Under the pieces are notes generated by a model. It was not told the DNA's origin, did no database searches, and saw only the letters and a program-made list of their open reading frames with translations. Position numbers and translations under genes: made by a program. From the IMG/VR virus record IMGVR_UViG_2563366803_000003: a stretch of DNA of 17,828 nucleotides. One strand, given 5' to 3'. The DNA comes from a virus. Taxonomy: Duplodnaviria > Heunggongvirae > Uroviricota > Caudoviricetes. This document shows positions 1 through 17,828 of this stretch, one piece after another (positions within the stretch are counted from its first letter, which is position 1; the number at the start of each line of letters is the position of its first letter).

Positions 1-504
1 TTATTGATAGTGTTTTATGTTCAGATAATGCCCGATGACTTTGTCATGCAGCTCCACCGATTTTGAAAACGACAGCGACTTCCGTCCCAGCCGTGCCAGG
101 TGCTGCCTCAGATTCAGGTTATGCCGCTCAATTCGCTGCGTATATCGCTTGCTGATTACGTGCAGCTTTCCCTTCAGGCGGGATTCATACAGCGGCCAGC
201 CATCCGTCATCCATATCACCACGTCAAAGGGTGACAGCAGGCTCATAAGACGCCCCAGCGTCGCCATAGTGCGTTCACCGAATACGTGCGCAACAACCGT
301 CTTCCGGAGCCTGTCATACGCGTAAAACAGCCAGCGCTGGCGCGATTTAGCCCCGACATAGCCCCACTGTTCGTCCATTTCCGCGCAGACGATGACGTCA
401 CTGCCCGGCTGTATGTGCGAGGTTACCGACTGCGGCCTGAGTTTTTTAAGTGACGTAAAATCGTGTTGAGGCCAACGCCCATAATGCGGGCTGTTGCCCG
501 GCAT
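1..504 (-). CDS. insB: IS1 InsB (167 aa) transposase catalytic part, expressed as InsAB' by -1 frameshift
   Basis: Translation [25 protein letters not shown]... matches IS1 InsB as recalled. Confidence 0.95.
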
Positions 505-698
505 CCAACGCCATTCATGGCCATATCAATGATTTTCTGGTGCGTACCGGGTTGAGAAGCGGTGTAAGTGAACTGCAGTTGCCATGTTTTACGGCAGTGA
601 GAGCAGAGATAGCGCTGATGTCCGGCGGTGCTTTTGCCGTTACGCACCACCCCGTCAGTAGCTGAACAGGAGGGACAGCTGATAGAAACAGAAGCCAC
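423..698 (-). CDS. insA: IS1 InsA (91 aa, Cys4 zinc-finger/HTH transposition regulator)
   Basis: Translation [22 protein letters not shown]... matches IS1 InsA as recalled; A6C slippery site (gttttttaa on + strand near 442-450) precedes insB. Confidence 0.95.
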
Positions 699-753
699 TG
701 GAGCACCTCAAAAACACCATCATACACTAAATCAGTAAGTTGGCAGCATCACC

Positions 754-1236
754 CAGATAACGTAATATGGTCACTTCACGATTAGATAGCACAGTGACCG
801 TTGAACTATTCGTACTACATTTATTGCTTTTTATATAGTTAAGCGTTTCGCTGGGAAAAAACGTGTATCCGGAGAGGATCATCTGAACGGCATGAAAAAT
901 ATCATTCTGATCATTGCATTTACTGACAAAACCGTTAGCACCAGCTTGTATCGCTCTGCCAGCATAAAAGCATTCTGATTTCGATGATAAAAATAACACT
1001 TTCACTGTGCTCTGGATTTGTTTGATCCTTTTCAGGAAGGTAAAACCGTCTGTTCCGGGCAAGTCTATATCCATAATGATTAAATCAACAGGACGGGTTC
1101 GGAGATAATCGATGGTTATGCGGTAATCATCCGTTTTCAGGACAATCTGCAATTCACTGTTTTTTTGCAACAGAACTTCAATAGACATTCTGATGATAGG
1201 ATGAGTATCCATAATGATCACCGACGTTGGTTTCAT
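754..1236 (-). pseudogene. fimZ: fimZ (LuxR-family response regulator of fimbrial genes), 3' end interrupted by IS1; C-terminal HTH domain missing
   Basis: ORF MKPTSVIIMDTHPIIRMSIEVLLQKNSELQIVLKTDDYRI... receiver domain; reading frame runs into the IS1 terminus at 753 and ends with IS1-encoded residues GDAANLLI; fimZ is the known neighbour of argU. Confidence 0.85.
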
Positions 1237-1419
1237 AGTTACCAGTCTCATAGGAGCGGACAATTTTCCGTTAGGGCGGTAAATTGTACTTTGATACATG
1301 AAAATACGGGTTTTCTTGATTCAGACGCGCAGCGGTGTGCGTTTGTTTGCCGCTATAGCGAAATAAATCAGAAAATCAGACGCGGTCGTTCACTTGTTCA
1401 GCAACCAGATCAAAAGCCA

Positions 1420-1447
1420 TTGACTCAGCAAGGGTTGACCGTATAAT
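1420..1447 (+). promoter_or_regulatory. Probable sigma70 promoter of argU: -35 TTGACT (1420-1425), 16-bp spacer, -10 TATAAT (1442-1447)
   Basis: Near-consensus hexamers about 30 nt upstream of the tRNA 5' end. Confidence 0.6.
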
Positions 1448-1478
1448 TCATGCGATTACACCGCATTGCGGTATCAAC

Positions 1479-1555
1479 GCGCCCTTAGCTCAGTTGGATA
1501 GAGCAACGACCTTCTAAGTCGTGGGCCGCAGGTTCGAATCCTGCAGGGCGCGCCA
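1479..1555 (+). tRNA. argU: tRNA-Arg (anticodon UCU), 77 nt, ends CCA
   Basis: Cloverleaf sequence GCGCCCTTAGCTCAGTTGGATAGAGCAACGACCTTCTAAGTCGTGGGCCGCAGGTTCGAATCCTGCAGGGCGCGCCA; anticodon loop CT-TCT-AA; known DLP12 attachment tRNA. Confidence 0.95.
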
Positions 1556-1570
1556 TTACAATTCAATCAG

Positions 1571-2734
1571 TTACGCCTTCTTTATATCCTCCATAATTCC
1601 AGAGTGGGACATATTTGGGACATTATCACCAAAAATGTCGTCTATTTTCCTCGCATGCTCTGTCAAATGATTAGGCGCAAGGTGAGCATACCTACGAACC
1701 ATTTCTATGGACTCCCATCCGCCCATTTCCTGAAGCACTGATAATGGGACGCCTGACTGAATCAGCCAGCTTGCCCAGGTGTGTCTGAGGTCATGGAAAC
1801 GGAAATCTTCAATTCCTGCACGACGACAAGCTGATAGCCATGATGTCTTGCTGTCGATGCGCATCTTCCTGACCGCAGGCGTTGATGTTCCATCTGCTCG
1901 CTTAGCCGCCTTGGTATGTACAAACACCCATTTGTGATGCTTGCCTATTTGATCACGCAACACTTTACAGGCGGTATCGTTCAGCGCCACACCAATGGCG
2001 CGGTTTGATTTGCTCTCTTCTGGATTCACCCAGGCAACTCGTCGCTGCATGTCGATTTGTTGCCATTCCAGATTTATGATGTTCGACTTTCTCAGACCAG
2101 TTGCCAGCGCAAACTTGACGACAGATTTCAGTGGTTCGGGGCACTCATCAATAAGGCGTTTTGCTTCCTCCTTTTCCAGCCATCTGACTCGCTTGTTTCT
2201 GACCGCTGGTATCTTGATGACAGGCGCTTTTTCCAGCCACTTCCAGTCGCGTTCTGCAGCACGGAGAATGGCCTTTATCATGGCAAGATGCTTTGCCTTT
2301 GTCTGAGTTGATACTGGCTTTGGTTCATAAACAGGCAGTTCTTTACCTTTCCTGATGGCGGCCTGAACTTTCTGTTTCCATATTTCTTTCGTCTTTCTGT
2401 TATGCATTCTGCTTACAGCAGAGTAAATCTTTGCCTCCGAGATATCTTTAAGCCTTATACCCTCAAAATGTTCAAGCCAGAACTCAATCCGGCTTTTATC
2501 TGAATCGAGAGATTTTTTATCAGCTTTTTCCTCAAGCCATCTTAGGCAGGCCTCTTCAAAAGTGACATCAGGTAAATCCCCTAGCTTTTCTACTCGCCAG
2601 AGTTCTGCTTTTCGCTTGTCGTGCAACTCCTGAGCTTGCCGCTTGTCCTTTGTGCCAAGAGATTCCTTAATTCGTTTCCCGCCCGGGAGCGAATACGAGG
2701 CATACCATATTTCATTTCTGCGGAAGAGTGACAT
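1571..2734 (-). CDS. intD: Prophage tyrosine integrase (DLP12 IntD-like, 387 aa)
   Basis: C-terminal catalytic region with [10 protein letters not shown]... and ...VRRYAHL motifs (R-H-R-Y family); positioned 16 nt from the 3' end of argU. Confidence 0.93.
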
Positions 2735-2961
2735 TTTCTTTCCTCTGTTATGCCATCACCCGCGCTCACCTGGACAGTATGCAGCGGAGACTGAAGCGCC
2801 GCAATGCAGGCTTGCCGTGTTGTGAGGTAAGGAGATTTTGGCTTGGTTGGATCTTTACGTGTTGCCTGTAGGCGGCCTGTTCGTATCCAGTTGGTGGCGG
2901 TTGGTCTGGATATCTTAAGAAACTGACAGGCCTCATCGAGTGTGAGGCTGTATGATTCCAT
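2590..2961 (-). CDS. xis: Excisionase-like HTH protein (Xis), about 123 aa, overlapping the 5' end of int in another frame
   Basis: Start ATG at 2961 preceded by GAGGT SD; N-terminal [29 protein letters not shown] typical of excisionase/AlpA-type proteins; position upstream of int. Confidence 0.6.
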
Positions 2962-3211
2962 GGTTACCTCTGCTTTTTGAACGCATGTCACGTAACTTCT
3001 TAATGTGTTCTGCCGTTTCGATCTCTTCTGCTATCCGATCTGCATCAGCTTTATTCACAGGTTCAAAGTCATGATTAAAGCGGAACATGCTGGCGATACA
3101 TGTTCTGCCTTTTCGGATGTAGTGAACTTTGTTGTGGGTAGAACGCAGGATTTTGCAGGGAGTGCCGTGGTGGTCGACGTACCAGGTGTTAGGAAAAATG
3201 ATTCTGAACAT
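2933..3211 (-). CDS. Small Cys/His-containing phage protein (92 aa), possibly lambda Ea8.5-like by size and position next to xis
   Basis: ORF with GAGGTG SD 6 nt upstream of ATG at 3211; contains HH..C...H..H...C pattern; lambda Ea8.5 is 93 aa and lies next to xis. Confidence 0.4.
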   Translation of the reverse strand: MFRIIFPNTWYVDHHGTPCKILRSTHNKVHYIRKGRTCIASMFRFNHDFEPVNKADADRIAEEIETAEHIKKLRDMRSKSRGNHGIIQPHTR

Positions 3212-3258
3212 TTTTACACCTCAGTTGGACGATGTTGAAATTTGCTGCTTTGAGGCCA

Positions 3259-3477
3259 TCACAGTCCCCATTGTTTGTTCTTAAGTTCGATCTCCTCCTG
3301 GCAACTTGCACAAGTCCGACAACCCTGAACAGCCAGGCGTCTTCGCTCATCTATCGGATCGCCACACTCACAACAATGAGTTGCGGATACAGTCTGGTAG
3401 TTCTGACGACGCATTTTTATTGCTGTATTGCGCTGTAATTCTTCGATTTCTGATGCTGAATCAATGATGTCTGCCAT
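3259..3477 (-). CDS. TraR/DksA-family C4 zinc-finger protein (72 aa)
   Basis: CxxC-x17-CxxC signature (CCECGDPIDERRRLAVQGCRTCASC) typical of phage TraR/DksA-like proteins. Confidence 0.65.
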   Translation of the reverse strand: MADIIDSASEIEELQRNTAIKMRRQNYQTVSATHCCECGDPIDERRRLAVQGCRTCASCQEEIELKNKQWGL

Positions 3478-3529
3478 CTTCCATTAATCCCTGAATTGTT
3501 GGTTAATACGCTTGAGGATGAATGCGAAT

Positions 3530-3556
3530 AATAAAAAAGGAGCCTGTAGCTCCCTG
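3530..3556 (-). terminator. Possible rho-independent terminator (short GC stem ggagc/gctcc followed by T6 on minus strand)
   Basis: Hairpin 3539-3553 with A-tract 3533-3538 on + strand (= T-tract on minus), 20 nt downstream of the 3576 stop. Confidence 0.35.
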
Positions 3557-3575
3557 ATGATTTTGCTTTTCATGT

Positions 3576-3857
3576 TCATCGCTCCTTAAAGACGCCGTTT
3601 AACATGCCGATCGCCAGACTTAAATGAGTCGGTGTGAATCCCATCAGCGTTACCGTTTCGCGGTGCTTCTTCAGTACGCTACGGCAAATGTCATCGACGT
3701 TTTTATCCGGAAACTGCTGTCTGGCTTTTTTGATTTCAGAGTTAGCCTGACGGGCAATGCTGCGAAGGGCGTTTTCTTGCTGAGGTGTCATTGAACAAGT
3801 CCCATGTCGGCAAGCATAAGCACACAGAATATGAAGCCCGCTGCCAGAAAAATGCAT
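3576..3857 (-). CDS. Hypothetical lambdoid b-region protein (93 aa; alternative start at 3791 gives 72 aa)
   Basis: ORF in the minus-strand early-left gene string between xis and exo; no recognisable motif. Confidence 0.4.
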   Translation of the reverse strand: MHFSGSGLHILCAYACRHGTCSMTPQQENALRSIARQANSEIKKARQQFPDKNVDDICRSVLKKHRETVTLMGFTPTHLSLAIGMLNGVFKER

Positions 3858-3867
3858 TCAGTGGTTG

Positions 3868-4059
3868 TCATACCTGGTCTCTCTCATCTGCTTCTGCTTT
3901 CGCCACCATCATTTCCAGCTTTTGTGAAAAGGATGCGGCTAACGTATGAAATTCTTCGTCTGTTTCTACTGGTATTGGCACAAACCTGACTCCAATTTGA
4001 GCGAGGCTATGTGCCATCTCGATACTCGTTCTTAACTCAACGGGAGATGCTTTGTGCAT
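3868..4059 (-). CDS. Small lambdoid early protein, 63 aa (lambda orf63-like by size and position)
   Basis: GGGAG SD upstream of ATG at 4059; same orientation and tight packing with exo-proximal genes. Confidence 0.45.
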   Translation of the reverse strand: MHKASPVELRTSIEMAHSLAQIGVRFVPIPVETDEEFHTLAASFSQKLEMMVAKAEADERDQV

Positions 4060-4220
4060 ACAGCTCCCCGTTTATTATTTATCTCCTCAGCCAGCCGCTG
4101 TGCTTTCAGTGGATTTCTGATAACAGAAAGGCCGGGAAATACCCAGCCTCGCTTTGTAATGGAGTAGACGAAAGTGATCGCGCCTACCCGGATATTATCG
4201 TGAGGATGCGTCATCGCCAT
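4032..4220 (-). CDS. Small lambdoid early protein, 62 aa (lambda orf60a-like by position immediately upstream of exo)
   Basis: ORF overlapping exo start region; GGGGAG upstream of ATG at 4220. Confidence 0.45.
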
Positions 4221-4891
4221 TGCTCCCCAAATACAAAACCAATTTCAGCCAGTGCCTCGTCCATTTTTTCGATGAACTCCGGCACCATCTCGTCAAAACT
4301 CGCCATGTACTTTTCATTCCGCTCAATCACGACATAATGCAGGCCTTCACGCTTCATGCGCGGGTCATAGTTGGCAAAGTACCAGGCATCTTTTCGCGTC
4401 ACCCACATGCTGTACTGCACCTGGGCCATGTAAGCCGATTTTATTGCCTCGAAACCACCGAGCCGGAATTTCATGAAATCCCGGGAGGTAAACGGGCATT
4501 TCAGTTCAAGGCCGTTGCCGTCACTGCATAAACCATCGGGAGAGCAGGCGGTGCGCATACTTTCGTCGCGATAGATGATCGGGGATTCAGCAATATTCAC
4601 GCCGGAAGTGAATTCAAACAGGGTTCTGGCGTCGTTCTCGTACTGTTTTCCCCAGGCCAGCGCCTTAGCATTAACTTCCGGAGCCACACCGGTGCAAACC
4701 TCAGCCAGCAGGGTGTGGAAGTAGGACATTTTCATGTCAGGCCACTTCTTTCCTGAGCGGGGCTTTGCTATCACGTTGTGAACTTCTGAAGCGGTGATGA
4801 CGCCGAGCCGTAATTTGTGCCATGCATCATCCCCCTGTTCGACAGCTCTCACGTCGATCCCGGTACGCTGCAGGATAATGTCCGGTATCAT
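4211..4891 (-). CDS. exo: Lambda-type 5'-3' exonuclease Exo (Red-alpha), 226 aa
   Basis: Translation [65 protein letters not shown]... is near-identical to lambda Exo as recalled; same length. Confidence 0.95.
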
Positions 4892-5673
4892 GCTGCCACC
4901 TTCTGCTCAGTGGCTTTCTGTTTCAGGAATCCAAGAGCTTTCACTGCTTCGGCCTGTGTCATTTCTGACGATGCGCGAATGTCGCGGCGAAATATCTGGG
5001 AACAGAGCGGCAATAAGTCGTCATCCCATGTTTTATCCAGGGCGATCAGCAGAGTGTTAATCTCCTGCATGGTTTCATCGTTAACCGGAGTGATGTCGCG
5101 TTCTGGCTGACGTTCTGCAGTGTATGCAGTATTTTCGACAATGCGCTCGGCTTCATCCTTGTCATAGATACCAGCAAATCCGAAGGCCAGACGGGCACAC
5201 TGAATCATTGTTTTATGCCGTAACATCCGTTTGGGATGCGACTGCCACGGCCCCGTGATTTCTCTGCCTTCGCGGGTTTTGAATGGTTCGCGGCGGCATT
5301 CATCCATCCATTCGGTAACGCAGATCGGATGATTACGGTCCTTGCGGTAAATCCGGCATGTACAGGATTCATTGTCCTGCTCAAAGTCCATGCCATCAAA
5401 CTGCTGGTTTTCATTGATGATGCGGGACCAGCCATCAACGCCCACCACCGGAACAATGCCGTTCTGCTTATCAGGGAAGGCGTAAATTTCTTTCGTCCAC
5501 GGATTAAGGCCGTACTGGTTGGCGACGATCAACAATGCGATGAACTGCGCATCGCTGGCATCACCTTTAAATGCCGTCTGGCGAAGAGTGGTGATCAGTT
5601 CCTGTGGGTCGACAGAATCCATGCCGACACGTTCAGCCAGCTTCCCTGCCAGCGTTGCGAGTGCTGTACTCAT
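4888..5673 (-). CDS. bet: Lambda-type single-strand annealing protein Bet (Red-beta), 261 aa
   Basis: Translation [66 protein letters not shown]... matches lambda Bet; ATGA overlap with exo as in lambda. Confidence 0.95.
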
Positions 5674-5678
5674 CCGTT

Positions 5679-5975
5679 TTATACCTCTGAATCAATATCA
5701 ACCTGGTGGTGAGCAATGGTTTCAACCATGTACCGGATGTGTTCTGCCATGCGCTCCTGAAACTCAACATCGTCATCAAACGCACGGGTAATGGCTTTTT
5801 TGCTGGCCCCGCAGCGTTGCAAATGATCGATGCAGAGTGATTCAAACAGGTGCTGTGGAAGACCTTTTTCCATGTCGTCTGCCAGTTCTGACTCTTTCTC
5901 TTCACGGGCGATCTGCTGGTAGTGACGTGCCCAGCTCAGACCCTCAAGACGATCCTGAATGTAATAAGCGTTCAT
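5679..5975 (-). CDS. gam: Lambda Gam (RecBCD inhibitor), 98-aa GamS-length form
   Basis: Translation [56 protein letters not shown]... matches lambda Gam. Confidence 0.93.
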
Positions 5976-6050
5976 GGCTGAACTCCTGAAAATGGCTGTG
6001 AAAATATCGCCCGCGAAATGCCAGGCTGATTAGGAAAACAGGAAAGGGGA

Positions 6051-6257
6051 TTAGTGATTCAGGCCATTACCGCGTCCGTCGAAAAAAACTTCCACGAGCA
6101 AATCACGGGTATAAGTGCGCTCGATGCCGCGATGCAGATATAGCCGTCCGCGTAAATTAGCTGATGCAGTCCAGGTACCATCTTTGTGTTTGACCAGCAT
6201 TCCTGGCATGACCGCACCTCGATTAACGGTCTGCGTTCCGTAATGTTGATGAACCAT
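6051..6257 (-). CDS. Small early-left protein (68 aa from ATG at 6257 with AGGAG SD), possibly Kil-like host division inhibitor by position next to gam; in-frame upstream extension to 6461 is Arg-rich
   Basis: Strong SD (AGGAGTTTTT-ATG) at the internal start; first ORF downstream of the predicted pL; function assigned by synteny only. Confidence 0.4.
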
Positions 6258-6529
6258 AAAAACTCCTGCCCGTAAGCTGGGCTGCTGAACATATAGAGAC
6301 TTCTGCGCGTATTCAGGCGGTGGATGGCCGCCGGTTGTCATAACTAAGCCGCCTCGTTGAAGCGACTGAGGTATGAGGTGTTGAGTTGATTTCAGCTGGT
6401 CACACCGACGTTCACGCGTCCGTTTCACCCCTCGCACTCCCCGGAGCCTGCCGAAATTCAAGCTGCGGATCTAAGCGGTCATCGCAACGGTGAATCAGGT
6501 GGTTGCCGTATCGTTGTGTTGTTGCGACA

Positions 6530-6600
6530 TGGTGATAATAGCTATTGCTATTGGTGGTATCAATACTTATTGCTATTGATTGATGTGTTTTGATATTAAC
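6530..6600 (-). promoter_or_regulatory. Predicted pL/oL: minus-strand -35 TTGATA (+ coords 6558-6563) and -10 TATTAT (6535-6540) with 17-bp spacer, overlapped by repeated GCTATTG operator-like motifs
   Basis: Hexamers and spacing read directly; motif TTGCTATTG (6545-6553, 6570-6578) is shared with the cI-cro intergenic region. Confidence 0.4.
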
Positions 6601-6712
6601 TGTTTGATAGCAAAAAGAATTAATTTTGTGACTTGCATCGCATAGCGATAACTGAAGGGAGGTTGTGGTGGTTTTTCGAACGGTTTGTGTGATGAGGGGA
6701 GGGGACAAAAGA

Positions 6713-6745
6713 AAACCCGGCACGGTGGCCGGGACGTTTTATTTC
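6713..6745. terminator. Bidirectional rho-independent terminator (stem cccggc...gccggg, flanked by T-runs on both strands); likely end of the cI operon (tImm-like)
   Basis: aaaacccggcacggtggccgggacgttttatttc immediately after the stop of the 6739-7251 gene. Confidence 0.65.
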
Positions 6746-7251
6746 AAAGAAAAATTATGACTAGCGTATCTTGGAAGAAATTCATATAGTGTTAATGTCT
6801 TAACGCCGTGAGAAGCAGCAGCATCCGGGATCATTATTCTTTTTTTAGGTTTGCCACCGGATGGTTTCTCATGGGTAATAATAGTATATCCATGTGTCAT
6901 CGCATGGGCTATTAAAAAAGCATCTGCTTTTTCATGGCTTGCAAAATCAAACTTTGCCTTTTCGGTAACATCTAATTTAGTTGACCAATTTATTAACTTT
7001 GCATAATTTTCTATTGAACTATGCTCATCTTCGAAGAATGATGATGGTAACTCTTCTTTAATCCATTTACACAATGGATCATCTTTTGCACATAGTTCTT
7101 TTTTTACAGCATTAATGCTATAAATCAGACCATTCATGTGTAAAGCGAGAAGAAAATCCCAAAATATTTTGCAATAATTGAAGTTATATGCAAAGTTTTT
7201 TGCCTCTATGAAGACATTACTATCAATTAAGAATTTTCCATTATGAATCAT
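6739..7251 (-). CDS. DUF4411-type PIN-like putative nuclease (170 aa); candidate effector of a two-gene defense/toxin module
   Basis: Size, N-terminal FLIDSNVFI strand with conserved Asp and later acidic residues fit a PIN-like fold; ATGA start/stop overlap with upstream metallopeptidase gene; AT-rich composition. Confidence 0.6.
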   Translation of the reverse strand: MIHNGKFLIDSNVFIEAKNFAYNFNYCKIFWDFLLALHMNGLIYSINAVKKELCAKDDPLCKWIKEELPSSFFEDEHSSIENYAKLINWSTKLDVTEKAKFDFASHEKADAFLIAHAMTHGYTIITHEKPSGGKPKKRIMIPDAAASHGVKTLTLYEFLPRYASHNFSLK

Positions 7252-8387
7252 AGAGATTCTCGTTTTTTATAAAATTCAACAACTGTATCTGCTTTTACAT
7301 TTAGCAGTACGCCTGCTTCCCTTAATGGTAATTGTTGAGACATTGCTTTGGAAATTATTATATTCGTAAGTTTTGGACTGTTACGAACAGGTAATGTGTT
7401 AAAGAAAGAACCACCATTAGATTCTTTTTTGGGCTTATTGTAAGCTTGATCTTTAATTATCTCCAAAGTGTTTCTTTCTATCAAATCTAATTGTAACGCT
7501 TTGATTGCACAAGCGAAATCACTAACCTTAAATAACTTAGAAACCTCTTTTACTCGATAATAATTATTATCGCTGGATGCATTAAGCCAGAAAGATTTGA
7601 AGAGATTATCAGGCATTAAGATTTCAGCAGCAACTTTATTACAAAAAGATTCTATGTTTTTTTCTGTGTCCCACCCAGAGACTCCATCGACTCCAAGCCA
7701 AAGATGAGCCACCTCATGAAATAATGTAAATACCTGCGCAGATAACGCGTCCGAGCTATTTACAAAAATGATCGGAGCAACGCTATCAGATATACAGAAA
7801 CCACGAAACTCTCGCGTGTCAAGTTTTCTTTTATTATTATTACCCACAACACCATTCTTGAAAACTAATACGCCAGTGTCTTCTATTAGTTTTGCCACTT
7901 TAGAAAAATAGCTCTCAAAAGTGACATTTTTTATCTCTTTTTGTATATCAAAATGTATTGTGTTTGCTATGTCTGTAGCAACAACCTTATAATTTAATTT
8001 TCTATTAAATTTAAATTTACCAATAAAATCGAGTGGATCATCATTACCATTTTCTCTTAAATAGTCTTTGTACCACTCAAGTTTATATTCTATATCATAG
8101 TAAACATCAAAAAAATCTTTTCCTAACTCACGGCTATTTATAGCTTGCCTTAAGTCAGGGATCTTGGGTTTGGCTGGAGTTGGTGGCGTTTCAAGAAATA
8201 AAAAACCGAAAGGGATTCCTCCAATTTTTGCCAGTTTTTCTGCTGCGGATTTACTTACCACTCCGTTAAGAAATTTATTAATCTTTTTGGGCATGACTTG
8301 GTCAGCAAGAGTTTCGATAGAAACTCCTTGAGAATTTGCTATCCAATCAATCATCTTCCTAGACAATTGAAATTCAACCGCTGCCAT
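7248..8387 (-). CDS. HTH + ImmA/IrrE-family (COG2856/M78-like) zinc metallopeptidase, 379 aa
   Basis: HExxH motif in FTLFHEVAHLWLG; N-terminal HTH-like segment (IDWIANSQGVSIETLADQV); AGGTGA SD upstream of ATG at 8387; translationally coupled to DUF4411 gene. Confidence 0.7.
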   Translation of the reverse strand: MAAVEFQLSRKMIDWIANSQGVSIETLADQVMPKKINKFLNGVVSKSAAEKLAKIGGIPFGFLFLETPPTPAKPKIPDLRQAINSRELGKDFFDVYYDIEYKLEWYKDYLRENGNDDPLDFIGKFKFNRKLNYKVVATDIANTIHFDIQKEIKNVTFESYFSKVAKLIEDTGVLVFKNGVVGNNNKRKLDTREFRGFCISDSVAPIIFVNSSDALSAQVFTLFHEVAHLWLGVDGVSGWDTEKNIESFCNKVAAEILMPDNLFKSFWLNASSDNNYYRVKEVSKLFKVSDFACAIKALQLDLIERNTLEIIKDQAYNKPKKESNGGSFFNTLPVRNSPKLTNIIISKAMSQQLPLREAGVLLNVKADTVVEFYKKRESL

Positions 8388-8516
8388 GTTATCACCTAGT
8401 TAAAAAAAACTATTATTCAACAATTATTGTTGTGCACCTGATAGCTAACGTCAAGCCTAATTTATTGCCTTACTACAGTAAGCTGAAAAGCGAAGTGCAT
8501 AATTTTGTTCTGATTT

Positions 8517-9209
8517 CTACCCATGCTTTCTATATGTCTGCGGCATGCTCCCGATGACTTTCCCGAAGATGAACACGCGGTTCATCTCGTCTTTCTCGAT
8601 CGGGTCCCACGGTGAGTAGCTCTTGTTATCAGAGATAACCAGCAGCTTATCCTTCATCATTTGCAGGCGCTTTACATGGGCGGTGTCGTCATACAGAAAC
8701 GCATAGATACCATCACCGTCGAAAGATTTAACAGTGATATCAACGAACAGAAGATCACCTGGTTCGATCGTTCCTGACATGCTGTCACCGCGTACGTTAA
8801 TGATGCGGATATTTTCTGCCTTCCTGCCATCGAACATGTGACGAGCATCGTCAAACGAGTACTCAACCGAGCGTAGAACTTCTACAAACTCACGGTTGAT
8901 GACTCCCGGCCCGGCACTCACTTCTATATCAAGAACGTCAATCTTGAAGTATTTGGGATGGTTGGCAGTAGGCTTCCCTAATTGTTGACCGTCATTTCTC
9001 ATCGGGCCTATGCCTGATGAGAGCCACTCTGTTCGAACACCCAATGCATTAGCTATTTCAACAATTTTTGTTGAGCCGCGCGCGTTGCCGCTTGTCAGTC
9101 TCCAGATTGTGGGTTGAGCTACCCCAGACGCCTTTGCAAGAGCGCCTTGAGACATTCCAGATTGTTCCATCGCTAGGTTTAAGCGATCAGCAAGAGTTTC
9201 TTTTTTCAT
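8517..9209 (-). CDS. cI: cI-type prophage repressor (N-terminal XRE HTH + C-terminal S24/LexA-like autopeptidase), about 230 aa, leaderless
   Basis: HTH segment LADRLNLAMEQSGMSQGALAKASGVAQPTIWRL; S24 peptidase signature around GDSMSGTIEPGDLLFVD with downstream Lys (HVKRL); ATG at 9209 lies 7 nt after a -10 hexamer. Confidence 0.85.
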   Translation of the reverse strand: MKKETLADRLNLAMEQSGMSQGALAKASGVAQPTIWRLTSGNARGSTKIVEIANALGVRTEWLSSGIGPMRNDGQQLGKPTANHPKYFKIDVLDIEVSAGPGVINREFVEVLRSVEYSFDDARHMFDGRKAENIRIINVRGDSMSGTIEPGDLLFVDITVKSFDGDGIYAFLYDDTAHVKRLQMMKDKLLVISDNKSYSPWDPIEKDEMNRVFIFGKVIGSMPQTYRKHG

Positions 9210-9319
9210 AAGTTTTAATTTATACGCTTGCGTATTGATGGTCAAAACACGTTTTGCTATTGTTATGATTAATACGCATTGCTATTATTTATTCATTGCA
9301 ATACCAATAGGAATTGATA
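9210..9319. promoter_or_regulatory. Divergent immunity control region. Predicted pRM on minus strand (-35 TTGACC at + 9240-9245, -10 TAAATT at 9217-9222, leaderless cI) and pR on plus strand (-35 TTGTTA 9260-9265, -10 TATTAT 9283-9288); operator-like repeats TTGCTATT and palindromes
   Basis: Hexamers and 17-bp spacings read directly; motif shared with 6540-6580. Confidence 0.5.
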
Positions 9320-9547
9320 ATGACAAATCAAACCATTCAACTCGCAATCAGTATTACAGGTAGTCAAAAACGACTGGCAGATCTATGCGGTGTAGCCCAA
9401 CCCACTGTTTGGCGTTGGCTACACGGTGGCGGAATTGATGCCCGCTATGTAATGAAAATTGTCTCAGCCACTGGTGGAAAGATTAAACCAGCAGATATTC
9501 GTCCCGACCTCGCACCATTGTTTAACGCGAGTAATTCTGCCGCCTAA
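9320..9547 (+). CDS. cro: Cro-like HTH regulator of the YdaS family (about 75 aa)
   Basis: HTH segment GSQKRLADLCGVAQPTVWRWL; AGGAA SD 6 nt upstream of ATG 9320; divergent from cI. Confidence 0.7.
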   Translation: MTNQTIQLAISITGSQKRLADLCGVAQPTVWRWLHGGGIDARYVMKIVSATGGKIKPADIRPDLAPLFNASNSAA

Positions 9548-9571
9548 ACTGCGGCGTTAACTGATAAGGCA

Positions 9572-10117
9572 ATGACTATGCAACCACTTACATACCAACA
9601 GACTAGCGGATTTAGCCCGACTGTGGTGATAAATCGTTCTCAAACAAAACAAGCTCCAGGCCACGAAAAAATCCGTGATGCCGTCCGCGCCTGGTCGGCT
9701 GCAGATAATCAGGATGTTGTTGCCGCACTCATTGTGAATGAGTATCGGGAGCAGGGCGGCGGCACCATCGATTTCCCTGATGATGTCAGCCGTGCACGCC
9801 AGAAGCTGTTCCGCTTCCTCGATAACAAATTCGATTCTGAAAAATACCGAAATAACGTGCGTGAACTGACCCCGGCAATTCTGGCGGTACTACCGCTGGA
9901 ATATCGCGGTTACCTGGTTGAGCAGGATAGCTTTATGGCTAGGTTGGCTGAAATGGAAAAGGAACTCAGTGAGGCAAAACAGGCTGTCATTCTCAACGCA
10001 CCACGCCACCAGAAACTGAAGGAGATGAGTGAAGGCATTGTGTCGATGTTTCGAGTGGACCCGGATCTGGCTGGTCCATTGATGGCGATGGTCACCACCA
10101 TGCTGGGGGCAATATGA
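9572..10117 (+). CDS. YdaT-family protein (181 aa), occupying the cII position
   Basis: Recalled resemblance (..EYREQGGG.., ..LTPAILAVLP..) to Rac YdaT-type proteins; always paired with YdaS-type cro; position between cro and O. Confidence 0.5.
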   Translation: MTMQPLTYQQTSGFSPTVVINRSQTKQAPGHEKIRDAVRAWSAADNQDVVAALIVNEYREQGGGTIDFPDDVSRARQKLFRFLDNKFDSEKYRNNVRELTPAILAVLPLEYRGYLVEQDSFMARLAEMEKELSEAKQAVILNAPRHQKLKEMSEGIVSMFRVDPDLAGPLMAMVTTMLGAI

Positions 10118-10203
10118 CAGGTTCAAAAATGGCGAAAGTCGGTCTGCGGGAACAGAACCGACTTTCAGGTGCAAATCGTAACACACTCATTGCGGGAGGA
10201 ATT

Positions 10204-11133
10204 ATGGCAAACACTGCTGAGATATTCAATTTTCCAGTGCCGGATGCGGCACAAAAGGAGCCGCGCGTGGCAGATCTCGATGATGGTTATACGCGCATTG
10301 CAAATGAGTTGCTGGAAGCTGTGATGCTGGCCGGATTAACACAGCACCAGCTTCTGGTCTTCCTGGCTGTCATGCGCAAAACATATGGCTTTAATAAAAA
10401 ACTGGATTGGGTGAGCAACGAGCAACTTTCCGAGTTGACCGGGATATTGCCGCACAAGTGTTCTGCTGCAAAAAGTGTTCTGGTAAAGCGTGGGATTTTT
10501 ATTCAGAGCGGGCGGAATATCGGCATCAATAATGTGGTCAGTGAATGGTCAACATTACCCGAATCGGGTAAGAAAAATAAAGTTTACCTGAAAGAGGTAA
10601 ATTTACCTGAATCAGGTAAGAAAAGTTTACCTAAATCAGGTAAAGGCGTTTACCCGAATCAGGTAAACACAAAAGACAAACTAACAAAAGACAATATAAA
10701 ACCTTTATCGTCCGAGAATTCTGGCGAATCCTCTGACCAGCCAGAAAACGATCTTCCTGTGGTGAAACCGGATGCTGCAATTCAGAGCGGCAGCAAGTGG
10801 GGGACAGCAGAAGACCTGACCGCCGCAGAGTGGATGTTTGACATGGTGAAGACCATCGCGCCATCAGCCAGAAAACCGAATTTTGCAGGGTGGGCTAACG
10901 ATATCCGCCTGATGCGTGAACGTGATGGACGTAACCACCGCGACATGTGCGTGCTGTTCCGCTGGGCATGCCAGGACAACTTCTGGTCCGGTAACGTGCT
11001 GAGTCCGGCTAAACTCCGCGACAAGTGGACCCAGCTCGAAATCAACCGTAACAAGCAACAGGCTGGCGTGACAGCCAGAAAACCAAAACTCGACCTGACA
11101 AACACTGACTGGATTTACGGGGTGGATTTATGA
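10204..11133 (+). CDS. O: Lambda O-type replication initiator (about 309 aa from ATG 10204 with GGGAGG SD)
   Basis: N-terminus MANTAEIFNFP...VADLDDGYTRIANELLEAV...LLVFLAVMRKTYGFNK resembles lambda O N-terminal domain; internal iteron array. Confidence 0.85.
   Translation: MANTAEIFNFPVPDAAQKEPRVADLDDGYTRIANELLEAVMLAGLTQHQLLVFLAVMRKTYGFNKKLDWVSNEQLSELTGILPHKCSAAKSVLVKRGIFIQSGRNIGINNVVSEWSTLPESGKKNKVYLKEVNLPESGKKSLPKSGKGVYPNQVNTKDKLTKDNIKPLSSENSGESSDQPENDLPVVKPDAAIQSGSKWGTAEDLTAAEWMFDMVKTIAPSARKPNFAGWANDIRLMRERDGRNHRDMCVLFRWACQDNFWSGNVLSPAKLRDKWTQLEINRNKQQAGVTARKPKLDLTNTDWIYGVDL
10555..10710 (+). repeat. Phage origin of replication: five 17-bp palindromic iterons TTACC(C/T)GAATC(A/G)GGTAA (10555-10571, 10584-10600, 10603-10619, 10627-10643, 10649-10665) followed by an A-rich tract
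   Basis: Direct repeats read in sequence inside the O gene, as in ori-lambda. Confidence 0.8.
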
Positions 11134-11831
11134 AAAACATCGCCGCACAGATGGTTAACTTTGACCGTGAGCAGATGCGTCGGATCGCCAACAACATGCC
11201 GGAACAGTACGACGAAAAGCCGCAGGTACAGCAGGTAGCGCAGATCATCAACGGTGTGTTCAGCCAGTTACTGGCAACTTTCCCGGCGAGCCTGGCTAAC
11301 CGTGACCAGAATGAACTGAACGAAATCCGCCGCCAGTGGGTTCTGGCTTTCCGGGAAAACGGGATCACCACAATGGAACAGGTTAACGCTGGAATGCGCG
11401 TAGCCCGTCGGCAGAATCGACCATTCCTGCCATCACCCGGGCAGTTTGTCGCCTGGTGCCGGGAAGAAGCATCTGTTAACGCCGGGCTGCCAAACGTCAG
11501 CGAGCTGGTTGATATGGTTTACGAGTATTGCCGGAAGCGTGGCCTGTATCCGGATGCAGAGTCTTATCCGTGGAAATCGAACGCGCATTACTGGTTGGTT
11601 ACCAACTTGTACCAGAACATGCGGGCCAATGCGCTGACTGACGCGGAATTACGGCGCAAGGCTGCCGATGAACTGACCTGTATGACAGCGCGAATTAACC
11701 GTGGTGAGACGATACCTGAACCAGTAAAACAACTTCCTGTTATGGGCGGTAGACCTCTAAATCGTGCACAGGCTCTGGCGAAGATCGCAGAAATTAAAGC
11801 TAAGTTCGGACTGAAAGGAGCAATTGTATGA
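11130..11831 (+). CDS. P: Lambda P-type replication protein (DnaB helicase loader), 233 aa
   Basis: Translation MKNIAAQMVNFDREQMRRIANNMPEQYDEKPQVQQVAQIINGVFSQLLATFPASLANRDQNELNEIRRQW... matches lambda P; ATGA overlap with O. Confidence 0.95.
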   Translation: MKNIAAQMVNFDREQMRRIANNMPEQYDEKPQVQQVAQIINGVFSQLLATFPASLANRDQNELNEIRRQWVLAFRENGITTMEQVNAGMRVARRQNRPFLPSPGQFVAWCREEASVNAGLPNVSELVDMVYEYCRKRGLYPDAESYPWKSNAHYWLVTNLYQNMRANALTDAELRRKAADELTCMTARINRGETIPEPVKQLPVMGGRPLNRAQALAKIAEIKAKFGLKGAIV

Positions 11832-12130
11832 CGGGCAAAGAGGCAATTATTCATTACCTGGGGACGCATAAGAGCTTCTGTGCACAGGACGTTGCCGCGG
11901 TAACAGGCGCAACCGTAACCAGCATAAATCAGGCTGCGGCTAAAATGGCGCGGGCAGGAATCCTGGTCGTTGATGGTAAGGTCTGGCGAACGGTGTATTA
12001 CCGGTTCGCTACCAGAGAAGAACGGGAAGGAAAGGTGAGCACGAATCTGATTTTTAAGGAGTGTCGCCAGAGTGCCGCGATGAAACGGGTATTGAGGGTA
12101 TATAAAAGAACATCAATGGGAACACAATGA
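11828..12130 (+). CDS. ren: Ren (Rex exclusion-escape protein), 100 aa
   Basis: Translation MTGKEAIIHYLGTH.SFCA.DVAA.TGATVTSINQAAAKMARAG... matches lambda Ren; ATGA overlap with P. Confidence 0.9.
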   Translation: MTGKEAIIHYLGTHKSFCAQDVAAVTGATVTSINQAAAKMARAGILVVDGKVWRTVYYRFATREEREGKVSTNLIFKECRQSAAMKRVLRVYKRTSMGTQ

Positions 12131-12197
12131 TGAAACAGGTGAGTTGAGTTCAAACTGTAGTACAATTCTCTCCAGTTTGAACAGGAAAGAATATGCT

Positions 12198-12530
12198 ATG
12201 AACCCTTATATTTATCTTGGTGGTGCAATACTTGCAGAGGTCATTGGTACAACCTTAATGAAGTTTTCAGAAGGTTTTACACGGTTATGGCCATCTGTTG
12301 GTACAATTATTTGTTATTGTGCATCATTCTGGTTATTAGCTCAGACGCTGGCTTATATTCCTACAGGGATTGCTTATGCTATCTGGTCAGGAGTCGGTAT
12401 TGTCCTGATTAGTTTACTGTCATGGGGATTTTTCGGCCAACGGCTGGACCTGCCAGCCATTATAGGCATGATGTTGATTTGTGCCGGTGTGTTGGTTATT
12501 AATTTATTGTCACGAAGCACACCACATTAA
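12198..12530 (+). CDS. emrE: EmrE small multidrug-resistance efflux transporter, 110 aa (prophage moron)
   Basis: Translation MNPYIYLGGAILAEVIGTTLMKFSEGFTRLWPSVGTIICYCASFWLLAQTLAYIPTGIAYAIWSGVGIVLISLLSWGFFGQRLDLPAIIGMMLICAGVL... matches EmrE; AGGAAAG SD. Confidence 0.95.
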   Translation: MNPYIYLGGAILAEVIGTTLMKFSEGFTRLWPSVGTIICYCASFWLLAQTLAYIPTGIAYAIWSGVGIVLISLLSWGFFGQRLDLPAIIGMMLICAGVLVINLLSRSTPH

Positions 12531-12550
12531 AATAATTTGTTTCTAAACGA

Positions 12551-12590
12551 CTAAAATATGGAGGCTCTTATATTTATATGAGCCTCGTTT
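12551..12590 (+). terminator. Rho-independent terminator downstream of emrE (stem gaggctc...gagcctc followed by T-rich tract)
   Basis: Hairpin 12551-12576, T-run 12577-12590. Confidence 0.7.
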
Positions 12591-12784
12591 TATGCTTTTT
12601 GTTAATGTCTTTATTTTTTATGTATTCTTTTGTGCTTTCAAGATTATGGCGTAAGAAAATTGCAATACGATTATTGTTGTATATTCAAGATAATGTGACC
12701 TTAATTGTCTTTTTAAATAAAAATTAAACAAAAATTATATCCCACCACTAAGGTTTATAAAAGCATACGTTAGCAGGTGTCACC

Positions 12785-13624
12785 ATGAAAAAAGCCATAG
12801 CATATATGCGATTTTCATCACCAGGTCAGATGTCTGGTGACTCATTAAACCGACAGAGAAGACTTATTGCTGAATGGTTAAAGGTAAATAGTGATTATTA
12901 TCTTGATACCATAACATATGAAGATTTAGGATTAAGTGCATTCAAAGGAAAGCATGCACAATCAGGAGCTTTTTCGGAATTTTTAGATGCTATAGAGCAT
13001 GGTTATATATTGCCAGGAACTACATTGTTAGTTGAAAGTCTGGACAGACTTTCAAGAGAAAAAGTCGGTGAAGCGATTGAACGTCTGAAATTGATTTTGA
13101 ATCACGGTATTGATGTTATAACTCTTTGCGACAATACAGTCTATAATATTGACTCTTTGAATGAGCCATATTCATTAATAAAAGCCATACTTATAGCACA
13201 AAGGGCAAATGAAGAAAGCGAGATAAAGTCAAGTCGGGTTAAATTATCATGGAAGAAAAAACGGCAGGATGCAATGGAATCAGGTACGATTATGACGGCG
13301 TCTTGTCCGAGATGGCTCTCCTTAGATGACAAAAGAACGGCTTTTGTTCCAGACCCCGACAGGGTGAAAACTATTGAGCTAATTTTTAAACTCAGGATGG
13401 AAAGGCGCTCATTGAATGCAATAGCCAAGTATTTAAATGATCATGCTGTAAAGAATTTCTCAGGAAAAGAAAGTGCATGGGGACCTTCTGTAATTGAAAA
13501 ATTATTAGCGAATAAAGCTCTGATAGGTATATGCGTACCTTCATATCGTGCAAGAGGGAAAGGGATAAGTGAAATCGCTGGCTATTATCCCAGAGTTATA
13601 TCAGATGATTTGTTTTACGCTGTA
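12785..13624 (+). pseudogene. ybcK: ybcK-like serine recombinase, truncated after about 280 codons by IS1
   Basis: N-terminal resolvase-type catalytic domain (AIAYMRFSSPGQMSGDSLNRQRR... with catalytic Ser), reading frame runs into IS1 left terminus at 13625. Confidence 0.8.
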
Positions 13625-13639
13625 GGTAATGACTCCAAC

Positions 13640-14143
13640 TTATTGATAGTGTTTTATGTTCAGATAATGCCCGATGACTTTGTCATGCAGCTCCACCGAT
13701 TTTGAAAACGACAGCGACTTCCGTCCCAGCCGTGCCAGGTGCTGCCTCAGATTCAGGTTATGCCGCTCAATTCGCTGCGTATATCGCTTGCTGATTACGT
13801 GCAGCTTTCCCTTCAGGCGGGATTCATACAGCGGCCAGCCATCCGTCATCCATATCACCACGTCAAAGGGTGACAGCAGGCTCATAAGACGCCCCAGCGT
13901 CGCCATAGTGCGTTCACCGAATACGTGCGCAACAACCGTCTTCCGGAGACTGTCATACGCGTAAAACAGCCAGCGCTGGCGCGATTTAGCCCCGACATAG
14001 CCCCACTGTTCGTCCATTTCCGCGCAGACGATGACGTCACTGCCCGGCTGTATGCGCGAGGTTACCGACTGCGGCCTGAGTTTTTTAAGTGACGTAAAAT
14101 CGTGTTGAGGCCAACGCCCATAATGCGGGCTGTTGCCCGGCAT
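13640..14143 (-). CDS. insB: IS1 InsB (the longer 194-aa ORF in the track is the out-of-frame upstream extension used for InsAB' frameshifting)
   Basis: Same frame and sequence as copy A InsB, with one amino-acid difference (H vs R). Confidence 0.93.
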
Positions 14144-14337
14144 CCAACGCCATTCATGGCCATATCTATGATTTTCTGGTGCGTACCGGGTTGAGAAGCG
14201 GTGTAAGTGAACTGCAGTTGCCATGTTTTACGGCAGTGAGAGCAGAGATAGCGCTGATGTCCGGCGGTGCTTTTGCCGTTACGCACCACCCCGTCAGTAG
14301 CTGAACAGGAGGGACAGCTGATAGAAACAGAAGCCAC
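14062..14337 (-). CDS. insA: IS1 InsA
   Basis: Identical protein to copy A InsA. Confidence 0.95.
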
Positions 14338-14392
14338 TGGAGCACCTCAAAAACACCATCATACACTAAATCAGTAAGTTGGCAGCATCACC

Positions 14393-14512
14393 CTCACTAA
14401 AGCAGGTTTCTGGCTGGATGATGCTCAGGTCGTTGATTACCGCGTTGTGAAGATGCCTGTTACCAAAGGTGGGAGGCTGGAACTGACCATCACCGAAATG
14501 GGGAATGAATGA
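14393..14512 (+). pseudogene. rusA: 3' fragment (last 39 codons) of rusA Holliday-junction resolvase, fused directly to the IS1 terminus
   Basis: Translation [39 protein letters not shown] equals the RusA C-terminus as recalled; no start codon or N-terminal part. Confidence 0.8.
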
Positions 14513-14649
14513 TGTTTGAGTTTAATATAGCAGAACTTCTTCGCCACCGCTGGGGGCGTCTGCGCTTATATCGTTTCCCCGGTTCTGTTTTGACCGATTA
14601 CCGAATACTGAAGAATTACGCCAAAACCCTGACAGGAGCAGGAGTATGA
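14509..14649 (+). CDS. ylcG: YlcG small protein (46 aa), start overlaps rusA stop (ATGA)
   Basis: Translation [46 protein letters not shown] matches DLP12 YlcG as recalled. Confidence 0.7.
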
Positions 14650-14734
14650 AGTCAGAGATAACAATCAACTAATACTGTTTTATTGATTTTTGCTTGTAAT
14701 TGGCGTTCTGGTCTGATTTTTGTGGAGTAAGTTG

Positions 14735-15118
14735 ATGCGTGATATTCAGATGGTTCTTGAGCGTTGGGGAGCGTGGGCGGCTAATAATCATGAAGATGTG
14801 ACCTGGTCGTCCATTGCCGCCGGTTTTAAGGGATTAATTCCTTCAAAAGTAAAATCTCGCCCGCAATGTTGTGACGATGACGCGATGATCATTTGCGGGT
14901 GCATGGCCCGTCTGAAAAAGAACAACAGCGATTTGCACGATTTATTAGTAGATTATTATGTAGTCGGTATGACATTCATGTCACTGGCAGGTAAGCATTG
15001 CTGCTCTGATGGTTATATCGGGAAAAGGTTACAAAAGGCTGAGGGCATAATTGAAGGGATGTTAATGGCATTAGATATCCGGTTAGAGATGGATATCGTT
15101 GTTAATAACTCTAATTAA
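14735..15118 (+). CDS. quuD: Late-gene antiterminator Q (QuuD-like), 127 aa
   Basis: Translation [24 protein letters not shown]...[16 protein letters not shown]... with Cys-rich zinc-binding motif; GGAG SD 7 nt upstream. Confidence 0.85.
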
Positions 15119-15143
15119 TACGCCAATTATTTACTAAAAGTTA

Positions 15144-15298
15144 TTAAAAATGGGGCGTTGAAACGCCCCCAAAAATAAAGGGTAATATATAACAGAAGGT
15201 TTGTATAGTTAGAAGCAAGGTTGTGCTTCTAAAGGAAGTGGCTTGAGGGAGCCACTTATATGTTGGGGAGGCAAAGCCTCCCACAACATATCTTTTAG
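15144..15298. promoter_or_regulatory. Q-downstream region with three hairpins (15151-15170, 15238-15256, 15257-15290). Likely contains pR'/qut and a tR'-like terminator on + strand (15257-15298) and a convergent terminator for the porin gene on minus strand (15144-15170)
   Basis: Stem-loops read directly; the 15151-15170 hairpin is followed by a T-run on the minus strand, the 15257-15290 hairpin by CTTTT on the plus strand. Confidence 0.4.
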
Positions 15299-15306
15299 TA
15301 ATCAAA

Positions 15307-16389
15307 TTAGAACTGGTAAACCATACCTACAGCAACGATATCATCGGTAGCAACGCCAGATGCTTTCGTGAAATCGCTCTTATCAATCAGGTTGATTTTG
15401 TAGTCAACAAAAGTGGACATATTTTTGTTGAAGTAATAGGTTGCACCTACATCAACATATTCAACCAGGTCCTGATCACCCCAAACACCCAAGTCTTTTC
15501 CTTTAGAATGCAGGTAAGCAACGGATGGACGCAGGCCGAAGTCGAACTGATATTGTGCAACAGCTTCGAAGTTTTGTGCTTTGTTGGCAATATGGTTATT
15601 ACCAAAAACAGTCATGTTCTGGGTTTCAGAATAGGTGGTGGCCAGATAGATGTTGTTCGCATCATATTTCAGACCAGCTGCCCATACTTCAGCATTTTGA
15701 CCAGAAGCATTCAGACCGTTGTTACCGTAGATAACCTGATTATTAGTGCGATCAGATTTAGCATAGGTTGCACCTACACCGAATCCTTCATACTCATAAG
15801 TAGTGGAGAAACCGAAACCATCACCATTAGCTTCAGTTACGTCAGTGCGGTCATTTTTACCCTGATACTGAGCAGCAAAGTTCAGACCATCAACCAGACC
15901 AAAGAAGTCGTTGTTACGATAAGTTGCAACACCAGTGGTGCGACCAGTCATGAACACATCTGTTTGAGTCCAAGTGTCACCACCGAATTCTGGCAGGACG
16001 TCAGTCCACGCACCGATGTCGTATGCTACACCGTAGTTACGGCCGTAATCGATGGAGCCGTAGTCACCGAATTTCAGGCCAGCGAAGGCAAGACGGGTTT
16101 TATCTTTGGAGGAACCTTGAGATTCAGCGCGGTTGCCTTTGAATTCATATTCCCACTGACCGAAACCAGTCAGTTGATCGTTGATTTGGGTTTCACCTTT
16201 GAAGCCAAGACGGGCATAAGTAGTATCACCATCATCTGCATCATTAGAGGAGAAGTAGTGCTTAGCATTAACTTTCCCGTACAGATCCAGCTTGTTACTG
16301 TCTTTATTATAAATTTCAGCTGCCTGAGCAGACATCGCCATCAGTACTGATGCAGCTACAGCAGAAATTGCCACTGTTAATTTTTTCAT
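15307..16389 (-). CDS. nmpC: Outer-membrane general porin of the NmpC/OmpD/OmpC family, intact (360 aa with signal peptide)
   Basis: Signal peptide [23 protein letters not shown], beta-barrel porin sequence ending ...VGMVYQF; opposite orientation to the phage late genes (moron). Confidence 0.9.
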
Positions 16390-16978
16390 CGTGAGCCCTT
16401 TTTTTTGAACTATTATTAAAAAATGATGTCACTGCGCGATAAATATTCATCTAATCAATGTGATTATTTCAAGATGTAAGTTTTAGTTTCTCATTTAATT
16501 TGTGAAGTAGATCTCTATTTTTATCTGAACTTTTTCTATCGAAACCTATTTATGGCTCTTATTTGAACAAAAATAAACCTATTAGCTAATTTATATTAAT
16601 GGCTGTTATTTATGGGGGGGTCTATAATTCGATGGTTTAATTTAAATTAACTAAAAATAACGCCGGAAATTATTTATTGGTTATTTGTTGAGGTTTTCTT
16701 ATGTATTTGTGGTGGTGTTTTGAACACTCGGTAGCATTCTCATAAATATCATTCAGTGGTTTACGTACGTAAAAAATTGGTTATGCTGTTAAGAGTGGTT
16801 ACTTCGTCACACAGCTTAAACCCGCCGTCGAGCTGGTTTTTCCATTTTTTGAGTCTCGATATTAGCTGATAACTCAATACCTGAGTTATTCACTGACTCC
16901 GAGTCTGTTACGTTTCTGCTTTTTTGCGATACGTTGTATTCCCTCAATTTACACCCGCTTTGTCTGCGAGGTGGGGTT

Positions 16979-17194
16979 ATGAAATCCATGGATAAGTTAA
17001 CAACGGGTGTCGCCTATGGCACCTCAGCAGGTAGTGCCGGTTACTGGTTTTTACAGCTGCTCGATAAAGTCACGCCCTCACAGTGGGCAGCAATAGGTGT
17101 GCTGGGTAGCCTGGTATTTGGCCTGCTGACGTACCTGACAAACCTTTATTTCAAGATTAAAGAAGATAAGCGCAAGGCTGCGAGAGGTGAATAA
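16979..17194 (+). CDS. essD: Class II holin / pinholin of the S21 family (71 aa) with dual-start motif MKSMDK
   Basis: Translation [71 protein letters not shown]; two TM segments; stop overlaps endolysin start (TAATG). Confidence 0.85.
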
Positions 17195-17599
17195 TGCCTC
17201 CATCATTACGAAAAGCCGTTGCTGCTGCTATTGGTGGCGGAGCAATTGCTATAGCATCAGTGTTAATCACTGGCCCAAGTGGTAACGATGGTCTGGAAGG
17301 TGTCAGCTACATACCATACAAAGATATTGTTGGTGTATGGACCGTATGTCACGGGCATACAGGAAAAGACATCATGCTCGGTAAAACGTATACCAAAGCA
17401 GAATGCAAAGCACTCTTGAATAAAGACCTTGCCACTGTCGCCAGACAAATTAACCCATACATCGAAGTCGATATACCGGAAACAACGCGCGGCGCTCTTT
17501 ACTCATTCGTTTACAACGTGGGTGCTGGCAATTTCAGAACATCGACGCTTCTTCGCAAAATAAACCAGGGCGATATCAAAGGCGCATGTGATCAGTTAC
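17194..17599 (+). pseudogene. rrrD: SAR-endolysin (RrrD/R21-like lysozyme) truncated near codon 135 by IS2 insertion
   Basis: N-terminal signal-anchor-release segment [20 protein letters not shown]; lysozyme core; frame continues into the IS2 terminus giving a chimeric tail [16 protein letters not shown]. Confidence 0.8.
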
Positions 17600-17828
17600 T
17601 AGACTGGCCCCCTGAATCTCCAGACAACCAATATCACTTATTTAAGTGATAGTCTTAATACTAGTTTTTAGACTAGTCATTGGAGAACAGATGATTGATG
17701 TCTTAGGGCCGGAGAAACGCAGACGGCGTACCACACAGGAAAAGATCGCAATTGTTCAGCAGAGCTTTGAACCGGGGATGACGGTCTCCCTCGTTGCCCG
17801 GCAACATGGTGTAGCAGCCAGCCAGTTA
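17600..17828 (+). mobile_element. IS2 (IS3 family), terminal part only; continues beyond window
   Basis: Terminus tagactggccccctgaatctccagacaaccaatatcacttaa and downstream orfA (insC) start match IS2 as recalled. Confidence 0.85.
17691..17828 (+). CDS. insC: IS2 OrfA (InsC) transposase N-terminal part, partial at window end
   Basis: Translation [46 protein letters not shown]. Confidence 0.85.

Follow-up and report, generated by a model that had tools for sequence, protein, structure and literature searches.

In Tn9 and the r-determinant of R100, IS1 copies in direct repeat can mobilise or amplify the DNA that they flank. The classical deletions of the gal region, which start at an IS1 end, are IS1-mediated adjacent deletions. 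DLP12 of Escherichia coli K-12 is a defective lambdoid prophage attached at argU that has lost its Red genes, kil, the immunity region, and the O and P genes with the replication origin. In the E. coli long-term evolution experiment, recombination between insertion sequences is the cause of most large rearrangements and the main deletion route, and a DLP12-like locus was lost in 10 of the 12 lines (PMC4173774).

The window, which is the whole 17,828-nt stretch of DNA analysed here, contains no N and is 100% identical to scaffold KE137162.1 of the scaffold-level draft genome E. coli GCA_000408585.1 across both overlapping loci. The DNA between its two IS1 copies and both outside flanks are colinear with the intact loci L001 (strain STEC1588) and L013; the left flank, which lies beyond the window, was taken from GCA_000408585.1 and is folD-sfmA intergenic DNA. 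A Shigella origin, which the density of IS1 had suggested, is rejected on account of the full identity to an E. coli assembly. The prophage region aligns colinearly, at 96-98% identity, with the prophage annotated in STEC1588 (intD, emrE, ybcK, rusA, quuD, ompC/nmpC, essD, rrrD), and it has an integrase gene directly downstream of argU, lambdoid early genes and the DLP12 markers in order, by which DLP12-family prophages are recognized. The region is very probably the native folD-fimZ-argU chromosome with a DLP12-family lambdoid prophage at argU, which insertion sequences are eroding and in which the two IS1 copies are separate, each with an adjacent loss. The prophage shares with DLP12 of K-12 the argU attachment, the order intD, emrE, ybcK, rusA, ylcG, quuD, nmpC-type porin, essD and rrrD, and the erosion by insertion sequences. 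Unlike DLP12, it keeps the Red genes, kil, the immunity region, and O and P with the origin, which is of the lambdoid type: five palindromic iterons (TTACCYGAAWSRGGTAA) occupy 10555-10667, and an A-rich stretch (10669-10700) comes after them. In comparison with DLP12 it has lost ybcN, ninE, ybcO and the 5' part of rusA, and its rrrD is interrupted by an IS3-family element, which we take to be IS2 by its terminal sequence.

Table. Coordinates of the features of the window, in order of position.
Feature	Position	Strand	Remarks
Left IS1	1..753	-	window edge cuts off the first 15 nt of the IRR end; Pfam InsA and DDE_Tnp_IS1 on the identical locus L024
fimZ'	754..1236	-	truncated at about codon 161 of 210; Response_reg only; compared with intact fimZ
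argU, tRNA-Arg(TCT)	1479..1555	+	tRNA call
intD-type tyrosine integrase	1571..2734	-	adjoins argU; Phage_integrase 5e-47; ortholog annotated intD in STEC1588
xis-like HTH_17 ORF	2658..2961	-	overlaps the int start; partial Pfam match; STEC1588 ortholog flagged incomplete by PGAP
Red-type module	4211..5975	-	exo 4211-4891 (YqaJ), bet 4888-5673 (RecT), gam 5679-5975 (Gam)
kil, KilR family	6051..6257	-	PF27398; same stretch as L008 3267-3473
DUF4411 and ImmA/IrrE M78 metallopeptidase	6739..8387	-	DUF4411 6739-7251, metallopeptidase 7248-8387; pair between kil and repressor
Immunity region	8517..10117		S24/HTH repressor 8517-9209 (-), YdaS-type Cro-like 9320-9547 (+), YdaT 9578-10117 (+)
Replication genes	10114..11831	+	O 10114-11133, P 11130-11831
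ren-like ORF and emrE	11828..12530	+	ren-like ORF 11828-12130; emrE 12198-12530, SMR transporter, Multi_Drug_Res 3e-35
ybcK'	12785..13624	+	first 840 nt of a 1,527-nt serine recombinase gene, cut by IS1
Right IS1	13625..14392	-	complete, 768 bp; IRR end abuts ybcK, IRL end abuts the inside of rusA
rusA'	14393..14512	+	about the last 120 nt
Remaining prophage, native order	14509..17599	mixed	ylcG, quuD 14735-15118, nmpC/ompC-type porin 15307-16389 (-), essD holin 16979-17194, rrrD' lysozyme from 17194
IS3-family element, left end	17600..17828	+	truncates rrrD to 151 aa (165 in the intact form)

A repeat search of the window picked up the two IS1 copies as direct repeats that are 13,639 nt apart. 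In the pairwise alignment, which the first-pass annotation had proposed, positions 1-753 match 13640-14392 with three mismatches, an identity of 99.6% over 753 nt that excludes chance by a wide margin. The transposase lies on the minus strand in both copies, so they are direct repeats, and the interval between them (754-13624, 12,871 bp) carries the truncated fimZ, argU, int, the xis-like ORF, exo, bet and gam, kil, the immunity region, O and P with the origin, emrE and the truncated ybcK. Alignment and feature calls thus agree with the first-pass annotation in placing two same-orientation IS1 copies, at 1-753 and 13625-14392, around argU and the prophage early region. That annotation had left room for the first copy being in another context, and examination of its left flank places both copies on the one chromosomal scaffold. 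In the source assembly the left copy measures 768 bp and has the same three differences from the right copy, and no others. The IS1 ends, GGTAATGACTCCAACTTATTGAT and GGTGATGCTGCCAACTTACTGAT, are imperfect terminal inverted repeats of about 23 bp. The insA and insB frames are open in both copies, the A6C motif of the -1 frameshift is at its canonical position 304, and the Pfam models Zn_ribbon_InsA, HTH_Tnp_IS1 and DDE_Tnp_IS1 match loci identical to these copies.

Each IS1 sits on a deletion junction that has no target-site duplication, which is the main fact absent from the first-pass annotation. The left IS1 replaces about 6,068 bp of the intact locus L013, from sfmA to sfmF together with the 3' end of fimZ, and the right IS1 replaces positions 17159-20577 of STEC1588 (L001), which are 3,419 bp with the 3' half of ybcK, nin-region genes and the 5' part of rusA. 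Duplications of 8-9 bp were sought at both copies and none is present, neither between ATTTATTTC and CAGATAACG at the left copy nor between TACGCTGTA and CTCACTAAA at the right copy, an absence that the adjacent deletions would explain. Simple IS1 insertions in relatives do carry a duplication, which is TACGCTGTA in E. coli PSS-13 and GCAACTTTA in L007. In PSS-13, IS1 has entered ybcK at the position and in the orientation of the right copy, with a duplication of 9 bp and the rest of ybcK after it, which is the state that would be expected before the deletion. This insertion lies in DNA that differs from the window by about 2%, and it may have struck a hotspot independently instead of being ancestral to the right copy. 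Strain TUM9757 has a folD-IS1-fimZ' allele with a different left endpoint and a fimZ junction that is 1 bp away, which may likewise be an independent event. Adjacent deletions are expected to start at one IS end and to have endpoints that vary.

We infer that IS1 insertion into fimZ was followed by the loss of 6.07 kb on the IRR side of the left copy, and insertion into ybcK by the loss of 3.42 kb on the IRL side of the right copy; the intervening 12.9 kb would have stayed in its original place throughout. Each deletion would most likely be an IS1-mediated adjacent deletion, which is an intramolecular transposition from one IS end that would keep the other junction intact and leave no target-site duplication. 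As in the classical adjacent deletions, an IS1 still occupies the junction without its target-site duplication, the far endpoints vary and one original junction appears to be kept, the ybcK side agreeing exactly with that of PSS-13 and the fimZ side with that of TUM9757 within 1 bp. In contrast to the classical cases, the mechanism is read here from end states in natural isolates, and a route by recombination between two IS1 copies could also apply. The long-term evolution experiment is similar in that its DLP12-like locus was reshaped by recombination at IS copies, with prophage remnants making up more than their share of the deletions; in the laboratory lines, however, whole prophage remnants were lost, whereas here only sub-segments are gone and the argU part is kept (PMC4173774). 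This is ordinary IS1-driven genome decay, and the locus is a clean, fully mapped case of IS1 eroding a fimbrial operon (sfm) and a resident prophage, with little significance beyond careful annotation.

The exact junction between fimZ' and IS1 is found in at least 24 contigs, among them contigs with the order envY-argU-fimZ'-IS1 from strains without a prophage at argU, one of which is present in at least 20 samples. Because the left junction is also present in strains without the argU prophage, the left and right IS1 copies are judged to be separate events. The first-pass annotation, which had suggested comparing strains with and without each IS1, had called the two copies independent insertions on account of three or more nucleotide differences; the separateness is borne out by this junction, and the argument from the differences is weak. 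There are exactly three of them, at 310/13949 (C/A), 416/14055 (T/C) and 528/14167 (A/T) in the left and right copies respectively, the first being where it had been placed and the others one position beyond the 415/14054 and 527/14166 given before. The orthologous right-hand IS1 of the sister genome L007 has T/G/G at these positions, and two of the three supposedly diagnostic differences would post-date the insertion or be due to gene conversion or assembly noise. Between the two assemblies, orthologous IS1 copies show 1 difference in 768 positions and 3 in 589, against only about 0.03-0.08% in the unique DNA beside them. Since the orthologous copies vary as much as the two copies of the window, the three differences are weak evidence for a separate origin and no decisive proof of it, and the age of IS copies is poorly gauged from how much they differ.

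All four IS1 junctions are independently present in other records: a 2.6-Mb contig of GCA_964051545.1, which has inherited the double-IS1 structure whole and unchanged, a 13,118-bp contig of GCA_037639355.1, which extends from the edge of one IS1 to that of the other and is consistent with this structure, and several contigs from metagenomes or read archives. The IS1-bracketed argU part is retained in at least three assemblies. Exact-pattern scans of species-representative genomes and JGI metagenome contigs gave neither the fimZ'-IS1 junction nor the left junction that a simple insertion with a duplication would predict, and they are uninformative, since the lineage is absent from these sets and IS1 breaks assemblies.

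From sequence alone, a one-ended adjacent deletion looks the same as recombination between two IS1 copies of which one has since been lost, and both deletions could come from homologous recombination between IS1 pairs, with four insertions and two recombinations. Such a route is the main one for deletions in the long-term evolution experiment (PMC4173774), and IS1-rich strains offer suitable pairs, with two IS1 copies around sfmA in strain 63-2 and IS1 pairs inside DLP12-type prophages (L018). It needs twice as many events as the adjacent deletions, however, and no complete genome has IS1 at the folD-sfmA endpoint of the window or at the rusA endpoint, the junction of the latter having given no single-piece match, so that we consider it unlikely. 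A repeat-assembly artefact of the draft genome, as the source of the arrangement or of the three differences, is much less probable still: the source is a scaffold-level assembly in which single bases within the IS1 copies might stem from mosaic assembly, and the IS1 orthologs of the sister assembly do differ more than the unique DNA around them, but the recurrence of all four junctions in independent records and a window free of N argue against it. The IS1 structure is real, and only the three differences are open to doubt.

The 14.4-kb segment from one IS1 to the other could also be a working composite transposon of the Tn9 type, by which argU, emrE and the early region of the prophage would be moved, and the first-pass annotation had described it as a potential composite-transposon-like unit. 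It resembles Tn9 and the IS1-flanked r-determinant of R100/NR1 in having two full-length direct IS1 copies around a passenger with a resistance-type gene (emrE); both copies keep their ends, including those on the outer sides of the passenger, and in each of them insA and insB are open and the A6C motif is present. An IS1 with the 338A allele private to the left copy is present in immA of the sister genome as a fresh insertion with a 9-bp duplication, which indicates that this IS1 type is active. Unlike in Tn9 and the r-determinant, the passenger is native chromosome and resident prophage in their original order, colinear with the native folD/fimZ/argU/prophage locus on both sides and including a probably indispensable tRNA gene, and the unit lacks a flanking duplication (its outer 9-bp neighbours are ATTTATTTC at the left and CTCACTAAA at the right), a second location and a plasmid copy. 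No second context of the bracketed unit turned up in 5,426 complete E. coli genomes, and no mobilised copy on any real plasmid in 72,556 plasmid records; a single record, which is chromosome-sized (4.9 Mb), covers 80% or more of the segment, the weaker matches being either over-sized as well or small, prophage-like and limited to the phage genes, as most of the matches listed are. Nothing in these collections suggests that the 12.9-kb segment ever moved as a unit, and a working transposon is highly improbable, so this description of the segment is not upheld.

The direct IS1 repeats, which are of 768 bp, could in principle recombine via RecA, and the interval between them would then be deleted or tandemly amplified. 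The first-pass annotation had named both outcomes, and the repeats are formally a substrate for homologous recombination; deletion of argU, however, would probably be selected against. The argU tRNA reads AGA and AGG, argW reads only AGG, and the loss of both is lethal (PMC4652775). Since a deletion between the IS1 copies removes the AGA reader, it would probably be counter-selected unless another tRNA-Arg(UCU) gene exists. A tRNA gene probably needed by the cell may explain why the bracketed part of the prophage survives while its neighbours vanish. It is conceivable, at very long odds, that recombination between the copies excises the interval with one IS1 as a 13.6-kb circle that carries the origin iterons, O, P, argU and emrE, as a plasmid like lambda-dv, or makes a tandemly amplifiable argU/emrE cassette. 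Such a circle would be indispensable to the cell, because the AGA-reading tRNA gene would be on it. Excision or amplification, of which nothing here gives an indication, would if ever shown be a natural route to a higher dosage of argU and emrE.

The flanks of argU match the homology arms of a published argU knockout with one mismatch, which is in the left arm (PMC4652775). The truncated fimZ keeps its receiver domain and has lost the GerE/LuxR DNA-binding domain, and its open frame enters IS1 and reaches a stop at 727; the longest ORF across the fimZ'-IS1 junction has 190 aa, or 169 aa from the native FimZ start.

Two loci of scaffold KE137162.1 (E. coli assembly GCA_000408585.1), L008 and L024, match window 2785-17828 and 1-11236, respectively, and span the whole window at 100% identity, so both IS1 copies belong to one replicon. 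L024 reaches 9.3 kb further left than the window, where the left IS1 is followed by folD-sfmA intergenic DNA and then by folD, ybcJ, ybcI and cysS. The window contains one single long direct repeat, with an offset of 13,639, and the two IS1 copies are direct repeats because the transposase frames of both lie on the minus strand. Alignment of window 1-753 with 13640-14392 gives three mismatches, at 310/13949, 416/14055 and 528/14167. At its full length of 768 bp in L024, the left copy still differs from the right one at exactly three positions (left/right alleles T/A, A/G and G/T at canonical positions 226, 338 and 444). The first-pass annotation had described two non-identical copies in the same orientation, an observation that repeat detection and alignment confirm together with the number of differences and the position 310/13949; its positions 415/14054 and 527/14166 are each one base too low, and its interpretation is only partly supported.

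Features of the window, in order
Feature	Coordinates	Strand	Remarks
Left IS1	1-753	minus	incomplete only through the window edge
fimZ' (truncated)			start of interval; only receiver domain retained
argU, tRNA-Arg(TCT)	1479-1555		
intD-type integrase			after argU
xis-like HTH_17 ORF	2658-2961	minus	overlaps int by ~77 nt
exo, bet, gam, then kil			after xis-like ORF
DUF4411 and ImmA/IrrE M78 peptidase pair	6739-8387	minus	between kil and repressor
S24 repressor, YdaS-like gene, YdaT gene			after DUF4411-ImmA/IrrE pair
O and P			after YdaT
ren-like ORF	11828-12130		after O and P; intact, 100 aa
emrE			after ren-like ORF
ybcK' (truncated)			first 840 nt of ybcK; last gene before right IS1
Right IS1	13625-14392	minus	complete, 768 bp; expected terminal repeats, insA and insB open, A6C frameshift motif
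IS3-family element, left end	17600-17828		inserted in lysozyme gene rrrD, cut to 151 aa

The interval between the copies (754-13624; 12,871 bp) was checked with ARAGORN, Pfam and the annotated relative E. coli STEC1588 (96-98% identical), and the gene inventory proposed for it earlier proved correct. The argU flanks agree with the homology arms of a published argU knockout, except for a single mismatch in the left one. The xis-like ORF covers only the first 32 of the 51 positions of Pfam HTH_17, and its STEC1588 ortholog is flagged incomplete by PGAP. The M78 peptidase has weak PADLOC matches (capP, 1e-14, and RmrA-like) and the DUF4411 protein has no PADLOC match; the pair, possibly a module for defence or regulation carried by the prophage, is broken by IS1 in GCA_964051545.1 and GCA_028653355.1. 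In STEC1588 the ren-like gene is split by a 1.3-kb insert with an outer-membrane-protein gene (L001 14130-15460), which is absent from the window (11883-11916).

Comparison with related loci shows that both IS1 copies are deletion scars. The left IS1 stands in place of about 6,068 bp of the intact folD-sfm-fimZ locus, sfmA through sfmF and approximately the last 150 nt of fimZ being missing. The right IS1 stands in place of 3,419 bp of STEC1588, comprising the 3' half of ybcK, a P22AR-domain gene, ybcN, ninE, ybcO and two-thirds of rusA from its 5' end. No target-site duplication is found at the left copy (flanks ATTTATTTC and CAGATAACG) or at the right copy (flanks TACGCTGTA and CTCACTAAA), and the outermost 9-mers beyond the pair are unlike each other, leaving the unit without a flanking duplication. 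Beyond the right IS1 the prophage continues in native order, with rusA', ylcG, quuD, porin, essD and rrrD'. Given the scars, the missing duplications and this order, the bracketed DNA has stayed in its native place all along. The double-IS1 feature is ordinary IS1-driven genome decay at a native locus, in which the elements (IS1 and a DLP12-family prophage) and the processes (IS1 adjacent deletion or IS-IS recombination, with prophage decay) are all textbook.

Adjacent deletion by IS1 classically keeps one junction, loses the duplication and leaves a variable endpoint on the other side. E. coli PSS-13 carries a simple IS1 insertion at the identical ybcK site (equivalent to window 13616-13624; L002 16057-16842), in the same orientation, flanked by a clean 9-bp duplication, TACGCTGTA, and followed by the rest of ybcK, in a different prophage that sits at ybhC and not at argU. 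This would be the state expected of the right IS1 before a deletion from its IRL side. In E. coli TUM9757, which has folD-IS1-fimZ', the fimZ junction is 1 bp away and the left endpoint is different. The pattern in these two strains fits adjacent deletion from one IS1 end, the likely route. The deletions could also stem from recombination with another IS1 that has since disappeared, but none of the complete E. coli genomes searched showed an IS1 at the endpoint in rusA. Since the PSS-13 flanks show about 2% divergence from the window, its ybcK::IS1 may have arisen independently at a hotspot; the shared site is either such a hotspot or an old insertion spread by prophage-prophage recombination.

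In different E. coli strains, the 3' end of fimZ or the sfm operon has been hit by at least five distinct IS1 alleles (window 727-1236; L003, L033, L034, L035), whose common orientation may only mirror the search design. They are those of the window, TUM9757, 14EC047 (simple insertion ~15 bp away), 63-2 (sfmA with an IS1 on either side) and EC2641 (folD-IS1-intact fimZ), which suggests an IS1 hotspot and that the sfm fimbrial operon has been lost repeatedly.

The two copies are independent, as had been proposed from their three differences, which are weak evidence; the conclusion holds on other grounds. The exact fimZ'-IS1 junction, tracked through its 169-aa FimZ' product, is present in at least 24 contigs, several of which read envY-argU-fimZ'-IS1 with argU lacking the prophage, one of them in at least 20 samples. 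The left event therefore occurs without prophage and without the right copy. In the right-hand ortholog of the sister genome GCA_964051545.1 the three sites read T/G/G, the common alleles, and 3 of 589 positions differ from the window's right copy; for the left ortholog it is 1 of 768. These values are several-fold higher than in the unique flanking DNA (only ~0.03-0.08%; L007, L023). IS1 sequences thus change more quickly than the DNA around them, an excess that points to gene conversion among copies or to mosaic assembly. Allele 338A, private to the left copy, also occurs in a fresh immA::IS1 of the sister genome, with duplication GCAACTTTA, which suggests activity of this IS1 type.

The structure resembles Tn9-type units in its directly repeated IS1 copies, its intact ends and its transposase frames, which are open, as the proposal of a composite-transposon-like unit supposed; unlike these, it has no flanking duplication and its passenger is native to the locus. 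The three junctions inside the window occur together in none of 5,426 complete E. coli genomes. Among plasmid records, one alone spans 80% or more of the segment, and it is chromosome-sized (4.9 Mb); the records that matched less well are over-sized too, or are small and prophage-like and share phage genes only. Every testable sign of movement is absent. The double structure is inherited unchanged in GCA_964051545.1, and a 13,118-bp contig of GCA_037639355.1, running from IS1 edge to IS1 edge, is consistent with it.

Large rearrangements in the long-term evolution experiment came mainly from IS recombination, and 10 of the 12 lines lost the DLP12-like locus (PMC4173774). The argU tRNA reads AGA and AGG, argW reads AGG only, and removing the two together is lethal (PMC4652775). 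IS1-IS1 recombination, also suggested earlier, is possible in principle, but deletion should be counter-selected because it removes argU, provided that no other tRNA-Arg(UCU) gene is present; amplification is possible and none was observed. Within the O gene (10555-10700), five palindromic iterons, TTACCYGAAWSRGGTAA, at 10555-10667 precede an A-rich tract, and together they form a complete lambdoid replication origin. Since the interval holds a complete replication module (iterons, A-rich tract, O and P), recombination between the IS1 repeats could release it as a lambda-dv-like circle with argU and emrE on board, a reading that is very improbable.

The IS3-family element at the right end is IS2, judging by its terminal sequence TAGACTGGCCCCCTGAATCTCC, and the sister genome has another IS2 copy within its right-hand IS1 (L007).

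Follow-up and report, generated by a model that had tools for sequence, protein, structure and literature searches.

FimZ of E. coli is the orthologue of Salmonella FimZ and belongs to the NarL/FixJ family of response regulators. FimZ of Salmonella is described as an orphan response regulator that must be phosphorylated to activate fimA and whose phosphorylated form is bound by FimW (PMC11316696). Overexpression of E. coli fimZ impairs flagella-dependent surface motility (bioRxiv 10.1101/840991). The sfm fimbrial genes are present in 65% of E. coli genomes and in none from phylogroup B2; in other phylogroups they are partly inactivated, and the function of Sfm fimbriae has itself been questioned (PMC3604780). 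In K-12, fimZ (b0535, NP_415068.1; NCBIfam NF007403) is annotated directly beside argU, and its 210-amino-acid product has a Response_reg domain (residues 6-118) and a GerE domain (residues 149-204), as identified by Pfam. The closest solved structure to FimZ is that of EvgA (PDB 5f64).

The locus can also be compared to known rearrangements by IS1. Deletions adjacent to IS1, and deletions by recombination between two IS1 copies, are classical IS1 biology in E. coli. As in the classical cases, a single intact 768-bp IS1 stands at the joint here, there is no duplication, and the element has one of its ends in an AT-rich gene, fimZ. The event that we describe here does not differ from these in kind.

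The DNA that we analyzed ("the window") is a stretch of 17,828 nucleotides from an IMG/VR virus record (IMGVR_UViG_2563366803_000003). It shares with K-12 the first 161 residues of FimZ, the start of the protein, the argU neighbor, and the region upstream of fimZ. It differs from K-12 in that the product lacks residues 162-210 and carries 8 IS1-encoded residues instead, and in that sfmACDHF, whose side of fimZ lies outside of the window, are missing from the identical KTE102 locus.

The junction of fimZ with IS1

The window opens inside an IS1 element, which is followed by the fimZ remnant, argU, and a DLP12-like prophage (Table 1). The fimZ-derived DNA meets the left inverted repeat of IS1 at 753/754, and the truncation of fimZ at the end of IS1 can be read directly from the sequence. 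The initial annotation of this DNA had placed the truncated gene at 754-1236, and these coordinates are exact, as the repeat ends at 753 and fimZ starts at 754. The 483 nt (161 codons) encode a protein that is 100% identical to residues 1-161 of K-12 FimZ. At the DNA level, there is a single synonymous difference from K-12 (position 1123). Thus, the alignment to intact FimZ places residues 1-161 of 210 before IS1, rather than the full sequence. The fimZ frame then enters IS1, where, as had been noticed from the sequence, it runs on for 8 codons (GDAANLLI) and ends at a TAG (727-729). The 161 codons that were kept have no further damage, which would be expected if the event were recent but is also compatible with retention.

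Table 1. Features at the left end of the window, in window coordinates.
Feature	Position	Strand	Description
IS1	1-753	-	753 of 768 bp inside the window; from Pfam and identity to the KTE102 IS1
insB' frame of IS1	1-504	-	From the ORF list and Pfam
insA of IS1	423-698	-	91 amino acids, GTG start
Hybrid ORF fimZ'-IS1	727-1236	-	161 FimZ codons, 8 IS1 codons, and TAG; 169 amino acids
IS1 left inverted repeat	731-753	-	GGTGATGCTGCCAACTTACTGAT on the - strand; abuts fimZ codon 161
fimZ remnant, codons 1-161	754-1236	-	Receiver (6-118), linker, and first 13 GerE residues
fimZ-argU intergenic region	1237-1478		Collinear with K-12, 3 substitutions
argU tRNA-Arg(UCU)	1479-1555	+	Conserved neighbor of fimZ; attachment site of DLP12-type prophage
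intD-type prophage integrase	1571-2734	-	DLP12-like prophage; context

The receiver domain of FimZ had been described as intact, and indeed the 169-amino-acid product has a Pfam match to Response_reg at residues 6-118 (E = 7.6e-28). D10, D56, S84, and K106 are all present in the remnant; we take D56, S84, and K106 to be active-site residues of the receiver. The LuxR-type helix-turn-helix had been described as lost, which agrees with the lack of a Pfam match to GerE in the 169-amino-acid product. However, the break is not before this domain, as the initial annotation had it, but 13 residues into GerE, so that 13 of its 56 residues are left. In particular, the first GerE helix (LSNREVTILRYL) is kept in the remnant. 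In an alignment to the EvgA structure, the counterpart of this helix is EvgA LSKQEISVMRYI, where the C-terminal domain begins, and all of FimZ after LSNREVTILRYL, up to residue 205, is gone.

The choice of the internal MKPTSV as the true start, instead of the first ATG of the ORF, is well supported. The match to the FimZ equivalog family (NF007403) begins with the methionine of MKPTSV; FimZ starts there in the annotations of K-12 and RefSeq; all of the full-length FimZ members in the databases are 210 amino acids long, counted from this methionine; and the deposited record of the 169-amino-acid protein starts there as well. (A 190-amino-acid form that begins at the upstream ATG was found in two ENA contigs only.) The 169-amino-acid product scores 344.2 bits against NF007403, above the cut-off of 271 bits, with a match that runs from profile position 1 to 163 and so falls short of the full 210.

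The IS1 in the window matches the 768-bp IS1 of E. coli KTE102 (locus L004, 10484-11251) with 100% identity and has Pfam hits to DDE_Tnp_IS1, Zn_ribbon_InsA, and HTH_Tnp_IS1. Its transposase depends on a -1 frameshift out of insA into insB'. The A6C frameshift motif (AAAAAAC) is at position 307 of IS1, and RefSeq labels the same IS1 gene in other genomes with "programmed frameshift." The left repeat is 23 bp (731-753). The first base of the window belongs to the insB stop codon, and 15 nt of the right end of IS1 lie outside; in the identical KTE102 locus, the full 768 bp are present with both ends. As the window opens inside IS1, the far side of the element is not readable from the window alone.

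The far side of IS1

To see beyond IS1, we relied on two other assemblies. The window and KTE102 scaffold KE137162.1 share 11,236 bp, and over all of these they are 100% identical. The same complete IS1 with the same two flanks is present in KTE102 (a 4.77-Mb scaffold; L004) and in an independent assembly, GCA_964051545.1 (a 2.64-Mb contig; L003). In both, the flanks of IS1 map to positions 8999 (fimZ codon 161) and 2938 of the corresponding K-12 locus, and the latter is 196 bp upstream of the start of folD. Beyond IS1 are folD, ybcJ, ybcI, and cysS. So, IS1 stands in place of 6,060 bp (K-12 557,938-563,997), which in K-12 contain sfmA, sfmC, sfmD, sfmH, sfmF, and the last 150 bp of fimZ (49 codons and the stop codon). 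On the other side of the gene, argU adjoins fimZ in the window as it does in K-12; the sfm side is outside of the window and is deleted in the identical KTE102 locus. Hence the statement in the initial annotation that IS1 interrupts the gene holds for the junction in fimZ, but not for what lies past the element, as the 3' 150 bp of fimZ and sfmACDHF are absent from both KTE102 and L003.

We compared the flanks of IS1 in L003 and L004 and found no target-site duplication. One flank, TTACGTTATCTG, is not related to the other, GAAATAAATCAG, and in K-12 the two are 6,060 bp apart. In contrast, the simple IS1 insertions that we examined at other loci have duplications of 8-9 bp. Because the flanks are unrelated and lack a duplication, we view this as a deletion joint and not as a simple insertion. 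We propose, with a probability of roughly 0.85, that an IS1-associated deletion took the sfm operon together with the output domain of FimZ and left fimZ as a null pseudogene. For the DNA from which the window came, this deletion would be implied by the identical sequences of KTE102 and L003. The Sfm structural genes and the output domain of their putative regulator thus seem to have been lost in one event.

There are two plausible routes to such a deletion. First, it could be an adjacent deletion, in which a resident IS1 undergoes intramolecular transposition. Second, two copies of IS1 could have recombined. Both routes are suggested by the established biology of IS1, and the end product would fit either one equally well. 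(The G+C content of fimZ is 37%.)

Carriers of the allele and other IS1 events

An exact look-up found the identical 169-amino-acid product in at least 24 contigs, assemblies, or runs, and several of the carrier contigs break off within IS1 at the junction of the window. The exact product has been deposited as the "fimbriae Z protein" of E. coli KTE102 (GenBank EOW10364.1). The same fimZ-side junction is found together with the argU prophage (L003-L006 and L009) and without it (L007 and L010-L012, with envY beside argU). Thus, the allele has persisted or spread to some degree and is not tied to one state of the prophage. In one of the prophage-free carriers, the neighboring gene nfrA is truncated by another IS1 (L010, 1-139). 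A 100-bp query for the exact junction had no hits in 5,426 complete E. coli genomes, and in the literature on fimZ with IS1 and sfm we found no description of this allele. The sequence of the allele is already public in GenBank, and the event is of a known and ordinary kind.

More broadly, 4,295 of the 5,426 complete genomes contain fimZ sequence, at a median of 1 place per genome, and 1,131 (about a fifth) lack it. In 4,203 of the 4,206 complete genomes that have the 120 bp around the break, this stretch is uninterrupted; in the other 3 it is broken. These data give no indication that the truncated form is maintained as a stand-alone receiver gene: its stop codon comes from IS1, and its junction is missing from every complete genome.

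Several strains have other IS1 lesions at this locus. The nearest match to the junction among the complete genomes is TUM9757, with an IS1 deletion whose fimZ junction is 1 bp away from that of the window and whose far junction is at position 3148 of the K-12 locus instead of 2938. RefSeq calls its near-identical fimZ remnant a pseudogene, "missing C-terminus." We considered whether TUM9757 represents the same event and rejected this, given one extra C at the junction, the other far junction, and a different variant of IS1 (5 positions differ). The extra base may be a homopolymer error. An ancestral insertion in fimZ that was common to KTE102 and TUM9757 and was followed by two adjacent deletions is disfavored by the 1-bp difference between the junctions. 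(Also, in TUM9757, which is likewise prophage-free, the neighboring gene nfrB is annotated with an internal stop; L001, 11797-12959.) 14EC047 has a simple IS1 insertion 7-14 bp away, near codon 166, with an 8-bp duplication (GATAATCC), and it retains a 153-nt 3' fragment of fimZ as well as sfmF, sfmH, and sfmD. PEC1003 has two copies of IS1, has lost sfmC through sfmF, and has an altered FimZ C-terminus. EC2641 has an IS1 and has lost sfm, with fimZ intact. Finally, E54 has an IS1 at codon 25 of fimZ and another one in sfm.

All five of these strains resemble the window in that the same element has struck the same locus, with the loss of Sfm and/or FimZ. As the end points differ, these are independent events. 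IS1 damage at sfm-fimZ is therefore a recurrent and ordinary process. That the repeated lesions reflect selection for loss of this system instead of neutral decay is conceivable but seems improbable.

Three independent IS1 events (window/KTE102, TUM9757, and 14EC047) fall within 15 bp of each other (K-12 locus L002, 8985-8999, codons ~161-166). In these three, and also in PEC1003, EC2641, and E54, the left end of IS1 faces the 5' part of fimZ. The shared orientation or site may point to a local preference of IS1 in its target or its orientation. We do not consider codons 157-166 of fimZ to be a hot spot for IS1 at the level of the population: the cluster is an anecdote, and only 3 of 4,206 complete genomes are broken within the 120 bp around the break.

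The window contains a second complete 768-bp IS1 (13625-14392), which is oriented like the first, has 3 mismatches to it, and also lacks a target duplication. Its flanks map to ybcK and rusA of the K-12 prophage DLP12, and so it is associated with a second deletion, of about 3.9 kb, from the 3' end of ybcK to the 5' end of rusA. A hybrid ybcK'-IS1 ORF is left at 12785-13705. The two IS1 copies are direct repeats (within 1-14392) that bracket about 12.9 kb with fimZ', argU, and the left arm of the prophage. Recombination between them would delete argU. As argU is the only known tRNA for AGA codons, such a deletion should be counter-selected.

The argU prophage itself (2830-11519) is a fuller relative of the cryptic DLP12 of K-12. 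Its genes include a YqaJ-type exonuclease, RecT, Gam, KilR, an S24 repressor, YdaS/YdaT, and the replication genes O and P; these are missing from DLP12 of K-12 except for a shared stretch of 306 bp. In the early region of the prophage (6739-8387, - strand), the gene for a DUF4411 protein (170 amino acids) overlaps that for an M78-peptidase protein (379 amino acids). The M78 protein has weak PADLOC matches to capP (E = 1e-14) and RmrA, and the DUF4411 protein had no match among the PADLOC models. The two may be a prophage-borne defense or toxin-antitoxin-like pair. In L003, the M78 gene is split by another IS1. Finally, the window encodes an intact nmpC-type prophage porin (15307-16389, - strand; 360 amino acids; OmpC/PhoE/OmpF family, E = 1e-154), whereas nmpC of K-12 is split by IS5.

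Function of the truncated product

The best-supported reading of fimZ' is that it is a null allele. As both the helix-turn-helix (the scaffold and recognition helices) and the last helix are lost, the remnant should be unable to bind DNA, and any effect of FimZ on motility should be abolished as well. The region between fimZ and argU presumably carries the fimZ promoter and leader. If the gene is still transcribed from this unchanged upstream region, then the product would be a receiver-plus-linker protein of 169 amino acids with a foreign tail of 8 residues, and we expect this protein to be inert.

One alternative is that the product works as a receiver on its own, can be phosphorylated at D56, and either serves as a phosphate sink or pairs, with a dominant-negative effect, with other NarL-family regulators or with a kinase. 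The receiver domain is intact, with D10, D56, S84, and K106 in place, and the upstream region matches that of K-12 except for 3 substitutions. Also, the activity of FimZ in Salmonella depends on its phosphorylation (PMC11316696), and E. coli fimZ, when overexpressed, is biologically active on motility (bioRxiv 10.1101/840991). However, we think that this is unlikely. FimZ is described as an orphan without a known cognate kinase (PMC11316696). A dominant-negative role, which the initial annotation had raised, would have no obvious target because fimZ is single-copy, so that there is no intact FimZ to dominate. The operon that it presumably regulated was removed by the same event, and the allele is rare, as it is found in none of the complete genomes. 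To our knowledge, fimY and fimW, which encode the partners of FimZ in Salmonella, are not present in E. coli or at its fimZ locus. A more specific version, in which FimZ' is stably made and acts like CheY, as a phosphoryl sink or as a partner for the receiver domains of paralogs such as EvgA or RcsB, and so rewires the cross-talk between fimbriae and motility in the lineages that have it, also seems improbable to us.

A second alternative, which the initial annotation implied, is a simple insertion of IS1 into an otherwise complete fimZ, with the 3' end of fimZ and the sfm genes just past the element, so that FimZ would be uncoupled from its output domain and nothing else would be lost. An allele of this kind does exist, in 14EC047, which has an 8-bp duplication and has kept the 3' fragment of fimZ and sfmF/H/D, and the window itself would be compatible with a simple insertion, as it ends inside IS1. 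But KTE102, which is 100% identical over 11.2 kb, has folD after IS1, and the second assembly (L003) gives both of the same junctions. Also, the flanks of IS1 do not form a duplication, and the exact junction is not seen in any of the 5,426 complete genomes. A simple insertion is thus very improbable.

Finally, the order fimZ-IS1-folD could be an assembly artifact, if copies of IS1 were collapsed and the contigs wrongly joined there. IS1 is multi-copy (a median of 10 places per genome, by a query that includes an IS1 end), breaks and mis-joins at IS copies are frequent in draft assemblies, and many carrier contigs end in IS1. But an artifact is hardly credible because KTE102 and GCA_964051545.1 independently show the 768-bp IS1 with the same flanks, many independent samples have the same junction on the fimZ side, and analogous structures are found in complete genomes such as TUM9757.

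We return to the IS1-associated deletion and its consequences. It is one more instance of the erosion by IS1 of a cryptic and variably present fimbrial locus, and as such it matters little; the allele is useful mainly as a lineage marker. It also calls for caution in annotation, as a 169-amino-acid product that has no DNA-binding domain is deposited as "fimbriae Z protein." Because the sfm structural genes are gone, complementation with fimZ cannot restore Sfm fimbriae. Any phenotype of the deletion would have to be sought in the cross-regulatory roles of FimZ, for example in motility.

Follow-up and report, generated by a model that had tools for sequence, protein, structure and literature searches.

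DLP12, the lambdoid prophage of Escherichia coli K-12, is annotated as starting inside the tRNA gene argU. In the MG1655 annotation its early genes consist only of intD, the pseudogenes xisD, exoD and peaD, a renD split by IS3, and emrE, broadly as the initial annotation of the DNA described here had assumed. Lambda Red is reported to rescue or reshuffle DLP12 (PMC3945230). A related phage, PhiR68_2 (PV340576, 49.7 kb), is described as forming plaques in a preprint (bioRxiv 10.1101/2025.11.03.685801); its relatives are PhiR34_1, PhiR30_1, 4A7 and Lambda_4C10.

The DNA analysed here, referred to as the window, is a stretch of 17,828 nucleotides catalogued as viral (IMGVR_UViG_2563366803_000003). 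It is very probably the left half of an argU-integrated lambdoid prophage of the DLP12 type, which belongs to the K-12 DLP12 lineage at an earlier stage of decay, is defective, and carries a latent Red system. Over 15,044 bp the window matches a scaffold of an E. coli draft genome (GCA_000408585.1) with 100% identity, and there bor, nu1, A and W come next. A Shigella origin, considered on account of many IS1 copies, was rejected in view of this match. The head and tail genes lie beyond the window.

PhiR68_2 is colinear with the window from int through rrrD, and every gene shows 95–100% amino acid identity; for the early genes the alignments are end-to-end and ungapped. The immunity region, the type of origin and the pL leader are also the same. 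In PhiR68_2, however, a different pair of genes fills the cargo slot behind cI, the ybcK–rusA region and the lysis genes are complete, and IS elements are absent. The early region of the window is carried by 85 complete E. coli genomes, and a lambda-type exo-bet-gam module is present in 3137 of the 5426 complete genomes (58%), mostly in ordinary prophages. The feature is already known, since GenBank contains colinear viable phages and most E. coli genomes carry the module.

Integration site and relation to K-12 DLP12

The argU gene, coding for tRNA-Arg(UCU), is at positions 1479..1555 (plus strand; ARAGORN, Rfam tRNA model and K-12 annotation), and its 3′ part constitutes attL. Adjacent to it is intD (1571..2734, minus strand), which encodes a tyrosine integrase of 387 aa (Pfam Phage_integrase) with 99.7% amino acid identity, by tblastn, both to K-12 IntD and to the PhiR68_2 integrase. 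Integration at the argU 3′ end next to an IntD-type integrase, together with the gene order ren-emrE-ybcK...quuD-nmpC-essD-rrrD, places the element with DLP12 (BLAST and tblastn against K-12 positions 562500–580000). Site, integrase, cargo and late-control gene order are common to the window and K-12 DLP12, but the insertion sequences are not: in K-12, ren carries an IS3 and nmpC an IS5, whereas the window has IS1 with a ybcK′-′rusA deletion, and IS2 in rrrD.

Alignment defines the deletion endpoints of the K-12 copy, which corresponds to the window minus positions 2830–4186 (1357 bp, from the xis 5′ end to orf60a) and minus positions 4491–11521 (7031 bp, from the 5′ part of exo to the 5′ part of P). 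Both junctions display a 2-bp TA microhomology. The proposal that the window represents a less decayed relative of DLP12 is thereby borne out, as the K-12 copy can be derived from it by two clean deletions and the early segments that the two share are 99.5–100% identical.

Identity to K-12 is not uniform, however. By BLAST it falls from 99.5–100% in the early segments to 98.3% in rusA′–quuD and to 92% in nmpC–rrrD, and this last value indicates that some of the element, at the least, does not share the history of the K-12 copy. Such a mosaic would be expected if a PhiR68_2-like phage that shares modules with DLP12 had lysogenized argU independently and more recently, and viable phages that match the window in integrase and gene order do circulate. 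Nevertheless, where the window and K-12 share sequence they are closer to each other (99.5–100%) than the window is to any complete-genome prophage or phage found (97.8–98.4%), and both K-12 junctions are exactly explained by simple deletions from the window arrangement. Independent lysogenization is thus an unlikely, although not negligible, alternative to common descent with K-12 DLP12.

Early genes, Red module and immunity region

In map order after intD, the leftward early genes, all on the minus strand, begin with a complete xis of 123 aa (2590..2961), which matches PHROG 2907 excisionase over positions 2–117 of 117; the DNA at 2560–3000 is 100% identical to PhiR68_2. The K-12 xisD pseudogene, in contrast, consists of the C-terminal part only. 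Then follow a small DUF4222 gene (2933–3211) and a TraR/DksA zinc finger gene (3259–3477), both assigned by Pfam, an orf61-like gene (3576–3857), orf63/DUF1382 (3868–4059) and orf60a/DUF1317 (4032–4220). The last three were recognized by similarity to their lambda namesakes, the latter two by Pfam as well, and all five are supported by gene calls in the identical draft. The orf61, orf63 and orf60a products show 94–100% amino acid identity to the lambda and PhiR68_2 counterparts (tblastn).

The Red module consists of exo (4211..4891), a lambda-type 5′–3′ exonuclease gene of 226 aa (Pfam YqaJ), bet (4888..5673), encoding a single-strand annealing protein of 261 aa (Pfam RecT), and gam (5679..5975), encoding a RecBCD inhibitor of 98 aa that covers positions 1–98 of the 98-position Pfam Gam model. 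The three genes are adjacent and co-oriented on the minus strand, in the leftward early operon downstream of a putative pL; lambda Red has the same gene order and likewise an exo/bet overlap. The places and lengths first assigned to these genes, and their description as full length and close to lambda, are correct: tblastn alignments with NC_001416 are end-to-end and ungapped, with identities of 97.3% for Exo, 98.9% for Bet and 93.9% for Gam. Exo differs from lambda Exo by T2I, V100I, T101A, N168D, D192N and I202M, Bet by A155T, L238M and A255T, and Gam by six substitutions. As the Exo differences are confined to positions 2, 100, 101, 168, 192 and 202, the catalytic residues of lambda Exo (Asp119, Glu129 and Lys131) are kept. 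Gam is annotated with 138 aa in lambda, whereas the 98 aa found here match the short GamS form; stop codons are present upstream of the 98-aa gene. Exact alignments of the early genes show neither frameshifts nor premature stops.

Upstream of gam is a gene for a KilR-type cell-division inhibitor of 68 aa (6051..6257, minus strand), identified by PHROG 294 Kil, by Pfam KilR on the identical product of the draft genome, and by the RefSeq annotation in STEC1588. It has no homology to lambda kil, and its start is preceded by a strong AGGAG. A longer frame of 136 aa (6051–6461), with an arginine-rich KRTRERR at its start as an N-like motif, was rejected as a gene start because its TTG lacks a Shine-Dalgarno sequence and only its last 77 residues are covered by the PHROG/Pfam Kil match.

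A promoter scan places the putative pL at 6535..6577 (minus strand), with hexamers TTGATA and TATTAT separated by 17 nucleotides. Motif searches find it overlapped by two operator-like palindromes of the form AATAGC-N4-GCTATT (6537–6552 and 6562–6577). A putative OR region at 9246..9315, also proposed from motif searches, has operator-like sites at 9246, 9271 and 9300, and the promoter scan finds divergent promoter-like hexamers there, for cro at 9260–9288 (plus strand) and for cI at 9245–9217 (minus strand). Seven of the eight CAATAGCAAT-like matches are located at the two promoter regions, with an expectation of 2.06 for the whole window, and those palindromes that match best coincide in part with the −35 and −10 hexamers. 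The divergent cI and cro genes, and putative operators repeated at both pL and pR, constitute a lambdoid type of immunity region.

The cI gene (8517..9245, minus strand) encodes a repressor with an HTH and an S24 self-cleaving domain (Pfam HTH_3, Peptidase_S24). Its start is probably the ATG at 9209, which gives 230 aa. The protein has 97.5% amino acid identity to PhiR68_2 cI and no match to lambda cI. On the plus strand are a cro-like repressor gene of the YdaS family (start at 9314 or 9320, end at 9547; 75–77 aa; Pfam YdaS_toxin E 1e-14, PHROG 35) and, in the cII position, a YdaT-domain gene (9572..10117; 179–181 aa; Pfam YdaT_toxin) whose product matches PHROG 163 'CII-like transcriptional activator' over 1–168 of 168. 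In tblastn searches of the window with lambda N, cII, cIII, kil, ea10, ral, sieB, rexA/B, cI, cro, xis, int, Q and ninB, nothing significant was found. With cI, cro and the cII slot devoid of lambda homology, the immunity specificity, judged by sequence, is different from that of lambda. Close similarity to lambda is confined to orf61-orf63-orf60a-exo-bet-gam, P, ren and the C-terminal part of O, and does not extend to the immunity region.

No N-type antiterminator was found with lambda N as the query, or by PHROG and Pfam searches of the open reading frames in 5976–6738. Rfam reports only the tRNA in the whole window and no known regulatory RNA, put-like RNAs included. A put-type antiterminator RNA in the 273-nt pL leader was considered and dropped, as the fold is no more stable than those of shuffled sequences (z = -0.01). 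Terminator-like hairpins are present between pL and gam (terminator scan). Viable relatives have exactly the same arrangement.

The rightward genes, on the plus strand, continue with the replication initiator gene O (10114..11133; 339 aa; Pfam Phage_rep_O, tblastn). O has 67% overall identity to lambda O, and the N-terminal DNA-binding part is divergent. The origin lies inside O at 10555..10700 and was recognized with a repeat finder and by comparison with lambda ori. It has five palindromic iterons, TTACCYGAAWCRGGTAA, at 10555, 10584, 10603, 10627 and 10650 (span 10555–10666), and these are followed by an A-rich tract. Lambda ori also has iterons and an A-rich tract inside O, but the iterons there are four and of another sequence. 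The origin inside O followed by P (11130..11831; 233 aa; Pfam Phage_lambda_P; 97.4% amino acid identity to lambda P) is the lambda type of replication module. P is complete, whereas K-12 peaD comprises only its last 103 codons. The ren gene (11828..12130; 100 aa; PHROG 142) is uninterrupted, unlike the K-12 ren split by IS3, and its product has 90% identity to lambda Ren and 100% to that of PhiR68_2. It is followed by the prophage cargo gene emrE (12198..12530; 110 aa; Pfam Multi_Drug_Res), an SMR efflux transporter gene with 98% amino acid identity to K-12 EmrE. Thus cI, a cro-like gene, O with its origin, and P are all present as first reported; they are full length relative to a viable phage and have the expected Pfam domains and an iteron origin.

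The gene pair following cI

Two genes on the minus strand follow cI. The first (7248..8387) encodes a 379-aa protein with an HTH and an ImmA/IrrE (M78) metallopeptidase domain, a predicted antitoxin or sensor (Pfam Peptidase_M78; PDB 9vzy chain A). The Peptidase_M78 domain is at residues 169–291 and has the HExxH motif in the form HEVAH. The second (6739..7251) encodes a DUF4411 PIN-like protein of 170 aa, a predicted toxin or nuclease (Pfam DUF4411 E 1e-37; PDB 9vzy/9vzz). PADLOC gives weak RmrA and CapP matches for the metallopeptidase (RmrA E 6e-8 to 1e-3), and the PIN protein has no match among the PADLOC 2.0 models.

Rosmer-like/HTH-DUF955 (ImmA) plus PIN modules (PMC5499597, PMC10440598, PDB 9vzy) likewise have a fused HTH-M78 gene that directly precedes a DUF4411 PIN-like gene and overlaps it, and the structure of the complex of a homologous pair has been solved (PDB 9vzy). 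The toxin role of the DUF4411 PIN-like partner is a prediction (Matelska 2017, PMC5499597); Rosmer-like ImmA-antitoxin modules with toxins are described in Ernits 2023 (PMC10440598). Unlike these modules, the pair described here belongs to a lambdoid prophage's repressor operon, and its DUF4411 partner lacks a PADLOC 2.0 model.

A terminator scan shows an intrinsic terminator at 6716..6733 (minus strand), which would close the cI-cargo operon and be the equivalent of lambda tIMM. It forms the left border of the swappable cargo slot, and homology to PhiR68_2 breaks at 6733|8521. The GC content of the DUF4411 gene is about 33%. The HTH-ImmA/IrrE and DUF4411 PIN genes make up a horizontally acquired, low-GC cassette that occupies the lambda rexAB slot after cI.

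Late-region lesions and the presumably latent Red system

Downstream of emrE the prophage is damaged. The serine recombinase gene ybcK (12785..13624, plus strand) is cut by IS1 after codon 280, as determined from BLAST with K-12, Pfam and the junctions. The IS1 is complete (768 bp; 13625..14392, minus strand; junction sequences and BLAST with K-12) and is repeated with window positions 1–752. It stands in for 3872 bp of the K-12 equivalent, which encompass the ybcK 3′ end, ybcL, ybcM, ylcH, ybcN, ninE, ybcO and the rusA 5′ part. Beyond it, the late antiterminator Q gene quuD is intact (14735..15118, plus strand; 127 aa; Pfam Phage_antitermQ; 98.5% amino acid identity to K-12 QuuD), and so is the porin gene nmpC (15307..16389, minus strand; 360 aa; tblastn and comparison with K-12 and the draft genome), whose K-12 copy is split by IS5. 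The holin gene essD (16979–17194, plus strand; tblastn, Pfam) precedes the endolysin gene rrrD (from 17194 onward, the two genes being placed at 16979..17595, plus strand; tblastn, junctions), which is cut after codon 138 by an IS2 that continues to the end of the window, with loss of the last 27 codons. In the identical draft genome an insertion of about 2 kb has taken the place of about 215 bp that covered the 3′ end of rrrD and the 5′ end of Rz. It is this draft, and not the window, that shows the truncated Rz and the genes further to the right.

The initial annotation called the early region apparently intact, and this stands, as that region shows no lesion; the prophage as a whole is defective, with an incomplete lysis cassette and, between ren and Q, an IS1 and a 3.9-kb deletion. 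Normal lysis and phage release appear unlikely because ybcK′-′rusA is deleted, the endolysin gene is cut by IS2, and Rz is cut in the identical draft. The lambda nin region is dispensable and nin deletions are viable. One might therefore picture a fully functional, inducible temperate phage that tolerates its IS elements, with late transcription reading through IS2; the early region has no lesion and matches that of the viable PhiR68_2 in gene order, Q is intact, and nu1, a full-length terminase A of 641 aa and W follow in the identical draft genome. Against this stand the loss of the last 27 rrrD codons, the replacement of the rrrD 3′ and Rz 5′ ends, and an IS1 that is probably polar between the replication genes and Q, and a functional phage is considered very improbable.

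For the defective DLP12-type prophage, motifs and membership in known families lead us to propose the operators, the promoters and an inducible cI. In the lysogen, cI would bind the operators that overlap pL and pR, and Red, kil, int/xis and O/P would be silent, with cI and the cassette expressed. DNA damage would lead to RecA-stimulated self-cleavage of cI and derepression of pL. The result would be a burst of Gam, Exo and Bet, providing RecBCD inhibition, 5′ resection and annealing, respectively, and Kil, the functions for excision and replication by O/P would accompany it.

As to the idea that the host gains Red recombination from its own chromosome, the module is intact, but what is supplied is a potential. 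Putative cI operators overlap the promoter from which the module would be transcribed, so that a lysogen should not express it, and Red should be a latent, induction-dependent capacity rather than a standing host recombination system. That Red has been domesticated and serves host recombination or repair without prophage induction is hardly credible: the module shows no visible decay in an element unable to complete a lytic cycle, but the sole upstream promoter-like site is overlapped by repressor-type operators, cI is intact, and the wide occurrence of near-identical modules in ordinary prophages explains the integrity of Red by recent phage origin.

Perhaps broken lysis combined with an SOS-inducible early region has yielded a domesticated, damage-inducible burst of Gam, Exo and Bet, which would raise recombination between short or divergent homologous sequences in those cells that survive. 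This is improbable, but if true, damage-inducible Red could rescue or reshuffle other prophages with the host spared the cost of lysis. The main value of the window is as a clean reference for the decay of K-12 DLP12, in which two deletions took 8.4 kb with xis, Red, immunity and replication functions. In addition, many natural E. coli strains hold a latent lambda-type Red, which is relevant to recombineering background, prophage mosaicism and the engineering of wild isolates.

Gene order and relation to the K-12 prophage

The gene order is based on the ORF listing, a tRNA search and domain scans. An IS1 cut by the window start (1–752) is inserted in fimZ, and the argU tRNA-Arg(UCU) is at 1479–1555. 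These are followed on the minus strand by intD (1571–2734), xis (2590–2961), DUF4222, TraR-type zinc finger, orf61-like, orf63 and orf60a genes in that order, exo (4211–4891), bet (4888–5673), gam (5679–5975) and a KilR-type kil (6051–6257). A leader of ∼270 nt lies between kil and the putative leftward promoter pL, which is part of a promoter/operator region near 6535–6577. Beyond a terminator (6716–6733) are minus-strand genes for a DUF4411 PIN protein (6739–7251), an HTH-ImmA/IrrE protein (7248–8387) and cI (8517–9209). On the plus strand are cro (9320–9547), a YdaT/cII-like gene (9578–10117), O (10114–11133), P (11130–11831), ren (11828–12130) and emrE (12198–12530). The remainder consists of ybcK, which breaks off at 13624 against a complete IS1 (13625–14392), a rusA 3′ remnant and ylcG, quuD (14735–15118), nmpC (15307–16389, minus strand), essD, and finally rrrD, interrupted near 17596–17600 by an IS2.

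The window was compared with K-12 positions 562500–580000 by BLAST, together with inspection of the junctions. The initial annotation stated that DLP12 of K-12 retains only int, xis, fragments of exo and ren, and emrE; the K-12 annotation agrees, listing intD, the pseudogenes xisD, exoD and peaD, an IS3-split renD (IS3 at about 11917 in window coordinates) and emrE. The proposal that the element is a less decayed relative of DLP12 was correct in structure and ancestry, as K-12 is the window minus two deletions, whose endpoints are fixed by the alignment. The first, 2830–4186 (1357 bp), starts within xis and extends to the end of orf60a, and the second, 4491–11521 (7031 bp), starts within exo and stops within P. 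Both junctions show a 2-bp TA microhomology (2828–2829/4185–4186 and 4489–4490/11520–11521). The hexamer GAGGTA directly precedes the left endpoint in both deletions (GTGAGGTA and GGGAGGTA), and the common GAGGTA plus TA may reflect coincidence or a common mechanism. Of the 5426 complete E. coli genomes, no more than 321 cover at least 80% of a segment that crosses both K-12 junctions.

Pieces kept in K-12 are 99.7% (753–2829), 100% (4185–4490), 99.5% (11520–11918) and 99.5% (11917–13624) identical to the window. These pieces are thus closer to K-12 (99.5–100%) than the window is to the best complete-genome prophage, STEC1588 (97.8%), or the best phage, PhiR68_2 (98.0–98.4%). Identity to K-12 drops rightward, to 98.3% in rusA′–quuD and 92% in nmpC–rrrD, and therefore the element is partly mosaic. 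The nmpC gene, split by IS5 in K-12, is intact here (360 aa); its product shares 91% identity with K-12 NmpC and 98.6% with the PhiR68_2 porin, which indicates that the nmpC–rrrD segment has a different history from that of the early region.

PhiR68_2 (PV340576, 49.7 kb) is a plaque-forming temperate phage in use (bioRxiv 10.1101/2025.11.03.685801) and has a gene map colinear with that of the window between int and rrrD. All window proteins align with it full length at 95–100% identity, and the xis region DNA is 100% identical. On the basis of this full-length match to a viable phage, the early region has no recognisable defect.

Red, replication and immunity functions

Each window protein was compared singly with lambda (NC_001416) by tblastn. 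The initial annotation described exo, bet and gam as full length and near-identical to lambda Red, and this is borne out by ungapped end-to-end alignments of Exo (97.3% identity, 226/226 residues), Bet (98.9%, 261/261) and Gam (93.9%, 98/98). P (97.4%, 233/233) and Ren (90%) also align ungapped and end-to-end. Exo has no substitutions at the catalytic triad of the lambda structure (D119, E129 and K131). Lambda gam is annotated as 138 aa, whereas the window frame is 98 aa; stop codons precede this frame and therefore only a GamS-length protein is encoded, which matches positions 1 to 98 of the 98-position Pfam Gam model. Also as first described, cI, a cro-like gene, O with ori, and P are present, by both coordinates and domains. 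Within O are five palindromic iterons, TTACCYGAAWCRGGTAA, at 10555, 10584, 10603, 10627 and 10650, followed by an A-rich tract like that behind the four iterons of lambda.

The immunity region is not that of lambda. Searches with lambda N, cII, cIII, kil, ea10, ral and sieB, and with rexA/B, cI, cro, int, xis and Q, gave nothing significant anywhere in the window. The cI protein has HTH and S24 self-cleavage domains, Cro belongs to the YdaS family, and the cII position encodes a YdaT-domain protein with a full-length match to PHROG 163 ('CII-like'). With one mismatch allowed, the motif CAATAGCAAT occurs eight times in the window (2.06 expected), and seven of these occurrences fall in two 40–60-bp patches, 6538–6578 and 9253–9314. 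The best AATAGC-N4-GCTATT palindromes, at 6537 (perfect), 6562, 9271, 9246 and 9300, are spaced 25–29 bp and overlap the best sigma-70-like hexamers, those of pL (6563–6535, minus) and of the putative rightward promoter pR (9260–9288, plus). Because these operator-like palindromes overlap both sets of hexamers, we infer a standard lambdoid switch that would repress Red, kil, int/xis and O/P in the lysogenic state. The suggestion that the element supplies its host with a chromosomal Red system thus stands with respect to intact genes, but function was overstated, as the putative repressor switch would silence Red; the non-lambda immunity and the IS damage had gone unmentioned.

No antiterminator was found by Rfam, leader folding or tblastn with lambda proteins, and no nut or put element or N gene was recognised in the pL–kil leader within 5976–6535. 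Folding of the leader is not unusual (z about 0). Terminator-like hairpins precede gam at 6108–6092 and 6026–6009. Viable relatives are organised in this way too: the same leader is found in 15 phage records, viable phages among them (at least 80% coverage of the stretch from gam to the terminator, in which the leader lies), and the lack of an antiterminator is therefore a family trait, not damage to this element.

The cargo slot after cI

Homology to PhiR68_2 stops exactly at 6733|8521, with the terminator on one side of the slot and the cI stop codon on the other; PhiR68_2 carries two other genes there. The window cargo (6734–8520, 33% GC) consists of genes for a 379-aa HTH-M78 peptidase (ImmA/IrrE) with an HEVAH motif and a 170-aa DUF4411 PIN-like protein. 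Among 5426 complete E. coli genomes, 33 carry this cargo, none at less than 99% identity. The annotated genes of DLP12-like relatives, both prophages and phages, include other candidates for cargo: HipA kinase plus DUF3037, a Ser/Thr kinase, DUF7946 and RexA. The HTH-M78 plus PIN pair type is a predicted toxin–antitoxin system (PMC5499597) and falls in the ImmA/Rosmer zone (PMC10440598). The peptidase matches the RmrA and CapP profiles weakly, and for a homologous pair, an HTH protein with a DUF4411 protein, the structure of the complex has been solved (PDB 9vzy). Judged by sequence, the cargo is probably a lysogen-expressed Rosmer-like toxin–antitoxin/defence or addiction module of known kind, at the rexAB position.

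Insertion sequences, defects and distribution

The prophage is defective despite its intact early region. The IS1 at 13625–14392 links ybcK, at codon 280, with the 3′ remnant of rusA and has taken the place of 3872 bp of K-12-equivalent sequence; ybcL, ybcM, ylcH, ybcN, ninE, ybcO and part of rusA are missing. This IS1 may be polar on Q. At the right, IS2 truncates rrrD after codon 138. Scaffold KE137162.1 of an E. coli draft genome (GCA_000408585.1) is 100% identical to the window over 15,044 bp and has ∼2 kb of inserted DNA in place of ∼215 bp from the end of rrrD to the start of Rz, beyond which are bor, nu1, full-length A (641 aa) and W. With rrrD truncated and, in that scaffold, the Rz 5′ end gone, lysis has very probably been lost.

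The two IS1 copies (1–752 and 13625–14392) are in direct orientation and ∼99.6% identical. They enclose 12.9 kb made up of fimZ′, argU and the entire early region with Red and emrE, and the pair is arranged like a composite transposon. The left copy interrupts fimZ, a fimbrial regulator gene, and the ORF lacks the C-terminal part of the protein. If the two copies recombined, argU would be lost along with the early region. A close relative of this prophage in another assembly (GCA_964051545.1, locus L005; 3687–5603) has an extra IS1 within the ImmA/IrrE gene and an intact rrrD–Rz; IS accumulation in the element is thus ongoing and strain-specific.

Of 5426 complete E. coli genomes, 85 cover the whole early region (1400–12600) to at least 80%; by the same threshold 3137 cover the exo–bet–gam segment alone, mostly at 95–99% identity. 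Chromosomal lambda-type Red is thus the rule in E. coli rather than a rarity. Phages are known to exchange DNA with defective prophages, DLP12 among them, by Red-mediated recombination (PMC3945230). The element itself belongs to an ordinary type of prophage that is already on record.

What the first reader, a model, noticed from the sequence alone, without database searches (positions are those of the whole stretch)
2933..3477. Two small zinc-binding proteins in the b-region replace lambda ea22
A 92-aa Cys/His-containing protein (Ea8.5-like by size and position) and a 72-aa TraR/DksA-type C4 zinc-finger protein lie between xis and the orf63/orf60a-like genes. TraR/DksA-like phage proteins can bind the RNA polymerase secondary channel and reprogram host transcription, so this is a plausible host-takeover function in a region known for accessory cargo.
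Basis: partly seen in the sequence, partly recalled or inferred. Interest (0 to 1): 0.35.

Follow-up and report, generated by a model that had tools for sequence, protein, structure and literature searches.

The report
Lambda Orf73 homologue plus RgdR-family protein
The two small genes are real but ordinary: one is the counterpart of phage lambda's already-studied Orf73, a zinc-finger protein that binds RNA polymerase, and the other is a small beta-barrel protein of the known DUF4222/RgdR prophage family, with no evidence that it binds zinc or resembles lambda Ea8.5.

Summary
Both ORFs exist on the minus strand at the stated coordinates (92 aa at 2933-3211, 72 aa at 3259-3477). [quoted passage not shown]

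**72-aa protein.** It does not replace ea22. It is the ortholog of lambda orf73 (86% aa identity), and lambda DNA homology (96.65%) ends inside its 3' end. It passes Pfam zf-dskA_traR and keeps every TraR/Orf73 hallmark: DxxDxA tip, CxxC-x17-CxxC, ExxRL. Published work shows lambda Orf73 binds RNA polymerase, shuts down rRNA and r-protein promoters, and raises burst size.

**92-aa protein.** It shows no similarity to Ea8.5. It belongs to Pfam DUF4222, the family of the EHEC prophage regulator RgdR (24-27% identity, RGD motif absent).
- Its Cys and His residues are not conserved across the family; C19 is V or I in most members.
- The AlphaFold model is a Tudor/SH3-like beta-barrel followed by a long helix, not a zinc fold.

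This single gene takes the place of lambda ea22, ea8.5 and orf55 and travels with the int-xis module. Identical annotated genes occur in phage Lambda_2G7b, and about 800 E. coli genomes hold at least 80% of the surrounding 1.8 kb. The finding is already known and of low interest.

The parts
3259..3477 (-). Ortholog of lambda orf73: a 72-aa TraR-family protein that binds the RNAP secondary channel. Features: DxxDxA tip (D3, D6, A8); C4 zinc finger (C35, C38, C56, C59) plus two extra Cys (C36, C53); E44xxR47L48.
   Evidence: Pfam PF01258 37.3 bits, above the gathering score of 24.9. phrog_54 DksA-like, E 3.4e-26. 86% identity to lambda orf73. Full-length match to TraR PDB chains. Motif alignment. 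dN/dS 0.23 against lambda.
2933..3211 (-). 92-aa DUF4222 (RgdR-family) protein. Predicted five-stranded Tudor/SH3-like beta-barrel (about residues 10-52), a long C-terminal helix (54-82), and a disordered tail (83-92) that overlaps the xis start.
3212..3282 (.). 47-nt spacer between the two genes plus the last ~8 codons of the orf73 ortholog. This is the mosaic junction where lambda homology stops.
   Evidence: blastn: window 3282-6057 matches lambda 30418-33193 at 96.65%, and nothing to the left matches. The C-termini differ between the window and lambda Orf73.
2590..2961 (-). Excisionase (xis). The likely ATG start at 2961 overlaps the DUF4222 3' end by 29 nt and the int 5' end by 145 nt.
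   Evidence: phrog_2907 excisionase E 4.4e-46, covering 116 of 117 profile positions; Pfam HTH_17. Sequence read.
1571..2734 (-). DLP12-type tyrosine integrase (intD) next to tRNA-Arg(UCU) argU at 1479-1555.
   Evidence: ORF list. RefSeq annotation of a 99.2% identical locus. ARAGORN. K-12 DLP12 layout.
3537..3555 (-). Terminator-like hairpin followed by a T-run, just upstream of the orf73 ortholog and inside the lambda-homologous DNA.
   Evidence: Consensus scan. This is a pattern match only; function was not tested.
3576..3857 (-). Full-length orf61-like gene (93 aa; RefSeq calls a 71-aa version).
   Evidence: phrog_303 E 2.5e-43. Comparison with the truncated lambda orf61. PMC8614690 section 4.4.
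3868..4220 (-). orf63 (DUF1382, 3868-4059) and orf60a (DUF1317, 4032-4220) homologues, followed by exo and bet.
   Evidence: Pfam PF07131 E 3.9e-31 and PF07026 E 2e-39. Lambda annotation.

Best explanation
The interval holds the last two accessory genes of the leftward early (exo-xis) operon of a mosaic lambdoid prophage integrated at argU.

Gene 1 (3259-3477, minus strand) is the ortholog of lambda orf73, a TraR-family protein. By homology, its N-terminal helix inserts into the RNA polymerase secondary channel and places the DxxDxA tip near the active site. Its C4 zinc-finger globular domain and C-terminal helix contact the rim helices, beta'Si3 and betaSi1. Without needing ppGpp, it inhibits rRNA and ribosomal-protein promoters after prophage induction. 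This diverts host resources and raises phage yield.

Gene 2 (2933-3211, minus strand) is a DUF4222 protein, a distant paralogue of the EHEC prophage/PICI regulator RgdR. It is a basic (pI 9.9) Tudor/SH3-like beta-barrel with a long C-terminal helix and no family-level zinc site. It most likely acts as a small modulator of host gene expression. It would work through a protein-protein contact or low-affinity nucleic-acid contact made by the barrel, not through sequence-specific DNA binding.

Gene 2 belongs to the int-xis module and stands where lambda carries ea22, ea8.5 and orf55.

Shown here: gene identities, motifs, fold class, synteny and the mosaic junction. Inferred by homology: the RNAP mechanism of gene 1. 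Inferred weakly: any mechanism for gene 2.
For: Gene 1:
- Pfam zf-dskA_traR is above the gathering score.
- 86% identity and synteny with lambda orf73, with 96.65% DNA homology to lambda from 3282 to 6057.
- D6, A8, C35, C38, R46, R47, C56 and C59 are invariant across Orf73 homologues and F TraR (D3 is conserved in most but is E in one homologue). ExxRL matches lambda's version of the motif.
- Experiments on lambda Orf73 are published in PMC9239242.

Gene 2:
- PF13973 at 69.4 bits.
- RgdR is described as a DUF4222 protein. It activates LEE1 and T3S, represses motility, and binds DNA only weakly and non-specifically.
- The CFT073 orthologue aligns at E 1e-6.
- The AF2 barrel region has pLDDT ~90.
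- Neither the PDB nor the BFVD lists contain a zinc fold.
- Across family representatives C19 is V/I in 53 of 75, and the His positions are variable.

Context:
- The same gene order occurs in phage Lambda_2G7b, with 100% identity for the 92-aa protein.
- DUF4222 sits immediately upstream of xis in phi24B, and one small ORF upstream of an HTH_17 (xis-type) gene in a Salmonella prophage.
Against: - No experiment was done on these exact proteins.
- The window Orf73 differs from lambda's in its last ~8 residues and scores just below the NCBIfam TIGR02419 subfamily cut-off (54.8 against 59.7).
- The single-sequence AF2 model of it is low confidence (pLDDT 57).
- The 92-aa protein lacks RgdR's RGD motif and K35 and is only 24-27% identical, so RgdR's phenotypes may not transfer.
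- Within its own close clade, C19, C38 and H30 are well conserved, H15 and H26 less so. A clade-specific metal site therefore cannot be formally excluded without model coordinates.
- No N-like antiterminator is visible in the window, and a terminator-like hairpin precedes orf73. Expression level is therefore uncertain.
Confidence: 0.8

Rival explanations
1. One reading: both proteins bind zinc, and the 92-aa protein is a functional analogue of lambda Ea8.5 (fused homeodomain/zinc-finger).
For: The size is similar (92 against 93 aa) and the position next to xis is the same. It has 2 Cys and 8 His. C19, C38 and H30 are conserved, and H15/H26 less so, within the closest clade.
Against: - No BLASTP alignment to Ea8.5 at E<=100.
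- The predicted fold is an all-beta barrel plus helix.
- In the wider family C19 is V/I, and no His is conserved.
- The strand register implies that C19 and C38 face the core about two rows apart. This is inferred from DSSP, not measured.
Confidence: 0.04
2. The DUF4222 protein is an RNA-polymerase-binding Tudor domain. It would dock on the beta-subunit lobe or protrusion, as the UvrD/PcrA C-terminal domain, CarD RID and Mfd RID do. In that case the interval encodes two different RNAP-targeting proteins.
For: - RgdR has pleiotropic promoter effects with only weak non-specific DNA binding, and its authors proposed it acts as a co-factor.
- A TraR-family gene is often nearby.
Against: - Foldseek finds no PDB hit with E<=1e-3.
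- hhalign against the E. coli UvrD C-terminus gives probability 0.4%.
- Adjacency to TraR is not obligatory (loci L009, L010, L012; PICI L003).
Confidence: 0.13
3. The DUF4222 protein is an accessory factor of the integration/excision module, for example a modulator of Xis/Int or of excision timing, rather than a host-transcription factor.
For: - It lies left of the lambda homology breakpoint, in the same non-lambda DNA segment as int-xis.
- Its 3' end overlaps the xis start by 29 nt.
- Homologues sit immediately upstream of xis in phi24B and close to it in SfI and a Salmonella prophage.
Against: - In E. coli PICIs the family member sits directly upstream of the primase gene, far from int.
- In Citrobacter and other E. 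coli prophages, several unrelated small ORFs separate it from xis.
- The only characterised member affects host promoters.
Confidence: 0.08

Closest known systems
Bacteriophage lambda Orf73 (TraR family; Gopalkrishnan et al. 2022, mBio, PMC9239242)
   Same: 86% aa identity and the same length within one residue. Same position between orf61 and the variable distal genes. DxxDxA tip, CxxC-x17-CxxC finger, the two extra cysteines at TraR positions 38 and 55, the RR pair, and the ExxRL motif are all retained.
   Different: The last ~8 residues differ (EEIELKNKQWGL against EDLELISKQRGSK) because the mosaic junction falls inside the 3' end. The downstream neighbour is DUF4222 rather than ea22. The window shows no lambda N or lambda-type immunity region.
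F-plasmid TraR (PDB 5W1S, 6N57; RNAP secondary-channel regulator)
   Same: Full-length alignment (E 6.5e-5), 32% identity, same three-part layout, same metal ligands and acidic tip.
   Different: Six rather than four cysteines. For lambda Orf73 this was proposed to explain its lack of promoter activation. Phage rather than plasmid context.
RgdR (ECs1581) of EHEC O157:H7 CP-933C/OI-51, and the rgdR genes of E. coli PICIs (Flockhart et al. 2012, PMC3378721)
   Same: Same Pfam family (DUF4222). Similar size (92 against 99 aa). Barrel-core positions shared (Y11, D13, G16, I21, Y31, R33, G35, C38, F45, F49). Carried on a mobile element.
   Different: Only 24-27% identical. The RGD motif is replaced by PNT, and RgdR K35 aligns with L22. 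It sits at the xis-proximal end of a lambdoid early operon rather than upstream of a PICI primase. Effects on LEE or motility are untested.
Lambda Ea8.5 (PDB 2M7A, fused homeodomain/zinc-finger)
   Same: Size, and position next to xis.
   Different: No sequence similarity, a different predicted fold class, and no conserved metal ligands.
UvrD/PcrA C-terminal Tudor domain; CarD and Mfd RNAP-interacting domains
   Different: No detectable sequence or profile similarity. It is a stand-alone protein with an added long helix. RNAP binding is untested.

Membership tests
TraR/DksA family (Pfam PF01258), TraR-like subgroup including lambda Orf73 | Match to the zf-dskA_traR profile above the curated threshold | tested here: met
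   37.3 bits against a gathering score of 24.9, residues 33-64. phrog_54 'DksA-like zinc-finger protein', E 3.4e-26.
TraR/DksA family (Pfam PF01258), TraR-like subgroup including lambda Orf73 | C4 zinc finger CxxC-x17-CxxC | tested here: met
   C35-x2-C38-x17-C56-x2-C59 aligns column for column with the TraR ligands. Metal content itself cannot be tested here.
TraR/DksA family (Pfam PF01258), TraR-like subgroup including lambda Orf73 | N-terminal helix carrying the DxxDxA tip motif | tested here: met
   D3-I-I-D6-S-A8. D6 and A8 are invariant in alignment A3. The motif's role is described in PMC9239242.
TraR/DksA family (Pfam PF01258), TraR-like subgroup including lambda Orf73 | Residues equivalent to TraR R48/R49 (rim helices, beta'Si3) and the ExxR(K/L) motif | tested here: met
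   R46 and R47 are invariant. E44-x-x-R47-L48 equals lambda's ExxRL.
TraR/DksA family (Pfam PF01258), TraR-like subgroup including lambda Orf73 | Short (~73 aa) three-part architecture with a C-terminal helix bearing an acidic residue | tested here: inconclusive
   72 aa, with E61/E62/E64 present (E64 invariant). AF2 single-sequence gives H6-33 and H56-70, but mean pLDDT is only 57.
TraR/DksA family (Pfam PF01258), TraR-like subgroup including lambda Orf73 | NCBIfam TIGR02419 (C4_traR_proteo) subfamily cut-off | tested here: not met
   54.8 bits against a cut-off of 59.7. This is a narrow miss. RefSeq still names the near-identical protein (in a 99.2%-identical locus) 'TraR/DksA family transcriptional regulator'.
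TraR/DksA family (Pfam PF01258), TraR-like subgroup including lambda Orf73 | Orthology with lambda orf73 (sequence plus synteny) | tested here: met
   86% identity. It lies between the orf61 homologue and the distal genes. DNA homology of 96.65% reaches into the gene.
TraR/DksA family (Pfam PF01258), TraR-like subgroup including lambda Orf73 | Binds RNAP and inhibits rRNA/r-protein promoters without ppGpp | not testable with these tools
   Shown for lambda Orf73 and four other homologues in PMC9239242. Inferred here by homology.
DUF4222 (Pfam PF13973) / RgdR family | Match to the DUF4222 profile above the curated threshold | tested here: met
   69.4 bits against a gathering score of 27, covering profile positions 1-53 of 53. 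phrog_285 E 3.2e-38.
DUF4222 (Pfam PF13973) / RgdR family | RgdR orthology as defined by Flockhart et al. (>77% over 99 aa) | tested here: not met
   19-27% identity to the RgdR clade. This is a separate subfamily.
DUF4222 (Pfam PF13973) / RgdR family | RGD motif (residues 20-22) and K35, which are important for T3S activation | tested here: not met
   RGD aligns with P7-N8-T9, and K35 aligns with L22 (alignment A1; residue roles).
DUF4222 (Pfam PF13973) / RgdR family | Carried by prophages or phage satellites of Enterobacterales | tested here: met
   117 phage records. Prophage contexts. PICI context. Only 99 clusters at 50% identity among 1.84 billion proteins.
DUF4222 (Pfam PF13973) / RgdR family | Alters host transcription (LEE1 activation, motility repression) | not testable with these tools
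   Known only for ECs1581 and c1493.
Lambda Ea8.5 (homeodomain/zinc-finger, PDB 2M7A) | Sequence similarity to Ea8.5 | tested here: not met
   No BLASTP alignment at E<=100.
Lambda Ea8.5 (homeodomain/zinc-finger, PDB 2M7A) | Conserved Cys/His zinc ligands and a helical/zinc-finger fold | tested here: not met
RNAP-interacting Tudor domains (UvrD/PcrA CTD, CarD/Mfd RID) | Tudor-like five-stranded barrel | tested here: met
RNAP-interacting Tudor domains (UvrD/PcrA CTD, CarD/Mfd RID) | Detectable sequence or profile homology | tested here: not met
   hhalign of A2 against E. coli UvrD residues 635-720 gives probability 0.4%. A PDB profile search gives a best E of 0.35.
RNAP-interacting Tudor domains (UvrD/PcrA CTD, CarD/Mfd RID) | Binds the RNAP beta subunit | not testable with these tools
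   No complex prediction or binding assay is available here.

The most novel reading that the evidence does not exclude
DUF4222/RgdR proteins are free-standing Tudor domains that dock on the RNA polymerase beta lobe, as UvrD/PcrA CTD or CarD do. This would explain RgdR's pleiotropic effects, which occur without sequence-specific DNA binding. Many lambdoid prophages would then carry a two-protein cassette that hits RNAP at two sites: Orf73 in the secondary channel and at betaSi1/beta'Si3, and DUF4222 on the lobe.
Probability: 0.12. Interest if true: 0.55.

Novelty: already known. Interest (0 to 1): 0.14.

Why it matters
The finding matters little beyond correct annotation.

The TraR-like gene is a textbook-adjacent case. 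Lambda Orf73 has been shown to reprogram host transcription, and this prophage simply carries the same gene.

The useful corrections are:
- Ea22, Ea8.5 and Orf55 are replaced by a single DUF4222 gene that travels with the DLP12-type int-xis module.
- This protein should be filed with the RgdR family of prophage/PICI regulators, not with zinc proteins.

The prophage type occurs in LEE-positive O26 and O103 STEC strains, among others. A distant RgdR paralogue there is therefore a minor candidate for prophage-host regulatory cross-talk.

The Tudor-like fold offers a testable lead on how the RgdR family works. Its mechanism was left open in the RgdR literature read here.

Tried and rejected
- **Ea8.5 homology:** BLASTP negative. 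Rejected.
- **Sequence search of the PDB for the 92-aa protein:** nothing with the single sequence, and best E 0.35 with the family profile.
- **NCBIfam and PADLOC for the 92-aa protein:** no hits, so there is no evidence for a defence-system role.
- **Family-wide zinc site:** rejected from ligand conservation. A clade-specific site could not be tested geometrically because model coordinates are not returned.
- **hhalign of the DUF4222 profile against the E. coli UvrD C-terminus:** no signal. The Tudor resemblance is fold-level only.
- **Single-sequence AF2 of the Orf73 ortholog:** pLDDT 57, too poor for a fold search.
- **afdb50 fold search:** the library was unavailable. BFVD was used instead and gave only uncharacterised small phage barrels.
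- **Obligate DUF4222/TraR pairing:** rejected. Several prophages and the PICIs have one without the other.
- **Literature search for phi24B vb_24B_1c:** no papers.

Full report
**Setting.** The window is E. coli chromosomal DNA. From left to right:
- An IS1 copy (1 to about 730) truncates fimZ.
- tRNA-Arg(UCU) argU lies at 1479-1555.
- It is followed by a DLP12-type integrase (1571-2734, minus strand) and an excisionase.

This is the attachment site of the cryptic prophage DLP12. K-12 retains only intD, xisD' and exoD' there. The window carries a much more complete lambdoid prophage.

On the minus strand, reading from exo towards int, the genes are: bet, exo, orf60a (DUF1317), orf63 (DUF1382), an orf61-like gene, the 72-aa gene, the 92-aa gene, xis and int. 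This is the exo-xis region of the leftward early operon, not the b region.

**Observation.**
- They are real genes, with strong profile matches.
- dN/dS is 0.10-0.20 for the 92-aa gene against homologues from Salmonella, Citrobacter and another E. coli prophage. It is 0.23 for the 72-aa gene against lambda.
- 816 of 5426 complete E. coli genomes hold at least 80% of the surrounding 1.8 kb (window 2500-4300).
- In a 99.2%-identical RefSeq locus the two genes are annotated 'DUF4222 domain-containing protein' and 'TraR/DksA family transcriptional regulator'.
- The same gene order, with a 100% identical 92-aa protein, is found in phage Lambda_2G7b.

**The 72-aa protein.** Lambda itself has a 73-aa ORF between ea22 and orf61. 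It is not annotated in NC_001416 but is known in the literature as orf73.
- The window protein is 86% identical to it.
- blastn shows that window 3282-6057 matches lambda 30418-33193 at 96.65%. The homology stops inside the last ~8 codons of this gene.
- The gene is therefore lambda's conserved orf73, not something that replaces ea22.
- It exceeds the Pfam zf-dskA_traR gathering score (37.3 against 24.9 bits).
- It narrowly misses the NCBIfam TIGR02419 subfamily cut-off (54.8 against 59.7).
- It aligns end to end with F-plasmid TraR chains solved on RNA polymerase (5w1s_M, 6n57_M).

All published hallmarks of the family are present (alignment):
- the DxxDxA tip (D3, D6, A8);
- CxxC-x17-CxxC (C35, C38, C56, C59);
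- the two extra cysteines peculiar to lambda Orf73 (C36, C53);
- the RR pair (R46, R47);
- ExxRL (E44...R47-L48);
- acidic residues in the C-terminal segment.

Gopalkrishnan et al. 2022 (PMC9239242) reported several results for lambda Orf73:
- it binds RNAP;
- it inhibits rrnB P1 and rpsT P2 in vitro and in vivo;
- it slows host growth;
- it raises phage yield about four-fold after induction.

Ribosome profiling cited in that paper had already shown expression from pL. My single-sequence AF2 model was too weak to add anything (pLDDT 57; helices 6-33 and 56-70).

**The 92-aa protein.**
- It has no similarity to Ea8.5 (no BLASTP alignment at E<=100). Ea8.5 is PDB 2M7A.
- It is a full-length match to Pfam DUF4222 (69.4 bits) and to PHROG 285.
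- The one characterised member of DUF4222 is RgdR (ECs1581) of the EHEC O157:H7 element CP-933C/OI-51. RgdR activates the LEE1 promoter and type III secretion, represses motility, and binds DNA only weakly and non-specifically. It is also carried by the analysed E. coli PICIs.
- I fetched the CFT073 PICI. Its RgdR orthologue c1493 lies directly upstream of the primase gene and aligns with the window protein at 27% identity, E 1e-6.
- The window protein belongs to a different subfamily. RgdR's RGD motif aligns with P7-N8-T9, and K35 aligns with L22.
- The family is small: 99 clusters at 50% identity among 1.84 billion proteins.
- All named homologues come from enterobacterial genomes, and the matching phage records are from enterobacterial phages.

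**Zinc.** The protein has two Cys and eight His.
- Within its close clade, C19, C38 and H30 are well conserved, and H15 and H26 less so.
- In the RgdR clade only C38 remains.
- Across 75 family representatives, C19 is V or I in 53, C38 is C in 53, and no His position is conserved. A third clade lacks both cysteines.
- The family-conserved positions are Y11, D13, G16, I21, Y31, R33, G35, C38, F45 and F49, which I read as a fold core rather than a ligand set (inference).
- AlphaFold2 with a 76-sequence alignment gives pLDDT 80.6, about 90 over residues 11-60. The model has strands 10-12, 18-24, 28-33, 36-41 and 50-52, a short helix at 42-48, and a long helix at 54-82.
- From the hairpin register, C19 and C38 lie on the core-facing side about two rows and two strands apart. 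That is too far for a shared site.
- Foldseek finds no PDB hit at E<=1e-3, only generic small barrels. BFVD returns uncharacterised phage mini-barrels.
- No zinc ribbon, treble clef or homeodomain fold appears.
- hhalign against the E. coli UvrD C-terminus is negative (probability 0.4%). No family member has a solved structure.

**Context of DUF4222.** The gene lies left of the lambda homology breakpoint, so it sits in the same non-lambda segment as int-xis. Its last 29 nt overlap the xis start.
- In phi24B the homologue vb_24B_1c is the gene immediately upstream of xis, and ea22-like and other genes separate it from the TraR-like gene.
- In a Salmonella prophage it directly follows a TraR-family gene and lies one small ORF upstream of an HTH_17 (xis-type) gene.
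- In Citrobacter and other E. coli prophages the TraR gene may be absent or one gene away.
- In PICIs there is no TraR gene.

The pairing is therefore frequent but not obligatory. In this prophage the single DUF4222 gene stands where lambda has ea22, ea8.5 and orf55.

**Mechanism.**
- For the Orf73 ortholog I commit to the TraR mechanism by homology (high confidence).
- For the DUF4222 protein I commit to a small, basic (pI 9.9) Tudor-like adaptor that modulates host gene expression. It would act through a protein or low-affinity nucleic-acid contact, as proposed for RgdR. Confidence in the family and fold is high. Confidence in the mechanism is low.

**Verdict.**
- Both genes are already annotated in identical or near-identical form in RefSeq and phage records.
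- Interest is low.

Noticed in passing
window 6739-8387 (minus strand): A 379-aa HTH + Peptidase_M78 (ImmA/IrrE-like) protein has PADLOC hits to capP and RmrA (E 1e-14 to 1e-7). It is followed by a 170-aa DUF4411 (PIN-like) protein. The pair lies directly downstream of the S24 repressor gene (8517-9245), which is the position of rexAB in lambda. This is a candidate RosmerTA-like toxin-antitoxin or defence cargo. DUF4411 itself has no PADLOC hit.
   Followed up: partly
window 3282 and 6057; 6051-10117: The prophage is a mosaic. Only 3282-6057 (orf73 to gam) is lambda-like, at 96.65%. The neighbouring early region resembles E. coli's Rac prophage (from my own knowledge of Rac's gene set; the tools show only the family names): a phrog_294 'Kil protein for bacterial septation inhibition' at 6051 to about 6290, and YdaS/YdaT-family genes at 9314-10117. 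No N-like antiterminator gene was seen.
   Followed up: partly
window 3537-3555 (minus strand): A terminator-like hairpin (AGGGAGCTACAGGCTCCTT followed by TTTTATTATT) lies between the orf61-like gene and the orf73 ortholog, inside lambda-homologous DNA. With no N-like gene seen in the window, it could limit expression of orf73, DUF4222, xis and int. A 31-aa ORF (3484-3579) spans it.
   Followed up: no
window 2590-2961 (minus strand): The excisionase ORF overlaps the integrase 5' end by 145 nt and the DUF4222 3' end by 29 nt. In CP053731 RefSeq reduces it to a 66-nt pseudogene fragment, yet it covers 116 of 117 positions of the PHROG 2907 excisionase profile (E 4.4e-46).
   Followed up: partly
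proteins P0015 and P0017 ('ybl17'), homologues of window 2933-3857: Many E. coli genomes carry a deletion allele that fuses the orf61-like gene in frame to DUF4222 from residue L22. This removes the orf73 ortholog altogether. It may reflect loss of a growth-inhibiting gene from resident prophages.
   Followed up: no
window 3576-3857 versus lambda L002:3213-3525: Reference lambda orf61 (61 aa) is a frameshifted version of the 93-aa gene present here and in Stx phages. Its C-terminal part is still readable in lambda as a separate 60-aa ORF. The truncation is already noted in PMC8614690.
   Followed up: yes
window 1-1299: An IS1 copy (insA/insB ORFs at 1-698) is inserted in the 3' end of fimZ (727-1299). 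This replaces the normal C-terminus of the regulator.
   Followed up: no
window 12785-13705 and 15307-16389: Further right, the prophage carries a serine recombinase (Resolvase + Recombinase domains) and a Gram-negative porin gene (Porin_1, E 3e-152), upstream of a phage lysozyme gene at 17194-17649.
   Followed up: no
L003 (E. coli CFT073 PICI) 4946-6996: In the PICI EcCICFT073, the RgdR orthologue (DUF4222, 99 aa) overlaps the start of the primase gene by 4 nt, which suggests translational coupling to the replication module.
   Followed up: no

Follow-up and report, generated by a model that had tools for sequence, protein, structure and literature searches.

Phage HK022 suppresses transcription termination through put, a cis-acting RNA that works without a protein, via the zinc-binding domain of the RNA polymerase β′ subunit. 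King and colleagues are said to have described HK022 putL and putR and the put-like RNAs of HK639, HK75 and others in 1996 and 2011. To our knowledge, put is the one sequence family known for protein-independent antitermination by nascent RNA in lambdoid phages. The structure of put RNA on RNA polymerase was solved in 2022 (Hwang et al. 2022, PMC9378689).

We analysed the early-left leader of a 17,828-nt stretch of viral DNA (IMG/VR record IMGVR_UViG_2563366803_000003), hereafter the window, which is a lambdoid prophage of DLP12 type beside a tRNA gene (1479–1552). The leader carries a 98-nt element, X (6386..6483, minus strand), which is a candidate cis-acting antitermination RNA. Like put, X lies just downstream of pL and consists of two adjacent irregular stem-loops, in the size range of ~75–100 nt. 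The initial annotation had found early antitermination in this prophage unclear and had noticed an arginine-rich motif in the region; that motif falls inside the RNA element occupying the put/nutL slot.

Genomic context of the early-left region

On the minus strand, the order was the cI-like repressor gene (8517–9245), the ImmA/IrrE-type peptidase gene (7248–8387), the DUF4411 gene (6739–7251), which ends in a terminator at 6733–6716, pL, a 136-codon ORF, gam, RecT-family bet, and exo. The promoter scan placed a sigma-70-like pL (TTGATA-17-TATTAT) at 6535..6563 (minus strand) within operator repeats. These repeats are common to the pR region and form an inverted repeat with 9258–9288, and the pL stretch (6535..6563) differs with the immunity type among the relatives. 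With pL at 6563–6535, transcription is predicted to start near 6528, resulting in a leader of ~270 nt instead of the ~480 bp previously given between pL and the ORF. The 5′ end of the pL transcript (6484..6528, minus strand) is a C/A-rich leader ahead of X1, the subtype of X in the window. In most E. coli genomes similarity begins at 6527, which corresponds to the predicted start site.

Positions 6051–6560 were 100% identical to E. coli SCU-152 and were present at 95–99% identity in 2239 of the 5426 complete E. coli genomes; X1 together with kil occurred in 41% of complete E. coli genomes. The same stretch was found at 95–99% identity in the isolated phages 4A7, Perceval, 1W/3W and the PhiR series. 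The species-representative genome scan gave one locus only. The E. coli phage kil was also seen with 98–99% identity at the end of the Bacillota bacterium MAG contig JAEWTL010000063.1 (L007), which is probably a mis-binned or contaminant contig.

The ImmA/IrrE-type peptidase-HTH and DUF4411 gene pair (6739–8387, minus strand) between cI and pL is exchanged in relatives: 4A7 has a hypothetical gene and an ASCH gene in its place, and Perceval a hypothetical gene and a membrane protein gene. This position is a moron slot like that of rexAB, and it possibly holds defence or toxin-antitoxin cargo.

The tRNA gene was taken as argU, with its anticodon loop read by eye. An insertion sequence that encodes a PHROG 720 transposase, taken as IS1-like, was present twice, at 1–~730 and 13640–~14370, with identical first 300 nt. 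One copy is found past the tRNA gene and the integrase, at the left edge; the other is in the nin-like region, immediately before the Q-like gene (14720–15118, TTG start, possibly truncated). The right arm (11828–17649) showed PHROG matches to a Ren-like protein, a QacE/SMR-type transporter, a serine recombinase, a Q-like protein, a holin and an endolysin, and it also contains a 360-aa minus-strand gene of PHROG 410. This order presumably resembles that of the K-12 DLP12 prophage (ren, emrE, ybcK, quuD, nmpC, essD, rrrD). If the resemblance holds, the window would be a fuller relative of the cryptic DLP12.

The kil gene

The lower half of the ORF encodes a 68-aa product plus stop (6051..6257, minus strand) in the KilR/phi80-Kil family. 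Its Shine-Dalgarno sequence, AGGAG (6263..6267, minus strand), read from the sequence, lies 5 nt before ATG 6257. The product matched PHROG 294 (‘Kil protein for bacterial septation inhibition’) over residues 1–68 with E = 1e-36. It also matched the KilR-like family NCBIfam NF008465 with E = 9e-17 (residues 1–68 on 1–70 of 73), at a score under the family cutoff (60.9 vs 92 bits). The proposal of a Kil-sized protein in Kil position, made from the SD-ATG at 6257 and the length of 68 aa, was supported by the family searches, and Met1 aligned with the N-termini of four homologues, the Kil proteins of phi80, HK225, HK639 and KO-TP1. Codon periodicity in kil was strong (permutation p < 5e-5), and variation among the relatives was overwhelmingly at third codon positions. 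The positions just before the start codon (6258–6289) showed zero polymorphism in 34 unbiased relatives, and the RefSeq annotation is exactly the 207-nt CDS. Alignments and codon statistics therefore show kil beginning at ATG 6257 and encoding a 68-aa protein of KilR/phi80-Kil type.

Conter and colleagues are said to have described Rac KilR and phi80 Kil as FtsZ-directed division inhibitors in 1996. The window product aligned end to end with proteins of this type, with 40% identity to phi80 Kil and 84% to HK225 Kil, and its gene likewise sits in the pL operon just upstream of gam. It differs from KilR proper in its score below the NCBIfam cutoff. It is unrelated to lambda Kil (47 aa), and Pfam Lambda_Kil gave no match. 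From the family annotation, FtsZ inhibition is a putative activity of the 68-aa Kil.

The kil gene is ordinary and already annotated. Phage Perceval (OV696612.1, L002, 4258–4677) is annotated with a long 139-aa form of Kil that includes the leader, and 4A7 and RefSeq use the 68-aa form. Where phage records carry the long ‘Kil’ annotation, it should be cut back to the 68-aa form. A terminator-like hairpin, CCGTGATTTGCTCGTGG then AAGTTTTTTT (6092–6108, minus strand), was seen inside the 3′ end of kil, and also in 4A7 and Perceval; it may be due to chance, because the stem is weak.

The upstream extension of the kil reading frame

The ORF runs on the minus strand from TTG 6461 to the stop at 6051–6053, and its frame is shut upstream by an invariant TAG at 6473–6471. 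The extension encodes the peptide GRLRGVRGVKRTRERRCDQLKS at 6452–6387 (minus strand). Inside it, just 3′ of GTG 6428, lies the ARM-like motif KRTRERR, with the codons AAA CGG ACG CGT GAA CGT CGG (6405..6425, minus strand). The ORF at 6051–6461, the SD-ATG and the KRTRERR peptide were all present as the initial annotation had described them. The upstream TTG and GTG starts were also present, but the poor spacing ascribed to them did not apply to GTG 6428, which is preceded by GGAG at 8 nt; its spacing permits initiation.

We estimate that a given frame would stay open over 68 further codons in ~4–10% of cases. Six-frame translation of the window gave one match to the pattern [RK]x[RK]E[RK][RK], against ~0.6 expected by chance. 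The open extension and the motif are each unremarkable alone, and only the location of the motif is remarkable.

The longer protein with an N-like arginine-rich motif, which had been offered as a second reading of this ORF, did not withstand comparison with 124 relatives, retrieved partly through a peptide-independent DNA pattern. The extension was interrupted in 22 of them (~18%), with a stop at codon 32 in 18 (CAG to TAG at 6368, 20 codons from GTG 6428) and frameshifts in the other four. The codon-32 stop occurs in five phage isolates, whose hosts were E. coli C, K-12 or ECOR13. The middle of the ORF, codons 29–55, is homologous to non-coding DNA in phi80, HK639 and HK225, where the frame is closed and the sequence GAAGTCT sits in another frame than in the window; the same part forms a covarying hairpin. 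Codon periodicity was absent from codons 32–68 (p = 0.88), and the frame of the motif is closed in X2, the second subtype of X. The extension gave zero Pfam, PHROG or NCBIfam family matches. Among 5.8 billion proteins and in a tblastn search of 50,697 phage records, its homologues were found at the same locus only. These results show that the upstream 68 codons are a non-coding leader and not a gene, and that the 136-codon ORF arises because a real gene and its untranslated leader happen to share one open frame.

Two RNA modules in the pL leader

The ~270-nt leader (~6528 to 6258) consists of two RNA modules, X and a structured 5′-UTR element. The UTR element (6297..6376, minus strand) corresponds to codons 29–55 of the long ORF. 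It is composed, in order, of CATAC, a covarying hairpin with a conserved UUC...GAG top, GTTATGACAACCGGCGGCCATCCACCGCC and GAAGTCT (6297–6303, minus strand). Hairpin P3 (6339–6375, minus strand; codons 30–42) showed seven pairs with compensatory changes across 20 variants. Its folding z was −3.84, and 0 of 200 shuffles were equally stable. Hairpin P4 lies at 6316–6332 (minus strand).

The UTR element is common to phi80, where it follows the N stop and tL1A, HK639 and HK225, and in these phages it is non-coding and lies 3′ of tL1. It was located at ~3001–3137 in L003, ~2480–2600 in L004 and 2501–2620 in L005. In ~75 IMG/VR loci (L092–L211), a strong intrinsic terminator (GCCGCCTAACCAGCGGCTTTT or CCCGCTCCGGCGGGTTTTTT) nearly always lies directly before the element. 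The upstream genes are diverse in these loci, and the element continues to the SD-ATG of varied first genes. Rfam gave no match for the element, and in the window type no intrinsic terminator was found between pL and kil. Judged from these comparisons, the second module is a shared 5′-UTR placed after tL1.

X starts 45 nt past the predicted pL start and comprises two adjacent stem-loops, as put does. SL-I covers 6433–6477 (minus strand; columns 7–51) and SL-II 6394–6432 (minus strand; columns 52–90). In-frame reading of the apical SL-II hairpin gives the KRTRERR motif (6425–6405); in this hairpin ACGGACG and CGUCGGU face each other at 6423–6404. The subtype X2 was found in an nhmmer search of the window 5′ leader against non-window-type loci, in which locus L182 matched with E = 1e-14; a follow-up pattern search gave 14 further X2 loci. 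X2 has the same 98-nt length as X1 and 80–82% identity to it. In X2 the SL-II stem is retained, the loop and the peptide are changed, and TGA and GTG-TAA interrupt the frame. No X2 was detected in complete E. coli genomes or in the phage collection. Two exclusion patterns for a third subtype gave chance matches only.

Between X1 and X2, both sides changed in three pairs: A-U to C-G and G-C to A-U in SL-I, and A-U to G-C in SL-II. Because only two lineages are compared, these three compensatory pairs count as three events. Three more pairs vary through wobble only. Across the alignment, 96.6% of cells were paired, vs ~32% in slid controls, and RNAalifold on structure-free input returned the same stems, with SL-II extended to abut SL-I. 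In 34 relatives chosen blind to the peptide, polymorphic sites made up 11–13% of X vs 42% of the 4-fold sites of kil and gam. X appears from this difference to be under purifying selection. The folding energy of X was not better than that of shuffled sequence (z ~0 to −0.5). A prior description of X was found neither in Rfam nor in the searchable literature, where Rfam also lacks put and King et al. 2011 lay outside the search; X may have been described before.

A motif, CAGCAGCTCTTTGCGAGGGGCTGACGGTAAAC, was observed downstream of both put (HK639) and X2 (L004, 1425–1455; L182, 8530–8500, minus strand; also L225, L227 and L237). It resembles the centre of X (CAGCAGG..GGGGAGTGCGAGGGGTGAAACGG) and could have arisen by partial duplication or represent a block with a common function.

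The beginning of the transcript, +5 to +16, carries CAACAACACAAC (6513–6524, minus strand), a perfect 12-nt complement of the GcvB R1 seed GTTGTGTTGTTG (K-12 gcvB positions 72–83). The complement was present in 120 of the 124 relatives. A 12-nt match was reached by 4 of 2000 shuffles, and it was noticed post hoc. On this complementarity, GcvB could target the pL transcript or be sponged by it.

Search for N, nut and put

Family and homology searches detected no recognisable N gene anywhere in the window, which agrees with the initial annotation in that no other N-like gene was seen. Nut elements, for which a search of the leader had been proposed, did not appear: neither early leader contains a boxA-like sequence, and a second copy of the leader hairpins was absent anywhere in the window, including the rightward operon. 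The idea that the ARM is a 5′ remnant of a deleted N gene was rejected; neither N nor any other protein has this ARM. The phi80 N protein, tried as a marker of nut loci, detected phi80 only and is hence uninformative. Such diversity of N proteins means that a downstream gene in the X2 phages could be a cognate factor.

For put, we built a covariance model from 10 put RNAs (HK022 putL and putR, HK639, UPF_BP1, phiEt88, S9-5, PdC23 and IMG/VR variants) with 16 pairs, 8 of them covarying. On control loci the model recovered put at E = 1e-27 to 1e-29. It gave zero matches in the leader, and its best match in the window (E = 0.49) lay outside the leader. The invariant put blocks GAACGGC, GUCGG, GGCG.G and CAAU were all absent from X. 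A likeness to put had been noted by eye, with GGCAGGCUCCGGGGAGUGCG set against the stem II core, GAAACGGACGCG..CGUCGG against stem I, and ACGGCAAC. We treated it as coincidence, because the order is reversed and the covariance model finds nothing.

Rfam likewise returned nothing for the leader, but this silence is uninformative because put itself is missing from Rfam. An anti-sRNA of AgvB type was also considered and rejected, as AgvB is positioned downstream of pR′ (PMC4104026) and not at pL.

Possible function of the X element

We lean, with reservations, towards the reading that combines a chance-union ORF, an untranslated leader, a kil gene starting at 6257 and X as the early antitermination signal of this phage group. 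The role of X in it is suggested by position and by analogy with put. In the manner of HK022 put, X as a nascent RNA would work in cis, on the RNA polymerase that is transcribing it. Transcription from pL could then pass the downstream terminators, at 3555–3537 in the window and tL1 in the X2 phages. A dedicated phage protein would be unnecessary for this action, because the interval from pL to kil in X1 phages contains only the spurious ORF.

The arrangement of related leaders is consistent with an antitermination signal. The shared pL leader ATCGAAACGAAACATCGACAGCTGAGCGAAGTTAGCCAGCGGCG is followed by boxA/nut as in phi80 (29 loci), by put (19 loci) or by X2 (13 loci), and never by two of them. 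In L182, X2 stands in place of the HK639 put core with identical flanks. The order pL, X1, UTR element and first gene in the window parallels the order pL, put, UTR element and first gene in L101. In all nine X2 loci with enough sequence, a strong intrinsic terminator lies 0.7–1.9 kb after X2, and boxA and put were absent from these nine loci. The genes between X2 and its terminator vary by locus, including the first genes. In the window, an intrinsic terminator of the early-left operon (3527..3555, minus strand; AGGGAGCTACAGGCTCCTT then TTTTTATTATT) lies upstream of the DksA-like gene, xis and int. It is kept in phages Perceval and 4A7, where it parts the exo-region genes from xis/int.

In its fullest form, the proposal would make X a third kind of lambdoid early antitermination signal beside N/nut and put, phage-protein-free, formed by a ~98-nt two-stem-loop with a sequence unrelated to put, and carried in prophages of ~41% of complete E. 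coli genomes. As nascent RNA, it would render the E. coli RNA polymerase resistant to terminators. We put this forward tentatively and regard it as possible but rather doubtful.

The alternative that survives best gives the leader RNA, with X in it, a function different from antitermination, in a lineage that lost tL1 and reads its early-left genes straight from pL. The proposed roles are RNA stability or processing, control of kil translation, Rho attenuation over the C-rich tract (6400–6377), and binding of a host sRNA or protein. We consider this somewhat unlikely. The window lacks a terminator between pL and kil, though relatives have one right before the UTR element, and so kil, gam, bet and exo may need no antitermination. 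The rightward operon has neither a copy of X nor a strong plus-strand terminator before the Q-like gene, and both the unremarkable folding energy of X and the GcvB-seed complement in the leader would fit another role. However, the X2 phages retain tL1 and yet have neither put nor boxA, X alternates with put and nutL at a single precise junction, and X1 phages conserve the intrinsic terminator between the exo-region genes and xis/int. The variation of the downstream genes between X loci counts against a gene-specific translational regulator.

We judge it improbable that the leader acts through a peptide of at least 20 aa (MKRTRERRCDQLKSTQH(L/F)IP...) translated from GTG/ATG 6428, by its arginine-rich sequence or by blocking Rho over the C-rich tract, which in most relatives would continue into Kil as a 125-aa isoform. 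Besides the GGAG at suitable distance, such a peptide is favoured by the replacement of GTG 6428 by ATG in 7 of the 124 relatives, mostly in the early-stop clade, and by the first 20 codons, which are intact in all relatives but three with a 5-nt duplication that shifts the frame after codon 16 of the leader-peptide ORF. Diversity in codons 12–31 was 0.066 at third codon positions vs 0.022 at first and second positions (p = 0.077), a periodicity that is weak and non-significant. Against the peptide, the frame is closed in X2 (TGA, then GTG TAA) and the RNA stems are retained there. In addition, pairing in the conserved structure takes up column 44, a base of the SD, and columns 56–57, two bases of the start codon, and the peptide has zero protein-family matches and no homologues elsewhere.

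Finally, that the 125–136-aa ORF is an N-like antiterminator (ARM fused to Kil), or that X is a nut-like site for a phage N analogue, we regard as very improbable: KRTRERRCDQ resembles lambda TRRRERRAEKQ, the ORF is open in ~82% of relatives, Perceval's annotators called the long form, and N proteins are too diverse for homology detection, but phages with the stop at codon 32 are viable, the ORF middle is a covarying non-coding hairpin, boxA and N-family matches are absent, the rightward operon has no second site, the stretch from pL to kil in X1 phages holds no further ORF, and no gene downstream of X is common to the X2 phages. Its fusion-protein version is already largely refuted.

Comparison with known antitermination systems

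Compared with lambda N/nutL, including that of phi80, X lies in the same early-left leader slot, and an arginine-rich peptide can be read from the X1 sequence. The phi80-type leaders agree with the X loci in the leader sequence upstream and in the tL1/UTR element downstream. In contrast to lambda N/nut, the X loci have no boxA, no N homologue and no rightward site, and the peptide frame is not conserved.

Compared with HK022-type put, X differs in that it shows no sequence or covariance-model similarity and none of the invariant blocks. HK022 has both putL and putR, whereas X was found only leftward, with no second X in the rightward operon. X nevertheless occupies the identical junction behind the same leader, followed by tL1 and the UTR element, and neither put nor X is accompanied by a conserved protein gene. 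If the antitermination reading is true, X would explain N-free early gene expression in a very common E. coli prophage group, to which the Bievrevirus phages and Perceval, from the Crohn's-associated strain LF82, belong. A second, unrelated RNA with the job of put would then be an independent solution, and comparison of the two would show which RNA polymerase contacts are essential.

Follow-up and report, generated by a model that had tools for sequence, protein, structure and literature searches.

I consider it highly likely that a lambdoid, DLP12/Perceval-like prophage has its immunity switch in the region analysed here and that this switch is built as the lambda switch is, an estimate that covers jointly the lambda-like switch, operators of 16 bp and a leaderless cI. 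In the 17.8-kb window (the whole stretch of DNA that was analysed), cI and cro are divergent and separated by a gap of 110 bp. Three tandem pseudo-palindromic OR sites overlap pR and pRM, pL, about 2.7 kb away, carries a second set of operators with matching specificity, and the operator sequence co-varies with repressor specificity (heteroimmunity). The support for this reading is comparative and statistical, and establishes where the sites lie, how they are arranged, that they are conserved and that they co-vary with the recognition helix. The immunity type is present in 719 of 5426 complete E. coli genomes, and is shared by the prophage Perceval of E. coli LF82 and by BTP1, a Salmonella phage from the epidemic African clade ST313.

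Genes of the immunity region

8517-9209, minus strand: cI, 230 aa, with an N-terminal 434-like HTH and a C-terminal S24 self-cleaving domain
9320-9547, plus strand: cro, 75 aa, YdaS-type HTH (Pfam YdaS_toxin, 9.6e-15)
6739-8387, minus strand: two cargo genes placed as rexAB are in lambda, encoding an HTH/M78 peptidase of 379 aa and a DUF4411 protein of 170 aa (Pfam assignments)
6716-6733: bidirectional intrinsic terminator with 6 G-C pairs and T-runs on both strands, ending the cI-cargo operon

The two domains of cI are recovered by Pfam (HTH_3, 1.8e-6; Peptidase_S24, 1.3e-18), and the closest solved structure to the N-terminal domain in the PDB is the 434 repressor (E 1.5e-5). The protein carries Ala99-Gly100, Ser143 in GDSM and Lys180 in VKR and is predicted to be a LexA-type self-cleaving repressor. 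Its recognition helix, GVAQPTIWRL, closely resembles that of Cro, GVAQPTVWRW, both conforming to GVAQPT[IV]WR. Downstream of cro follows a YdaT-type cII gene (Pfam YdaT_toxin, 1.5e-29). The YdaT operator TTGATT-N6-AATCAA was not found near the end of cro; at up to two mismatches there are 3 matches against 1.89 expected, which is not significant, and the only near match lies over the cro start, at 9314-9331. As YdaT helices vary (PMC9986795), the window may hold a differing YdaT site.

Both cargo genes are presumably co-transcribed with cI, and a lysogenic cI message would run through the two of them to the terminator at 6716-6733. PADLOC gives RmrA-like and capP-like matches for the M78 protein. 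This slot holds different genes in different homoimmune phages, among them BstA, GevTA, HipA or RosmerTA-like genes behind cI. An Rfam scan of the window returned tRNA only.

Predicted operators and early promoters

9221-9236: OR3, TATACGCTTGCGTATT, TATACG-CTTG-CGTATT, with the CGTATT arm variant; reaches from the pRM spacer into the pRM -10, taking in its first 2 nt
9246-9261: OR2, AACACG-TTTT-GCTATT; adjoins the pRM -35 and shares 2 nt with the pR -35
9271-9286: OR1, AATACG-CATT-GCTATT; reaches from the pR spacer into the pR -10, taking in its first 4 nt
9300-9315: candidate OR4, AATACC-AATA-GGAATT, at roughly +5 to +20 in the pR transcript; departs from the consensus at one position
9260-9288, plus strand: pR, -35 TTGTTA (9260-9265), 17-nt spacer, extended -10 TGcTATTAT (9280-9288)
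9217-9245, minus strand: pRM, -35 TTGACC (9245-9240), 17-nt spacer, -10 TAAATT (9222-9217)
6537-6552: OL1, AATAGC-TATT-GCTATT, the best palindrome; reaches from the pL spacer into the pL -10, taking in its first 4 nt
6562-6577: OL2, AATACT-TATT-GCTATT; overlaps the pL -35 by 2 nt
6582-6597: weak OL3, GATGTG-TTTT-GATATT, 20 bp from OL2; 8 of 12 consensus positions
6535-6563, minus strand: pL, -35 TTGATA (6563-6558), 17-nt spacer, -10 TATTAT (6540-6535); promoter scan 10/12
6597-6621, minus strand: conserved element upstream of pL, AATTCTTTTTGCTATCAAACAGTTA

An earlier note on this DNA, made from the sequence alone, had described the motif TTGCTATT twice at each of the two early promoter regions and had taken it to mark repressor operators. 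The motif indeed occurs exactly four times in the window, at 6545, 6570, 9254 and 9279, and at no other place. All copies are on the plus strand, and they form two pairs, each exactly 25 bp apart. Shuffled sequences contain 0.96 matches on average and reached four in 3 of 200 shuffles, a bare count that ignores the spacing. The proposed overlap with the -10 and spacer elements of pR and pL holds for the promoter-proximal copies at 6545 and 9279 but not for the other two, as the copy at 9254 shares 2 nt with the pR -35 and the one at 6570 lies upstream of the pL -35.

While the assignment to repressor operators is supported, TTGCTATT alone is not the operator unit, since it comprises the two central bases and the right arm GCTATT of a larger, 16-bp pseudo-palindrome. 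The predicted unit is AATAsS-nATn-SsTATT. With at most one mismatch, AATASSNNNNSSTATT matches the window six times, always inside the two regulatory regions, against a mean of 0.58 in shuffled sequences, none of which (0/200) reached six; this in-window statistic is partly circular because the consensus was built from the window's own sites, whereas the OL sites of relatives and the heteroimmune control described below are independent of it. The set of operators in the earlier note was also incomplete, as OR3, the weak OL3 and the candidate fourth site in the cro leader had been missed. Searches of literature full text with the operator strings gave nothing relevant, the papers on BstA, LF82 and epsilon34 define no such operators, and the operator sequence of the present immunity type seems unrecorded so far.

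On the right side, OR1, OR2 and OR3 start at 9271, 9246 and 9221 and are thus phased by 25 bp; pR scores 9/12 in the promoter scan, with a TG preceding its -10. The candidate OR4 contains the Shine-Dalgarno sequence of cro (AGGA). Its arms lie 28-29 bp from OR1 in all homoimmune genera, with a variable 13-nt gap, and heteroimmune relatives carry their own half-site at the equivalent position. That 9300-9315 is a genuine fourth right-operator site in the transcribed cro leader is a tentative suggestion, and I regard it as rather doubtful. If the repressor or Cro binds there, pR would be blocked at promoter escape. A true OR4 could make operator-virulent mutants harder to get, and a four-site OR would then be common to a very common enterobacterial prophage family, including BTP1 of Salmonella ST313. 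Conservation of the candidate OR4 could also stem from the ribosome-binding site.

On the left side, pL reads toward kil, gam, bet and exo and shares with pR the overlap of -10 and operator, GC-TATTAT; in relatives OL1 is kept beside TATTAT. The weak OL3 aligns with a good site in Klebsiella phages, GATAGC-AATG-GCTATT. A third site in strict 25-bp phase (6587-6602) was rejected, as there is no match at that position and the aligned relatives place the site 20 bp from OL2. The conserved element at 6597-6621 is kept in nearly all OL variants and could be either an IHF-type site or a fourth operator-like site: WATCAANNNNTTR has an exact match at 6597-6609 (three matches in the window against 1.26 expected, which alone is not significant), and 6606-6621, read as an operator, agrees at only 9 of 12 consensus positions and overlaps the IHF-consensus match. 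Folding of the pL leader gives a z-score of -0.01 and hence no evidence of a structured RNA. A short open reading frame at the start of pL (ATG 6530) was rejected as coding because its ATG is lost in relatives.

Conservation and reciprocal control among related loci

The comparison comprises 89 homoimmune loci, from E. coli viral contigs, Klebsiella phages, prophages of Kluyvera, Citrobacter and Raoultella, and the Salmonella phage BTP1. The core of OR2 and the pRM -35 is present in all 89 of these loci, which share the cI N-terminal domain and recognition helix. Across 41 distinct sequences, just 4 minor-allele counts fall in the 24 columns that make up the arms of OR1 and OR2. The arms of OR2 are nearly invariant while the neighbouring 9 bp that separate OR2 from OR1 vary in 8 of 9 columns, variation in OR1 is concentrated in the central bases, and spacers between operator sites vary freely throughout. 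Of 90 homoimmune sources, 88 have an identical OR3 core; the exceptions are the source L060 and BTP1, where OR3 reads TATACG-CTTG-AGTATT and differs in one arm. An OL cluster was found in 81 of 88 sources, with OL1 and OL2 exactly 25 bp apart in 76 of the 81, and it lies 1.7-2.9 kb from OR whatever cargo is between. The Klebsiella OL regions have three good sites, though their DNA shows no match at near identity.

The 89 homoimmune loci contain 523 motif matches and 342 phased pairs, as opposed to 36 isolated matches and not a single phased pair in 81 heteroimmune loci (recognition helix GVSQAAIQKIE). In the reverse direction, ACAAC-N4-GTTGT is found 4.95 times per heteroimmune locus against 0.20 times per homoimmune locus. 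Across these 170 loci the operator motif tracks the recognition helix of cI and Cro. The loci are phylogenetically linked, and these site counts therefore overstate the number of independent observations.

Alternatively, the four copies of TTGCTATT could reflect shared ancestry or duplication of the pL and pR cores (GC-TATTAT), or sites used by Cro only or by another protein, rather than cI operators. Both promoters do share the -10 TATTAT with its flanking GC, and the four copies form direct repeats on a single strand. However, two of the copies (9254 and 6570) lie away from any -10, what is conserved is a palindrome with two arms, which OR3 has without GCTATT, and the arms are conserved while centres and spacers drift. 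Together with the tracking of the cI and Cro helix over the 170 loci, this makes such an origin very unlikely. As cI and Cro share the helix, use by Cro only would be compatible with the sequence, though it is not expected.

For the switch as a whole, I infer protein binding, transcript starts, activation at OR2, cooperativity and looping. Dimers of cI would bind the 16-bp pseudo-palindromes, and Cro, its recognition helix being almost identical, would bind the same sites. By analogy with lambda, occupation of OR1 and OR2 would turn pR off and possibly stimulate pRM, and occupation of OR3 would turn pRM off; as OR3 overlaps the spacer and -10 of pRM, it is the predicted site of negative autoregulation. 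The centre of OR2 lies about 1.5 bp farther from the -35 than that of lambda, and activation of pRM may therefore not transfer.

pRM and the start of cI

The cI mRNA is very probably leaderless, the gene starting at the 5' end of its message. On the minus strand, TTGACC, a spacer of 17 nt and TAAATT do lie 7 nt (AAAACTT) upstream of the cI ATG at 9209-9207, as the earlier note had it, and they are not accompanied by a Shine-Dalgarno sequence: GGA, GAG and AGG are absent from the 40 nt upstream, and the predicted pairing of the last 20 nt before the ATG with the 3' end of the 16S rRNA yields -0.2 kcal/mol, compared with -7.5 kcal/mol in the case of cro. The position of the -10, 7 nt before the ATG, and the lack of a ribosome-binding sequence predict a leaderless message, whose start would be the A of the ATG at 9209 or 1 nt before it. 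All computational tests that were run agree with leaderless expression of cI from pRM, with the TTG as part of the -35 and with operators at both early promoters. The description of pRM as near-consensus is apt for its -35 (5/6) and less so for its -10 (4/6), the promoter as a whole scoring 9/12. Promoter-like matches in the region are not enriched (13 found, 9.6 expected).

The pRM -35 lies within an anchor found in all 90 homoimmune sources, the -10 lies within a core that is exact in 88 of the 90, and the gap between -10 and ATG is 7 nt in each of 42 distinct upstream sequences, even though it occurs in seven different sequences. In the heteroimmune type, a -10 hexamer likewise precedes its own ATG by 6-7 nt. 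A precedent for a leaderless repressor is found in CP-933P, a prophage of the YdaS/YdaT type, where it was demonstrated by 5' RACE and N-terminal sequencing (PMC8630535).

The ORF list for the window starts cI at a TTG (9245), giving a 242-aa reading frame, and the claim that this TTG is really the first three bases of the pRM -35 is borne out. Were it the true start, cI would have 12 extra N-terminal residues and a leadered transcript from farther upstream, which I consider very improbable. No stop codon interrupts the frame between TTG 9245 and the ATG, either in the window or in any of the relatives examined, and RefSeq annotates the homologous start for the cI of BTP1/D23580. However, the extension coincides with the -35, OR3 and the -10, and it is their conservation at the DNA level that keeps the frame open. 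No Shine-Dalgarno sequence precedes the TTG. Changes within the extended frame are mostly non-synonymous, including those in its last three codons (KLKL, KFEI, KLNI, KLKT), whereas the first 40 residues past the ATG are almost unchanged. Heteroimmune relatives lack an equivalent conserved extension, the alignment with the 434 repressor begins at residue 6-8 of cI and needs nothing upstream of the ATG, and RefSeq annotates the cI of phage 4A7 from this same ATG.

It could also be argued that cI is expressed mainly from a leadered transcript, made from an establishment promoter in or beyond cro, and that TTGACC-17-TAAATT is a weak or inactive look-alike. The chance frequency of promoter-like matches and the 4/6 score of the -10 would fit this, as would the YdaT-type cII gene after cro, given that YdaT of CP-933P controls an alternative start of the repressor operon (PMC9986795). 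However, the hexamers, the length of their spacer and the distance from the ATG are kept in different genera and also in the heteroimmune type, a leadered transcript would likewise have no Shine-Dalgarno sequence, and an establishment promoter would supplement the maintenance promoter, not supplant it. Moreover, the cI-bstA operon of BTP1 lysogens is highly expressed from a single start site (PMC7067206); no coordinates of the cI start site were found among the D23580 transcriptome supplements examined, which give gene coordinates and expression values only. Main expression from such a transcript is thus very unlikely, and leaderless expression from pRM is the preferred reading.

With the operators defined, homoimmunity becomes predictable from sequence, and together with pRM they correct a repeated misannotation of the start codon, the TTG "start" being the -35 hexamer. 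Locating pRM also locates the promoter that drives the diverse defence cargo behind cI. The sites are precise targets for reporter and footprinting work.

Comparison with known systems

The prophage CP-933P of E. coli O157:H7, with PaaR2, YdaS and YdaT (PMC8630535, PMC9986795), resembles the window in having a YdaS-type Cro and a YdaT-type cII downstream of a divergent repressor, and in carrying cargo genes behind the repressor, in its case the paaA2-parE2 toxin-antitoxin pair. Its short intergenic region holds four phased palindromes, and a pL-like promoter carries the same operators. In contrast to the window's cI, PaaR2 lacks an S24 domain and recognises the half-site GTTTAGTAA in 18-bp palindromes, and the YdaT site of CP-933P, TTGATT-N6-AATCAA, is without significant counterpart in the window.

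Another close system is the immunity region of the Salmonella phage BTP1, or ST104 type; PMC2629481 lists the ST104 repressor as a separate, unstudied specificity type. Identity amounts to about 88% over the N-terminal domain of cI, whose recognition helix is unchanged, and to 69% for Cro. OR2 and the hexamers of pRM are also unchanged, OR1 and OR3 differ in one arm and at central bases, and the phasing by 25 bp, the gap of 7 nt and the pair of OL sites all recur. BTP1 differs in its P22-like backbone with an N gene, its bstA cargo and its lambda-type cII. A published operator definition for this immunity region was not found in the literature searched.

The operators of 434 are ACAA-N6-TTGT, read by a Gln-rich recognition helix. 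As in 434, cI and Cro of the window share their recognition helix, but the half-site is AATAGC or AATACG in a 16-bp site and the helix is AQPTIWRL. It is the heteroimmune sister type (GVSQAAIQKIE), with ACAAC-N4-GTTGT, that fits the 434 consensus.

The lambda operators are 17 bp long and spaced 23-24 bp, those of the window 16 bp and 25 bp. Further differences from lambda are a 434/XRE-like DNA-binding domain in cI, a strong pRM -35 (TTGACC), a YdaS-type Cro, a YdaT-type cII, the lack of an N gene between pL and kil, and perhaps a fourth site in the cro leader. Nevertheless, the likeness extends over the divergent cI and cro (here 110 bp apart), the tripartite OR over the pR -10, the edge of pR -35 and pRM -35, and the pRM spacer and -10 (judged site by site against the lambda layout), the second operator set over pL (here about 2.7 kb away), the accessory genes and terminator between cI and pL, the repressor with a LexA-type cleavage domain (Ala-Gly, Ser, Lys), and a pRM -10 that ends a few nucleotides before an ATG without Shine-Dalgarno sequence. 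The window holds a lysis/lysogeny switch of ordinary lambda style, belonging to a prophage common in E. coli, and it confirms the lambda paradigm without extending the concept.

Results and discussion

The motif TTGCTATT, which the earlier note had proposed as a repressor operator at both early promoters, does have four copies in the window, each of them on the plus strand (6545, 6570, 9254, 9279), where shuffled sequences hold 0.96 copies on average and reach four or more in 3 of 200 cases, and the internal spacing of both pairs is exactly 25 bp. The proposal that these repeats mark operators at both promoters is supported, but the true unit is a 16-bp pseudo-palindrome, of which TTGCTATT is only the right-hand part. 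A search with AATASSNNNNSSTATT, allowing at most one mismatch, returns six sites in the window, i.e. OL1, OL2, OR1, OR2, OR3 and 9300-9315 (shuffled mean 0.58, six reached in none of 200 shuffles).

Predicted operators and promoters of the immunity region
6537-6552: OL1, AATAGC-TATT-GCTATT, arms perfectly symmetric
6562-6577: OL2, AATACT-TATT-GCTATT
9221-9236: OR3, TATACG-CTTG-CGTATT, a palindrome from the AATACG arm variant, overlooked in the earlier note
9246-9261: OR2, AACACG-TTTT-GCTATT
9271-9286: OR1, AATACG-CATT-GCTATT
9300-9315: candidate OR4, AATACC-AATA-GGAATT, covering roughly positions +5 to +20 of the pR message, including the cro Shine-Dalgarno sequence
6563-6535, minus strand: pL, -35 TTGATA (6563-6558), 17 nt, -10 TATTAT (6540-6535)
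9245-9209, minus strand: pRM, -35 TTGACC (9245-9240), 17 nt, -10 TAAATT (9222-9217), AAAACTT, cI ATG at 9209
9260-9288, plus strand: pR, -35 TTGTTA (9260-9265), 17 nt, extended -10 TGcTATTAT ending at 9288

The last four bases (TATT) of OR1 overlap the pR -10, and those of OL1, also TATT, the pL -10. OR2 has 2 nt in common with the pR -35 and directly adjoins the pRM -35, and OR3 occupies the pRM spacer, with 2 nt in common with the pRM -10. Promoter-like matches as such are no commoner in the region than in shuffles (13 vs. 9.6), and the description of pRM as near-consensus holds for its -35, which matches at five of six positions, but less so for its -10, which matches at only four.

Half-sites were compiled from all related loci. 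The two central positions prove to be constrained as well: position 8, which played no part in site selection, is an A in 176 of the 194 distinct half-sites, giving the consensus AATAsS-nATn-SsTATT. A further site, OL3 (6582-6597), is weak in the window, and a good site is found at the aligned position in Klebsiella phages.

In two such phages, about 75% identical to the window across cI-cro, the pRM hexamers, OR2 and OR3 are unchanged, and OR1 departs from that of the window at a single central base in one phage and not at all in the other; the DNA between the operators and the 7 nt preceding the ATG differ. Three good OL sites are present, despite the lack of a near-identity match of the OL region. 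The same picture of conservation emerges from Kluyvera, Citrobacter and Raoultella prophages and from 80 viral contigs with N-terminal domains 94-100% identical. All 90 homoimmune sources (the window and 89 related loci with the same cI recognition helix) have the OR2/pRM -35 core. Over the 41 intergenic sequences that are distinct and ungapped, the arms of OR1 and OR2 (24 columns) hold four minor-allele counts in total; in the 9-bp spacer between them eight of nine columns vary, and minor alleles average 12.2 per column. An OL cluster was found in 81 of 88 sources, with a spacing of exactly 25 bp in 76, at a distance from the OR cluster of 1.7-2.9 kb that varies with the cargo, and elsewhere in 690 kb there are only 11 isolated motif matches.

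As a control I used a heteroimmune set made up of a Klebsiella grimontii prophage and 80 more viral contigs, in which a related repressor carries a different recognition helix, GVSQAAIQKIE. Their 574 kb hold 36 isolated motif matches and no phased pair, as against 523 matches and 342 phased pairs in the homoimmune loci, whereas the 434-like ACAAC-N4-GTTGT occurs in intergenic regions 4.95 times per heteroimmune and 0.20 times per homoimmune locus; the operator motif thus tracks the recognition helix. The recognition helices of cI (GVAQPTIWRL) and Cro (GVAQPTVWRW) are almost alike, which fits a reading of the same half-sites by both proteins. The heteroimmune sister type has, in the 150 nt upstream of its cI match, the same switch layout, with its ACAAC-N4-GTTGT operators spaced at 23-24 bp.

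In every genus the arms of candidate OR4 keep a distance of 28-29 bp to OR1, the intervening 13 nt being variable, and the heteroimmune lineage has a half-site of its own over its cro Shine-Dalgarno sequence (ACAAC-CTCC-GTAGT). These positions hint at a real fourth operator at 9300-9315, but the site includes a Shine-Dalgarno sequence, and constraint on ribosome binding could adequately explain the conservation of its arms instead. Across the cro start codon, TTGATAATGACAAATCAA (9314-9331) agrees with the YdaT operator of CP-933P, TTGATT-N6-AATCAA, at all positions but one; the match is not statistically significant, and its left arm is variable in close relatives.

Upstream of pL, AATTCTTTTTGCTATCAAACAGTTA (6597-6621, minus strand) is conserved across genera in almost every OL variant and holds an exact match to the IHF core consensus, TATCAAACAGTTA; WATCAANNNNTTR has three matches in the window vs. 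1.26 expected, which is not significant alone. Lambda has an IHF site upstream of pL, and the element here may be an IHF site or another operator-like site. The pL leader (6258-6534, minus strand, about 190-270 nt) includes some 60 nt (6318-6376) that phi80, HK225 and Enterobacter phages share at 85-97% identity and that are unannotated in their records. No structure signal was obtained on folding the leader (z -0.01), and no N-like open reading frame lies between pL and kil; the shared 60 nt may form an element of the nut or put kind.

With respect to the start of cI, TTGACC-17-TAAATT ends 7 nt before the ATG at 9209, and the TTG start assigned in the open reading frame list (9245) is the first triplet of the pRM -35 hexamer, both as proposed earlier. 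A Shine-Dalgarno sequence is indeed lacking, with no GGA, GAG or AGG in the 40 nt upstream of the ATG, and the predicted pairing with the 3' end of 16S rRNA is -0.2 kcal/mol for cI vs. -7.5 kcal/mol for cro. Across the 42 distinct homoimmune sequences, 7 nt invariably separate the -10 from the ATG, and these 7 nt occur in seven versions; in the heteroimmune type a -10 hexamer TAAATT, TACATT or TAGATT lies 6-7 nt before the ATG. In relatives, the last codons of the TTG-extended frame change non-synonymously and the residues after the ATG are conserved; the alignment of cI to the 434 repressor starts at residue 6-8. Judged from sequence, these observations are consistent with a leaderless cI message from pRM. 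Leaderless expression was established by 5' RACE and protein sequencing for the CP-933P repressor, of a YdaS/YdaT-type switch, in a study that also cites lambda cI as leaderless (PMC8630535), and in BTP1 lysogens a single start site serves the cI-bstA operon (PMC7067206).

The repressor of the P22-like Salmonella phages BTP1, ST104, SE1 and ST160 has an N-terminal domain about 88% identical and the same recognition helix. In BTP1, pRM (TTGACC-17-TAAATT) and OR2 are those of the window, OR1 and OR3 differ in one arm and the central bases, the OL pair is spaced at 25 bp, and a 7-nt gap (GAATATT) precedes the ATG. The annotated start of BTP1 cI in RefSeq (NC_042346, 2625-3350) is the TTG of the pRM -35 hexamer, which adds 12 residues (LTINTQAYKLNI) before the conserved MKKETL start, so that the mis-called start affects a published annotation; the D23580 genome annotation likewise gives BTP1 cI 726 nt. 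The ST104 repressor has been described as a separate, unstudied specificity type (PMC2629481), and the literature searched yielded no definition of its operators.

The window is a piece of E. coli chromosome in which a lambdoid prophage sits at argU, a tRNA-Arg(tct) gene.

Gene order of the prophage
1479-1555: argU tRNA-Arg(tct) gene
1571-2734: integrase gene
between integrase and immunity region, minus strand: exo, bet, gam, kil
right of the immunity region, in order: YdaT-type cII, O, P, ren-like gene, EmrE-type transporter gene
beyond the transporter gene: recombinase gene cut by IS1, then Q, porin, lysozyme

Ten sequenced phage records, including 4A7, Lambda_4C10, D2, 1W, 3W, Perceval and three PhiR isolates, share the immunity region at 96.5-97.5% identity (megablast), and the cI-cro segment is present in 719 of 5426 complete E. 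coli genomes at a coverage of at least 80%. The S24-domain, C-terminal half of cI (8517-8969) has a match of about 95% identity in a further 1500 or so E. coli genomes in which the N-terminal half has none, a pattern consistent with mosaic exchange in which different DNA-binding domains are joined to a common cleavage domain.

A bidirectional terminator (6716-6733) ends the cI operon. Its rexAB slot (6739-8387, minus strand) encodes an HTH/M78 (IrrE-type) peptidase of 379 aa, with RmrA-like (RosmerTA antitoxin) and capP-like matches in PADLOC, and a DUF4411 protein of 170 aa, with no PADLOC match; in homoimmune phages the slot holds very different cargo (an ASCH-domain gene, GevT/GevA, HipA, a ParA-like gene or BstA). 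Two IS1 copies in direct orientation (1 to about 768 and 13640 to about 14407, 13,639 bp apart), both encoding IS1 transposase and 100% identical over a 300-nt reference stretch, adjoin a truncated response-regulator gene (727-1299) and interrupt a serine-recombinase gene (12785-13705), respectively. The pair flanks argU, int and the entire immunity and replication region, and resembles a composite element or a deletion-prone segment.

The earlier reading of the repeats is supported and made more precise: the predicted operator is a palindrome of 16 bp, and each operator region holds three to four of them. Defining it and correcting the start codon are of use, though no surprise to the specialist. 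Taken as a whole, the region is a lambda-type genetic switch, well formed, and its immunity type is very widespread in enterobacteria; the arrangement is that of lambda site for site, here with 16-bp sites at 25-bp phasing.

Follow-up and report, generated by a model that had tools for sequence, protein, structure and literature searches.

The AT-rich stretch that lies between the repressor gene and the leftward promoter of this prophage raises the question of whether it was acquired as cargo and what it does for the lysogen. The window analyzed here is the whole 17,828-nucleotide stretch of the virus record IMGVR_UViG_2563366803_000003 (Caudoviricetes). We consider it probable (roughly 0.7) that positions 6735–8516 are a horizontally exchanged accessory cassette (moron), which occupies the slot equivalent to rexAB in a lambdoid prophage at argU and encodes a toxin-antitoxin (TA) module resembling VapBC52 and RosmerTA. 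The cassette is a clear yet expected kind of phage accessory cargo and, as judged from its sequence, most likely acts as a lysogen-expressed toxin-antitoxin or abortive-infection module.

The location of the prophage at argU, as given in the first-pass annotation, was confirmed by a tRNA-Arg(TCT) gene (1479–1555) followed by intD. The gam, bet and exo genes lie to the left of the cassette, and a cro-like gene, O and P lie to its right. The cI-type repressor gene (8517–9245, minus strand) encodes an HTH domain (HTH_3) and an S24 autopeptidase domain (Pfam Peptidase_S24, 1.5e-18), and its RefSeq annotation of 230 aa is equivalent to a start at the ATG at 9209. On the opposite side of the cassette, oL-like operator repeats at 6530–6578 consist of two 24-nt copies with a spacing of 25 nt, each containing TTGCTATTG. 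A pL-like promoter facing kil, gam, bet and exo (6563–6535, minus strand) was predicted by the promoter scan and overlaps the repeats. The motif TTGCTATTG has just 3 matches (vs 0.23 expected by chance), two of them on the left side of the cassette (6545 and 6570) and one in oR between cI and cro (9254), which supports the location of the island between cI and pL as previously described. The terminator scan located a hairpin at 6716–6733 with T-runs on both strands, which reads CCCGGCCACCGTGCCGGG then TTTTCTTTTG on the minus strand and lies 5 nt past the stop codon of the nearest cargo gene. The bidirectional terminator, the end of cI at 8517 and the flanking exo-bet-gam and O-P blocks were thus found where they had been annotated. 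The hairpin and its minus-strand T-run are common to all comparators despite their different cargo, and it is part of the conserved backbone, not of the cargo. It is predicted to end the leftward cI and cargo transcripts whatever the cargo.

The limits of the cassette (1782 bp, minus strand) were defined by homology breakpoints. Two phages, Lambda_4C10 and Perceval, match the window with 97% identity at 2982–6734 and 8517–12016 and have nothing in common with it between these segments. Homology to four comparator loci stops at 6733/6734 and restarts at 8517, and the breaks fall at the same two positions, 6734 and 8517, in 5 of 5 comparators. The left break is just past the shared terminator hairpin, and the right break is the stop codon of cI. 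A precisely bounded cargo-exchange slot is thereby documented. Between the same flanks, other prophages carry at least 10 cargo types: PDC-M11 (annotated as GevTA; PADLOC candidate PDC-M11, E = 3e-133), a HipA-family kinase with DUF3037, MqsA with SecB, a Ser/Thr kinase and several domains of unknown function are among them, and a 120-bp deletion scar is common. These alternative contents of the slot amount to a short catalogue of systems that may protect lysogens. The first-pass annotation had taken the island for an inserted accessory cassette whose slot might hold different cargo in related prophages, and both points hold. The apparently empty slot of PhiR34_1 was considered as a naive attachment site and rejected as the deletion scar of another cassette; the literature search gave nothing useful on GevTA and no source for the PhiR phage annotations. 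Of 5426 complete E. coli genomes only 33 contain the cargo, the well-studied commensal IAI1 among them, while the same left flank occurs in about 2200. Within the INPHARED phage records the cassette is absent from all, the matches being to the flanks only.

The cassette contains two genes on the minus strand. The upstream gene (7248–8387) encodes a 379-aa protein with an HTH, a zinc peptidase of the M78 (ImmA/IrrE) family (Pfam Peptidase_M78, E = 1.2e-13) and a C-terminal helical domain. His224, Glu225, His228 and Glu246, which make up the HExxH + Glu zinc site, are invariant among 119 homologues. The AF2 model (pLDDT 88.3) consists of helices at residues 10–64, a linker at 66–89, the peptidase core and a helical domain at 305–379. 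Foldseek matched the model to CapP (7t5t, E = 1.9e-4, the best match for the M78 core) and IrrE (3dti), and its N-terminal ~59 residues to XRE-type controller proteins. The protein also matches phrog_2439 (E = 3e-76), and its best PADLOC match is capP (E = 1e-14). Identity with the NCBIfam spr1629 antitoxin was dropped (24.6 bits vs a cutoff of 335). The protein is predicted to be a VapB52-like antitoxin, sensor and autoregulator. The downstream gene (6739–7251) encodes a 170-aa DUF4411 PIN-like nuclease (Pfam DUF4411, E = 1.1e-37), a predicted VapC52-like toxin in which Asp10, Glu52, Asp110 and Glu128 are invariant among 45 homologues. The best 25 matches of its AF2 model (pLDDT 88.8) in the Foldseek PDB search are all VapC-type PIN toxins. 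Comparison of the DUF4411 protein with the PADLOC v2 families, RmrT included, gave no match at E ≤ 0.01.

The start codon of the DUF4411 gene overlaps the stop codon of the M78 gene (ATGA at 7248–7251). A ~380-aa M78 gene lies directly upstream of DUF4411 in 77 of 77 testable loci from many phyla, and the overlap is 1, 4 or 8 bp at most of these loci. Ten loci seemingly without an adjacent M78 gene were artefacts, seven having over-extended DUF4411 ORF starts and three lying at contig ends. In prophages of Rosenbergiella, Providencia and Klebsiella, the pair follows immediately after unrelated repressor genes. It occupies another prophage position in other genera and also occurs at non-phage chromosomal sites. 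A combination of HTH-DUF955 and DUF4411 was earlier predicted to be a TA system (PMC5499597; PMC2701414).

The consensus scan gave a candidate cassette promoter at 8426–8454 on the minus strand (TTGACG, 17 nt, AACAAT), and a Shine-Dalgarno sequence, AGGTG (8393–8397, minus strand), lies 5 nt before the ATG at 8387 and is conserved in relatives. The −35 element, AACAAT and Shine-Dalgarno are kept upstream of the pair whether it follows this cI, a different cI (two loci) or DinI (two loci). A perfect 15-bp palindrome read from the sequence, CAACAAT-T-ATTGTTG (8418–8432), overlaps the −10 element and is a possible operator for autoregulation by the HTH domain. This assignment is kept as a candidate because only the CAACAAT half is conserved in relatives. 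No terminator was detected between cI and the cassette on either strand in the terminator scan. Given the conserved candidate promoter and the lack of a terminator after cI, the pair is predicted to be transcribable in the lysogen in two ways, from this promoter and as an extension of the pRM transcript. No Rfam family was found in the region, and the ORFs on the plus strand of the island, at most 55 aa long, lacked support and were taken as chance occurrences.

The closest characterized relative of the pair is VapBC52 (Rv2515c/Rv2514c) of Mycobacterium tuberculosis, to which PDB entries 9vzy and 9vzz match by sequence. The family profile of the 379-aa protein matches the VapB52 chain 9vzy_A over residues 10–334 (E = 5e-23), and that of DUF4411 matches 9vzy_D and 9vzz_A (‘DUF4411 family protein’) with E ~1.3e-13. 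The single-sequence E values against VapBC52 are only 8e-7 and 6e-6, indicating distant homology. The entry 9vzy is absent from the Foldseek PDB set (to April 2026), so that the relationship to VapBC52 is based on the sequence-profile matches and on the published work (PMC13273310); a literature search for the codes 9VZY and 9VZZ gave nothing useful. In VapBC52, one antitoxin binds a toxin dimer, and ssDNA triggers cleavage of VapB52 by itself, not of its partner, after which the freed toxin cuts tRNA (PMC13273310). The 3:6 chain ratio in 9vzy fits the reported 1:2 complex. The pair in the window has the same two families in the same order, with an antitoxin of ~380–415 aa preceding a DUF4411 PIN toxin with an acidic tetrad, and the antitoxin gene lies directly upstream of the toxin gene, here with the ATGA overlap. 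The antitoxins also share three parts, namely an N-terminal HTH, an IrrE/CapP-like M78 domain with HExxH + Glu and a C-terminal helical domain. The linker motif D-F-R of VapB52 aligns to Asp78-Leu79-Arg80, of which Asp78 and Arg80 are invariant.

By analogy, the 379-aa antitoxin would bind a toxin dimer, its N-terminal domain holding the toxin and its C-terminal domain blocking the active site. Single-stranded DNA arising from DNA damage or from the replication of an infecting phage would activate the M78 peptidase, which may then cut itself in the linker that joins the N-terminal domain to the middle domain, the equivalent site being the conserved P-Asp78-Leu79-Arg80. The released PIN nuclease would cleave tRNA and arrest translation. 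The position beside cI suggests that the module, like rexAB, protects the lysogen through an abortive response to superinfecting phages.

The pair also differs from VapBC52 in several respects. The copy described here is prophage cargo of 33% GC beside cI, whereas VapBC52 is a chromosomal locus of a pathogen. The biochemistry is known from the M. tuberculosis pair only, and the present copy and its enterobacterial clade are known from sequence. The linker has Leu-Arg in place of Phe-Arg. The switch residue Cys229 of VapB52, the fourth zinc ligand, which auto-inhibits the peptidase, aligns to Ser237, which is Ser in at least 90% of the clade, and the 229–245 loop of the 379-aa protein contains no Cys; with Ser237 in place of the switch cysteine, the activation mechanism may differ from that of VapB52. 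A further point against the proposed mechanism is that an ssDNA sensor carried by a prophage should also be exposed to the induction of its own prophage, with a risk of self-killing that the mechanism does not account for. A tentative proposal is that the enterobacterial clade is a mechanistically distinct variant of VapBC52 with a trigger other than generic ssDNA, and that the slot is a lambdoid counterpart of the P2/P4 defence hotspots. The missing switch cysteine and the Leu-Arg linker suggest that release may need another trigger, for which a superinfecting phage could supply a protein or a replication intermediate. If so, the resident prophage could induce without killing itself, and on the hotspot reading the ≥10 interchangeable TA- and defence-like cargos would be a natural library of candidate systems.

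The pair may instead be mainly an addiction or stabilization module, which punishes loss or degeneration of the prophage immunity region by post-segregational killing and contributes nothing substantial against phages. Its architecture is that of a classical type II TA system, in which the genes overlap, the HTH antitoxin precedes the toxin and a palindrome overlaps the −10 element, and cargo of the slot elsewhere includes the classical TA types of HipA-family kinases and MqsA with SecB. Protection against phage D29 was seen with the VapBC52 toxin over-expressed alone and not with VapB52 co-expressed (PMC13273310), so that defence by the intact module is putative even for VapBC52. On the other hand, cargo is readily lost from the slot, as the common 120-bp scars indicate, and the invariant peptidase site and conserved linker motif imply a regulated release, a step that is superfluous for simple addiction. 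Two E. coli genomes have an IS1 within the antitoxin gene, near codon 180, next to an intact toxin gene. This observation counts against addiction and also against the TA reading itself, because a strictly essential antitoxin would not tolerate such a loss. An exception would be an insertion with a polar effect on the toxin gene, or an N-terminal fragment that retains the ability to neutralize the toxin. On this evidence, addiction as the main role is unlikely.

A role as a regulator of host physiology under DNA damage or stress, of the IrrE/PprI-like or persistence type and with a fitness benefit unrelated to phage, was also considered. The M78 core does resemble IrrE, and ssDNA is a general DNA-damage signal. 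The slot is nevertheless filled by defence-like and TA-like cargo such as PDC-M11 and is the position of rexAB in lambda (PMC12315714), and no IrrE-type target regulon or DdrO-like partner was found within the window. We regard this role as improbable.

The pair repeatedly adjoins a repressor gene, and ImmA-family proteases cleave the XRE-type repressors of ICEBs1 and Gram-positive phages (PMC2701414; PMC10440598). The M78 protein could accordingly be an ImmA-like anti-repressor protease acting on the prophage repressor, and the cassette a part of the lysis-lysogeny switch instead of cargo; the Rac-like repressor beside the pair in Klebsiella, which has no S24 domain, would suit such a role. 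The cI protein encoded here, however, has its own S24 autopeptidase domain, and sister phages with the same cI and operators have unrelated cargo or a scar in place of the pair. The strict coupling of M78 to DUF4411, which extends to non-phage chromosomal sites, and the self-cleavage of VapB52, which does not cleave a partner protein, also make an anti-repressor role very improbable.

The reading as exchanged cargo agrees with the base composition. The homology-defined block 6735–8516 has 33.3% GC vs 46.5% in the remaining window, and its flanks have 50.6% (left 2 kb) and 47.9% (right 2 kb). In 400-bp windows the GC fraction drops to 0.305–0.352 over 6801–8400 vs ~0.50 on either side, and the lowest-GC 1782-bp block of the whole window begins at 6741. 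The codon usage of the cargo genes also differs from that of the flanking phage genes: GC3 is 0.246 and 0.261 vs 0.51–0.62 for exo, bet, gam, cI, O and P, A/T-ending codons make up 74% vs 46% (chi-square p = 2e-31), and rare codons 8.9% vs 6.3% (p = 0.036). The residues Lys, Asn, Ile, Phe and Tyr together account for 35.5% vs 23.4%. The AT-rich island and Lys/Asn/Ile-rich proteins noted in the first-pass annotation are therefore real, and its claim of sharp boundaries stands for the right edge and for the homology breaks at 6734 and 8517. The left compositional edge is blurred, because the AT-rich operator/pL block at 6535–6634 (26% GC) is outside the cassette, and the GC-rich terminator segment (6635–6734) lies between this block and the cargo; a two-change-point likelihood fit placed the edges at 6536 and 8535 (log-likelihood ratio 71.8 vs ≤6.2 in 20 shuffles). 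All cargo variants of the slot are AT-rich (33–36% GC), and the M78/DUF4411 pair in other Enterobacterales prophages has 36–37% GC. The AT-richness is a mark of a mobile cargo pool, not of a single recent import from a low-GC donor. That the region is instead ancestral to the phage lineage and owes its AT-richness to local mutation or selection is hardly credible: the AT-rich operator block and several other AT-rich blocks in the window would fit it, but the breakpoints are sharp, with 97% identity on both sides and none inside, only 33 of the about 2200 E. coli genomes with the same left flank have the cassette, and other genera have the same pair beside different repressors and elsewhere in the prophage.

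The exchanged-cassette reading places a recently characterized TA type, in which an ssDNA-sensing, self-cleaving peptidase antitoxin controls a PIN toxin that cuts tRNA, in the classical position of rexAB in lambdoid prophages of E. coli. The presence of the pair in such prophages, including that of IAI1, makes the putative anti-phage role testable with standard coliphage panels. These observations extend known patterns and do not overturn the current understanding.

M78-peptidase antitoxins are known from RosmerTA (RmrT/RmrA), an anti-phage TA system (Millman et al., 2022, bioRxiv 10.1101/2022.05.11.491447; PMC10440598), and the ImmA antitoxin node also pairs with PIN-like domains (Ernits et al., 2023, PMC10440598). 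RosmerTA resembles the pair described here in having an M78/ImmA antitoxin, often with an N-terminal HTH, and interchangeable toxins; it occurs on phages and gives defence of narrow specificity. The RmrA matches of the 379-aa protein are weak and partial (13 PADLOC models, E = 6e-8 to 8e-4, 17–30 bits, mostly over the peptidase region), and there is no RmrT match. By the available models, the M78/DUF4411 pair is a sister branch and not a catalogued RosmerTA.

The M78 core is closest to CapP both structurally and in PADLOC. In CapH/CapP, the regulators of CBASS, and in ImmR/ImmA of ICEBs1, the peptidase responds to a signal of the DNA-damage type and turns transcription on by cleaving an HTH repressor that is a separate protein, whereas here one protein combines HTH and peptidase and is paired with a nuclease. 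Neither a CBASS operon (CD-NTase and effector) nor a separate CapH was found in the window or the annotated identical locus, and the window contains no ICE.

In lambda, rexAB occupies the same position as this slot (PMC12315714). Like rexAB, the cassette lies directly downstream of cI and upstream of oL/pL, ends at a terminator and could be co-transcribed with cI, and it shares with other morons its AT-richness and its variable presence in phages that are collinear elsewhere. RexA and RexB are a sensor and an ion channel. The proteins of the cassette are unrelated to them: the same slot here holds a peptidase antitoxin and a PIN nuclease, with a conserved promoter predicted to be their own.

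The block between the cI stop codon and the terminator before oL/pL is markedly AT-rich. GC content measured in 400-bp windows is 0.305–0.352 across 6801–8400 and about 0.50 on both sides. The block at 6735–8516, delimited by homology breakpoints, has 33.3% GC compared with 46.5% for the remainder of the window, and 6741 is the start of the lowest-GC 1782-bp block anywhere in the window. The third codon positions carry the strongest compositional signal: the two cargo genes have GC3 values of 0.246 and 0.261, and those of exo, bet, gam, cI, O, and P are 0.51–0.62. Codons ending in A or T make up 74% of the cargo versus 46% (p = 2e-31), rare codons 8.9% versus 6.3% (p = 0.036), and Lys, Asn, Ile, Phe, and Tyr residues 35.5% versus 23.4%. 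The cargo thus differs from the flanking phage genes in both sliding-window GC and codon usage, as expected from the AT-rich island described in the first-pass annotation.

That description also held that the island has sharp boundaries. A two-change-point likelihood fit put the changes at 6536 and 8535; its log-likelihood ratio was 71.8 (≤6.2 in shuffled sequences), and the island itself is borne out by this fit. The right compositional edge is indeed sharp, lying <20 bp from the cI stop codon. The left one is displaced from the cassette border because the operator block at 6535–6634, which is outside the cassette, is itself 26% GC; a GC-rich terminator segment stands between the operator block and the cargo. 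Other AT-rich blocks are present in the window, with GC contents of 0.31–0.35 around emrE, ylcJ, and ybcK (12400–13200) and 0.28 at 16200–16800, upstream of the porin gene (15307–16389), while that of fimZ (800–1400) is about 0.38–0.41. The studied island is the largest low-GC block of the window but not the sole one.

The landmarks named previously were all recovered: a hairpin at 6716–6733 with T-runs on both strands (terminator scan), the end of the cI ORF at 8517 on the minus strand (ORF and domain search), gam, bet, and exo on the left side of the island with cro-like, O, and P genes on its right side, and the tRNA-Arg(TCT) gene argU (1479–1555) followed by intD. The phages Lambda_4C10 and Perceval are 97% identical to the window over 2982–6734 and 8517–12016 and share nothing with it between these segments. 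Five comparators, which represent four slot contents, have the same two break positions. On the left, homology breaks directly past the hairpin CCCGGCACGGTGGCCGGGA, and on the right it breaks at the cI stop codon. Because this hairpin is part of the shared backbone, as is its T-run on the minus strand, leftward transcripts would be terminated whichever cargo is present. Three copies of the motif TTGCTATTG are present in the window (0.23 expected by chance), two in 25-bp-spaced repeats at 6530–6578 and one at 9254 between cI and cro. These operator-like repeats and a promoter-like site at 6563–6535, which faces kil, gam, bet, and exo, support the assigned location between cI and pL.

Some features of the surrounding backbone were also observed. 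The mechanical cI ORF (8517–9245) starts from TTG and encodes 242 aa, while the RefSeq product of 230 aa starts from the ATG at 9209; a minus-strand promoter-like match at 9245–9217 overlaps the longer version. The gene at 9572–10117, in the lambda cII position, has a RefSeq name including “toxin YdaT domain” and is preceded by a gene for a 75-aa HTH protein (cro/YdaS-like). The early-right region is of the Rac/YdaS–YdaT type and not of the lambda cro–cII type. Two direct IS1A copies (1–754 and 13640–14393; 99.6% mutual identity) enclose fimZ, argU, and intD together with the entire left and immunity half of the prophage and could therefore serve as a composite transposon or a deletion substrate. 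The second copy truncates a ybcK-like recombinase ORF (12785–13705) and sits where the prophage locus of E. coli PapRG-06-3 (L001) has ~3.2 kb more (19226–22455 of that locus). A second variable slot is present between the TraR-like and DUF1317 genes upstream of exo (window 3612–4064, L001 8577–9663), where the window has two small ORFs and the PapRG-06-3 prophage, otherwise 97–99% identical, has a 1065-bp DGQHR-domain gene.

Comparison with related prophages demonstrated that the slot between cI and oL/pL carries different cargo. PADLOC assigns an ASCH-domain protein and a 353-aa protein found between the same flanks to its candidate system PDC-M11 (E = 3e-133 and 7e-52); in phage PhiR47_2 they are annotated as GevT/GevA. 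Elsewhere the slot pairs a HipA-family kinase with DUF3037, MqsA with SecB, or a Ser/Thr kinase with a hypothetical protein, and in Perceval it holds a transmembrane protein alongside one of 340 aa. Further contents are a “LAPAL-motif” protein, DUF7946, DUF6932, and a BamE-like lipoprotein. All cargos of the slot have 33–36% GC. A slot with only a 120-bp filler is very common, and a match spanning 906 bp in many E. coli genomes is this version. The filler consists of the joined left and right ends of the PDC-M11/“GevTA” cassette (phage PhiR34_1, L086, 634–753) and is therefore a deletion scar, which indicates loss of cargo through internal deletion rather than precise excision; the slot of PhiR34_1 is only apparently empty. 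Of 5426 complete E. coli genomes, 33 carry the cargo of this window, IAI1 among them, and none of the INPHARED phage records does. PapRG-06-3 has an identical cassette in a prophage adjoining icd instead of argU, and in one genome the cI next to the cargo differs in its N-terminal half, so that the cassette and immunity region recombine between backbones. The proposal of an inserted accessory cassette is upheld by the shared homology breaks and the alternative contents between the same flanks, and these support the block as a horizontally exchanged moron in a rexAB-like slot. The precisely bounded slot and the list of its alternative, mostly untested contents are a useful by-product.

Both cargo genes are on the minus strand and overlap by ATGA at 7248–7251. 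The downstream gene (6739–7251) encodes a 170-aa DUF4411 protein (Pfam E = 1.1e-37), in which Asp10, Glu52, Asp110, and Glu128 are invariant across 45 homologues. Its AlphaFold2 model is confident (pLDDT 88.8), and every one of the best 25 PDB matches is a VapC-type PIN toxin. The upstream gene (7248–8387) encodes a 379-aa HTH-M78 protein, whose peptidase domain is of the M78/IrrE type (Pfam E = 1.2e-13); His224, Glu225, and His228 of the HExxH motif and Glu246 are invariant in its family. The model (pLDDT 88.3) comprises a helical bundle similar to XRE-type controller proteins (residues 10–64), a low-confidence proline-rich linker (66–89), a core best matching CapP (7t5t) and IrrE (3dti), and a C-terminal helical domain (305–379). 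In PADLOC, the 379-aa protein matched CapP and RmrA weakly and the DUF4411 protein had no match; PHROGs matched both (phrog_2439 and phrog_11126). In two E. coli genomes, ATCC 43886 and E2528-C1, IS1 is inserted at approximately codon 180 of the HTH-M78 gene (L084, NZ_CP024256.1, 1346–3262; target at window 7843–7851), and the DUF4411 gene beside it is intact save M39I. This split is compatible with a toxic partner only given polarity or neutralization by an N-terminal fragment, and such a surviving natural allele is informative on toxicity or polarity.

The pairing is obligate in the loci surveyed. Among 80 genomic loci with DUF4411 relatives, from Proteobacteria, Actinobacteria, Chloroflexi, Spirochaetes, Acidobacteria, Planctomycetes, Bacteroidetes, and Cyanobacteria, a ~380-aa M78 gene is directly upstream in all 77 that have upstream sequence, with an overlap of 1, 4, or 8 bp in most. 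The GC content of the pair correlates with that of the host (r = 0.86) and is on average 3 points below that of the flanks (p = 4e-5). In other prophages, the pair (60–80% identity) again closely follows unrelated repressors: the order is cI-S24, pair, and N-like gene in Rosenbergiella; cI, small genes, pair, and N with a SieB-family gene in Providencia; and repressor, pair, and recE/recT in Klebsiella Rac-like prophages. The pair is further found at another prophage position and, in Pasteurellaceae, at a chromosomal site that is not phage.

A 129-bp spacer separates the cI stop codon from the cargo ATG; it contains a Shine-Dalgarno sequence (AGGTG) and a candidate minus-strand promoter predicted from the sequence (TTGACG-17 nt-AACAAT, 8454–8426). 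Both are kept before the pair in three contexts, downstream of this cI, a different cI (Rosenbergiella), and DinI, and therefore the candidate promoter moves together with the cassette. The –10 element is overlapped by a perfect 15-bp palindrome (8418–8432); relatives keep only half of it, so it is a putative operator. The terminator scan detected no terminator between cI and the cassette, and read-through from pRM is therefore possible, as for rexAB.

In 2009, HTH-COG2856/DUF955 proteins associated with PIN toxins were predicted to form a toxin-antitoxin system (PMC2701414), and the same prediction was made for DUF4411 specifically in 2017 (PMC5499597). The family profiles of the 379-aa and DUF4411 proteins matched the 393-aa HTH protein (3 chains; E = 5e-23) and the 162-aa DUF4411 protein (6 chains; E = 1.3e-13), respectively, of PDB 9vzy. 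This entry fits the June 2026 study on M. tuberculosis VapBC52 (Rv2515c/Rv2514c) (PMC13273310). In the 1:2 antitoxin:toxin complex of VapBC52, the N-terminal domain of VapB52 binds the toxin dimer and the C-terminal domain occludes the active site; VapB52 undergoes ssDNA-activated self-cleavage where the N-terminal domain joins the middle one, near an “FR motif”, and VapC52 cleaves tRNA (PMC13273310). The toxin expressed alone protected M. smegmatis from phage D29, and the intact module did not (PMC13273310).

We suggest that in the lysogen the operon would be expressed from its own promoter, with pRM as a possible second source, and that the antitoxin would keep a PIN dimer inactive and probably repress its own promoter. 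Complex formation, the trigger, the substrate, and the defence role in this scheme are taken from VapBC52 and from the position in the prophage. A nucleic-acid signal derived from infection may activate the peptidase to cut its own linker, and the freed PIN nuclease would cleave tRNA and abort the infection. The weak points of this scheme are the distant homology to VapBC52, the missing cysteine switch, the D29 result, PADLOC models without the toxin, and the IS1 alleles. An ssDNA-sensing module in a prophage would also have to tolerate induction of its own prophage.

The zinc ligands of VapB52 align to His224, His228, and Glu246. Its FR motif aligns to Asp78-Leu79-Arg80 (codons at window 8148–8156), in which LR replaces FR and Asp78 and Arg80 are invariant. 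Cys229, the auto-inhibitory zinc-binding switch of VapB52, is replaced by a conserved serine, Ser237 (codon at window 7677–7679), and this difference in the peptidase switch loop is a further useful by-product. RosmerTA defence systems are defined by M78-peptidase antitoxins, and the cargo is a predicted VapBC52/RosmerTA-like toxin-antitoxin module, which, judging from sequence profiles, is distantly homologous to VapBC52.

Follow-up and report, generated by a model that had tools for sequence, protein, structure and literature searches.

Fusions of an HTH with a COG2856 peptidase domain, accompanied by PIN/DUF4411 proteins, were predicted to be toxin–antitoxin-like in 2009 (Makarova et al., PMC2701414) and in 2017 (Matelska et al., PMC5499597). 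A Zn-peptidase also serves as the antitoxin of RosmerTA, for which anti-phage activity was demonstrated and delta-rmrA was not transformable (Millman et al. 2022). RmrTA of phage Kita has likewise been described, and ImmA antitoxins have been associated with PIN domains (Ernits et al. 2023). In RipAB (spr1630/spr1629) of S. pneumoniae, which belongs to the Rosmer family, the essential antitoxin is an XRE-HTH and ImmA-like protein, and in Deinococcus the related peptidase IrrE cuts DdrO at an L/R bond. The gene pair considered here lies in a window of 17,828 nucleotides, the whole stretch of viral DNA that was analyzed, and probably represents a RosmerTA-like toxin–antitoxin-type module, consisting of an HTH-M78 protein and a DUF4411 protein and carried as lysogen-expressed cargo in the slot between cI and pL. 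The initial annotation had regarded the pair as a novelty, which does not hold: the family was predicted in the papers of 2009 and 2017 and a homologous pair already has a solved structure, so that the locus is a well-supported candidate and not a discovery of a new kind. A search of the literature found no functional study of the HTH-M78 + DUF4411 pair; DUF4411 is mentioned in four papers, none of which deals with its function.

The cassette measures 1,782 bp and comprises the two genes and their own promoter region, located between the stop codon of cI and the backbone terminator upstream of pL (Table 1). Homology to the lambdoid phages 4A7, PhiR47_2 and PhiR5_1 ends at position 6734 and restarts at 8517, and these phages carry different cargo in the intervening position; a literature search on the PhiR phages found no source for their annotations. 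Two co-oriented, AT-rich, translationally coupled genes had been described in a position equivalent to that of rexAB, and the description is accurate in all these respects. Both open reading frames lie on the minus strand, with cI immediately upstream and the pL-like promoter, itself upstream of kil-gam-bet-exo, on the other side. The GC content of the cassette is 0.333, versus 0.506 and 0.479 in the flanks, and the ATG start of the DUF4411 gene (7251-7249) overlaps the TGA stop of the M78 gene (7250-7248) to form ATGA. The bidirectional terminator reported behind the pair is indeed a hairpin with T-runs on both strands, yet it is no part of the cassette, since it lies inside a backbone segment common to phages with other cargo. 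The RefSeq form of cI is shorter (8517-9209). Between pL and kil, an N-independent antitermination RNA was sought, with no above-threshold match in Rfam and a fold z-score of -0.24. The carrier in the window resembles a degraded DLP12-like prophage.

Table 1. Features of the cassette and its surroundings (positions are those of the window)
Feature	Position	Strand	Basis
pL-like promoter, TTGATA-17 nt-TATTAT (context)	6535..6563	-	consensus scan
GC-rich hairpin with T-runs on both strands; predicted terminator of the immunity transcript	6716..6733	.	terminator scan, both strands
Exchangeable cargo cassette	6735..8516	-	homology borders + GC
DUF4411 PIN-fold protein, 170 aa; proposed nuclease toxin/effector	6739..7251	-	Pfam, PHROG, AlphaFold/Foldseek
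ATGA start/stop overlap	7248..7251	-	sequence
HTH-like + Peptidase_M78 protein, 379 aa; proposed antitoxin/sensor/autorepressor	7248..8387	-	Pfam, PHROG, PADLOC, AlphaFold
E246, third zinc ligand	7650-7652	-	conservation in 34 homologues
HEVAH zinc-binding/catalytic motif, H224 E225 H228	7704..7718	-	conservation in 34 homologues
Linker motif P77-D78-L79-R80 after the HTH-like segment; candidate docking/cleavage site	8148..8159	-	conservation
Palindrome CAACAATAATTGTTG overlapping the -10 element; possible operator, weak	8418..8432	.	window sequence only
Candidate cassette promoter, TTGACG-17 nt-AACAAT	8426..8454	-	consensus scan
cI-type repressor, HTH + Peptidase_S24 (context)	8517..9245	-	Pfam S24 E 1.5e-18, HTH_3

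The downstream gene codes for a single-domain protein that matches Pfam DUF4411 (PF14367, E 1.1e-37) with residues 7-161 of its 170, aligned to profile positions 1-154 of 159, and that also matches PHROG 11126 (E 2e-67). Its AlphaFold model (pLDDT 86.6) was compared by Foldseek with a PDB set without entry 9vzy, and the top matches are the VapC PIN toxins 3h87, 6a7v, 4chg, 3zvk and 5h4g, with a probability of 1.0 and TM values of 0.54-0.69 at a sequence identity of only 12-15%. Four acidic residues, D10, E52, D110 and E128, are invariant in 32 sequences. None of the PADLOC models matches this protein at E <= 0.1, which places it outside the recognised RmrT families.

The upstream gene codes for a protein of 379 aa, in which residues 169-291 match Pfam Peptidase_M78 (PF06114, E 1.2e-13) and which additionally matches PHROG 2439 (E 3e-76) and the PADLOC model capP (E 1e-14). 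CapP and IrrE are the best folds for its AlphaFold model (pLDDT 89.1), and it contains the motif FHEVAHLWLG. Residues H224, E225, H228, E246, C249 and N250 are invariant among 34 homologues of 36-82% identity, such that both catalytic sites of the pair, the acidic residues of the PIN protein and the peptidase site, are unchanged across the homologues. The profile searches, structure prediction and Foldseek comparison that the initial annotation had proposed thus bear out both of its assignments, an ImmA/IrrE-type peptidase with an HExxH motif and a PIN-like DUF4411 protein. Its N-terminal HTH-like segment fares less evenly: none of the Pfam HTH models detects it in the 379-aa protein, while fold matches to the XRE regulators C.BclI and C.AhdI (probability ~0.7) and homology to 9vzy_A, named 'HTH cro/C1-type domain-containing protein', argue in its favor. 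As in RmrA-type antitoxins, a Zn-peptidase is combined with an HTH; 12 PADLOC RmrA models match, though weakly (best E 6.2e-8), and the alignment with PDLC03947 runs over residues 20-314 of the protein and positions 23-304 of this 383-position model. NCBIfam returns only antitox_spr1629 for this protein, at 24.6 bits and far below its cut-off of 335 bits. A role as a CapP-type regulator of CBASS was also considered and rejected, because neither the window nor the annotated copy contains a CBASS operon (CD-NTase + effector), despite the capP match.

The association between the two genes is exceptionless in the material examined. They are adjacent in 71 of 71 evaluable viral loci and in all 17 genomic and metagenomic places inspected, and an M78 gene of 376-388 aa stands directly upstream of every DUF4411 homologue examined. 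The pairing is kept in Klebsiella, Rosenbergiella, Providencia and metagenomic contigs, down to 32% identity, and also when M78 homologues are taken as the starting point (Pasteurella, Delftia), and in 59 of the 71 related viral loci the stop and start overlap by 4, 8 or 1 nt. A tblastn search with the DUF4411 protein among 50,697 GenBank phage records gave one metagenomic match of 27% identity and no cultured phage with the pair.

Prophages that differ in repressor and replication module have the pair at the same place, right behind the repressor, and an S24 repressor is found no more than two open reading frames upstream in about 15 of 38 non-redundant viral clusters. These observations bear on the possibility that the M78 peptidase acts as an anti-repressor, cleaving the prophage repressor in the manner of ImmA/ImmR or IrrE/DdrO and being required for induction. 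The gene does adjoin cI, and both its family membership and its CapP/IrrE-like fold would suit such a function. The repressor, however, carries an S24 LexA-type autoprotease domain of its own; near-identical cI genes and flanks function in sequenced phages that lack the cassette and are present, again without it, in about 2,190 E. coli genomes; and the cassette is found with no fewer than four unrelated repressors, some of them not of the S24 type. On these three counts the role was discarded. The peptidase, moreover, has an HTH of its own in the same polypeptide and a PIN nuclease as its constant, coupled partner, so that an anti-repressor must be regarded as very improbable.

As had been proposed from its rexAB-like position, the cI–pL slot of this widespread E. 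coli prophage backbone serves as a hotspot for cargo. Of 5,426 complete E. coli genomes, 2,220 contain the backbone, and only 33 carry the cassette; its place may be taken by HipA+DUF3037, MqsA+SecB, Panacea or ASCH pairs, or be empty. The cargo of the slot is dominated by toxin–antitoxin modules, and the slot is a useful place for mining prophage-encoded immunity. In another view the pair is selfish and gives no protection against other phages: by killing cells from which it is lost, it would stabilize the prophage or the immunity region. Several of the alternative modules (HipA, MqsA+SecB, Panacea), which make up most of this cargo, are toxin–antitoxin types with a reported or suspected defence role, which speaks against addiction as the sole function. 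The neighbors of other copies of the pair are ambiguous in this respect: DarT+Macro (DarTG) genes and an RM-like pair point to defence, whereas integrases, in some cases on non-phage islands, are in keeping with an addiction module. The toxin–antitoxin-like architecture and the homologous complex described below agree with addiction, and the cassette is 100% intact in a seemingly decayed, IS1-ridden prophage, a retention that could reflect addiction rather than defence. Yet the RosmerTA relatives protect against phages, and an IS1 insertion in the antitoxin gene is tolerated. Addiction alone is hence considered unlikely, while an anti-phage role of the pair is likely, by analogy with these relatives.

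Support for a physical partnership comes from a structure. PDB entry 9vzy is a complex of distant homologues of both proteins, with three chains of an HTH-M78 protein (393 aa) and six of a DUF4411 protein, and a direct complex therefore exists in a related pair. In profile comparisons the 379-aa protein matches 9vzy_A over positions 10-334 (E 1.7e-22), and the DUF4411 protein matches 9vzy_D and 9vzz_A, both named 'DUF4411 family protein' (E 9e-14); with the 379-aa sequence alone, phmmer aligns only residues 167-265 to 9vzy (E 8e-7). The 9vzy/9vzz pair shares with the window pair an N-terminal 'FL..PP....DFR' linker motif and the HExxH region, but is only distantly related to the window proteins. 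A literature search for a publication on 9vzy/9vzz found no citation.

Natural insertion alleles qualify the proposed division of labor. IS1 interrupts the M78 gene of E. coli ATCC 43886 and of E2528-C1 at codon ~180, yet the DUF4411 gene is intact and of the common allele, with M39I as its only change; the same allele stands beside an intact M78 partner in STEC316 and CV839-06. Two complete genomes with a split M78 gene and an intact DUF4411 gene show that loss of the full-length 'antitoxin' is tolerated, which argues against a simple obligatory antitoxin. This tolerance might be explained by a polar effect of IS1 on expression of the toxin, by a C-terminal fragment that still functions, or by a nuclease with no toxicity of its own. 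The last of these leads to a different account, in which there is no toxin–antitoxin pair: the DUF4411 nuclease would be harmless to the host and act solely on invading nucleic acid or solely after activation, and the M78 protein would serve as a transcriptional or proteolytic regulator or activator rather than a neutralizer. Besides the split alleles, this account draws on the invariant peptidase site, for which a passive, binding antitoxin would have no need, and on the protease-controlled regulatory cascade proposed by Makarova et al. (PMC2701414). It sits poorly with the closest folds, which are VapC toxins, with the 1:2 chain ratio of 9vzy, which resembles that of neutralized toxin–antitoxin complexes, and with the fact that delta-rmrA is unobtainable in RosmerTA; since translation is coupled, the IS1 insertion should in any case have a polar effect on the downstream gene. 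A nuclease that is regulated but harmless to its host is consequently judged improbable. The initial proposal of a protease or sensor joined to a nuclease effector, in a toxin–antitoxin-like arrangement, is favored by the gene pairing, the 9vzy complex, the weak RmrA matches and the cargo of the slot, while the toxicity, defence and damage- or infection-responsive switching that it envisaged are putative.

Under the preferred toxin–antitoxin reading, a sigma-70 promoter of the cassette would drive leftward transcription of both genes, probably supplemented by transcripts that read through from cI, and their translation would be coupled. The -35 hexamer of the candidate promoter and a CACAACAAT element are kept upstream of the copies from Klebsiella (L003) and Rosenbergiella (L007) despite their different flanks. 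The palindrome CAACAATAATTGTTG is not palindromic in either of these cassettes and is for this reason retained only as a weak candidate operator. The 379-aa protein is predicted to bind the DUF4411 PIN nuclease directly and to hold it inactive, and its N-terminal HTH probably represses the operon. A superinfecting phage would then inactivate or consume the peptidase protein, and the freed nuclease might cut RNA, resulting in a halt of translation and an aborted infection. VapC toxins cut tRNA or rRNA, and an activity of this kind is envisaged here. The strict conservation of the HExxH...E site suggests that the switch involves proteolysis, possibly of the 379-aa protein itself, of the toxin or of a phage protein. 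In this connection, the linker that follows the HTH-like segment is of interest. D78 and R80 are invariant, position 79 is either L or F, the counterpart in 9vzy_A is 'DFRR', and residues P77-R80 have a pLDDT of ~71 in the AlphaFold model; from its conservation, the motif may speculatively be viewed as a docking or cleavage site. It can even be imagined, by comparison with LexA, that the 379-aa protein is a self-contained protease switch, whose M78 site would cut its own P-D-[L/F]-R linker, or that of a neighboring protomer, on an infection cue, so that a single cut would detach the HTH, derepress the operon and release the PIN dimer. We consider this elaboration rather unlikely; a LexA-like autoproteolytic antitoxin would be, to our knowledge, a toxin–antitoxin activation mechanism not yet demonstrated. 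If the cassette is confirmed as a defence system, it would add a PIN-nuclease branch to the RosmerTA-type systems with ImmA antitoxins, and provide a tractable E. coli/lambdoid model for asking what the conserved peptidase activity contributes in this class of antitoxins. In practical terms the consequences are modest.

Among the known systems, the cassette resembles lambda rexAB in occupying a slot downstream of cI that ends at the immunity terminator before pL, and in the logic of its expression in the lysogen. RexAB, however, is a membrane ion-channel system with no sequence or domain relationship to the pair: homology to RexA or RexB was not found, and the Pfam, PHROG and PADLOC matches are to M78 and DUF4411 only. 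ImmA/ImmR of ICEBs1, IrrE/DdrO of Deinococcus and CapP/CapH of CBASS share the M78 fold and the HExxH...E site with the window protein, in which a downstream Glu follows the HExxH, and the L/R cut site of IrrE resembles the invariant D-[L/F]-R linker. These peptidases target a repressor that is a protein of its own, and thereby activate an element, a regulon or CBASS. The window protein, in contrast, has a fused HTH and an obligate nuclease partner, with no CBASS operon and no likely separate cognate XRE repressor; the adjacent cI has its own S24 protease, and the repressors beside other copies are unrelated. VapBC is similar in the fold and acidic active site of its PIN-domain toxin and in its bicistronic arrangement with the antitoxin gene first, but its VapB antitoxin is small (RHH, AbrB, Phd or a short HTH), where the window has a metallopeptidase-HTH protein of 379 aa. 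RipAB shares the XRE-HTH and ImmA-like antitoxin, reflected in the weak antitox_spr1629 match, whereas its toxin targets the DnaN clamp, is ClpX-dependent and involves no PIN protein. RosmerTA, which resides on mobile elements and phages and has proven anti-phage activity, is likewise a two-gene operon whose antitoxin is an ImmA Zn-peptidase with an HTH. Its characterised RmrT toxins are membrane-depolarising or of unknown fold, unlike the PIN-fold DUF4411 protein of the window. In the family predicted by Makarova et al. (PMC2701414) and Matelska et al. (PMC5499597), which is frequent in prophages, a gene for a fused HTH and Zn-peptidase comes first and is followed by one for a single-domain DUF4411 protein in which four acidic residues are conserved. 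The window pair belongs to this HTH-COG2856/DUF955 + DUF4411.1 family by its PF14367 match, its four acidic residues on a PIN-like fold and the location of the gene downstream of a fused HTH-M78. Whereas those two papers are computational only and contain no lambdoid rex-slot context, the window provides an E. coli case with defined borders and a promoter of its own.

The two co-oriented genes that the initial annotation placed between cI and pL are both present on the minus strand of the window, and their proposed ATGA overlap is exact. The flanks recur at 89-98% identity in the lambdoid phages 4A7, PhiR47_2 and PhiR5_1, which have different genes between them; homology with these phages stops at 6734 and restarts at 8517, thus delimiting the cassette to 6735-8516. 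Its GC content is 0.333, whereas the 2 kb on either side have 0.506 and 0.479, in keeping with the AT-richness described earlier. The bidirectional terminator that had been assigned to the pair exists as a hairpin, yet by the same break in homology it is part of the backbone and lies outside the cassette.

Features of the window and of the interrupted E. coli allele
Feature	Coordinates	Strand	Remarks
IS1 transposase ORFs	1-504 and 13640-14224		
tRNA-Arg-tct	1479-1555		
Integrase	1571-2734		
pL-like promoter	6563..6535	-	consensus scan
GC-rich hairpin	6716-6733	.	T-runs on both strands; terminator scan
DUF4411 ORF	6739..7251	-	170 aa
ATGA start/stop overlap	7248-7251	-	ATG of DUF4411 gene over TGA of M78 gene
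M78 ORF	7248..8387	-	379 aa
Sigma-70-like promoter	8454..8426	-	TTGACG-17-AACAAT; scan; within the 129-nt gap after cI
cI-type repressor	8517..9245	-	Peptidase_S24 (E 1.5e-18) and HTH_3 (Pfam)
Serine recombinase	12785-13705		truncated by second IS1
Porin	15307-16389		
Lysozyme	17194-17649		
IS1 in M78 gene	L002 (ATCC 43886, NZ_CP024256) 3001-5426		equivalent to window ~7843-7851

The backbone occurs in 2,220 of 5,426 complete E. coli genomes and the M78–DUF4411 cassette in only 33, all copies being chromosomal and at least 99% identical. In the same slot, the lambdoid comparison phages carry either a hypothetical protein with an ASCH protein (annotated GevT/GevA) or HipA/HipD. Matches to window 6300-9300 in E. 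coli genomes (hits H48-H107) add a HipA kinase with DUF3037, an MqsA-family antitoxin with a SecB chaperone, Panacea-domain pairs, the hypothetical–ASCH pair ("GevTA" in PhiR phage records), DUF6932, DUF7946, DUF6414 and a BamE-like gene, and in some backbone copies the slot is empty. The cI–pL interval of this backbone is a rich cargo hotspot, several of whose cargo types are uncharacterised. An anti-repressor role for the pair in prophage induction is most improbable, because cI carries its own S24 domain and functions without the cassette.

The window copy is carried by what looks like a DLP12-like prophage at argU, which is probably defective, as suggested by its two IS1 copies and truncated recombinase; a 100%-identical cassette resides in a prophage at icd in strain PM06121. 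Elsewhere in the carrier, an emrE-like SMR transporter gene (12198-12530) follows ren in an AT-rich region (12200-13400, GC about 0.31-0.39), and the intergenic region upstream of the porin gene (16200-16800) is very AT-rich (GC about 0.28-0.33). In other genera the pair directly follows the prophage repressor and precedes the early-left genes, with differing repressors and replication modules. Among 38 non-redundant viral clusters, an S24 repressor lies no more than two ORFs upstream in about 15; other copies of the pair are found near P2 tail genes, DarT and Macro, or Rz. On one viral contig (L097, 3037-6489), the DarT and Macro ORFs (DarTG-like) are apparently the two ORFs directly upstream of the pair, as assigned from a pooled Pfam scan and ORF sequence rather than per ORF. 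On a metagenomic contig (L014, 5856-13238), the pair is followed by N6_N4_Mtase and ResIII (restriction–modification-like); both surroundings resemble small defence islands. A tblastn search of 50,697 GenBank phage records with the DUF4411 protein recovered no cultured phage with the pair.

The two genes form an obligate unit. An M78 gene of 376-388 aa lies directly upstream of each DUF4411 homologue whose contig was read (Klebsiella, Rosenbergiella, Providencia and metagenomic, identity down to 32%), and a search begun from M78 (Pasteurella, Delftia) found DUF4411 directly downstream. Of 75 DUF4411 loci in IMG/VR, 71 were evaluable and all 71 have the adjacent M78 gene, the commonest stop/start overlaps being 4 nt (32 loci), 8 nt (14 loci) and 1 nt (13 loci). 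PDB entry 9vzy contains three chains of an "HTH cro/C1-type domain-containing protein" (393 aa) and six of a "DUF4411 family protein" (162 aa), the latter also occurring without its partner in 9vzz. The M78 alignment profile matches the 9vzy HTH chain (E 1.7e-22, positions 10-334 of 378) and the DUF4411 profile matches the DUF4411 chains of both entries (E 9e-14); a related pair thus associates directly, at two nuclease chains per peptidase chain.

Profile searches bore out both family assignments. The 379-aa protein matches Peptidase_M78 (residues 169-291, E 1.2e-13), PHROG 2439 "transcriptional regulator" along its entire length (E 3e-76) and the PADLOC capP model (E 1e-14). Its AlphaFold model (pLDDT 89.1) is closest in the PDB to CapP (7t5t) and IrrE (3dti). 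The HExxH motif noted at the outset is invariant (H224, E225, H228), together with E246, C249 and N250, across 34 aligned homologues (36-82% identity), which argues that the predicted zinc site is under selection and that its catalysis matters. The proposed N-terminal HTH is supported by fold (likeness to XRE-type controller proteins, probability about 0.7) and homology, the Pfam HTH models giving no match. After it, in a part modelled with lower confidence, an invariant P-D-[L/F]-R linker motif (residues 77-80) is also kept in 9vzy_A; the L/R bond in DdrO is the IrrE cleavage site, and self-cleavage at the linker may be entertained as speculation.

The 170-aa protein matches DUF4411 (E 1.1e-37), a family of 2,052 clusters at 50% identity (E <= 1e-3), and PHROG 11126. 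D10, E52, D110 and E128 are invariant among 32 homologues. The suggested PIN fold was recovered by Foldseek, the model (pLDDT 86.6) matching the VapC toxins 3h87, 6a7v, 4chg, 3zvk and 5h4g (probability 1.0, TM 0.5-0.69). In Enterobacter kobei the homologue is broken up between two ORFs of 94 aa and 108 aa (P0039/P0040, same 4.6-Mb contig), suggesting that in certain hosts the nuclease gene is open to decay.

The Klebsiella and Rosenbergiella cassettes keep the -35 hexamer of the cassette promoter and the CACAACAAT element, which indicates that cassette and predicted promoter move together; of these three copies, only the window one has a palindrome overlapping the -10 element. No hairpin terminator was found in the cI–peptidase gap, making read-through from cI plausible; from cI to the cassette end, minus-strand matches are limited to one within the peptidase gene (7816..7802) and the backbone hairpin (6733..6716). 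Between the pL-like promoter and kil (6258-6700, ~440 bp) there is no annotated N-like antiterminator, convincing ORF or above-threshold Rfam match, and RNA folding shows no stability beyond that of shuffled sequence (z -0.24). The genes at the cro and cII positions (9314-10117) match Pfam "YdaS_toxin" (E 1e-14) and "YdaT_toxin" (E 1.5e-29); their position makes them the Cro-like and CII-like regulators of this immunity region, and the family names are probably misleading.

The reading towards which we lean is that lysogens express the pair as a toxin–antitoxin or abortive-infection module resembling RosmerTA. The HTH-M78 protein would bind and silence a PIN nuclease dimer and probably repress the operon; infection would inactivate it, and the freed nuclease would cut RNA and stop growth. 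A pure addiction module appears unlikely. In ATCC 43886 and E2528-C1, the M78 gene is interrupted at codon ~180 by IS1, which has produced a 9-bp target duplication and leaves the HTH and linker (1-182) apart from the peptidase (180-379); the neighbouring DUF4411 gene is the common intact allele (M39I). This is compatible with polarity on the translationally coupled gene, a functional C-terminal fragment, or a nuclease non-toxic alone. It fits a nuclease that is non-toxic and under regulation, the peptidase protein regulating or activating it, a reading which we consider distinctly unlikely overall.

The cassette is real and well defined, and constitutes a good candidate for experiment, although its kind has already been predicted and partly characterised. 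In prophages, Makarova et al. 2009 (PMC2701414) connected COG2856-Xre fusions with toxins of the PIN and RelE types, suggesting a TA of three components, and Matelska et al. 2017 (PMC5499597) described DUF4411.1 genes downstream of fused DUF955-HTH genes. Functional work on the M78–DUF4411 pairing was not found in the literature searched. Millman et al. 2022 validated RosmerTA, which pairs a Zn-peptidase antitoxin with a functionally uncharacterised toxin, and could not obtain a delta-rmrA mutant; Ernits et al. 2023 confirmed a phage-encoded RmrTA and remarked on the association of ImmA antitoxins with PIN-like domains, and RipAB of pneumococcus is a further XRE-ImmA antitoxin system. The window M78 protein weakly matches the RmrA-type Zn-peptidase antitoxin (twelve RmrA models, best E 6e-8), whereas its partner has no match in the PADLOC model library v2.0.0, searched directly rather than through the PADLOC/DefenseFinder pipelines, and shares its PIN toxin fold with VapC.

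Follow-up and report, generated by a model that had tools for sequence, protein, structure and literature searches.

A phi80-type cro/cII pair of the YdaS and YdaT families in a DLP12-like prophage, and a candidate CII-dependent promoter inside cII

In phage lambda, CII acts at PRE, a promoter located within the 5' part of the cII gene itself. Analogues of Cro and CII are also known from the prophages Rac and CP-933P under the names YdaS and YdaT, and the label of 'toxin' given to these proteins is now obsolete (Jobling 2018, PMC5917428; Jurenas 2021, PMC8630535; Prolic-Kalinsek 2023, PMC9986795; Wons 2025, PMC11879457). The YdaT of CP-933P, a homologue of phi80 CII encoded upstream of a lambda-like O gene, is a tetramer that binds TTGATT-N6-AATCAA and activates the promoter PRE933P (PMC8630535, PMC9986795); its box has been described as downstream of PRE. 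The YdaT of Rac recognizes ATGATT-N6-AATCAA at the start codon of its own gene, and switches on a reverse promoter from which racR is transcribed. Its footprint also covers the region around the ydaS start, its box works from about 190 bp away on this promoter, which lies in ydaS, and R57 is the DNA-contacting arginine of its recognition helix (PMC11879457).

In this report, we analyze a locus of this kind within a stretch of 17,828 nucleotides, designated throughout as the window. Our main finding is that positions 9320 to 10117 are very probably best explained as a switch of the immunity region, composed of a Cro and a CII analogue; the target promoter of CII may reside within the first 22 codons of CII's own gene. 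The cro/cII pair as such is ordinary and already described: the homology between YdaT and phi80 CII is published, and such pairs are common in E. coli prophages.

The window carries a lambdoid, DLP12-like prophage sitting at a tRNA-Arg(tct) gene (1479-1555), which we take as argU from its place beside a DLP12-type integrase (Table 1). A response-regulator gene cut by a copy of IS1 adjoins the prophage. Within it, the genes for a DUF4411 protein and for an ImmA/IrrE metallopeptidase form a two-gene insert in the position of rexAB. No homologue of cIII was identified in the window and no N-like gene was seen in it, the PL leader being likewise without N. A put-like antiterminator RNA was sought in the PL leader (6258-6530), where the fold had a z-score of 0 and Rfam gave no match; an alignment to the putL-like element of HK639 was unconvincing, and the candidate was rejected.

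Table 1. Features of the window, ordered by position
Feature	Position	Strand	Basis or remark
int	1571-2734	-	
exo, bet, gam	4211-5975	-	
kil	6051-6257	-	
OL/PL-like region	6535-6620	-	Operator motif and promoter scan
DUF4411 protein	6739-7251	-	
HTH plus ImmA/IrrE metallopeptidase	7248-8387	-	
cI-like prophage repressor, 230 aa, N-terminal HTH and C-terminal S24 self-cleaving domain	8517-9209	-	
OR-like operator cluster	9222-9285		Repeats and motif search
YdaT-box-like site TTGATAATGACAAATCAA, spanning the cro start codon	9314-9331		One mismatch to TTGATT-N6-AATCAA
cro-like gene, YdaS family, 75 aa, all-alpha HTH	9320-9547	+	
Small GC hairpin GCCGC-N5-GCGGC across the cro stop codon	9541-9555	+	Alignments
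cII-like gene, YdaT family, phi80-CII subtype, 179 aa	9578-10117	+	
Candidate -10 hexamer TAGTCT	9605-9600	-	TAnnnT conservation
Dyad in cII codons 17-22, GTGATAAATCGTTCTCAA, core TGAT-N8-CTCA	9626-9643		Conserved at +50
oop/M3-like small antisense RNA unit	10122-10229	-	Promoter scan, alignment, fold
O-like replication initiator	10204-11133	+	
O, P, ren	up to 12130	+	
emrE	12144-12530 (ORF as listed)	+	
ybcK recombinase	12785-13705, cut at 13640 by a second IS1	+	Truncated
Q-type antiterminator, porin, lysis genes	14720 onwards	+ and -	

The repressor matches the Pfam families Peptidase_S24 (67.2 bits) and HTH_3 (28.3 bits), as well as PHROG 4 and 6201 (CI-like repressor). Its translation, read by eye, holds an Ala-Gly site (SAGPG), a serine in GDSM and a lysine in VKRL, motifs that are consistent with S24 self-cleavage. 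The adjoining OR-like cluster is made of three related 14-bp sites, 25 bp apart: ATACGCTTGCGTAT (9222-9235), ACACGTTTTGCTAT (9247-9260) and ATACGCATTGCTAT (9272-9285). Two promoter-like sites found by the promoter scan overlap it, one rightward (TTGTTA-17-TATTAT, 9260-9288) and one leftward (TTGACC-17-TAAATT, 9245-9217); the latter would yield a nearly leaderless cI mRNA. A search of the window with the 14-bp operator motif detected a single other cluster, that of OL, with sites at 6538-6551, 6563-6576 and 6607-6620 and, among them, a leftward promoter-like site (TTGATA-17-TATTAT, 6563-6535). By analogy with OR1-3 of lambda, we infer an OR/OL-like layout, in which the two promoters next to the repressor gene would play the roles of PR and PRM.

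The cro-like gene opens the rightward operon; a stretch of 110 bp, with the operator-like repeats, separates it from the divergent S24 repressor gene. Residues 6-64 of its 75-aa product match PF15943 (YdaS) at 54.6 bits, for a gathering cut-off of 30, and the ORF scores 85.5 bits against PHROG 35 ('transcriptional repressor'). The protein is 57% identical to HK639 Cro and, by BLASTP, 32% identical to Rac YdaS over 63 aa (E = 6e-10), while its sequence matches in the PDB are to the Xylella Xfaso1 Cro (3bd1 and 5w8y). Lambda Cro gives a weak HTH match only. The GC hairpin at the end of the gene is common to phi80, HK639 and several other loci, and is not followed by a T-run.

The cII-like ORF matches PF06254 (YdaT) at 102.7 bits, for a gathering cut-off of 21, and scores 226.5 bits against PHROG 163 ('CII-like transcriptional activator'), residues 17-179 aligning with the whole profile (1-168 of 168). 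An earlier note on this DNA, made from the letters alone, had proposed the YdaS and YdaT families for the pair and had placed the two genes at the cro and cII positions right of the repressor. Both proposals hold: the profile searches find the family-level similarity, and the two ORFs lie on the plus strand beside the divergent S24 repressor gene. Its remark that the toxin label of YdaT had given way to a cII-like function agrees with the literature (PMC5917428, PMC8630535, PMC9986795, PMC11879457). The length of 181 aa that it gave for the second protein has to be corrected, as the true start is almost certainly the ATG at 9578 (179 aa) and not the one at 9572 (181 aa): RefSeq places the start at 9578, in phage PhiR47_2 unrelated sequence extends upstream right up to the equivalent of this ATG, and all 47 diverse homologues begin with MQ or MH at the same codon.

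An AF2 model of the 179-aa protein (pLDDT 78) begins with a disordered stretch (residues 1-25); an HTH domain of five helices and then a long helix follow, as in YdaT, and two extra helices make up the C-terminus. Foldseek returned 3c4r and 8bt1 as the top PDB structures (probability 1.0, TM 0.69-0.71, 27-28% identity), all matches beyond these YdaT structures having E > 0.4, and the sequence matches in the PDB are to the same two entries. The arginine R57 in recognition helix alpha3 of Rac YdaT aligns with R79 of the window protein, the Rac motif 'YHRWL' being 'LFRFL' here; R79 is invariant in 32 homologues, and the flanking His and Trp are changed to Phe. Lambda CII gave no BLASTP alignment with the 179-aa protein at E <= 100, and the protein has no Pfam lambda-CII match. 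Judged by these comparisons, it is an analogue of lambda CII, and not a member of its family.

The gap between cro and cII is 30 bp long and holds no terminator-like site, and cII is therefore probably made together with cro, without an N-dependent step. Unlike in lambda, neither nutR nor tR1 is present between the two genes. On the other side of cII, the promoter of the M3-like RNA (TTGAAT-17-CATAAT, 10229-10201) aligns with lambda Po and with the M3 promoters of phi80 and HK639. The transcript, of about 70 nt, has a strong hairpin (10134-10166) and then a U-run just past the cII stop; its fold has a free energy of -24.6 kcal/mol and a z-score of -3.9. The O ORF could open at 10114, but this RNA unit, a family match that begins only at residue 31 and the GGAGG ribosome-binding site of the ATG at 10204 together indicate that O starts at the latter codon. 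Five ori iterons (TTACCYGAATCRGGTAA) are present in the O-like gene at 10555-10671, and they account for a match to the Rfam family 'rliD' (10556-10669, 18.5 bits where the gathering score is 50), which we discarded.

To examine constraint at the DNA level, phi80-type cII genes were collected from phages and from one genome per species, and reduced to a set of 47 sharing less than 90% DNA identity. Relatives from IMG/VR, all at least 96% identical, were unusable for this codon analysis and served only for the comparison of cro types given below. Where the amino acid is the same, codon identity reaches 0.65-0.76 in codons 1-25, versus about 0.45-0.5 elsewhere in cII, and it is not raised in equally variable protein regions elsewhere in the gene (n = 47). 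Among the 179 codons, with Met and Trp codons set aside, only codons 4, 9, 17 and 21 have a third base conserved at 90% or more. Part of this 5' constraint could reflect translation-initiation or mRNA features.

Two motifs stand within this constrained segment. The first is TAnnnT on the minus strand at codons 8-10, present in 47/47 cII genes in spite of varying amino acids; codon 9 ends in T in all 47, whichever of 8 residues it encodes. The second is the dyad of codons 17-22: TGAT-N8-[AC]TCA, the core of the experimentally defined YdaT box, is found at +50 of cII in 40 of the 47 loci. Codon 17 encodes Met, Leu or Val, in every case as xTG, and codon 18 is ATA in 41/47, although ATA represents 14% of Ile codons elsewhere. 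At codon 21 the third base is again T in every gene, across 7 residues, and the Gln codons at position 22 are 25 CAA and 15 CAG, a CAA share of 62% that compares with 12% elsewhere. The spacing of the two motifs is fixed, TAnnnT being situated 22 bases left of the dyad. In the window itself the right half of the dyad is weakened (CTCA instead of ATCA), which leaves 4 mismatches to the 12-base consensus. The core dyad does not occur elsewhere in the window, and since none is present near int or in Q, analogues of PI and PaQ are not evident.

These observations can be assembled into the following model. Positions 9320-10117 would be the rightward early part of the immunity, or lysis-lysogeny, region. 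The Cro analogue, encoded by the first gene of the PR operon, would bind the three OR operators in common with the S24-type cI. The CII analogue, if it behaves as the YdaT proteins do, would be a tetramer-forming HTH factor made early after infection; by the same analogy it would bind DNA and promote lysogeny by activating the repressor gene through leftward transcription that runs antisense to cro. Its target would be a CII-dependent, PRE-like leftward promoter in the 5' end of cII, with the dyad as activator site and TAGTCT as the -10. The predicted start, about 7 nt past the -10 at about 9593, puts the centre of the dyad at -41.5, and there is no consensus at the -35 position. A generic sigma-70 scan detected no leftward promoter in 9300-10200, a result expected of an activator-dependent promoter, which does not count as positive evidence for one. 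An alternative leftward promoter with TTGATA (the reverse complement of +16 to +21) as its -35 was rejected, since no usable -10 follows. The arrangement of box and promoter proposed here differs from that of Rac (about 190 bp apart) and of CP-933P (box downstream), and would thus be a class-II geometry without precedent in the family.

The dyad might serve otherwise, as an autoregulatory or roadblock site or as one anchor of a DNA loop whose other end is the box at the cro start, with the real PRE-like promoter elsewhere, for example inside cro; we regard this as the less likely reading, though one of appreciable probability. The Rac box acts from about 190 bp on a promoter in ydaS, and Rac YdaT also binds around the ydaS start. 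Moreover, the window has a second and better box 312 bp upstream of the dyad, at the cro start codon: it is the one match to TTGATT-N6-AATCAA in the window at up to 1 mismatch, for 0.14 expected (at up to 2 mismatches, 3 matches were found for 1.9 expected, which is not significant). Against this, the upstream box is not conserved across the phi80-type loci, being found only with this type of cro, and a roadblock or loop anchor alone leaves unexplained the TAnnnT that is invariant in 47/47 genes at a fixed distance from it. The upstream box is a candidate secondary CII site, perhaps a second contact of the tetramer, as around the Rac ydaS start.

Generalizing the embedded promoter to the Enterobacteriaceae, so that phi80-type cII would carry its own CII-dependent establishment promoter in codons 8-22, is a tentative step, to which we give slightly less than an even chance. 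The -10 and the dyad would then be written into a disordered tail whose amino acids otherwise vary freely, and activator gene and target promoter would recombine as one cassette behind any cro/cI specificity. We found no description of an embedded cII promoter of phi80-type phages in the literature, older phi80 work being outside the search. The footprint in codons 8-22 is a modest, possibly useful new lead, which comes with a precise prediction of the location of the phi80-type establishment promoter.

By blastn, window positions 3282-6057 align with lambda 30418-33193 at 96.7% identity and cover the genes from orf61 to exo, bet and gam. Positions 10667-12103 align with lambda 39119-40555 at 94% identity and cover P, ren and the C-terminal portion of O, whereas there is no lambda match between 6058 and 10666. 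The non-lambda block is 4.6 kb long, and encompasses kil, PL/OL, the two-gene insert, cI, OR, cro, cII, the M3-like RNA and, in O, the N-terminal portion that binds the origin; identity to lambda resumes just past the last of lambda's own iterons. The pattern is that of a classical lambdoid mosaic, in which immunity and origin-specificity blocks are swapped between conserved exo/bet/gam and P/ren segments. The earlier note had recognized the lambda-like flanks and had proposed modular exchange. Both are borne out, but the exchanged block is not the cro/cII pair alone, and the arrangement is no special event, being common and already annotated in cultured phages and E. coli genomes.

Exchange has also occurred within the block. 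One cII allele (at least 96% identity) is found behind two unrelated cro/operator types, each in about 40 of 80 IMG/VR loci, and the junction of the two types is exactly the cII ATG. The module is therefore mobile as a unit, which fits a CII site carried within cII; an embedded promoter would explain how cII recombines behind different cro/cI alleles, because activator and target would travel together. In other phages, phi80-type cII is paired with short RacR-like repressors and with replication genes of the DnaC or helicase type.

Could a lambda genome have acquired the pair recently from a Rac-like prophage? Rac does have members of both Pfam families, and flanks 94-97% identical to lambda would agree with such an origin, but we consider it very improbable. 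Rac has no DNA similarity to the window by blastn, and at the protein level identity is 32-35% over partial lengths (35% over 96 aa for YdaT). Its repressor and replication genes are different, namely the short RacR with ydaU and ydaV, where the window has an S24 cI with O and P. Phi80, HK639, mEp237 and HK225 are much closer, and the block that differs from lambda extends over kil, PL/OL, cI and the origin, in an arrangement that is old and widespread. The term 'Rac-type' used for the pair in the earlier note is right for the families only; it is too loose for the nearest relatives, which are phi80 CII and HK639 Cro.

That the genes form a type II toxin-antitoxin pair, with YdaT as toxin and YdaS as antitoxin, is hardly credible and already largely refuted: it draws on the Pfam names 'YdaS_toxin' and 'YdaT_toxin', on the RefSeq name 'toxin YdaT domain-containing protein' and on the toxicity of ectopically expressed Rac YdaS or YdaT (PMC5917428, PMC11879457), whereas both proteins are of the HTH DNA-binding type and occupy cro/cII positions between a cI-type repressor and O/P, the second is 66% identical to the genetically defined cII product of phi80 and has no match in a PADLOC search, lambda CII is likewise reported to be toxic when overproduced, and the literature rejects the toxin-antitoxin model and reports transcriptional activation.

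The locus is widely distributed. Of 5426 complete E. coli genomes, 2225 contain a match to part of a 1.8-kb query; the match extends over at least 80% of the query in 717 genomes, and three genomes match at 99% or more. Homologous proteins form 709 clusters across the Enterobacteriaceae. The main value of the present analysis is one of annotation: the RefSeq name with its mention of a toxin persists in thousands of genomes, for what is, in all likelihood, a CII-type lysogeny regulator of very common E. coli lambdoid prophages and of cultured phages.

The nearest described systems include cultured Bievrevirus and related phages (4A7, Lambda_4C10, D2, 1W, 3W, Perceval, PhiR70_1, PhiR68_2 and others), which are 97.7% identical to the window in DNA from cI to O. 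In 4A7, Perceval and others, the genes are annotated as cI, as cro or 'transcriptional repressor', and as 'CII-like transcriptional activator'. Between cI and PL these phages carry other genes (in 4A7, an ASCH protein and a partner), and not the ImmA/IrrE and DUF4411 pair.

Phi80 has the same gene order, with cI, cro (gene 30), cII, M3 RNA and O (gene 15), the same gap of about 30 bp between cro and cII, a cI of the S24 type, three operators at either side and a replication module of the O/P type. Its CII (180 aa versus 179) is 66% identical to the window protein over the full length; the two cII genes are only 68% identical in DNA. Unlike the window, phi80 has an N gene and nutL, and its specificity is another one, cro being 34% identical over 44 aa and cI 23%. 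In a tblastn search of a phage collection, the mEp237 CII was also 66% identical to the window protein, and those of HK639 and HK225 were 52% identical. HK639 resembles the window in its cI and three operators, in the sizes of cro (about 75 aa), of the gap after it (about 30 bp) and of cII (about 180 aa), in an M3-like RNA followed by O, and in a left operon devoid of N; it differs by an annotated putL-like antiterminator RNA and, in part, by its replication genes.

YdaS and YdaT of Rac and CP-933P (PDB 3c4r and 8bt1) share with the window pair the Pfam families, the fold of HTH and long helix (TM 0.70), the arginine of the recognition helix, the cro/cII position and a dyad of the TGAT-N8-ATCA type where the cII-like gene begins, or close by. 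Identity is only 27-35%, however, and the repressor partners are RacR and PaaR2. Compared with these YdaT proteins, the window protein has two extra C-terminal helices and a disordered N-terminal extension of 27 residues, the very segment that carries the DNA motifs. Lambda, finally, is similar in position, in transcription from PR, in the presumed roles of the two proteins and in an oop-type antisense RNA with a conserved promoter; its CII site is a TTGC-N6-TTGC direct repeat, whereas the motif of the window is a dyad.

Codon 4 of cII (9587-9589; Leu, CTT) is the fourth codon whose third-base conservation exceeds 90%, and the block around it, CACTTAC.TATCAACA (+8 to +23), is strongly conserved. 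Two repeats resembling ATCA half-sites lie 11 bp apart within this block; the window differs in having ACCA where ATCA is otherwise found. The block may be an extra weak CII site or may belong to the initial transcribed region of a leftward promoter, the proposed CII-dependent one within cII codons 8-22. Upstream, in many loci, a conserved leader, CTAACCACGAAAGGGAAAGCA, separates the cII ATG from a GC hairpin that carries the cro stop codon. The hairpin is also present in phi80 (about 3960-3980 of that sequence) and HK639. The leader between hairpin and cII ATG in the window differs from CTAACCACGAAAGGGAAAGCA. The same hairpin is common to several cro genes that otherwise differ.

At the other end of cII, the long ORF of the replication initiator gene O opens with an ATGA at 10114 that overlaps the cII stop, and RefSeq places the start of O in relatives at the same site. 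The family match covers this ORF only from residue 31 onwards, and a GGAGG ribosome-binding site precedes ATG 10204. We consider 10114 to be probably a mis-start; O would then begin at ATG 10204, so that the 86-bp interval (within window 10114-10203) would hold the oop/M3-like RNA.

Features of the window outside the cII coding region
Feature	Coordinates	Strand	Remark
IS1 copy 1	1-752		window edge; cuts response-regulator gene
Response-regulator ORF, 190 aa	727-1299		Pfam Response_reg
Bidirectional terminator-like hairpin	6716-6733		after two-gene insert
Two-gene insert	6739-8387	-	rexAB position, cI-PL interval
Conserved GC hairpin, GCCGCC..GGCGGC	9541-9555		cro stop codon in loop
IS1 copy 2	13640-14407		cuts ybcK serine recombinase at 13640

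The two IS1 copies are in direct orientation. The gene truncated by the first is presumably fimZ, judging from its location beside DLP12. The intact relative in strain SCU-152 has the ybcK 3' end and the nin-region genes ybcN, ninE, ybcO, rusA and ylcG; the window lacks them, and the Q-type antiterminator gene (14720-15118) therefore directly follows the second IS1. This loss was probably an IS1-mediated deletion.

No N-like antiterminator gene was found between the PL-like promoter and kil (window 6258-6535, minus strand), an interval made up of leader only (about 190-270 nt). Alignment of this leader to the HK639 putL-like RNA was not convincing, its folding was no better than that of shuffled sequence, and an Rfam search of it gave no match. 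Over 60 nt (6318-6376) the leader matches, at 84% identity, the DNA immediately beyond the phi80 tL1A terminator.

The insert encodes a 379-aa protein combining an HTH with an ImmA/IrrE (M78) metallopeptidase, which has weak PADLOC matches to CapP and RmrA, and a 170-aa DUF4411 protein; the stop and start codons of the two genes overlap. In other phages that share this immunity region, different genes occupy the cI-PL interval, such as an ASCH protein with a partner, or 'GevA/GevT' in PV340567. The interval appears to be an exchangeable slot for defence or toxin-antitoxin-like genes.

Follow-up and report, generated by a model that had tools for sequence, protein, structure and literature searches.

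A putative ori-lambda-type replication origin with its own repeat class in the O gene of a DLP12-like lambdoid prophage

The stretch of virus DNA analyzed here (the window; 17,828 nucleotides) carries a prophage that is lambdoid and DLP12-like, lies next to argU, and has an early region that matches that of the isolated Bievrevirus phage 4A7. Positions 10555-10705 are very likely the replication origin of this prophage, built like ori-lambda. The origin appears to be an ordinary feature of a very common Escherichia coli prophage, and it differs from lambda in the repeat that O is predicted to recognize. It has the traits of the ori-lambda type. The host gene is a PF04492 gene, and the repeats follow right after its N-terminal domain. 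There are at least four direct repeats with dyad symmetry, a strand-asymmetric A+T tract, and constraint on the DNA itself. The repeats appear to be inherited with the N-terminal domain of O, and the C-terminal domain with the helicase-loading partner. The features are listed in Table 1.

Table 1. Features of the putative origin and of the genes and sites associated with it (positions in the window)
Feature	Positions	Strand	Description
Repeat (iteron) 1	10555..10571	.	TTACCCGAATCGGGTAA; farthest copy from the A-rich tract, 29 nt ahead of copy 2
Repeat 2	10584..10600	.	TTACCTGAAAGAGGTAA; most degenerate copy, 2 mismatches to consensus
Repeat 3	10603..10619	.	TTACCTGAATCAGGTAA; 0 mismatches
Repeat 4	10627..10643	.	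TTACCTAAATCAGGTAA; 1 mismatch
Repeat 5	10650..10666	.	TTACCCGAATCAGGTAA; abuts the A-rich tract
A-rich, low-G+C tract	10667..10705	+	39 nt, directly 3' of repeat 5; presumed DNA-unwinding element
O gene (replication initiator)	10204..11133	+	309 aa from ATG 10204; PF04492, E = 8.5e-34
P gene (lambda-type helicase loader)	11130..11831	+	PF06992 (Phage_lambda_P), E = 7.7e-62
Promoter-like site, candidate pR	9260..9288	+	TTGTTA-17-TATTAT with upstream TG; consensus match alone

The array consists of five dyad-symmetric repeats of 17-19 nt each and spans positions 10555-10666. With one flanking base per side, the unit is a 19-mer with the consensus TTTACCYGAATCAGGTAAA. Compared with its own reverse complement, each 19-mer agrees at 14-16 of 19 positions. 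The dyad of copy 1 is equal to its own reverse complement at 16 of 17 positions, and copy 2 has AAAGA at its centre in place of AATCA and is a poor palindrome. The whole window was searched on both strands with the consensus of the first-pass annotation, allowing up to three mismatches. The five sites of the array were the sole matches. Each was matched on both strands because the unit is palindromic, and further isolated copies at up to three mismatches, for example near the promoter, were found nowhere else in the window. The iterons thus do not disappear on careful alignment, as five sites are present where dinucleotide-preserving shuffles gave a chance expectation of 0.10 matches per window, and 0 of 200 shuffles reached 10.

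The first-pass annotation had described five consensus copies spaced about 24 bp apart in the middle of the O coding sequence. Five copies are indeed present, but only three fit the consensus exactly, with one mismatch in copy 4 and two in copy 2. The mean spacing is 23.75, but the start-to-start distances of 29, 19, 24, and 23 are irregular. The 29 nt from copy 1 to copy 2 correspond to 2.76 helical turns and are atypical. As copy 2 is a poor palindrome and the spacing of copy 1 is atypical, not all five copies may be bound equally. The location in O was confirmed. The array occupies codons 118-155 of the 309-codon gene, the copies beginning at gene nucleotides 352, 381, 400, 424, and 447 (counted from ATG 10204), and it is also mid-gene in a longer, 339-codon ORF.

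This longer ORF arises because the open frame of O reaches upstream to 10114, giving 339 aa. The Pfam PF04492 (Phage_rep_O) match covers residues 51-145 of the long ORF, and the repeats begin at residue 148. The alignment with lambda O begins at residue 31 of the long ORF, the start of phi80 gp15 aligns with 10204, and a GGGAGG motif is found at 10194-10199. It appears that O probably starts at 10204 rather than at 10114, and that the annotated start is 30 codons too long. The annotation of the O start codon could be corrected accordingly. Numbered from 10204, residues 1-308 align to profile positions 1-317/318 of PHROG 277. The N-terminal domain, which tracks the repeat type, comprises residues 1-117. 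From about residue 170 on (SSENSGESS onward), the protein is ~99% identical to lambda O. The P gene begins within the stop codon region of O, its start overlapping the O stop codon. P is a P-like helicase loader (PHROG 109) and is identical to lambda P at 227 of 233 residues (97%).

The A-rich tract holds two 15-nt direct repeats, ACAAAAGACAAACTA and ACAAAAGACAATATA. Over the 45 nt past the last repeat, A+T makes up 73%, and A alone accounts for 56% on the + strand. A 40-nt interval from 10660 has the lowest G+C (0.275) and the highest AT skew (0.72) in a profile of 10100-11200. The A-rich stretch that had been noticed after the repeats is therefore present, at 10667-10703/5. It aligns with the 38-bp high-AT region of lambda and was judged homologous to it. 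A ACACAAAAGA...ACAAAAGA-like motif is found 3' of the repeats in 11 of 12 other O-family genes, from lambda to the Mannheimia phage. The exception is phi80, which has no such tract.

The genes around O and P are those of a lambdoid early region. Upstream of O are an S24/HTH repressor gene, a cro-like gene (Pfam YdaS), and a cII-like gene (Pfam YdaT, PHROG 163). Downstream of P are ren, an SMR transporter gene (emrE), and a serine recombinase gene (ybcK). Cargo genes adjoin the repressor gene. The element occupies the argU site used by DLP12, as indicated by a tRNA-Arg(tct) at 1479-1555 and the adjoining integrase. The same module was also found at a different integration site. The candidate pR sits between the repressor gene and the cro-like gene and would transcribe cro-cII-O-P across the origin. 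Its position agrees with that of the annotated pR of P22, 933W, and phi80. In a scan around O, promoter and terminator counts were not above those of shuffles, and individual sites are therefore leads only. A candidate oop-like element (antisense RNA) is located just upstream of the origin. An Rfam scan of the whole window identified the tRNA-Arg alone, with no curated family for this candidate.

In order, the copies use frames 0, 2, 0, 0, and 2 and encode LPESGK, VYLKEV, LPESGK, LPKSGK, and VYPNQV, respectively. This has a bearing on another source for the periodicity, namely a peptide (LPESGK, VYLKEV, and so on) that recurs along the flexible linker of O under selection on the protein, with the DNA repeat as a mere by-product. 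The repeats are coding, the segment is of low complexity and rich in Lys, Ser, Gly, and Pro, and copy-number variants come in in-frame units of 24 or 48 nt, all of which would suit a peptide. However, the peptide is not repeated, because the same DNA unit is read in different frames (LPESGK against VYPNQV), and the dyad symmetry of the units would be meaningless for a peptide. The use of two reading frames therefore indicates that selection acts on the DNA.

Variation among relatives points in the same direction. A scan of viral contigs gave 80 loci of the window's N-terminal type, with protein identities of 83-100%, and allele fractions were taken from an alignment of 82 same-type sequences, 71 of them unique. 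Minor-allele fractions at codon positions 1, 2, and 3 were 0.018, 0.018, and 0.020 in the repeats, 0.027, 0.026, and 0.108 in the N-terminal domain, and 0.097, 0.102, and 0.079 in the spacers. Across the 82 sequences, repeat bases are about fivefold less variable than spacers or synonymous sites. Within the repeats, third codon positions show the same conservation as first and second ones, and are fivefold more conserved than third positions elsewhere in the gene. Permutation gave p = 5e-5 for repeat third positions against N-terminal-domain third positions, and p = 5e-5 for repeats against spacers. The repeats are under purifying selection at the DNA level. The protein-repeat explanation was rejected on the evidence of reading frame and codon position, and hardly any credence is left to it.

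The number of copies varies among the relatives. At up to three mismatches, five copies are present in 68 of the 80 loci, the range is 4-9, and the variation is in frame. One relative (L035) is missing a 24-nt repeat unit at copy 3, which indicates that copy number can change in frame. The AT-proximal spacings of 19/24/23 are almost invariant in the 80 loci. This nearly constant core agrees with the result from Stx phages that the four AT-proximal iterons form the well-bound core (PMC7466680). Copy 5 is nearly invariant across the 82 relatives. Two bases of the window are minority alleles, G at 10566 in copy 1 (A in most relatives) and T at 10632 in copy 4 (C in most relatives). In a sliding comparison of the window with Klebsiella phage GZ7, there is a modest excess of identity over the repeats (0.87-0.93 against ~0.78), which is not decisive by itself. 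Natural variants with 4-9 repeats could be used to study the contribution of the distal iterons.

The iterons had also been said to define the specificity of O. Sequence comparison favors this, as repeat type and N-terminal domain stay together across mosaic junctions. The junction is located at ~10707-10714, just past the A-rich tract, where the window goes from about 50-70% to ~100% identity with lambda and PhiR12_1. In these two phages the C-terminal domain and P are ~95-100% identical to those of the window, whereas the N-terminal domains and repeats differ. The same repeats are kept at 64 loci where the window's N-terminal type is joined to a lambda-like C-terminus and P. They are also kept at 10 loci and in phage GZ7, where this N-terminal type is joined to another C-terminus and the loader is DnaC-like. 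It appears that the repeats and the O N-terminal domain are co-inherited as a module, and that TTTACCYGAATCAGGTAAA represents a specificity class distinct from lambda's TCCCTCAAAACGAGGGA. When N-terminal identity was compared with dyad-aligned repeat similarity over 11 O types, a Mantel-type test gave a positive but weak correlation (r = 0.355, p = 0.059), which is treated as suggestive only.

The range of repeat types was explored through an unsupervised search for the most repeated 17-mer in 13 O-family genes (the window's, that of the same-type phage 4A7, and 11 others). In 12 of the 13, the search located an array at gene nucleotides ~336-460. For lambda, 933W, and phi80, these arrays fall on the iterons or binding sites of the annotated records, and the array in P22 lies within the annotated rep_origin. 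The repeats of the thirteenth gene, from PhiR12_1, were missed by the 17-mer search. Read by eye, this gene has four TGTCAC-N7-GTGACA repeats at the same place. A spacing of 20/24/23 is common to lambda, P22, the Providencia phage, HK544, and PhiR12_1. Each O type has a repeat sequence of its own. The consensus sequences are ATCCCTCAAAACGNGGGA (lambda), TGTCTCNAAGTTAGAGACA (mEpX1), TTAGCCAAGNCAGCTAA (HK544), TTAGCNGAAGTTGCTAA (SEN34), TTCCCGAAAACGGGAA (phi80), TCCCGAAAAAGTAGGGA (Mannheimia phage), TTTACCNAATCGGTAAA (P22), and TTTACCGAAACGGTAAA (Providencia phage). The window's class is nearest to those of P22 and the Providencia phage, with which it has the arms and the centre in common.

The way in which such an origin would work can be proposed from its parts. 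Derepression would lead to rightward transcription from the cro-proximal promoter, and O and P would be expressed. Dimers of the O N-terminal domain would bind the five dyad 19-bp repeats. On a model taken from Stx phages, the four AT-proximal copies would be the core and the distal fifth copy an accessory site. The nucleoprotein complex would then destabilize the neighboring A-rich tract. Finally, the lambda-like C-terminal domain of O would recruit P bound to host DnaB, and replication would start. From the biochemistry of lambda, and for binding also that of Stx phages (PMC7466680), we infer that O would bind the repeats, that the tract would unwind, that P-DnaB would be recruited, and that the origin could fire in this strain.

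Origin firing in this strain is plausible, because O is identical to 4A7 O at 304 of 309 residues, P is undamaged, and another strain carries a module with 99.7% identity. The intact O-P pair of the first-pass annotation is thus upheld, with P at full length. The N-terminal domain of O differs from that of 4A7 at residue 15 alone, and the repeat-encoded linker is identical. Near-identical O genes (98.3% at the nucleotide level) are found in the isolated phages 4A7, Lambda_4C10, 1W, 3W, Perceval, and the PhiR series. The region 4065-13624, which includes the repressor gene, cro, cII, O, P, and ren, is 99.66% identical to a prophage of strain SCU-152 and shows no disruption.

These matches weigh against a reading in which the iterons are true origin iterons by descent and are nonetheless silent, in a decaying DLP12-like remnant where O and P are unexpressed or an element is missing. 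This reading draws on two IS1 copies in the window, a loss of ~3.2 kb relative to SCU-152, and late genes that are located outside the window. The K-12 prophage at this site is known to be defective. The undisrupted region, the full-length P, and an O so close to that of an isolated phage speak for the contrary, and the two repeat positions that differ from 4A7 vary within the family anyway. The nin region of lambda is dispensable. A silent origin is considered unlikely.

The window contains two directly repeated IS1 copies, at 1-754 and 13640-14393. Compared with SCU-152, the second copy stands in place of ~3.2 kb (the 3' portion of ybcK through nin), just downstream of the replication module and outside it. 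The pair brackets argU, int, the recombination genes, cI, cro, cII, O, the origin, P, ren, emrE, and a ybcK that is truncated. If the two copies recombined, a lambda-dv-like circle of ~13.6 kb would be set free, and the segment could therefore be maintained or amplified. It is only a slight chance that the origin maintains or amplifies the IS1-bracketed segment as an autonomous or transposable unit, beyond its role in phage growth, or that it is activated in trans by the O of another prophage. If it were so, the 13.6-kb circle would carry a complete lambda-dv-like replicon together with a tRNA gene and an efflux gene. The O of one induced prophage could also fire the origin of a defective copy, and many genomes have 2-3 copies.

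The preferred reading, an ori-lambda-like origin carried by a widespread prophage, can be set beside the distribution of the module. The segment 10204-10720, which holds the N-terminal domain and the origin, is present at a coverage of at least 80% in 2,297 of 5,426 complete E. coli genomes (42%). There are up to three copies per genome, mostly 95-99% identical to the window. The O/origin class is also present in at least 15 deposited phage genomes. The records of 4A7, GZ7, and SCU-152 have O (or a "replication protein") annotated and no origin or iterons, and a full-text search of the searchable literature gave no match to the repeat motif. As the records carry no origin or iteron label and the motif is absent from the searchable literature, the repeats appear to represent a new, unannotated specificity class of a kind of origin that is itself thoroughly known. 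Current understanding of lambdoid replication is unchanged by it. As a marker for the origin in one of the commonest E. coli prophage replication modules, the repeat class is of value for annotation. From the repeat sequence and the boundary at ~10707-10714, replication-specificity groups of co-resident prophages may be predictable, with regard to both activation and exclusion.

Exclusion could even be the main role of the repeats. They would then be a decoy array that titrates O and excludes, or is incompatible with, phages of the same class, rather than an active origin. Plasmid-borne lambda iterons with oop do inhibit phages of the lambda class (PMC3349717). The window's origin class is very common, with 2,870 occurrences in 2,453 E. 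coli genomes and up to three copies per genome, and the candidate oop-like element would also fit. In lambda, however, such inhibition is a side consequence of a working origin and not an alternative to it, and the full set of origin components (A-rich tract, O, and P) is conserved here. A role mainly as a decoy is rather improbable.

The likeness to ori-lambda proposed in the first-pass annotation was borne out by the position in the gene, the 20/24/23-like spacing, and a shared, homologous A-rich tract. Ori-lambda consists of four 18-bp iterons and a 38-bp high-AT sequence within O, at 39034-39160 (PMC3349717). In NC_001416, this segment is likewise inside O, just past the N-terminal domain, with dyad repeats of ~18-19 bp. 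Within the lambda gene, the annotated iterons begin at nucleotides 349, 369, 393, and 416 and are spaced 20/24/23, and the arrays begin at codon 117 in lambda (nucleotide 349) and codon 118 in the window (nucleotide 352). The window's counterparts of lambda iterons 1-4 are therefore copies 2-5, spaced 19/24/23. Copy 1 is additional, lies distally, and adds 30 nt (10 aa). The A-rich tract of lambda (ACACAAAAGAC...ACAAAAGA) is homologous to that of the window, and the DNA to its right and the O C-terminal domain are ~99-100% identical. In contrast, the lambda repeats (TCCCTCAAAACGAGGGA) and the window's (TTACCYGAATCRGGTAA) are completely different in sequence, with arms TCCCTC/GAGGGA in lambda and TTACCY/RGGTAA in the window. 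The N-terminal domains of O are about 45-48% identical. The window falls outside the specificity class of lambda, 434, and 933W.

Additional distal iterons are also known from Stx phages. Phages 933W and P27 have six iterons, with the extra ones in frame and on the side away from the AT tract, as in the window, and they have the lambda-type P in common with it. Their iterons and N-terminal domain are of the lambda class, unlike those of the window, and their extra iterons are a 39-nt duplication of two units, whereas only one copy has been added in the window, at 29 nt. In footprinting, the four AT-proximal iterons of the six were bound best, and the distal iterons are auxiliary yet required for replication (PMC7466680).

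The closest classical repeat is that of the P22 gene 18 origin, TTTACCGAATCGGTAAA (BK000583, rep_origin 32840-32984). O and gp18 proteins differ according to the specificity of the origin, and gene 18 of P22 carries four repeats of its own (PMC8022706). The window has five. The outer arms (TTTACC/GGTAAA) and the centre (GAATC) are common to both. P22 has a spacing of 20/24/23 and an A-rich tract of the same kind, and the N-terminal domain of gp18 is 59% identical to the window's, among the nearest of the classical phages. The dyad of the window is 2 bp longer than the 17-bp dyad of P22, with one extra C/G per half-site, and cross-recognition is therefore doubtful. P22 gp18 also has a different C-terminal domain, and its partner is the DnaB-type helicase gp12 rather than P. 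The window falls outside the P22 gene 18 specificity class.

The phages 4A7 and Lambda_4C10 (both Bievrevirus) and Klebsiella phage GZ7 share the window's repeat class and its five-copy layout of 29/19/24/23. In GZ7, copy 1 is degenerate, and this module of N-terminal domain and repeats is joined to a different O C-terminus and a DnaC-like loader. Phage 4A7 has the gene order of the window, cI-cro-cII-O-P-ren-SMR transporter-recombinase, and its repeats differ from the window's at two positions, 10566 and 10632.

The origin region of the window (10204-10720) is 100% identical in the prophage of E. coli SCU-152 (locus L013, NZ_CP051698, 1625-22517). That prophage is integrated beside icd rather than argU and its integrase differs from the window's. 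Because an identical origin is found at icd together with a different integrase, the immunity-replication block moves from one integration module to another. Natural variants of this origin class were seen in the origin region of four IMG/VR contigs. One has four repeats (L035), another has two extra 24-nt repeat units (L083), and a third has reached nine repeats through 48-nt duplications (L089). The fourth, L072, carries a 15-nt duplication within the A-rich tract.

The O gene that contains the origin is usually annotated from the ATG at 10114 as a protein of 339 aa, as in the records of SCU-152 and of 4A7, an isolated Bievrevirus phage with the same origin class. However, the alignments of lambda O, phi80 gp15, the O protein of Klebsiella phage GZ7, and the PHROG 277 profile all start at the ATG at 10204, and GGGAGG lies upstream of it at 10194-10199. 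On these alignments and this motif, the O protein is probably 309 aa long.

Two IS1 copies, 99.6% identical to each other, flank the entire early region and with it the origin. The left copy abuts a response-regulator gene (727-1299, minus strand) that neighbours argU, and has probably truncated this gene. The right copy replaces approximately 3.2 kb of the nin region and cuts ybcK short, to 306 aa in the window vs. 508 codons in SCU-152. The features identified in and around these copies are listed below.

Features of the window outside the repeat array
Feature	Coordinates	Strand or orientation	Remarks
IS1, left copy	1-754	direct, relative to right copy	InsA/InsB Pfam matches
M78 peptidase protein gene (ImmA/IrrE-type), 379 aa	within 6739-8387	minus	adjoins repressor
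DUF4411 protein gene, 170 aa	within 6739-8387	minus	adjoins repressor
Candidate oop-like antisense RNA	10118-10229	minus	between cII-like gene and O
IS1, right copy	13640-14393	direct, relative to left copy	InsA/InsB Pfam matches
Q-family antiterminator gene	14720-15118		right of IS1
OmpC/NmpC-type porin gene	15307-16389	opposite to Q-family gene
Phage-21-type holin gene and lysozyme gene	within 14720-17649		right of IS1

The M78 peptidase protein gave weak PADLOC matches to the capP and RmrA models, and for this reason the peptidase and DUF4411 genes may together form a module for defence or one of toxin-antitoxin-like type. The position that this cargo occupies beside the repressor showed no recognisable N-like antiterminator gene. 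To the right of IS1, 14720-17649 has a late-control and lysis layout like that of DLP12, the prophage at the argU site, with the porin as cargo.

The genes at the cro and cII positions (9314-10117) match the Pfam families "YdaS toxin" and "YdaT toxin"; in PHROGs and the phage records the first is classed as a Cro-like repressor and the second as a CII-like activator. They are separated by only 24 nt, too short a gap to hold a lambda-style nutR/tR1. At 181 aa the cII-like protein is as long as phi80 cII, and its gene aligns with the phi80 gene at the 3' end.

The candidate oop-like RNA has a promoter-like site, TTGAAT-17-CATAAT (10229 to 10201), followed by a strong hairpin and U-run (-24.6 kcal/mol, z = -4.3). 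A T-to-C change in 4A7 would give a G-U wobble in a minus-strand RNA and a mismatch in a plus-strand one. Rfam contained no family matching the candidate. In phi80, an annotated oop homologue, M3 RNA, occupies the same place.

Follow-up and report, generated by a model that had tools for sequence, protein, structure and literature searches.

The window, i.e., the whole 17,828-nt stretch of DNA analyzed here, is a DLP12-type lambdoid prophage that is integrated by a tRNA-Arg(UCU) gene (argU in E. coli K-12). The tRNA-Arg(tct) gene is at positions 1479–1555, and both the integration site and the gene order are of the DLP12 type. A 387-aa ORF (positions 1571–2734) is at the position annotated as intD in E. 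coli 442/2, and a full lambdoid early region is next to it. Positions 2785–17828 show 100% identity to scaffold KE137162.1 of assembly GCA_000408585.1.

An IS1 element is located between remnants of two genes, ybcK and rusA. The ybcK 5' fragment (12785–13624, plus strand) represents codons 1–280 of the 508 codons of a large serine recombinase gene and has Resolvase and Recombinase Pfam domains. The 280 residues are identical to the first 280 residues of the 508-aa YbcK of strain 442/2. The frame stays open into IS1 up to position 13705, which provides a 26-aa tail encoded by the element. Residues 281–508 (the C-terminal 228 residues) are deleted, and a functional large serine recombinase is not encoded. 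The C-terminal part of YbcK from strain PSS-13 is annotated as a zinc ribbon domain-containing protein. On the other side of IS1 is the rusA 3' remnant (14393–14512, plus strand). It consists of 39 codons, for residues 82–120, plus the stop codon, has no start codon, and corresponds to positions 94–124 of the 124 positions of the Pfam RusA profile. Upstream, its frame ends at a stop inside IS1. RusA residues D70, D72, K76 and D90 are critical for endonuclease activity (PMC1636454). The first three of these are missing from the remnant, and there is no functional 120-aa RusA. The interrupted serine recombinase gene on the left and the last 39 rusA codons on the right had both been recognized in the original prediction, and the boundaries given here agree with it. 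Both ybcK and rusA in the window are pseudogene remnants.

The genes that follow the rusA remnant are, in order, ylcG, quuD, a 360-aa porin gene, essD and rrrD. The ylcG gene (14509–14649, plus strand) is intact and is named from the annotation of relatives; PF26818 is found at the matching position of a related locus (L006). The quuD gene (14735–15118, plus strand), which encodes the Q antiterminator, is also intact and matches Phage_antitermQ with E = 9.7e-54. Only IS1 and the rusA remnant now separate quuD, the activator of the late genes, from the early region, so that it is placed directly behind an IS1. Other IS copies are found elsewhere in the prophage, an IS1 in fimZ (window positions 1–753) and an IS2 in rrrD (from approximately 17600). 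The three IS events, in ybcK-rusA, fimZ and rrrD, mark a decaying prophage.

IS1 itself is 768 bp in length, with imperfect inverted repeats of approximately 23 bp and an A6C motif at which a -1 frameshift produces the InsAB' DDE transposase. A simple IS1 insertion is flanked by a target-site duplication of 8–9 bp. The original prediction of a complete IS1 at positions 13625–14392 is correct; all 768 bp and both termini can be read directly from the sequence, which starts with GGTAATGACTCC and ends with GGCAGCATCACC. The element is IS1A-like (99.5% identity to annotated IS1A copies) and is on the minus strand, with IRR (13625–13647) on the ybcK side and IRL (14370–14392) on the rusA side. These terminal inverted repeats are 23 nt and imperfect, and their arms are 78% complementary. 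The insA gene (14062–14337) and the insB frame (13640–14143), both on the minus strand, together give Pfam matches to Zn_ribbon_InsA, HTH_Tnp_IS1 and DDE_Tnp_IS1. The element has the A6C frameshift motif TTAAAAAAC, and InsAB' can be reconstructed as an open frame of 232 aa, with one substitution (R130S) relative to the IS1 copies of PSS-13 and REL606. Those two copies encode an InsA identical to the 91-aa InsA here. Thus the length, the terminal repeats, and the insA and insB' frame with the A6C motif are those of an IS1. A comparison of IS1 copies shows one SNP, at position 14167, that is private to the copy in the window.

Both junctions are exactly at the IS1 termini, and the element is retained intact. 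On the left, the 9 bp TACGCTGTA (13616–13624) represent the retained copy of the IS1 target in ybcK, which in the window is present on this side only. On the right, the 9 bp CTCACTAAA (14393–14401) are the first bases past IRL and mark the distal end point of the deletion, at the boundary of rusA codons 81 and 82. In intact rusA, CTCACTAAA is preceded by ...GCTTTTGACGCA. A comparison of the two 9-bp flanks shows matches at 4 of 9 positions; in agreement with the original prediction, they are not a target-site duplication. The missing duplication reflects the history of this copy and not the identity of the element as an IS1. A hybrid promoter or a fusion gene at the junction between IS1 and the rusA remnant was considered and rejected, because the rusA frame is startless and is stopped inside IS1, and a simple scan across the junction reveals no plus-strand promoter-like site. 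The sole promoter-like site in IRL is on the minus strand and points into IS1 towards insA.

The closest intact relatives of the locus are in E. coli 442/2 and E. coli B REL606. Both have exactly 3872 bp between the breakpoints, contiguous and with the same genes: the last 687 bp of ybcK, then ybcL, ybcM, a 102-bp ORF, ybcN, ninE, ybcO and rusA codons 1–81. The flanks in 442/2 are 100% (0 SNP, left) and 99.9% (1 SNP, right) identical to those in the window. The left flank (12100–13624) shows 100% identity to ten complete E. coli genomes without the IS1, and the right flank (14393–15300) 99.9–100% identity to other complete E. coli genomes. No piece of 200 bp or more of the REL606 interval between the ybcK 3' and rusA 5' parts is found anywhere in the window. 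That a real, IS1-bounded deletion is present in the window can hardly be doubted. Compared with a ybcK::IS1 intermediate, 9 + 3872 = 3881 bp have been lost, a figure that includes the second copy of TACGCTGTA; measured against PSS-13, which has another nin-region module, it is 3284 bp. With regard to gene content, the earlier list of missing genes (ybcL, ybcM, ybcN, ninE, ybcO and the 5' part of rusA) holds, but it omits the 102-bp ORF at the ylcH position, which is also lost. The nin region is lost from the prophage. That ybcK and rusA are natural neighbors is excluded within the limits of these data, since not one of 5,426 complete E. coli genomes covers at least 80% of a 2.5-kb junction query. 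The two findings that the original prediction had named as contrary to it, such an adjacency (0 of 5,426) and identical 9-bp repeats around the IS1, are both absent.

E. coli PSS-13 has a simple insertion at the same site. Here an IS1 is found at the identical ybcK nucleotide and in the identical orientation, with a perfect TACGCTGTA on both sides, and the downstream DNA, with the remainder of ybcK and the nin region, is intact. The left junction in the window is therefore an ordinary insertion junction, and the junction of IRL with rusA is the derived one. With the 3872-bp interval present in 442/2 and REL606, and with PSS-13 as the expected type of intermediate, the proposal that the locus arose by adjacent deletion or inter-IS1 recombination, and not by simple insertion, is supported. 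Over 840 nt of ybcK, PSS-13 has 5 differences from the window, three of which are no more than 70 nt away from the IS1, and the two IS1 copies differ at 5 of 768 nt. IS1-free strains are identical to the window in the ybcK sequence compared. These differences, together with the match of the IS1-free strains, indicate that the insertions in PSS-13 and in the window are probably independent. PSS-13 was rejected as the direct ancestor; it has the other ybcK allele and a P22AR-domain gene in place of ybcL and ybcM.

Both junctions are found base for base in an independent assembly, GCA_964051545.1, on a 2.6-Mb contig (locus L005). In that assembly an IS2 has since landed within the IS1, and another IS1, itself flanked by a 9-bp duplication, is present at the equivalent of window positions 7630–7638. 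The presence of the same junctions implies that the deletion is inherited in a lineage and is not a misassembly. The exact 306-aa YbcK-IS1 fusion ORF is also found in four other contigs, all of which end inside IS1. The ybcK::IS1 lineage is rare, with one of 5,426 complete genomes and approximately seven contigs.

A search for the right junction between IS1 and rusA, which would also detect rusA::IS1 in this orientation, gave no true case in the 5,426 complete E. coli genomes. The top matches of the first megablast (H2–H30) were rejected, as the search tool had joined IS1 copies from elsewhere, in or near the porin gene, to rusA-quuD. The only full-coverage matches of the junction search were likewise two separate pieces that the tool had joined; in H31–H35 an IS1 is found approximately 500 bp upstream, beside a truncated ybcO of a different prophage. 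Exact-pattern scans of genome_contigs, metagenome_contigs and viral_contigs gave no right junction, a result of little weight as these collections have few E. coli strains. Zero exact-pattern matches to the left junction and to the PSS-13-type right junction in the contig collections scanned carry similarly little weight, for the same reason. The hypothetical reciprocal junction, rusA 5' part with IRR, is absent from viral_contigs, again by exact-pattern scan and with few E. coli strains represented. A direct intermediate would read IRL + TACGCTGTACAGGAAATTCGG on the ybcK allele of the window, and a rusA::IS1 with the CTCACTAAA duplication would read GCTTTTGACGCACTCACTAAA + IRR (GGTAATGACTCC...). 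A direct ancestor, i.e., ybcK::IS1 on the ybcK allele of the window with the downstream DNA intact, was not found.

The origin of the locus is probably, with moderate confidence, an IS1 insertion in ybcK and, later, an adjacent deletion made by transposase from the IRL end. IS1 would first have inserted in ybcK between codons 280 and 281, with duplication of the 9-bp target TACGCTGTA. The IRL of the resident element would then have attacked CTCACTAAA at rusA codon 82, 3.9 kb downstream on the same molecule, in an intramolecular (abortive or replicative) transposition. Such an intramolecular transposition is classically named IS1 adjacent deletion. By definition it would depend on transposase and not on RecA, and it differs from recombination between IS copies in that the distal end point would have had no second IS beforehand. 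The second TACGCTGTA and the 3872 bp would be lost, and the IS1 would stay, intact and without a target duplication. We infer both the order of these steps and the involvement of transposase. The locus has several features of an adjacent deletion: a junction at the terminus of an intact IS, one original insertion junction, and lost DNA that is contiguous in relatives. This route is favored since it requires a single event from a kind of state that is actually observed. It is also favored since neither the 5,426 complete genomes nor the three collections of contigs show a true rusA::IS1 junction, which is weak evidence as the ybcK::IS1 lineage is itself rare. IS1-adjacent deletions of 4–66 kb, from the exact IS1 end to variable points in coding sequences, have been observed directly in E. 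coli (PMC10569738), and adjacent deletion is a documented cause of lost target duplications (PMC11708052); the ready formation of deletions with the same anatomy and the documented loss of the duplication also argue for this route.

The exact IS1 terminus at the new junction implies either a transposase-mediated event or homologous recombination between two IS1 copies. In the second case another IS1 would have inserted in rusA in the same orientation, with duplication of CTCACTAAA, and RecA-dependent recombination would have excised the 3.9 kb together with one IS1. This is a credible but distinctly less probable history. It yields the exact structure observed, with one IS1 between two unrelated 9-bp flanks, and it too has been documented to leave an IS without its target duplication (PMC11708052). 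Related strains have many IS1 copies, e.g., at least 40 matching places in PSS-13, and the copies in the lineage exchange or accumulate SNPs rapidly, with 3 differences between the window and GCA_964051545.1 at the same locus. The lineage is rare, which leaves room for an ancestor of this kind outside the genomes sampled. On the other hand, two extra events are needed and not one, and a rusA::IS1 junction is what the searches of complete genomes and contig collections failed to detect. Adjacent deletion and recombination between direct repeats of IS1 give an identical product, and sequence alone cannot separate them. A chimera test was made with seven variable positions in eight IS1 copies. 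The 5 differences between the window and PSS-13 are scattered over the full length of the IS1, and most are variants that other copies have as well. A chimeric SNP pattern, which recombination might have left, is not visible, but with no left/right block pattern the test is uninformative on the choice between the two.

Adjacent deletion from ybcK must also be weighed against its reverse, in which IS1 was first in rusA at CTCACTAAA and its IRR deleted leftward into ybcK. The ybcK site was apparently hit independently in PSS-13 (other ybcK allele, other IS1 variant) and may be a preferred target, which would make it a hot spot for such a strike. Yet an intramolecular strike on the exact nucleotide of a known simple insertion would be needed, and simple ybcK::IS1 is seen whereas rusA::IS1 is in none of the genomes and contig collections searched; this direction is very unlikely. 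Equally doubtful is a one-step event, in which a new IS1 copy inserted with loss of the DNA between two targets and no earlier resident IS1. Events of this kind have been proposed for IS5 and IS481 (PMC11708052), and the immediate ybcK::IS1 intermediate is not found on the allele of the window. However, the simple insertion in PSS-13 is at the exact site, and 14 of 14 IS-associated deletions in the LTEE were traced to a pre-existing IS and a later adjacent deletion (PMC11708052). An assembly artefact, with two IS1 copies collapsed and the intervening DNA dropped, would be conceivable for a multicopy repeat in GCA_000408585.1, which is apparently at scaffold level. It is the least probable of these readings and scarcely credible, as the second assembly reproduces both junctions, its nested IS2 links the ybcK-side and rusA-side parts of IS1 through unique IS1/IS2 joints, and the SNP at 14167 is private to the IS1 in the window.

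The rusA end point CACTAAAGCAG (14395–14405) and the subterminal IRL sequence CACTAAATCAG (14364–14374) match at 10 of 11 positions. This level of matching is reached by just 0.3–0.4% of 30-nt stretches, shuffled or real, in what is a post hoc test. The similarity is no more than suggestive of a target chosen by transposase, and it fits a simple insertion in rusA, as in the two-IS1 route, equally well. A deletion through microhomology of CACTAAATCAG (IS1) with CACTAAAGCAG (rusA) is excluded, because it would not leave what is seen, an intact IS1 terminus with the junction exactly there and not inside the repeat. The independent insertions in PSS-13 and in the window suggest that ybcK codons 280/281 may be an IS1 hot spot. 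That there is a true hot spot in ybcK, used in at least two E. coli lineages, and that the rusA end point was chosen for its resemblance to IRL is a tentative proposal. If both are true, IS1 would here have chosen its targets by their sequence in a natural setting, for insertion and for intramolecular deletion.

The absence of ybcL, ybcM, ybcN, ninE and ybcO from this prophage matters mainly for correct annotation. Suppression of ruv defects through rusA, which DLP12 makes possible in K-12, is therefore not open to this strain. Loss of the nin region, with an IS1 placed between the early operon and Q, adds to the immobilization of the prophage. Together the relatives illustrate an erosion driven by IS1, from the intact locus in 442/2 and the simple insertion in PSS-13 to the deletion in the window and the more decayed descendant with an added IS2 in GCA_964051545.1. 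The event is an ordinary, textbook kind of prophage decay in a known cryptic prophage, and no new mechanism or system is involved.

The DLP12 prophage of E. coli B REL606, the reference used here, has the same tRNA-Arg(UCU) site beside fimZ. The order intD ... ren-emrE-ylcJ-ybcK ... rusA-ylcG-quuD-porin-essD-rrrD is also shared, with DLP12 of both K-12 and REL606. REL606 differs in that it is without the early region (exo, bet, gam, kil, cI-like repressor, O, P) that the window has kept, and in that it has an IS1 in the porin gene, which is intact (360 aa) in the window. Conversely, REL606 has kept the DNA that runs from the 3' part of ybcK to the 5' part of rusA, which is lost beside the IS1 in the window. 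Insertions of IS2 and IS10 in K-12 (PMC1636454) also alter the rusA locus of a DLP12-type prophage. These, however, are upstream and activate a silent, intact rusA, whereas the event in the window removes codons 1–81 and destroys the gene.

With respect to mechanism, the deletions in the nfsB region and the capsule locus described by Wan et al. 2023 (PMC10569738) are similar in that they start at the terminus of a resident, intact IS1, end at an arbitrary point in a coding sequence, and keep the IS1. They differ in that their formation was observed in the laboratory, from an available parent strain, and in that they span 4–66 kb; in the window we see the product alone and deduce the parent from relatives, and the deletion is 3.9 kb and inside a prophage. 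The system in PMC11708052 likewise has two steps, an insertion and then a neighboring deletion, that result in an IS without a target duplication. It differs in that it concerns the IS3 family, with copy-out-paste-in transposition, and in that the order of events was proved by time-series samples, a series that does not exist for the window.

The IS1 in ybcK of E. coli PSS-13 (L001, positions 6916–7701), which has a 9-bp target duplication, is identical in nucleotide position and orientation to that of the window (13616–14392). The ybcK alleles of the two differ at 5 of 840 positions, and the IS1 variants inserted in them at 5 of 768. The window ybcK allele is identical to that found in strains without IS1. 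From a comparison of the alleles and IS1 variants, the ybcK insertions in PSS-13 and in the window are probably independent, and in that case the ybcK site would represent an IS1 hot spot.

The complete IS1 copy at 13625–14392 has an A-to-T change at window position 14167 (IS1 position 543) that is private to this copy. The change is silent in insA but abolishes the TGA codon that usually bounds the insB frame on its upstream side, and the loss of this codon is why an ORF of 194 aa is listed and not one of 167 aa. InsA is unaltered and the frameshifted transposase InsAB' is still open. At the rusA side of this copy, the subterminal IRL sequence CACTAAATCAG (positions 14364–14374) and the rusA target CACTAAAGCAG (positions 14395–14405) match at 10 of 11 positions. 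The two sequences lie 31 bp apart. About 0.3–0.4% of control 30-mers match as well as this in a test that was post hoc.

Sequence L011 from E. coli 63-2 (positions 5283–6311) is a different lambdoid prophage, located at the ybhC site, that also carries an IS1. Here ybcO is without its N-terminal part and is found about 170 bp downstream of the IS1, just upstream of rusA; an IS3 and an integrase are present on the far side of the IS1. This arrangement may represent a second, independent IS-associated loss of the prophage early/nin region.

Other insertion sequences are present in the window. A second IS1 (positions 1–753, clipped by the window start) interrupts fimZ in its 3' part; it is oriented like the 13625 copy and differs from it at 3 positions. 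The FimZ ORF (727–1299, minus strand) continues into this IS1, and FimZ of the relative 442/2 terminates otherwise. An IS2 interrupts the lysozyme gene rrrD, and its left end (TAGACTGGCCCC...) forms the last stretch of the window (17598–17828); the rrrD ORF is 151 aa here, compared with a 165-aa product in L005 (the related assembly GCA_964051545.1). L005 has an extra, inverted IS1 at positions 4078–4845 that interrupts the M78-peptidase gene, with a 9-bp duplication corresponding to window positions 7630–7638, and an IS2 (about 11430–12760) nested within the ybcK-rusA IS1. These two elements indicate that the prophage is still gaining insertion sequences.

A two-gene cassette (6739–8387, minus strand) between kil and the cI-like repressor gene encodes a DUF4411 protein of 170 aa and a Peptidase_M78 (ImmA/IrrE-type) protein of 379 aa. 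The latter shows only weak PADLOC matches (capP, 9.8e-15; RmrA, about 1e-7), and the DUF4411 protein has no PADLOC match. In 442/2, a SecB-like/MqsA-like cassette is found in place of this pair. The prophage porin gene (15307–16389, minus strand) is intact and encodes 360 aa, whereas the porin gene of E. coli B REL606 is interrupted by an IS1.
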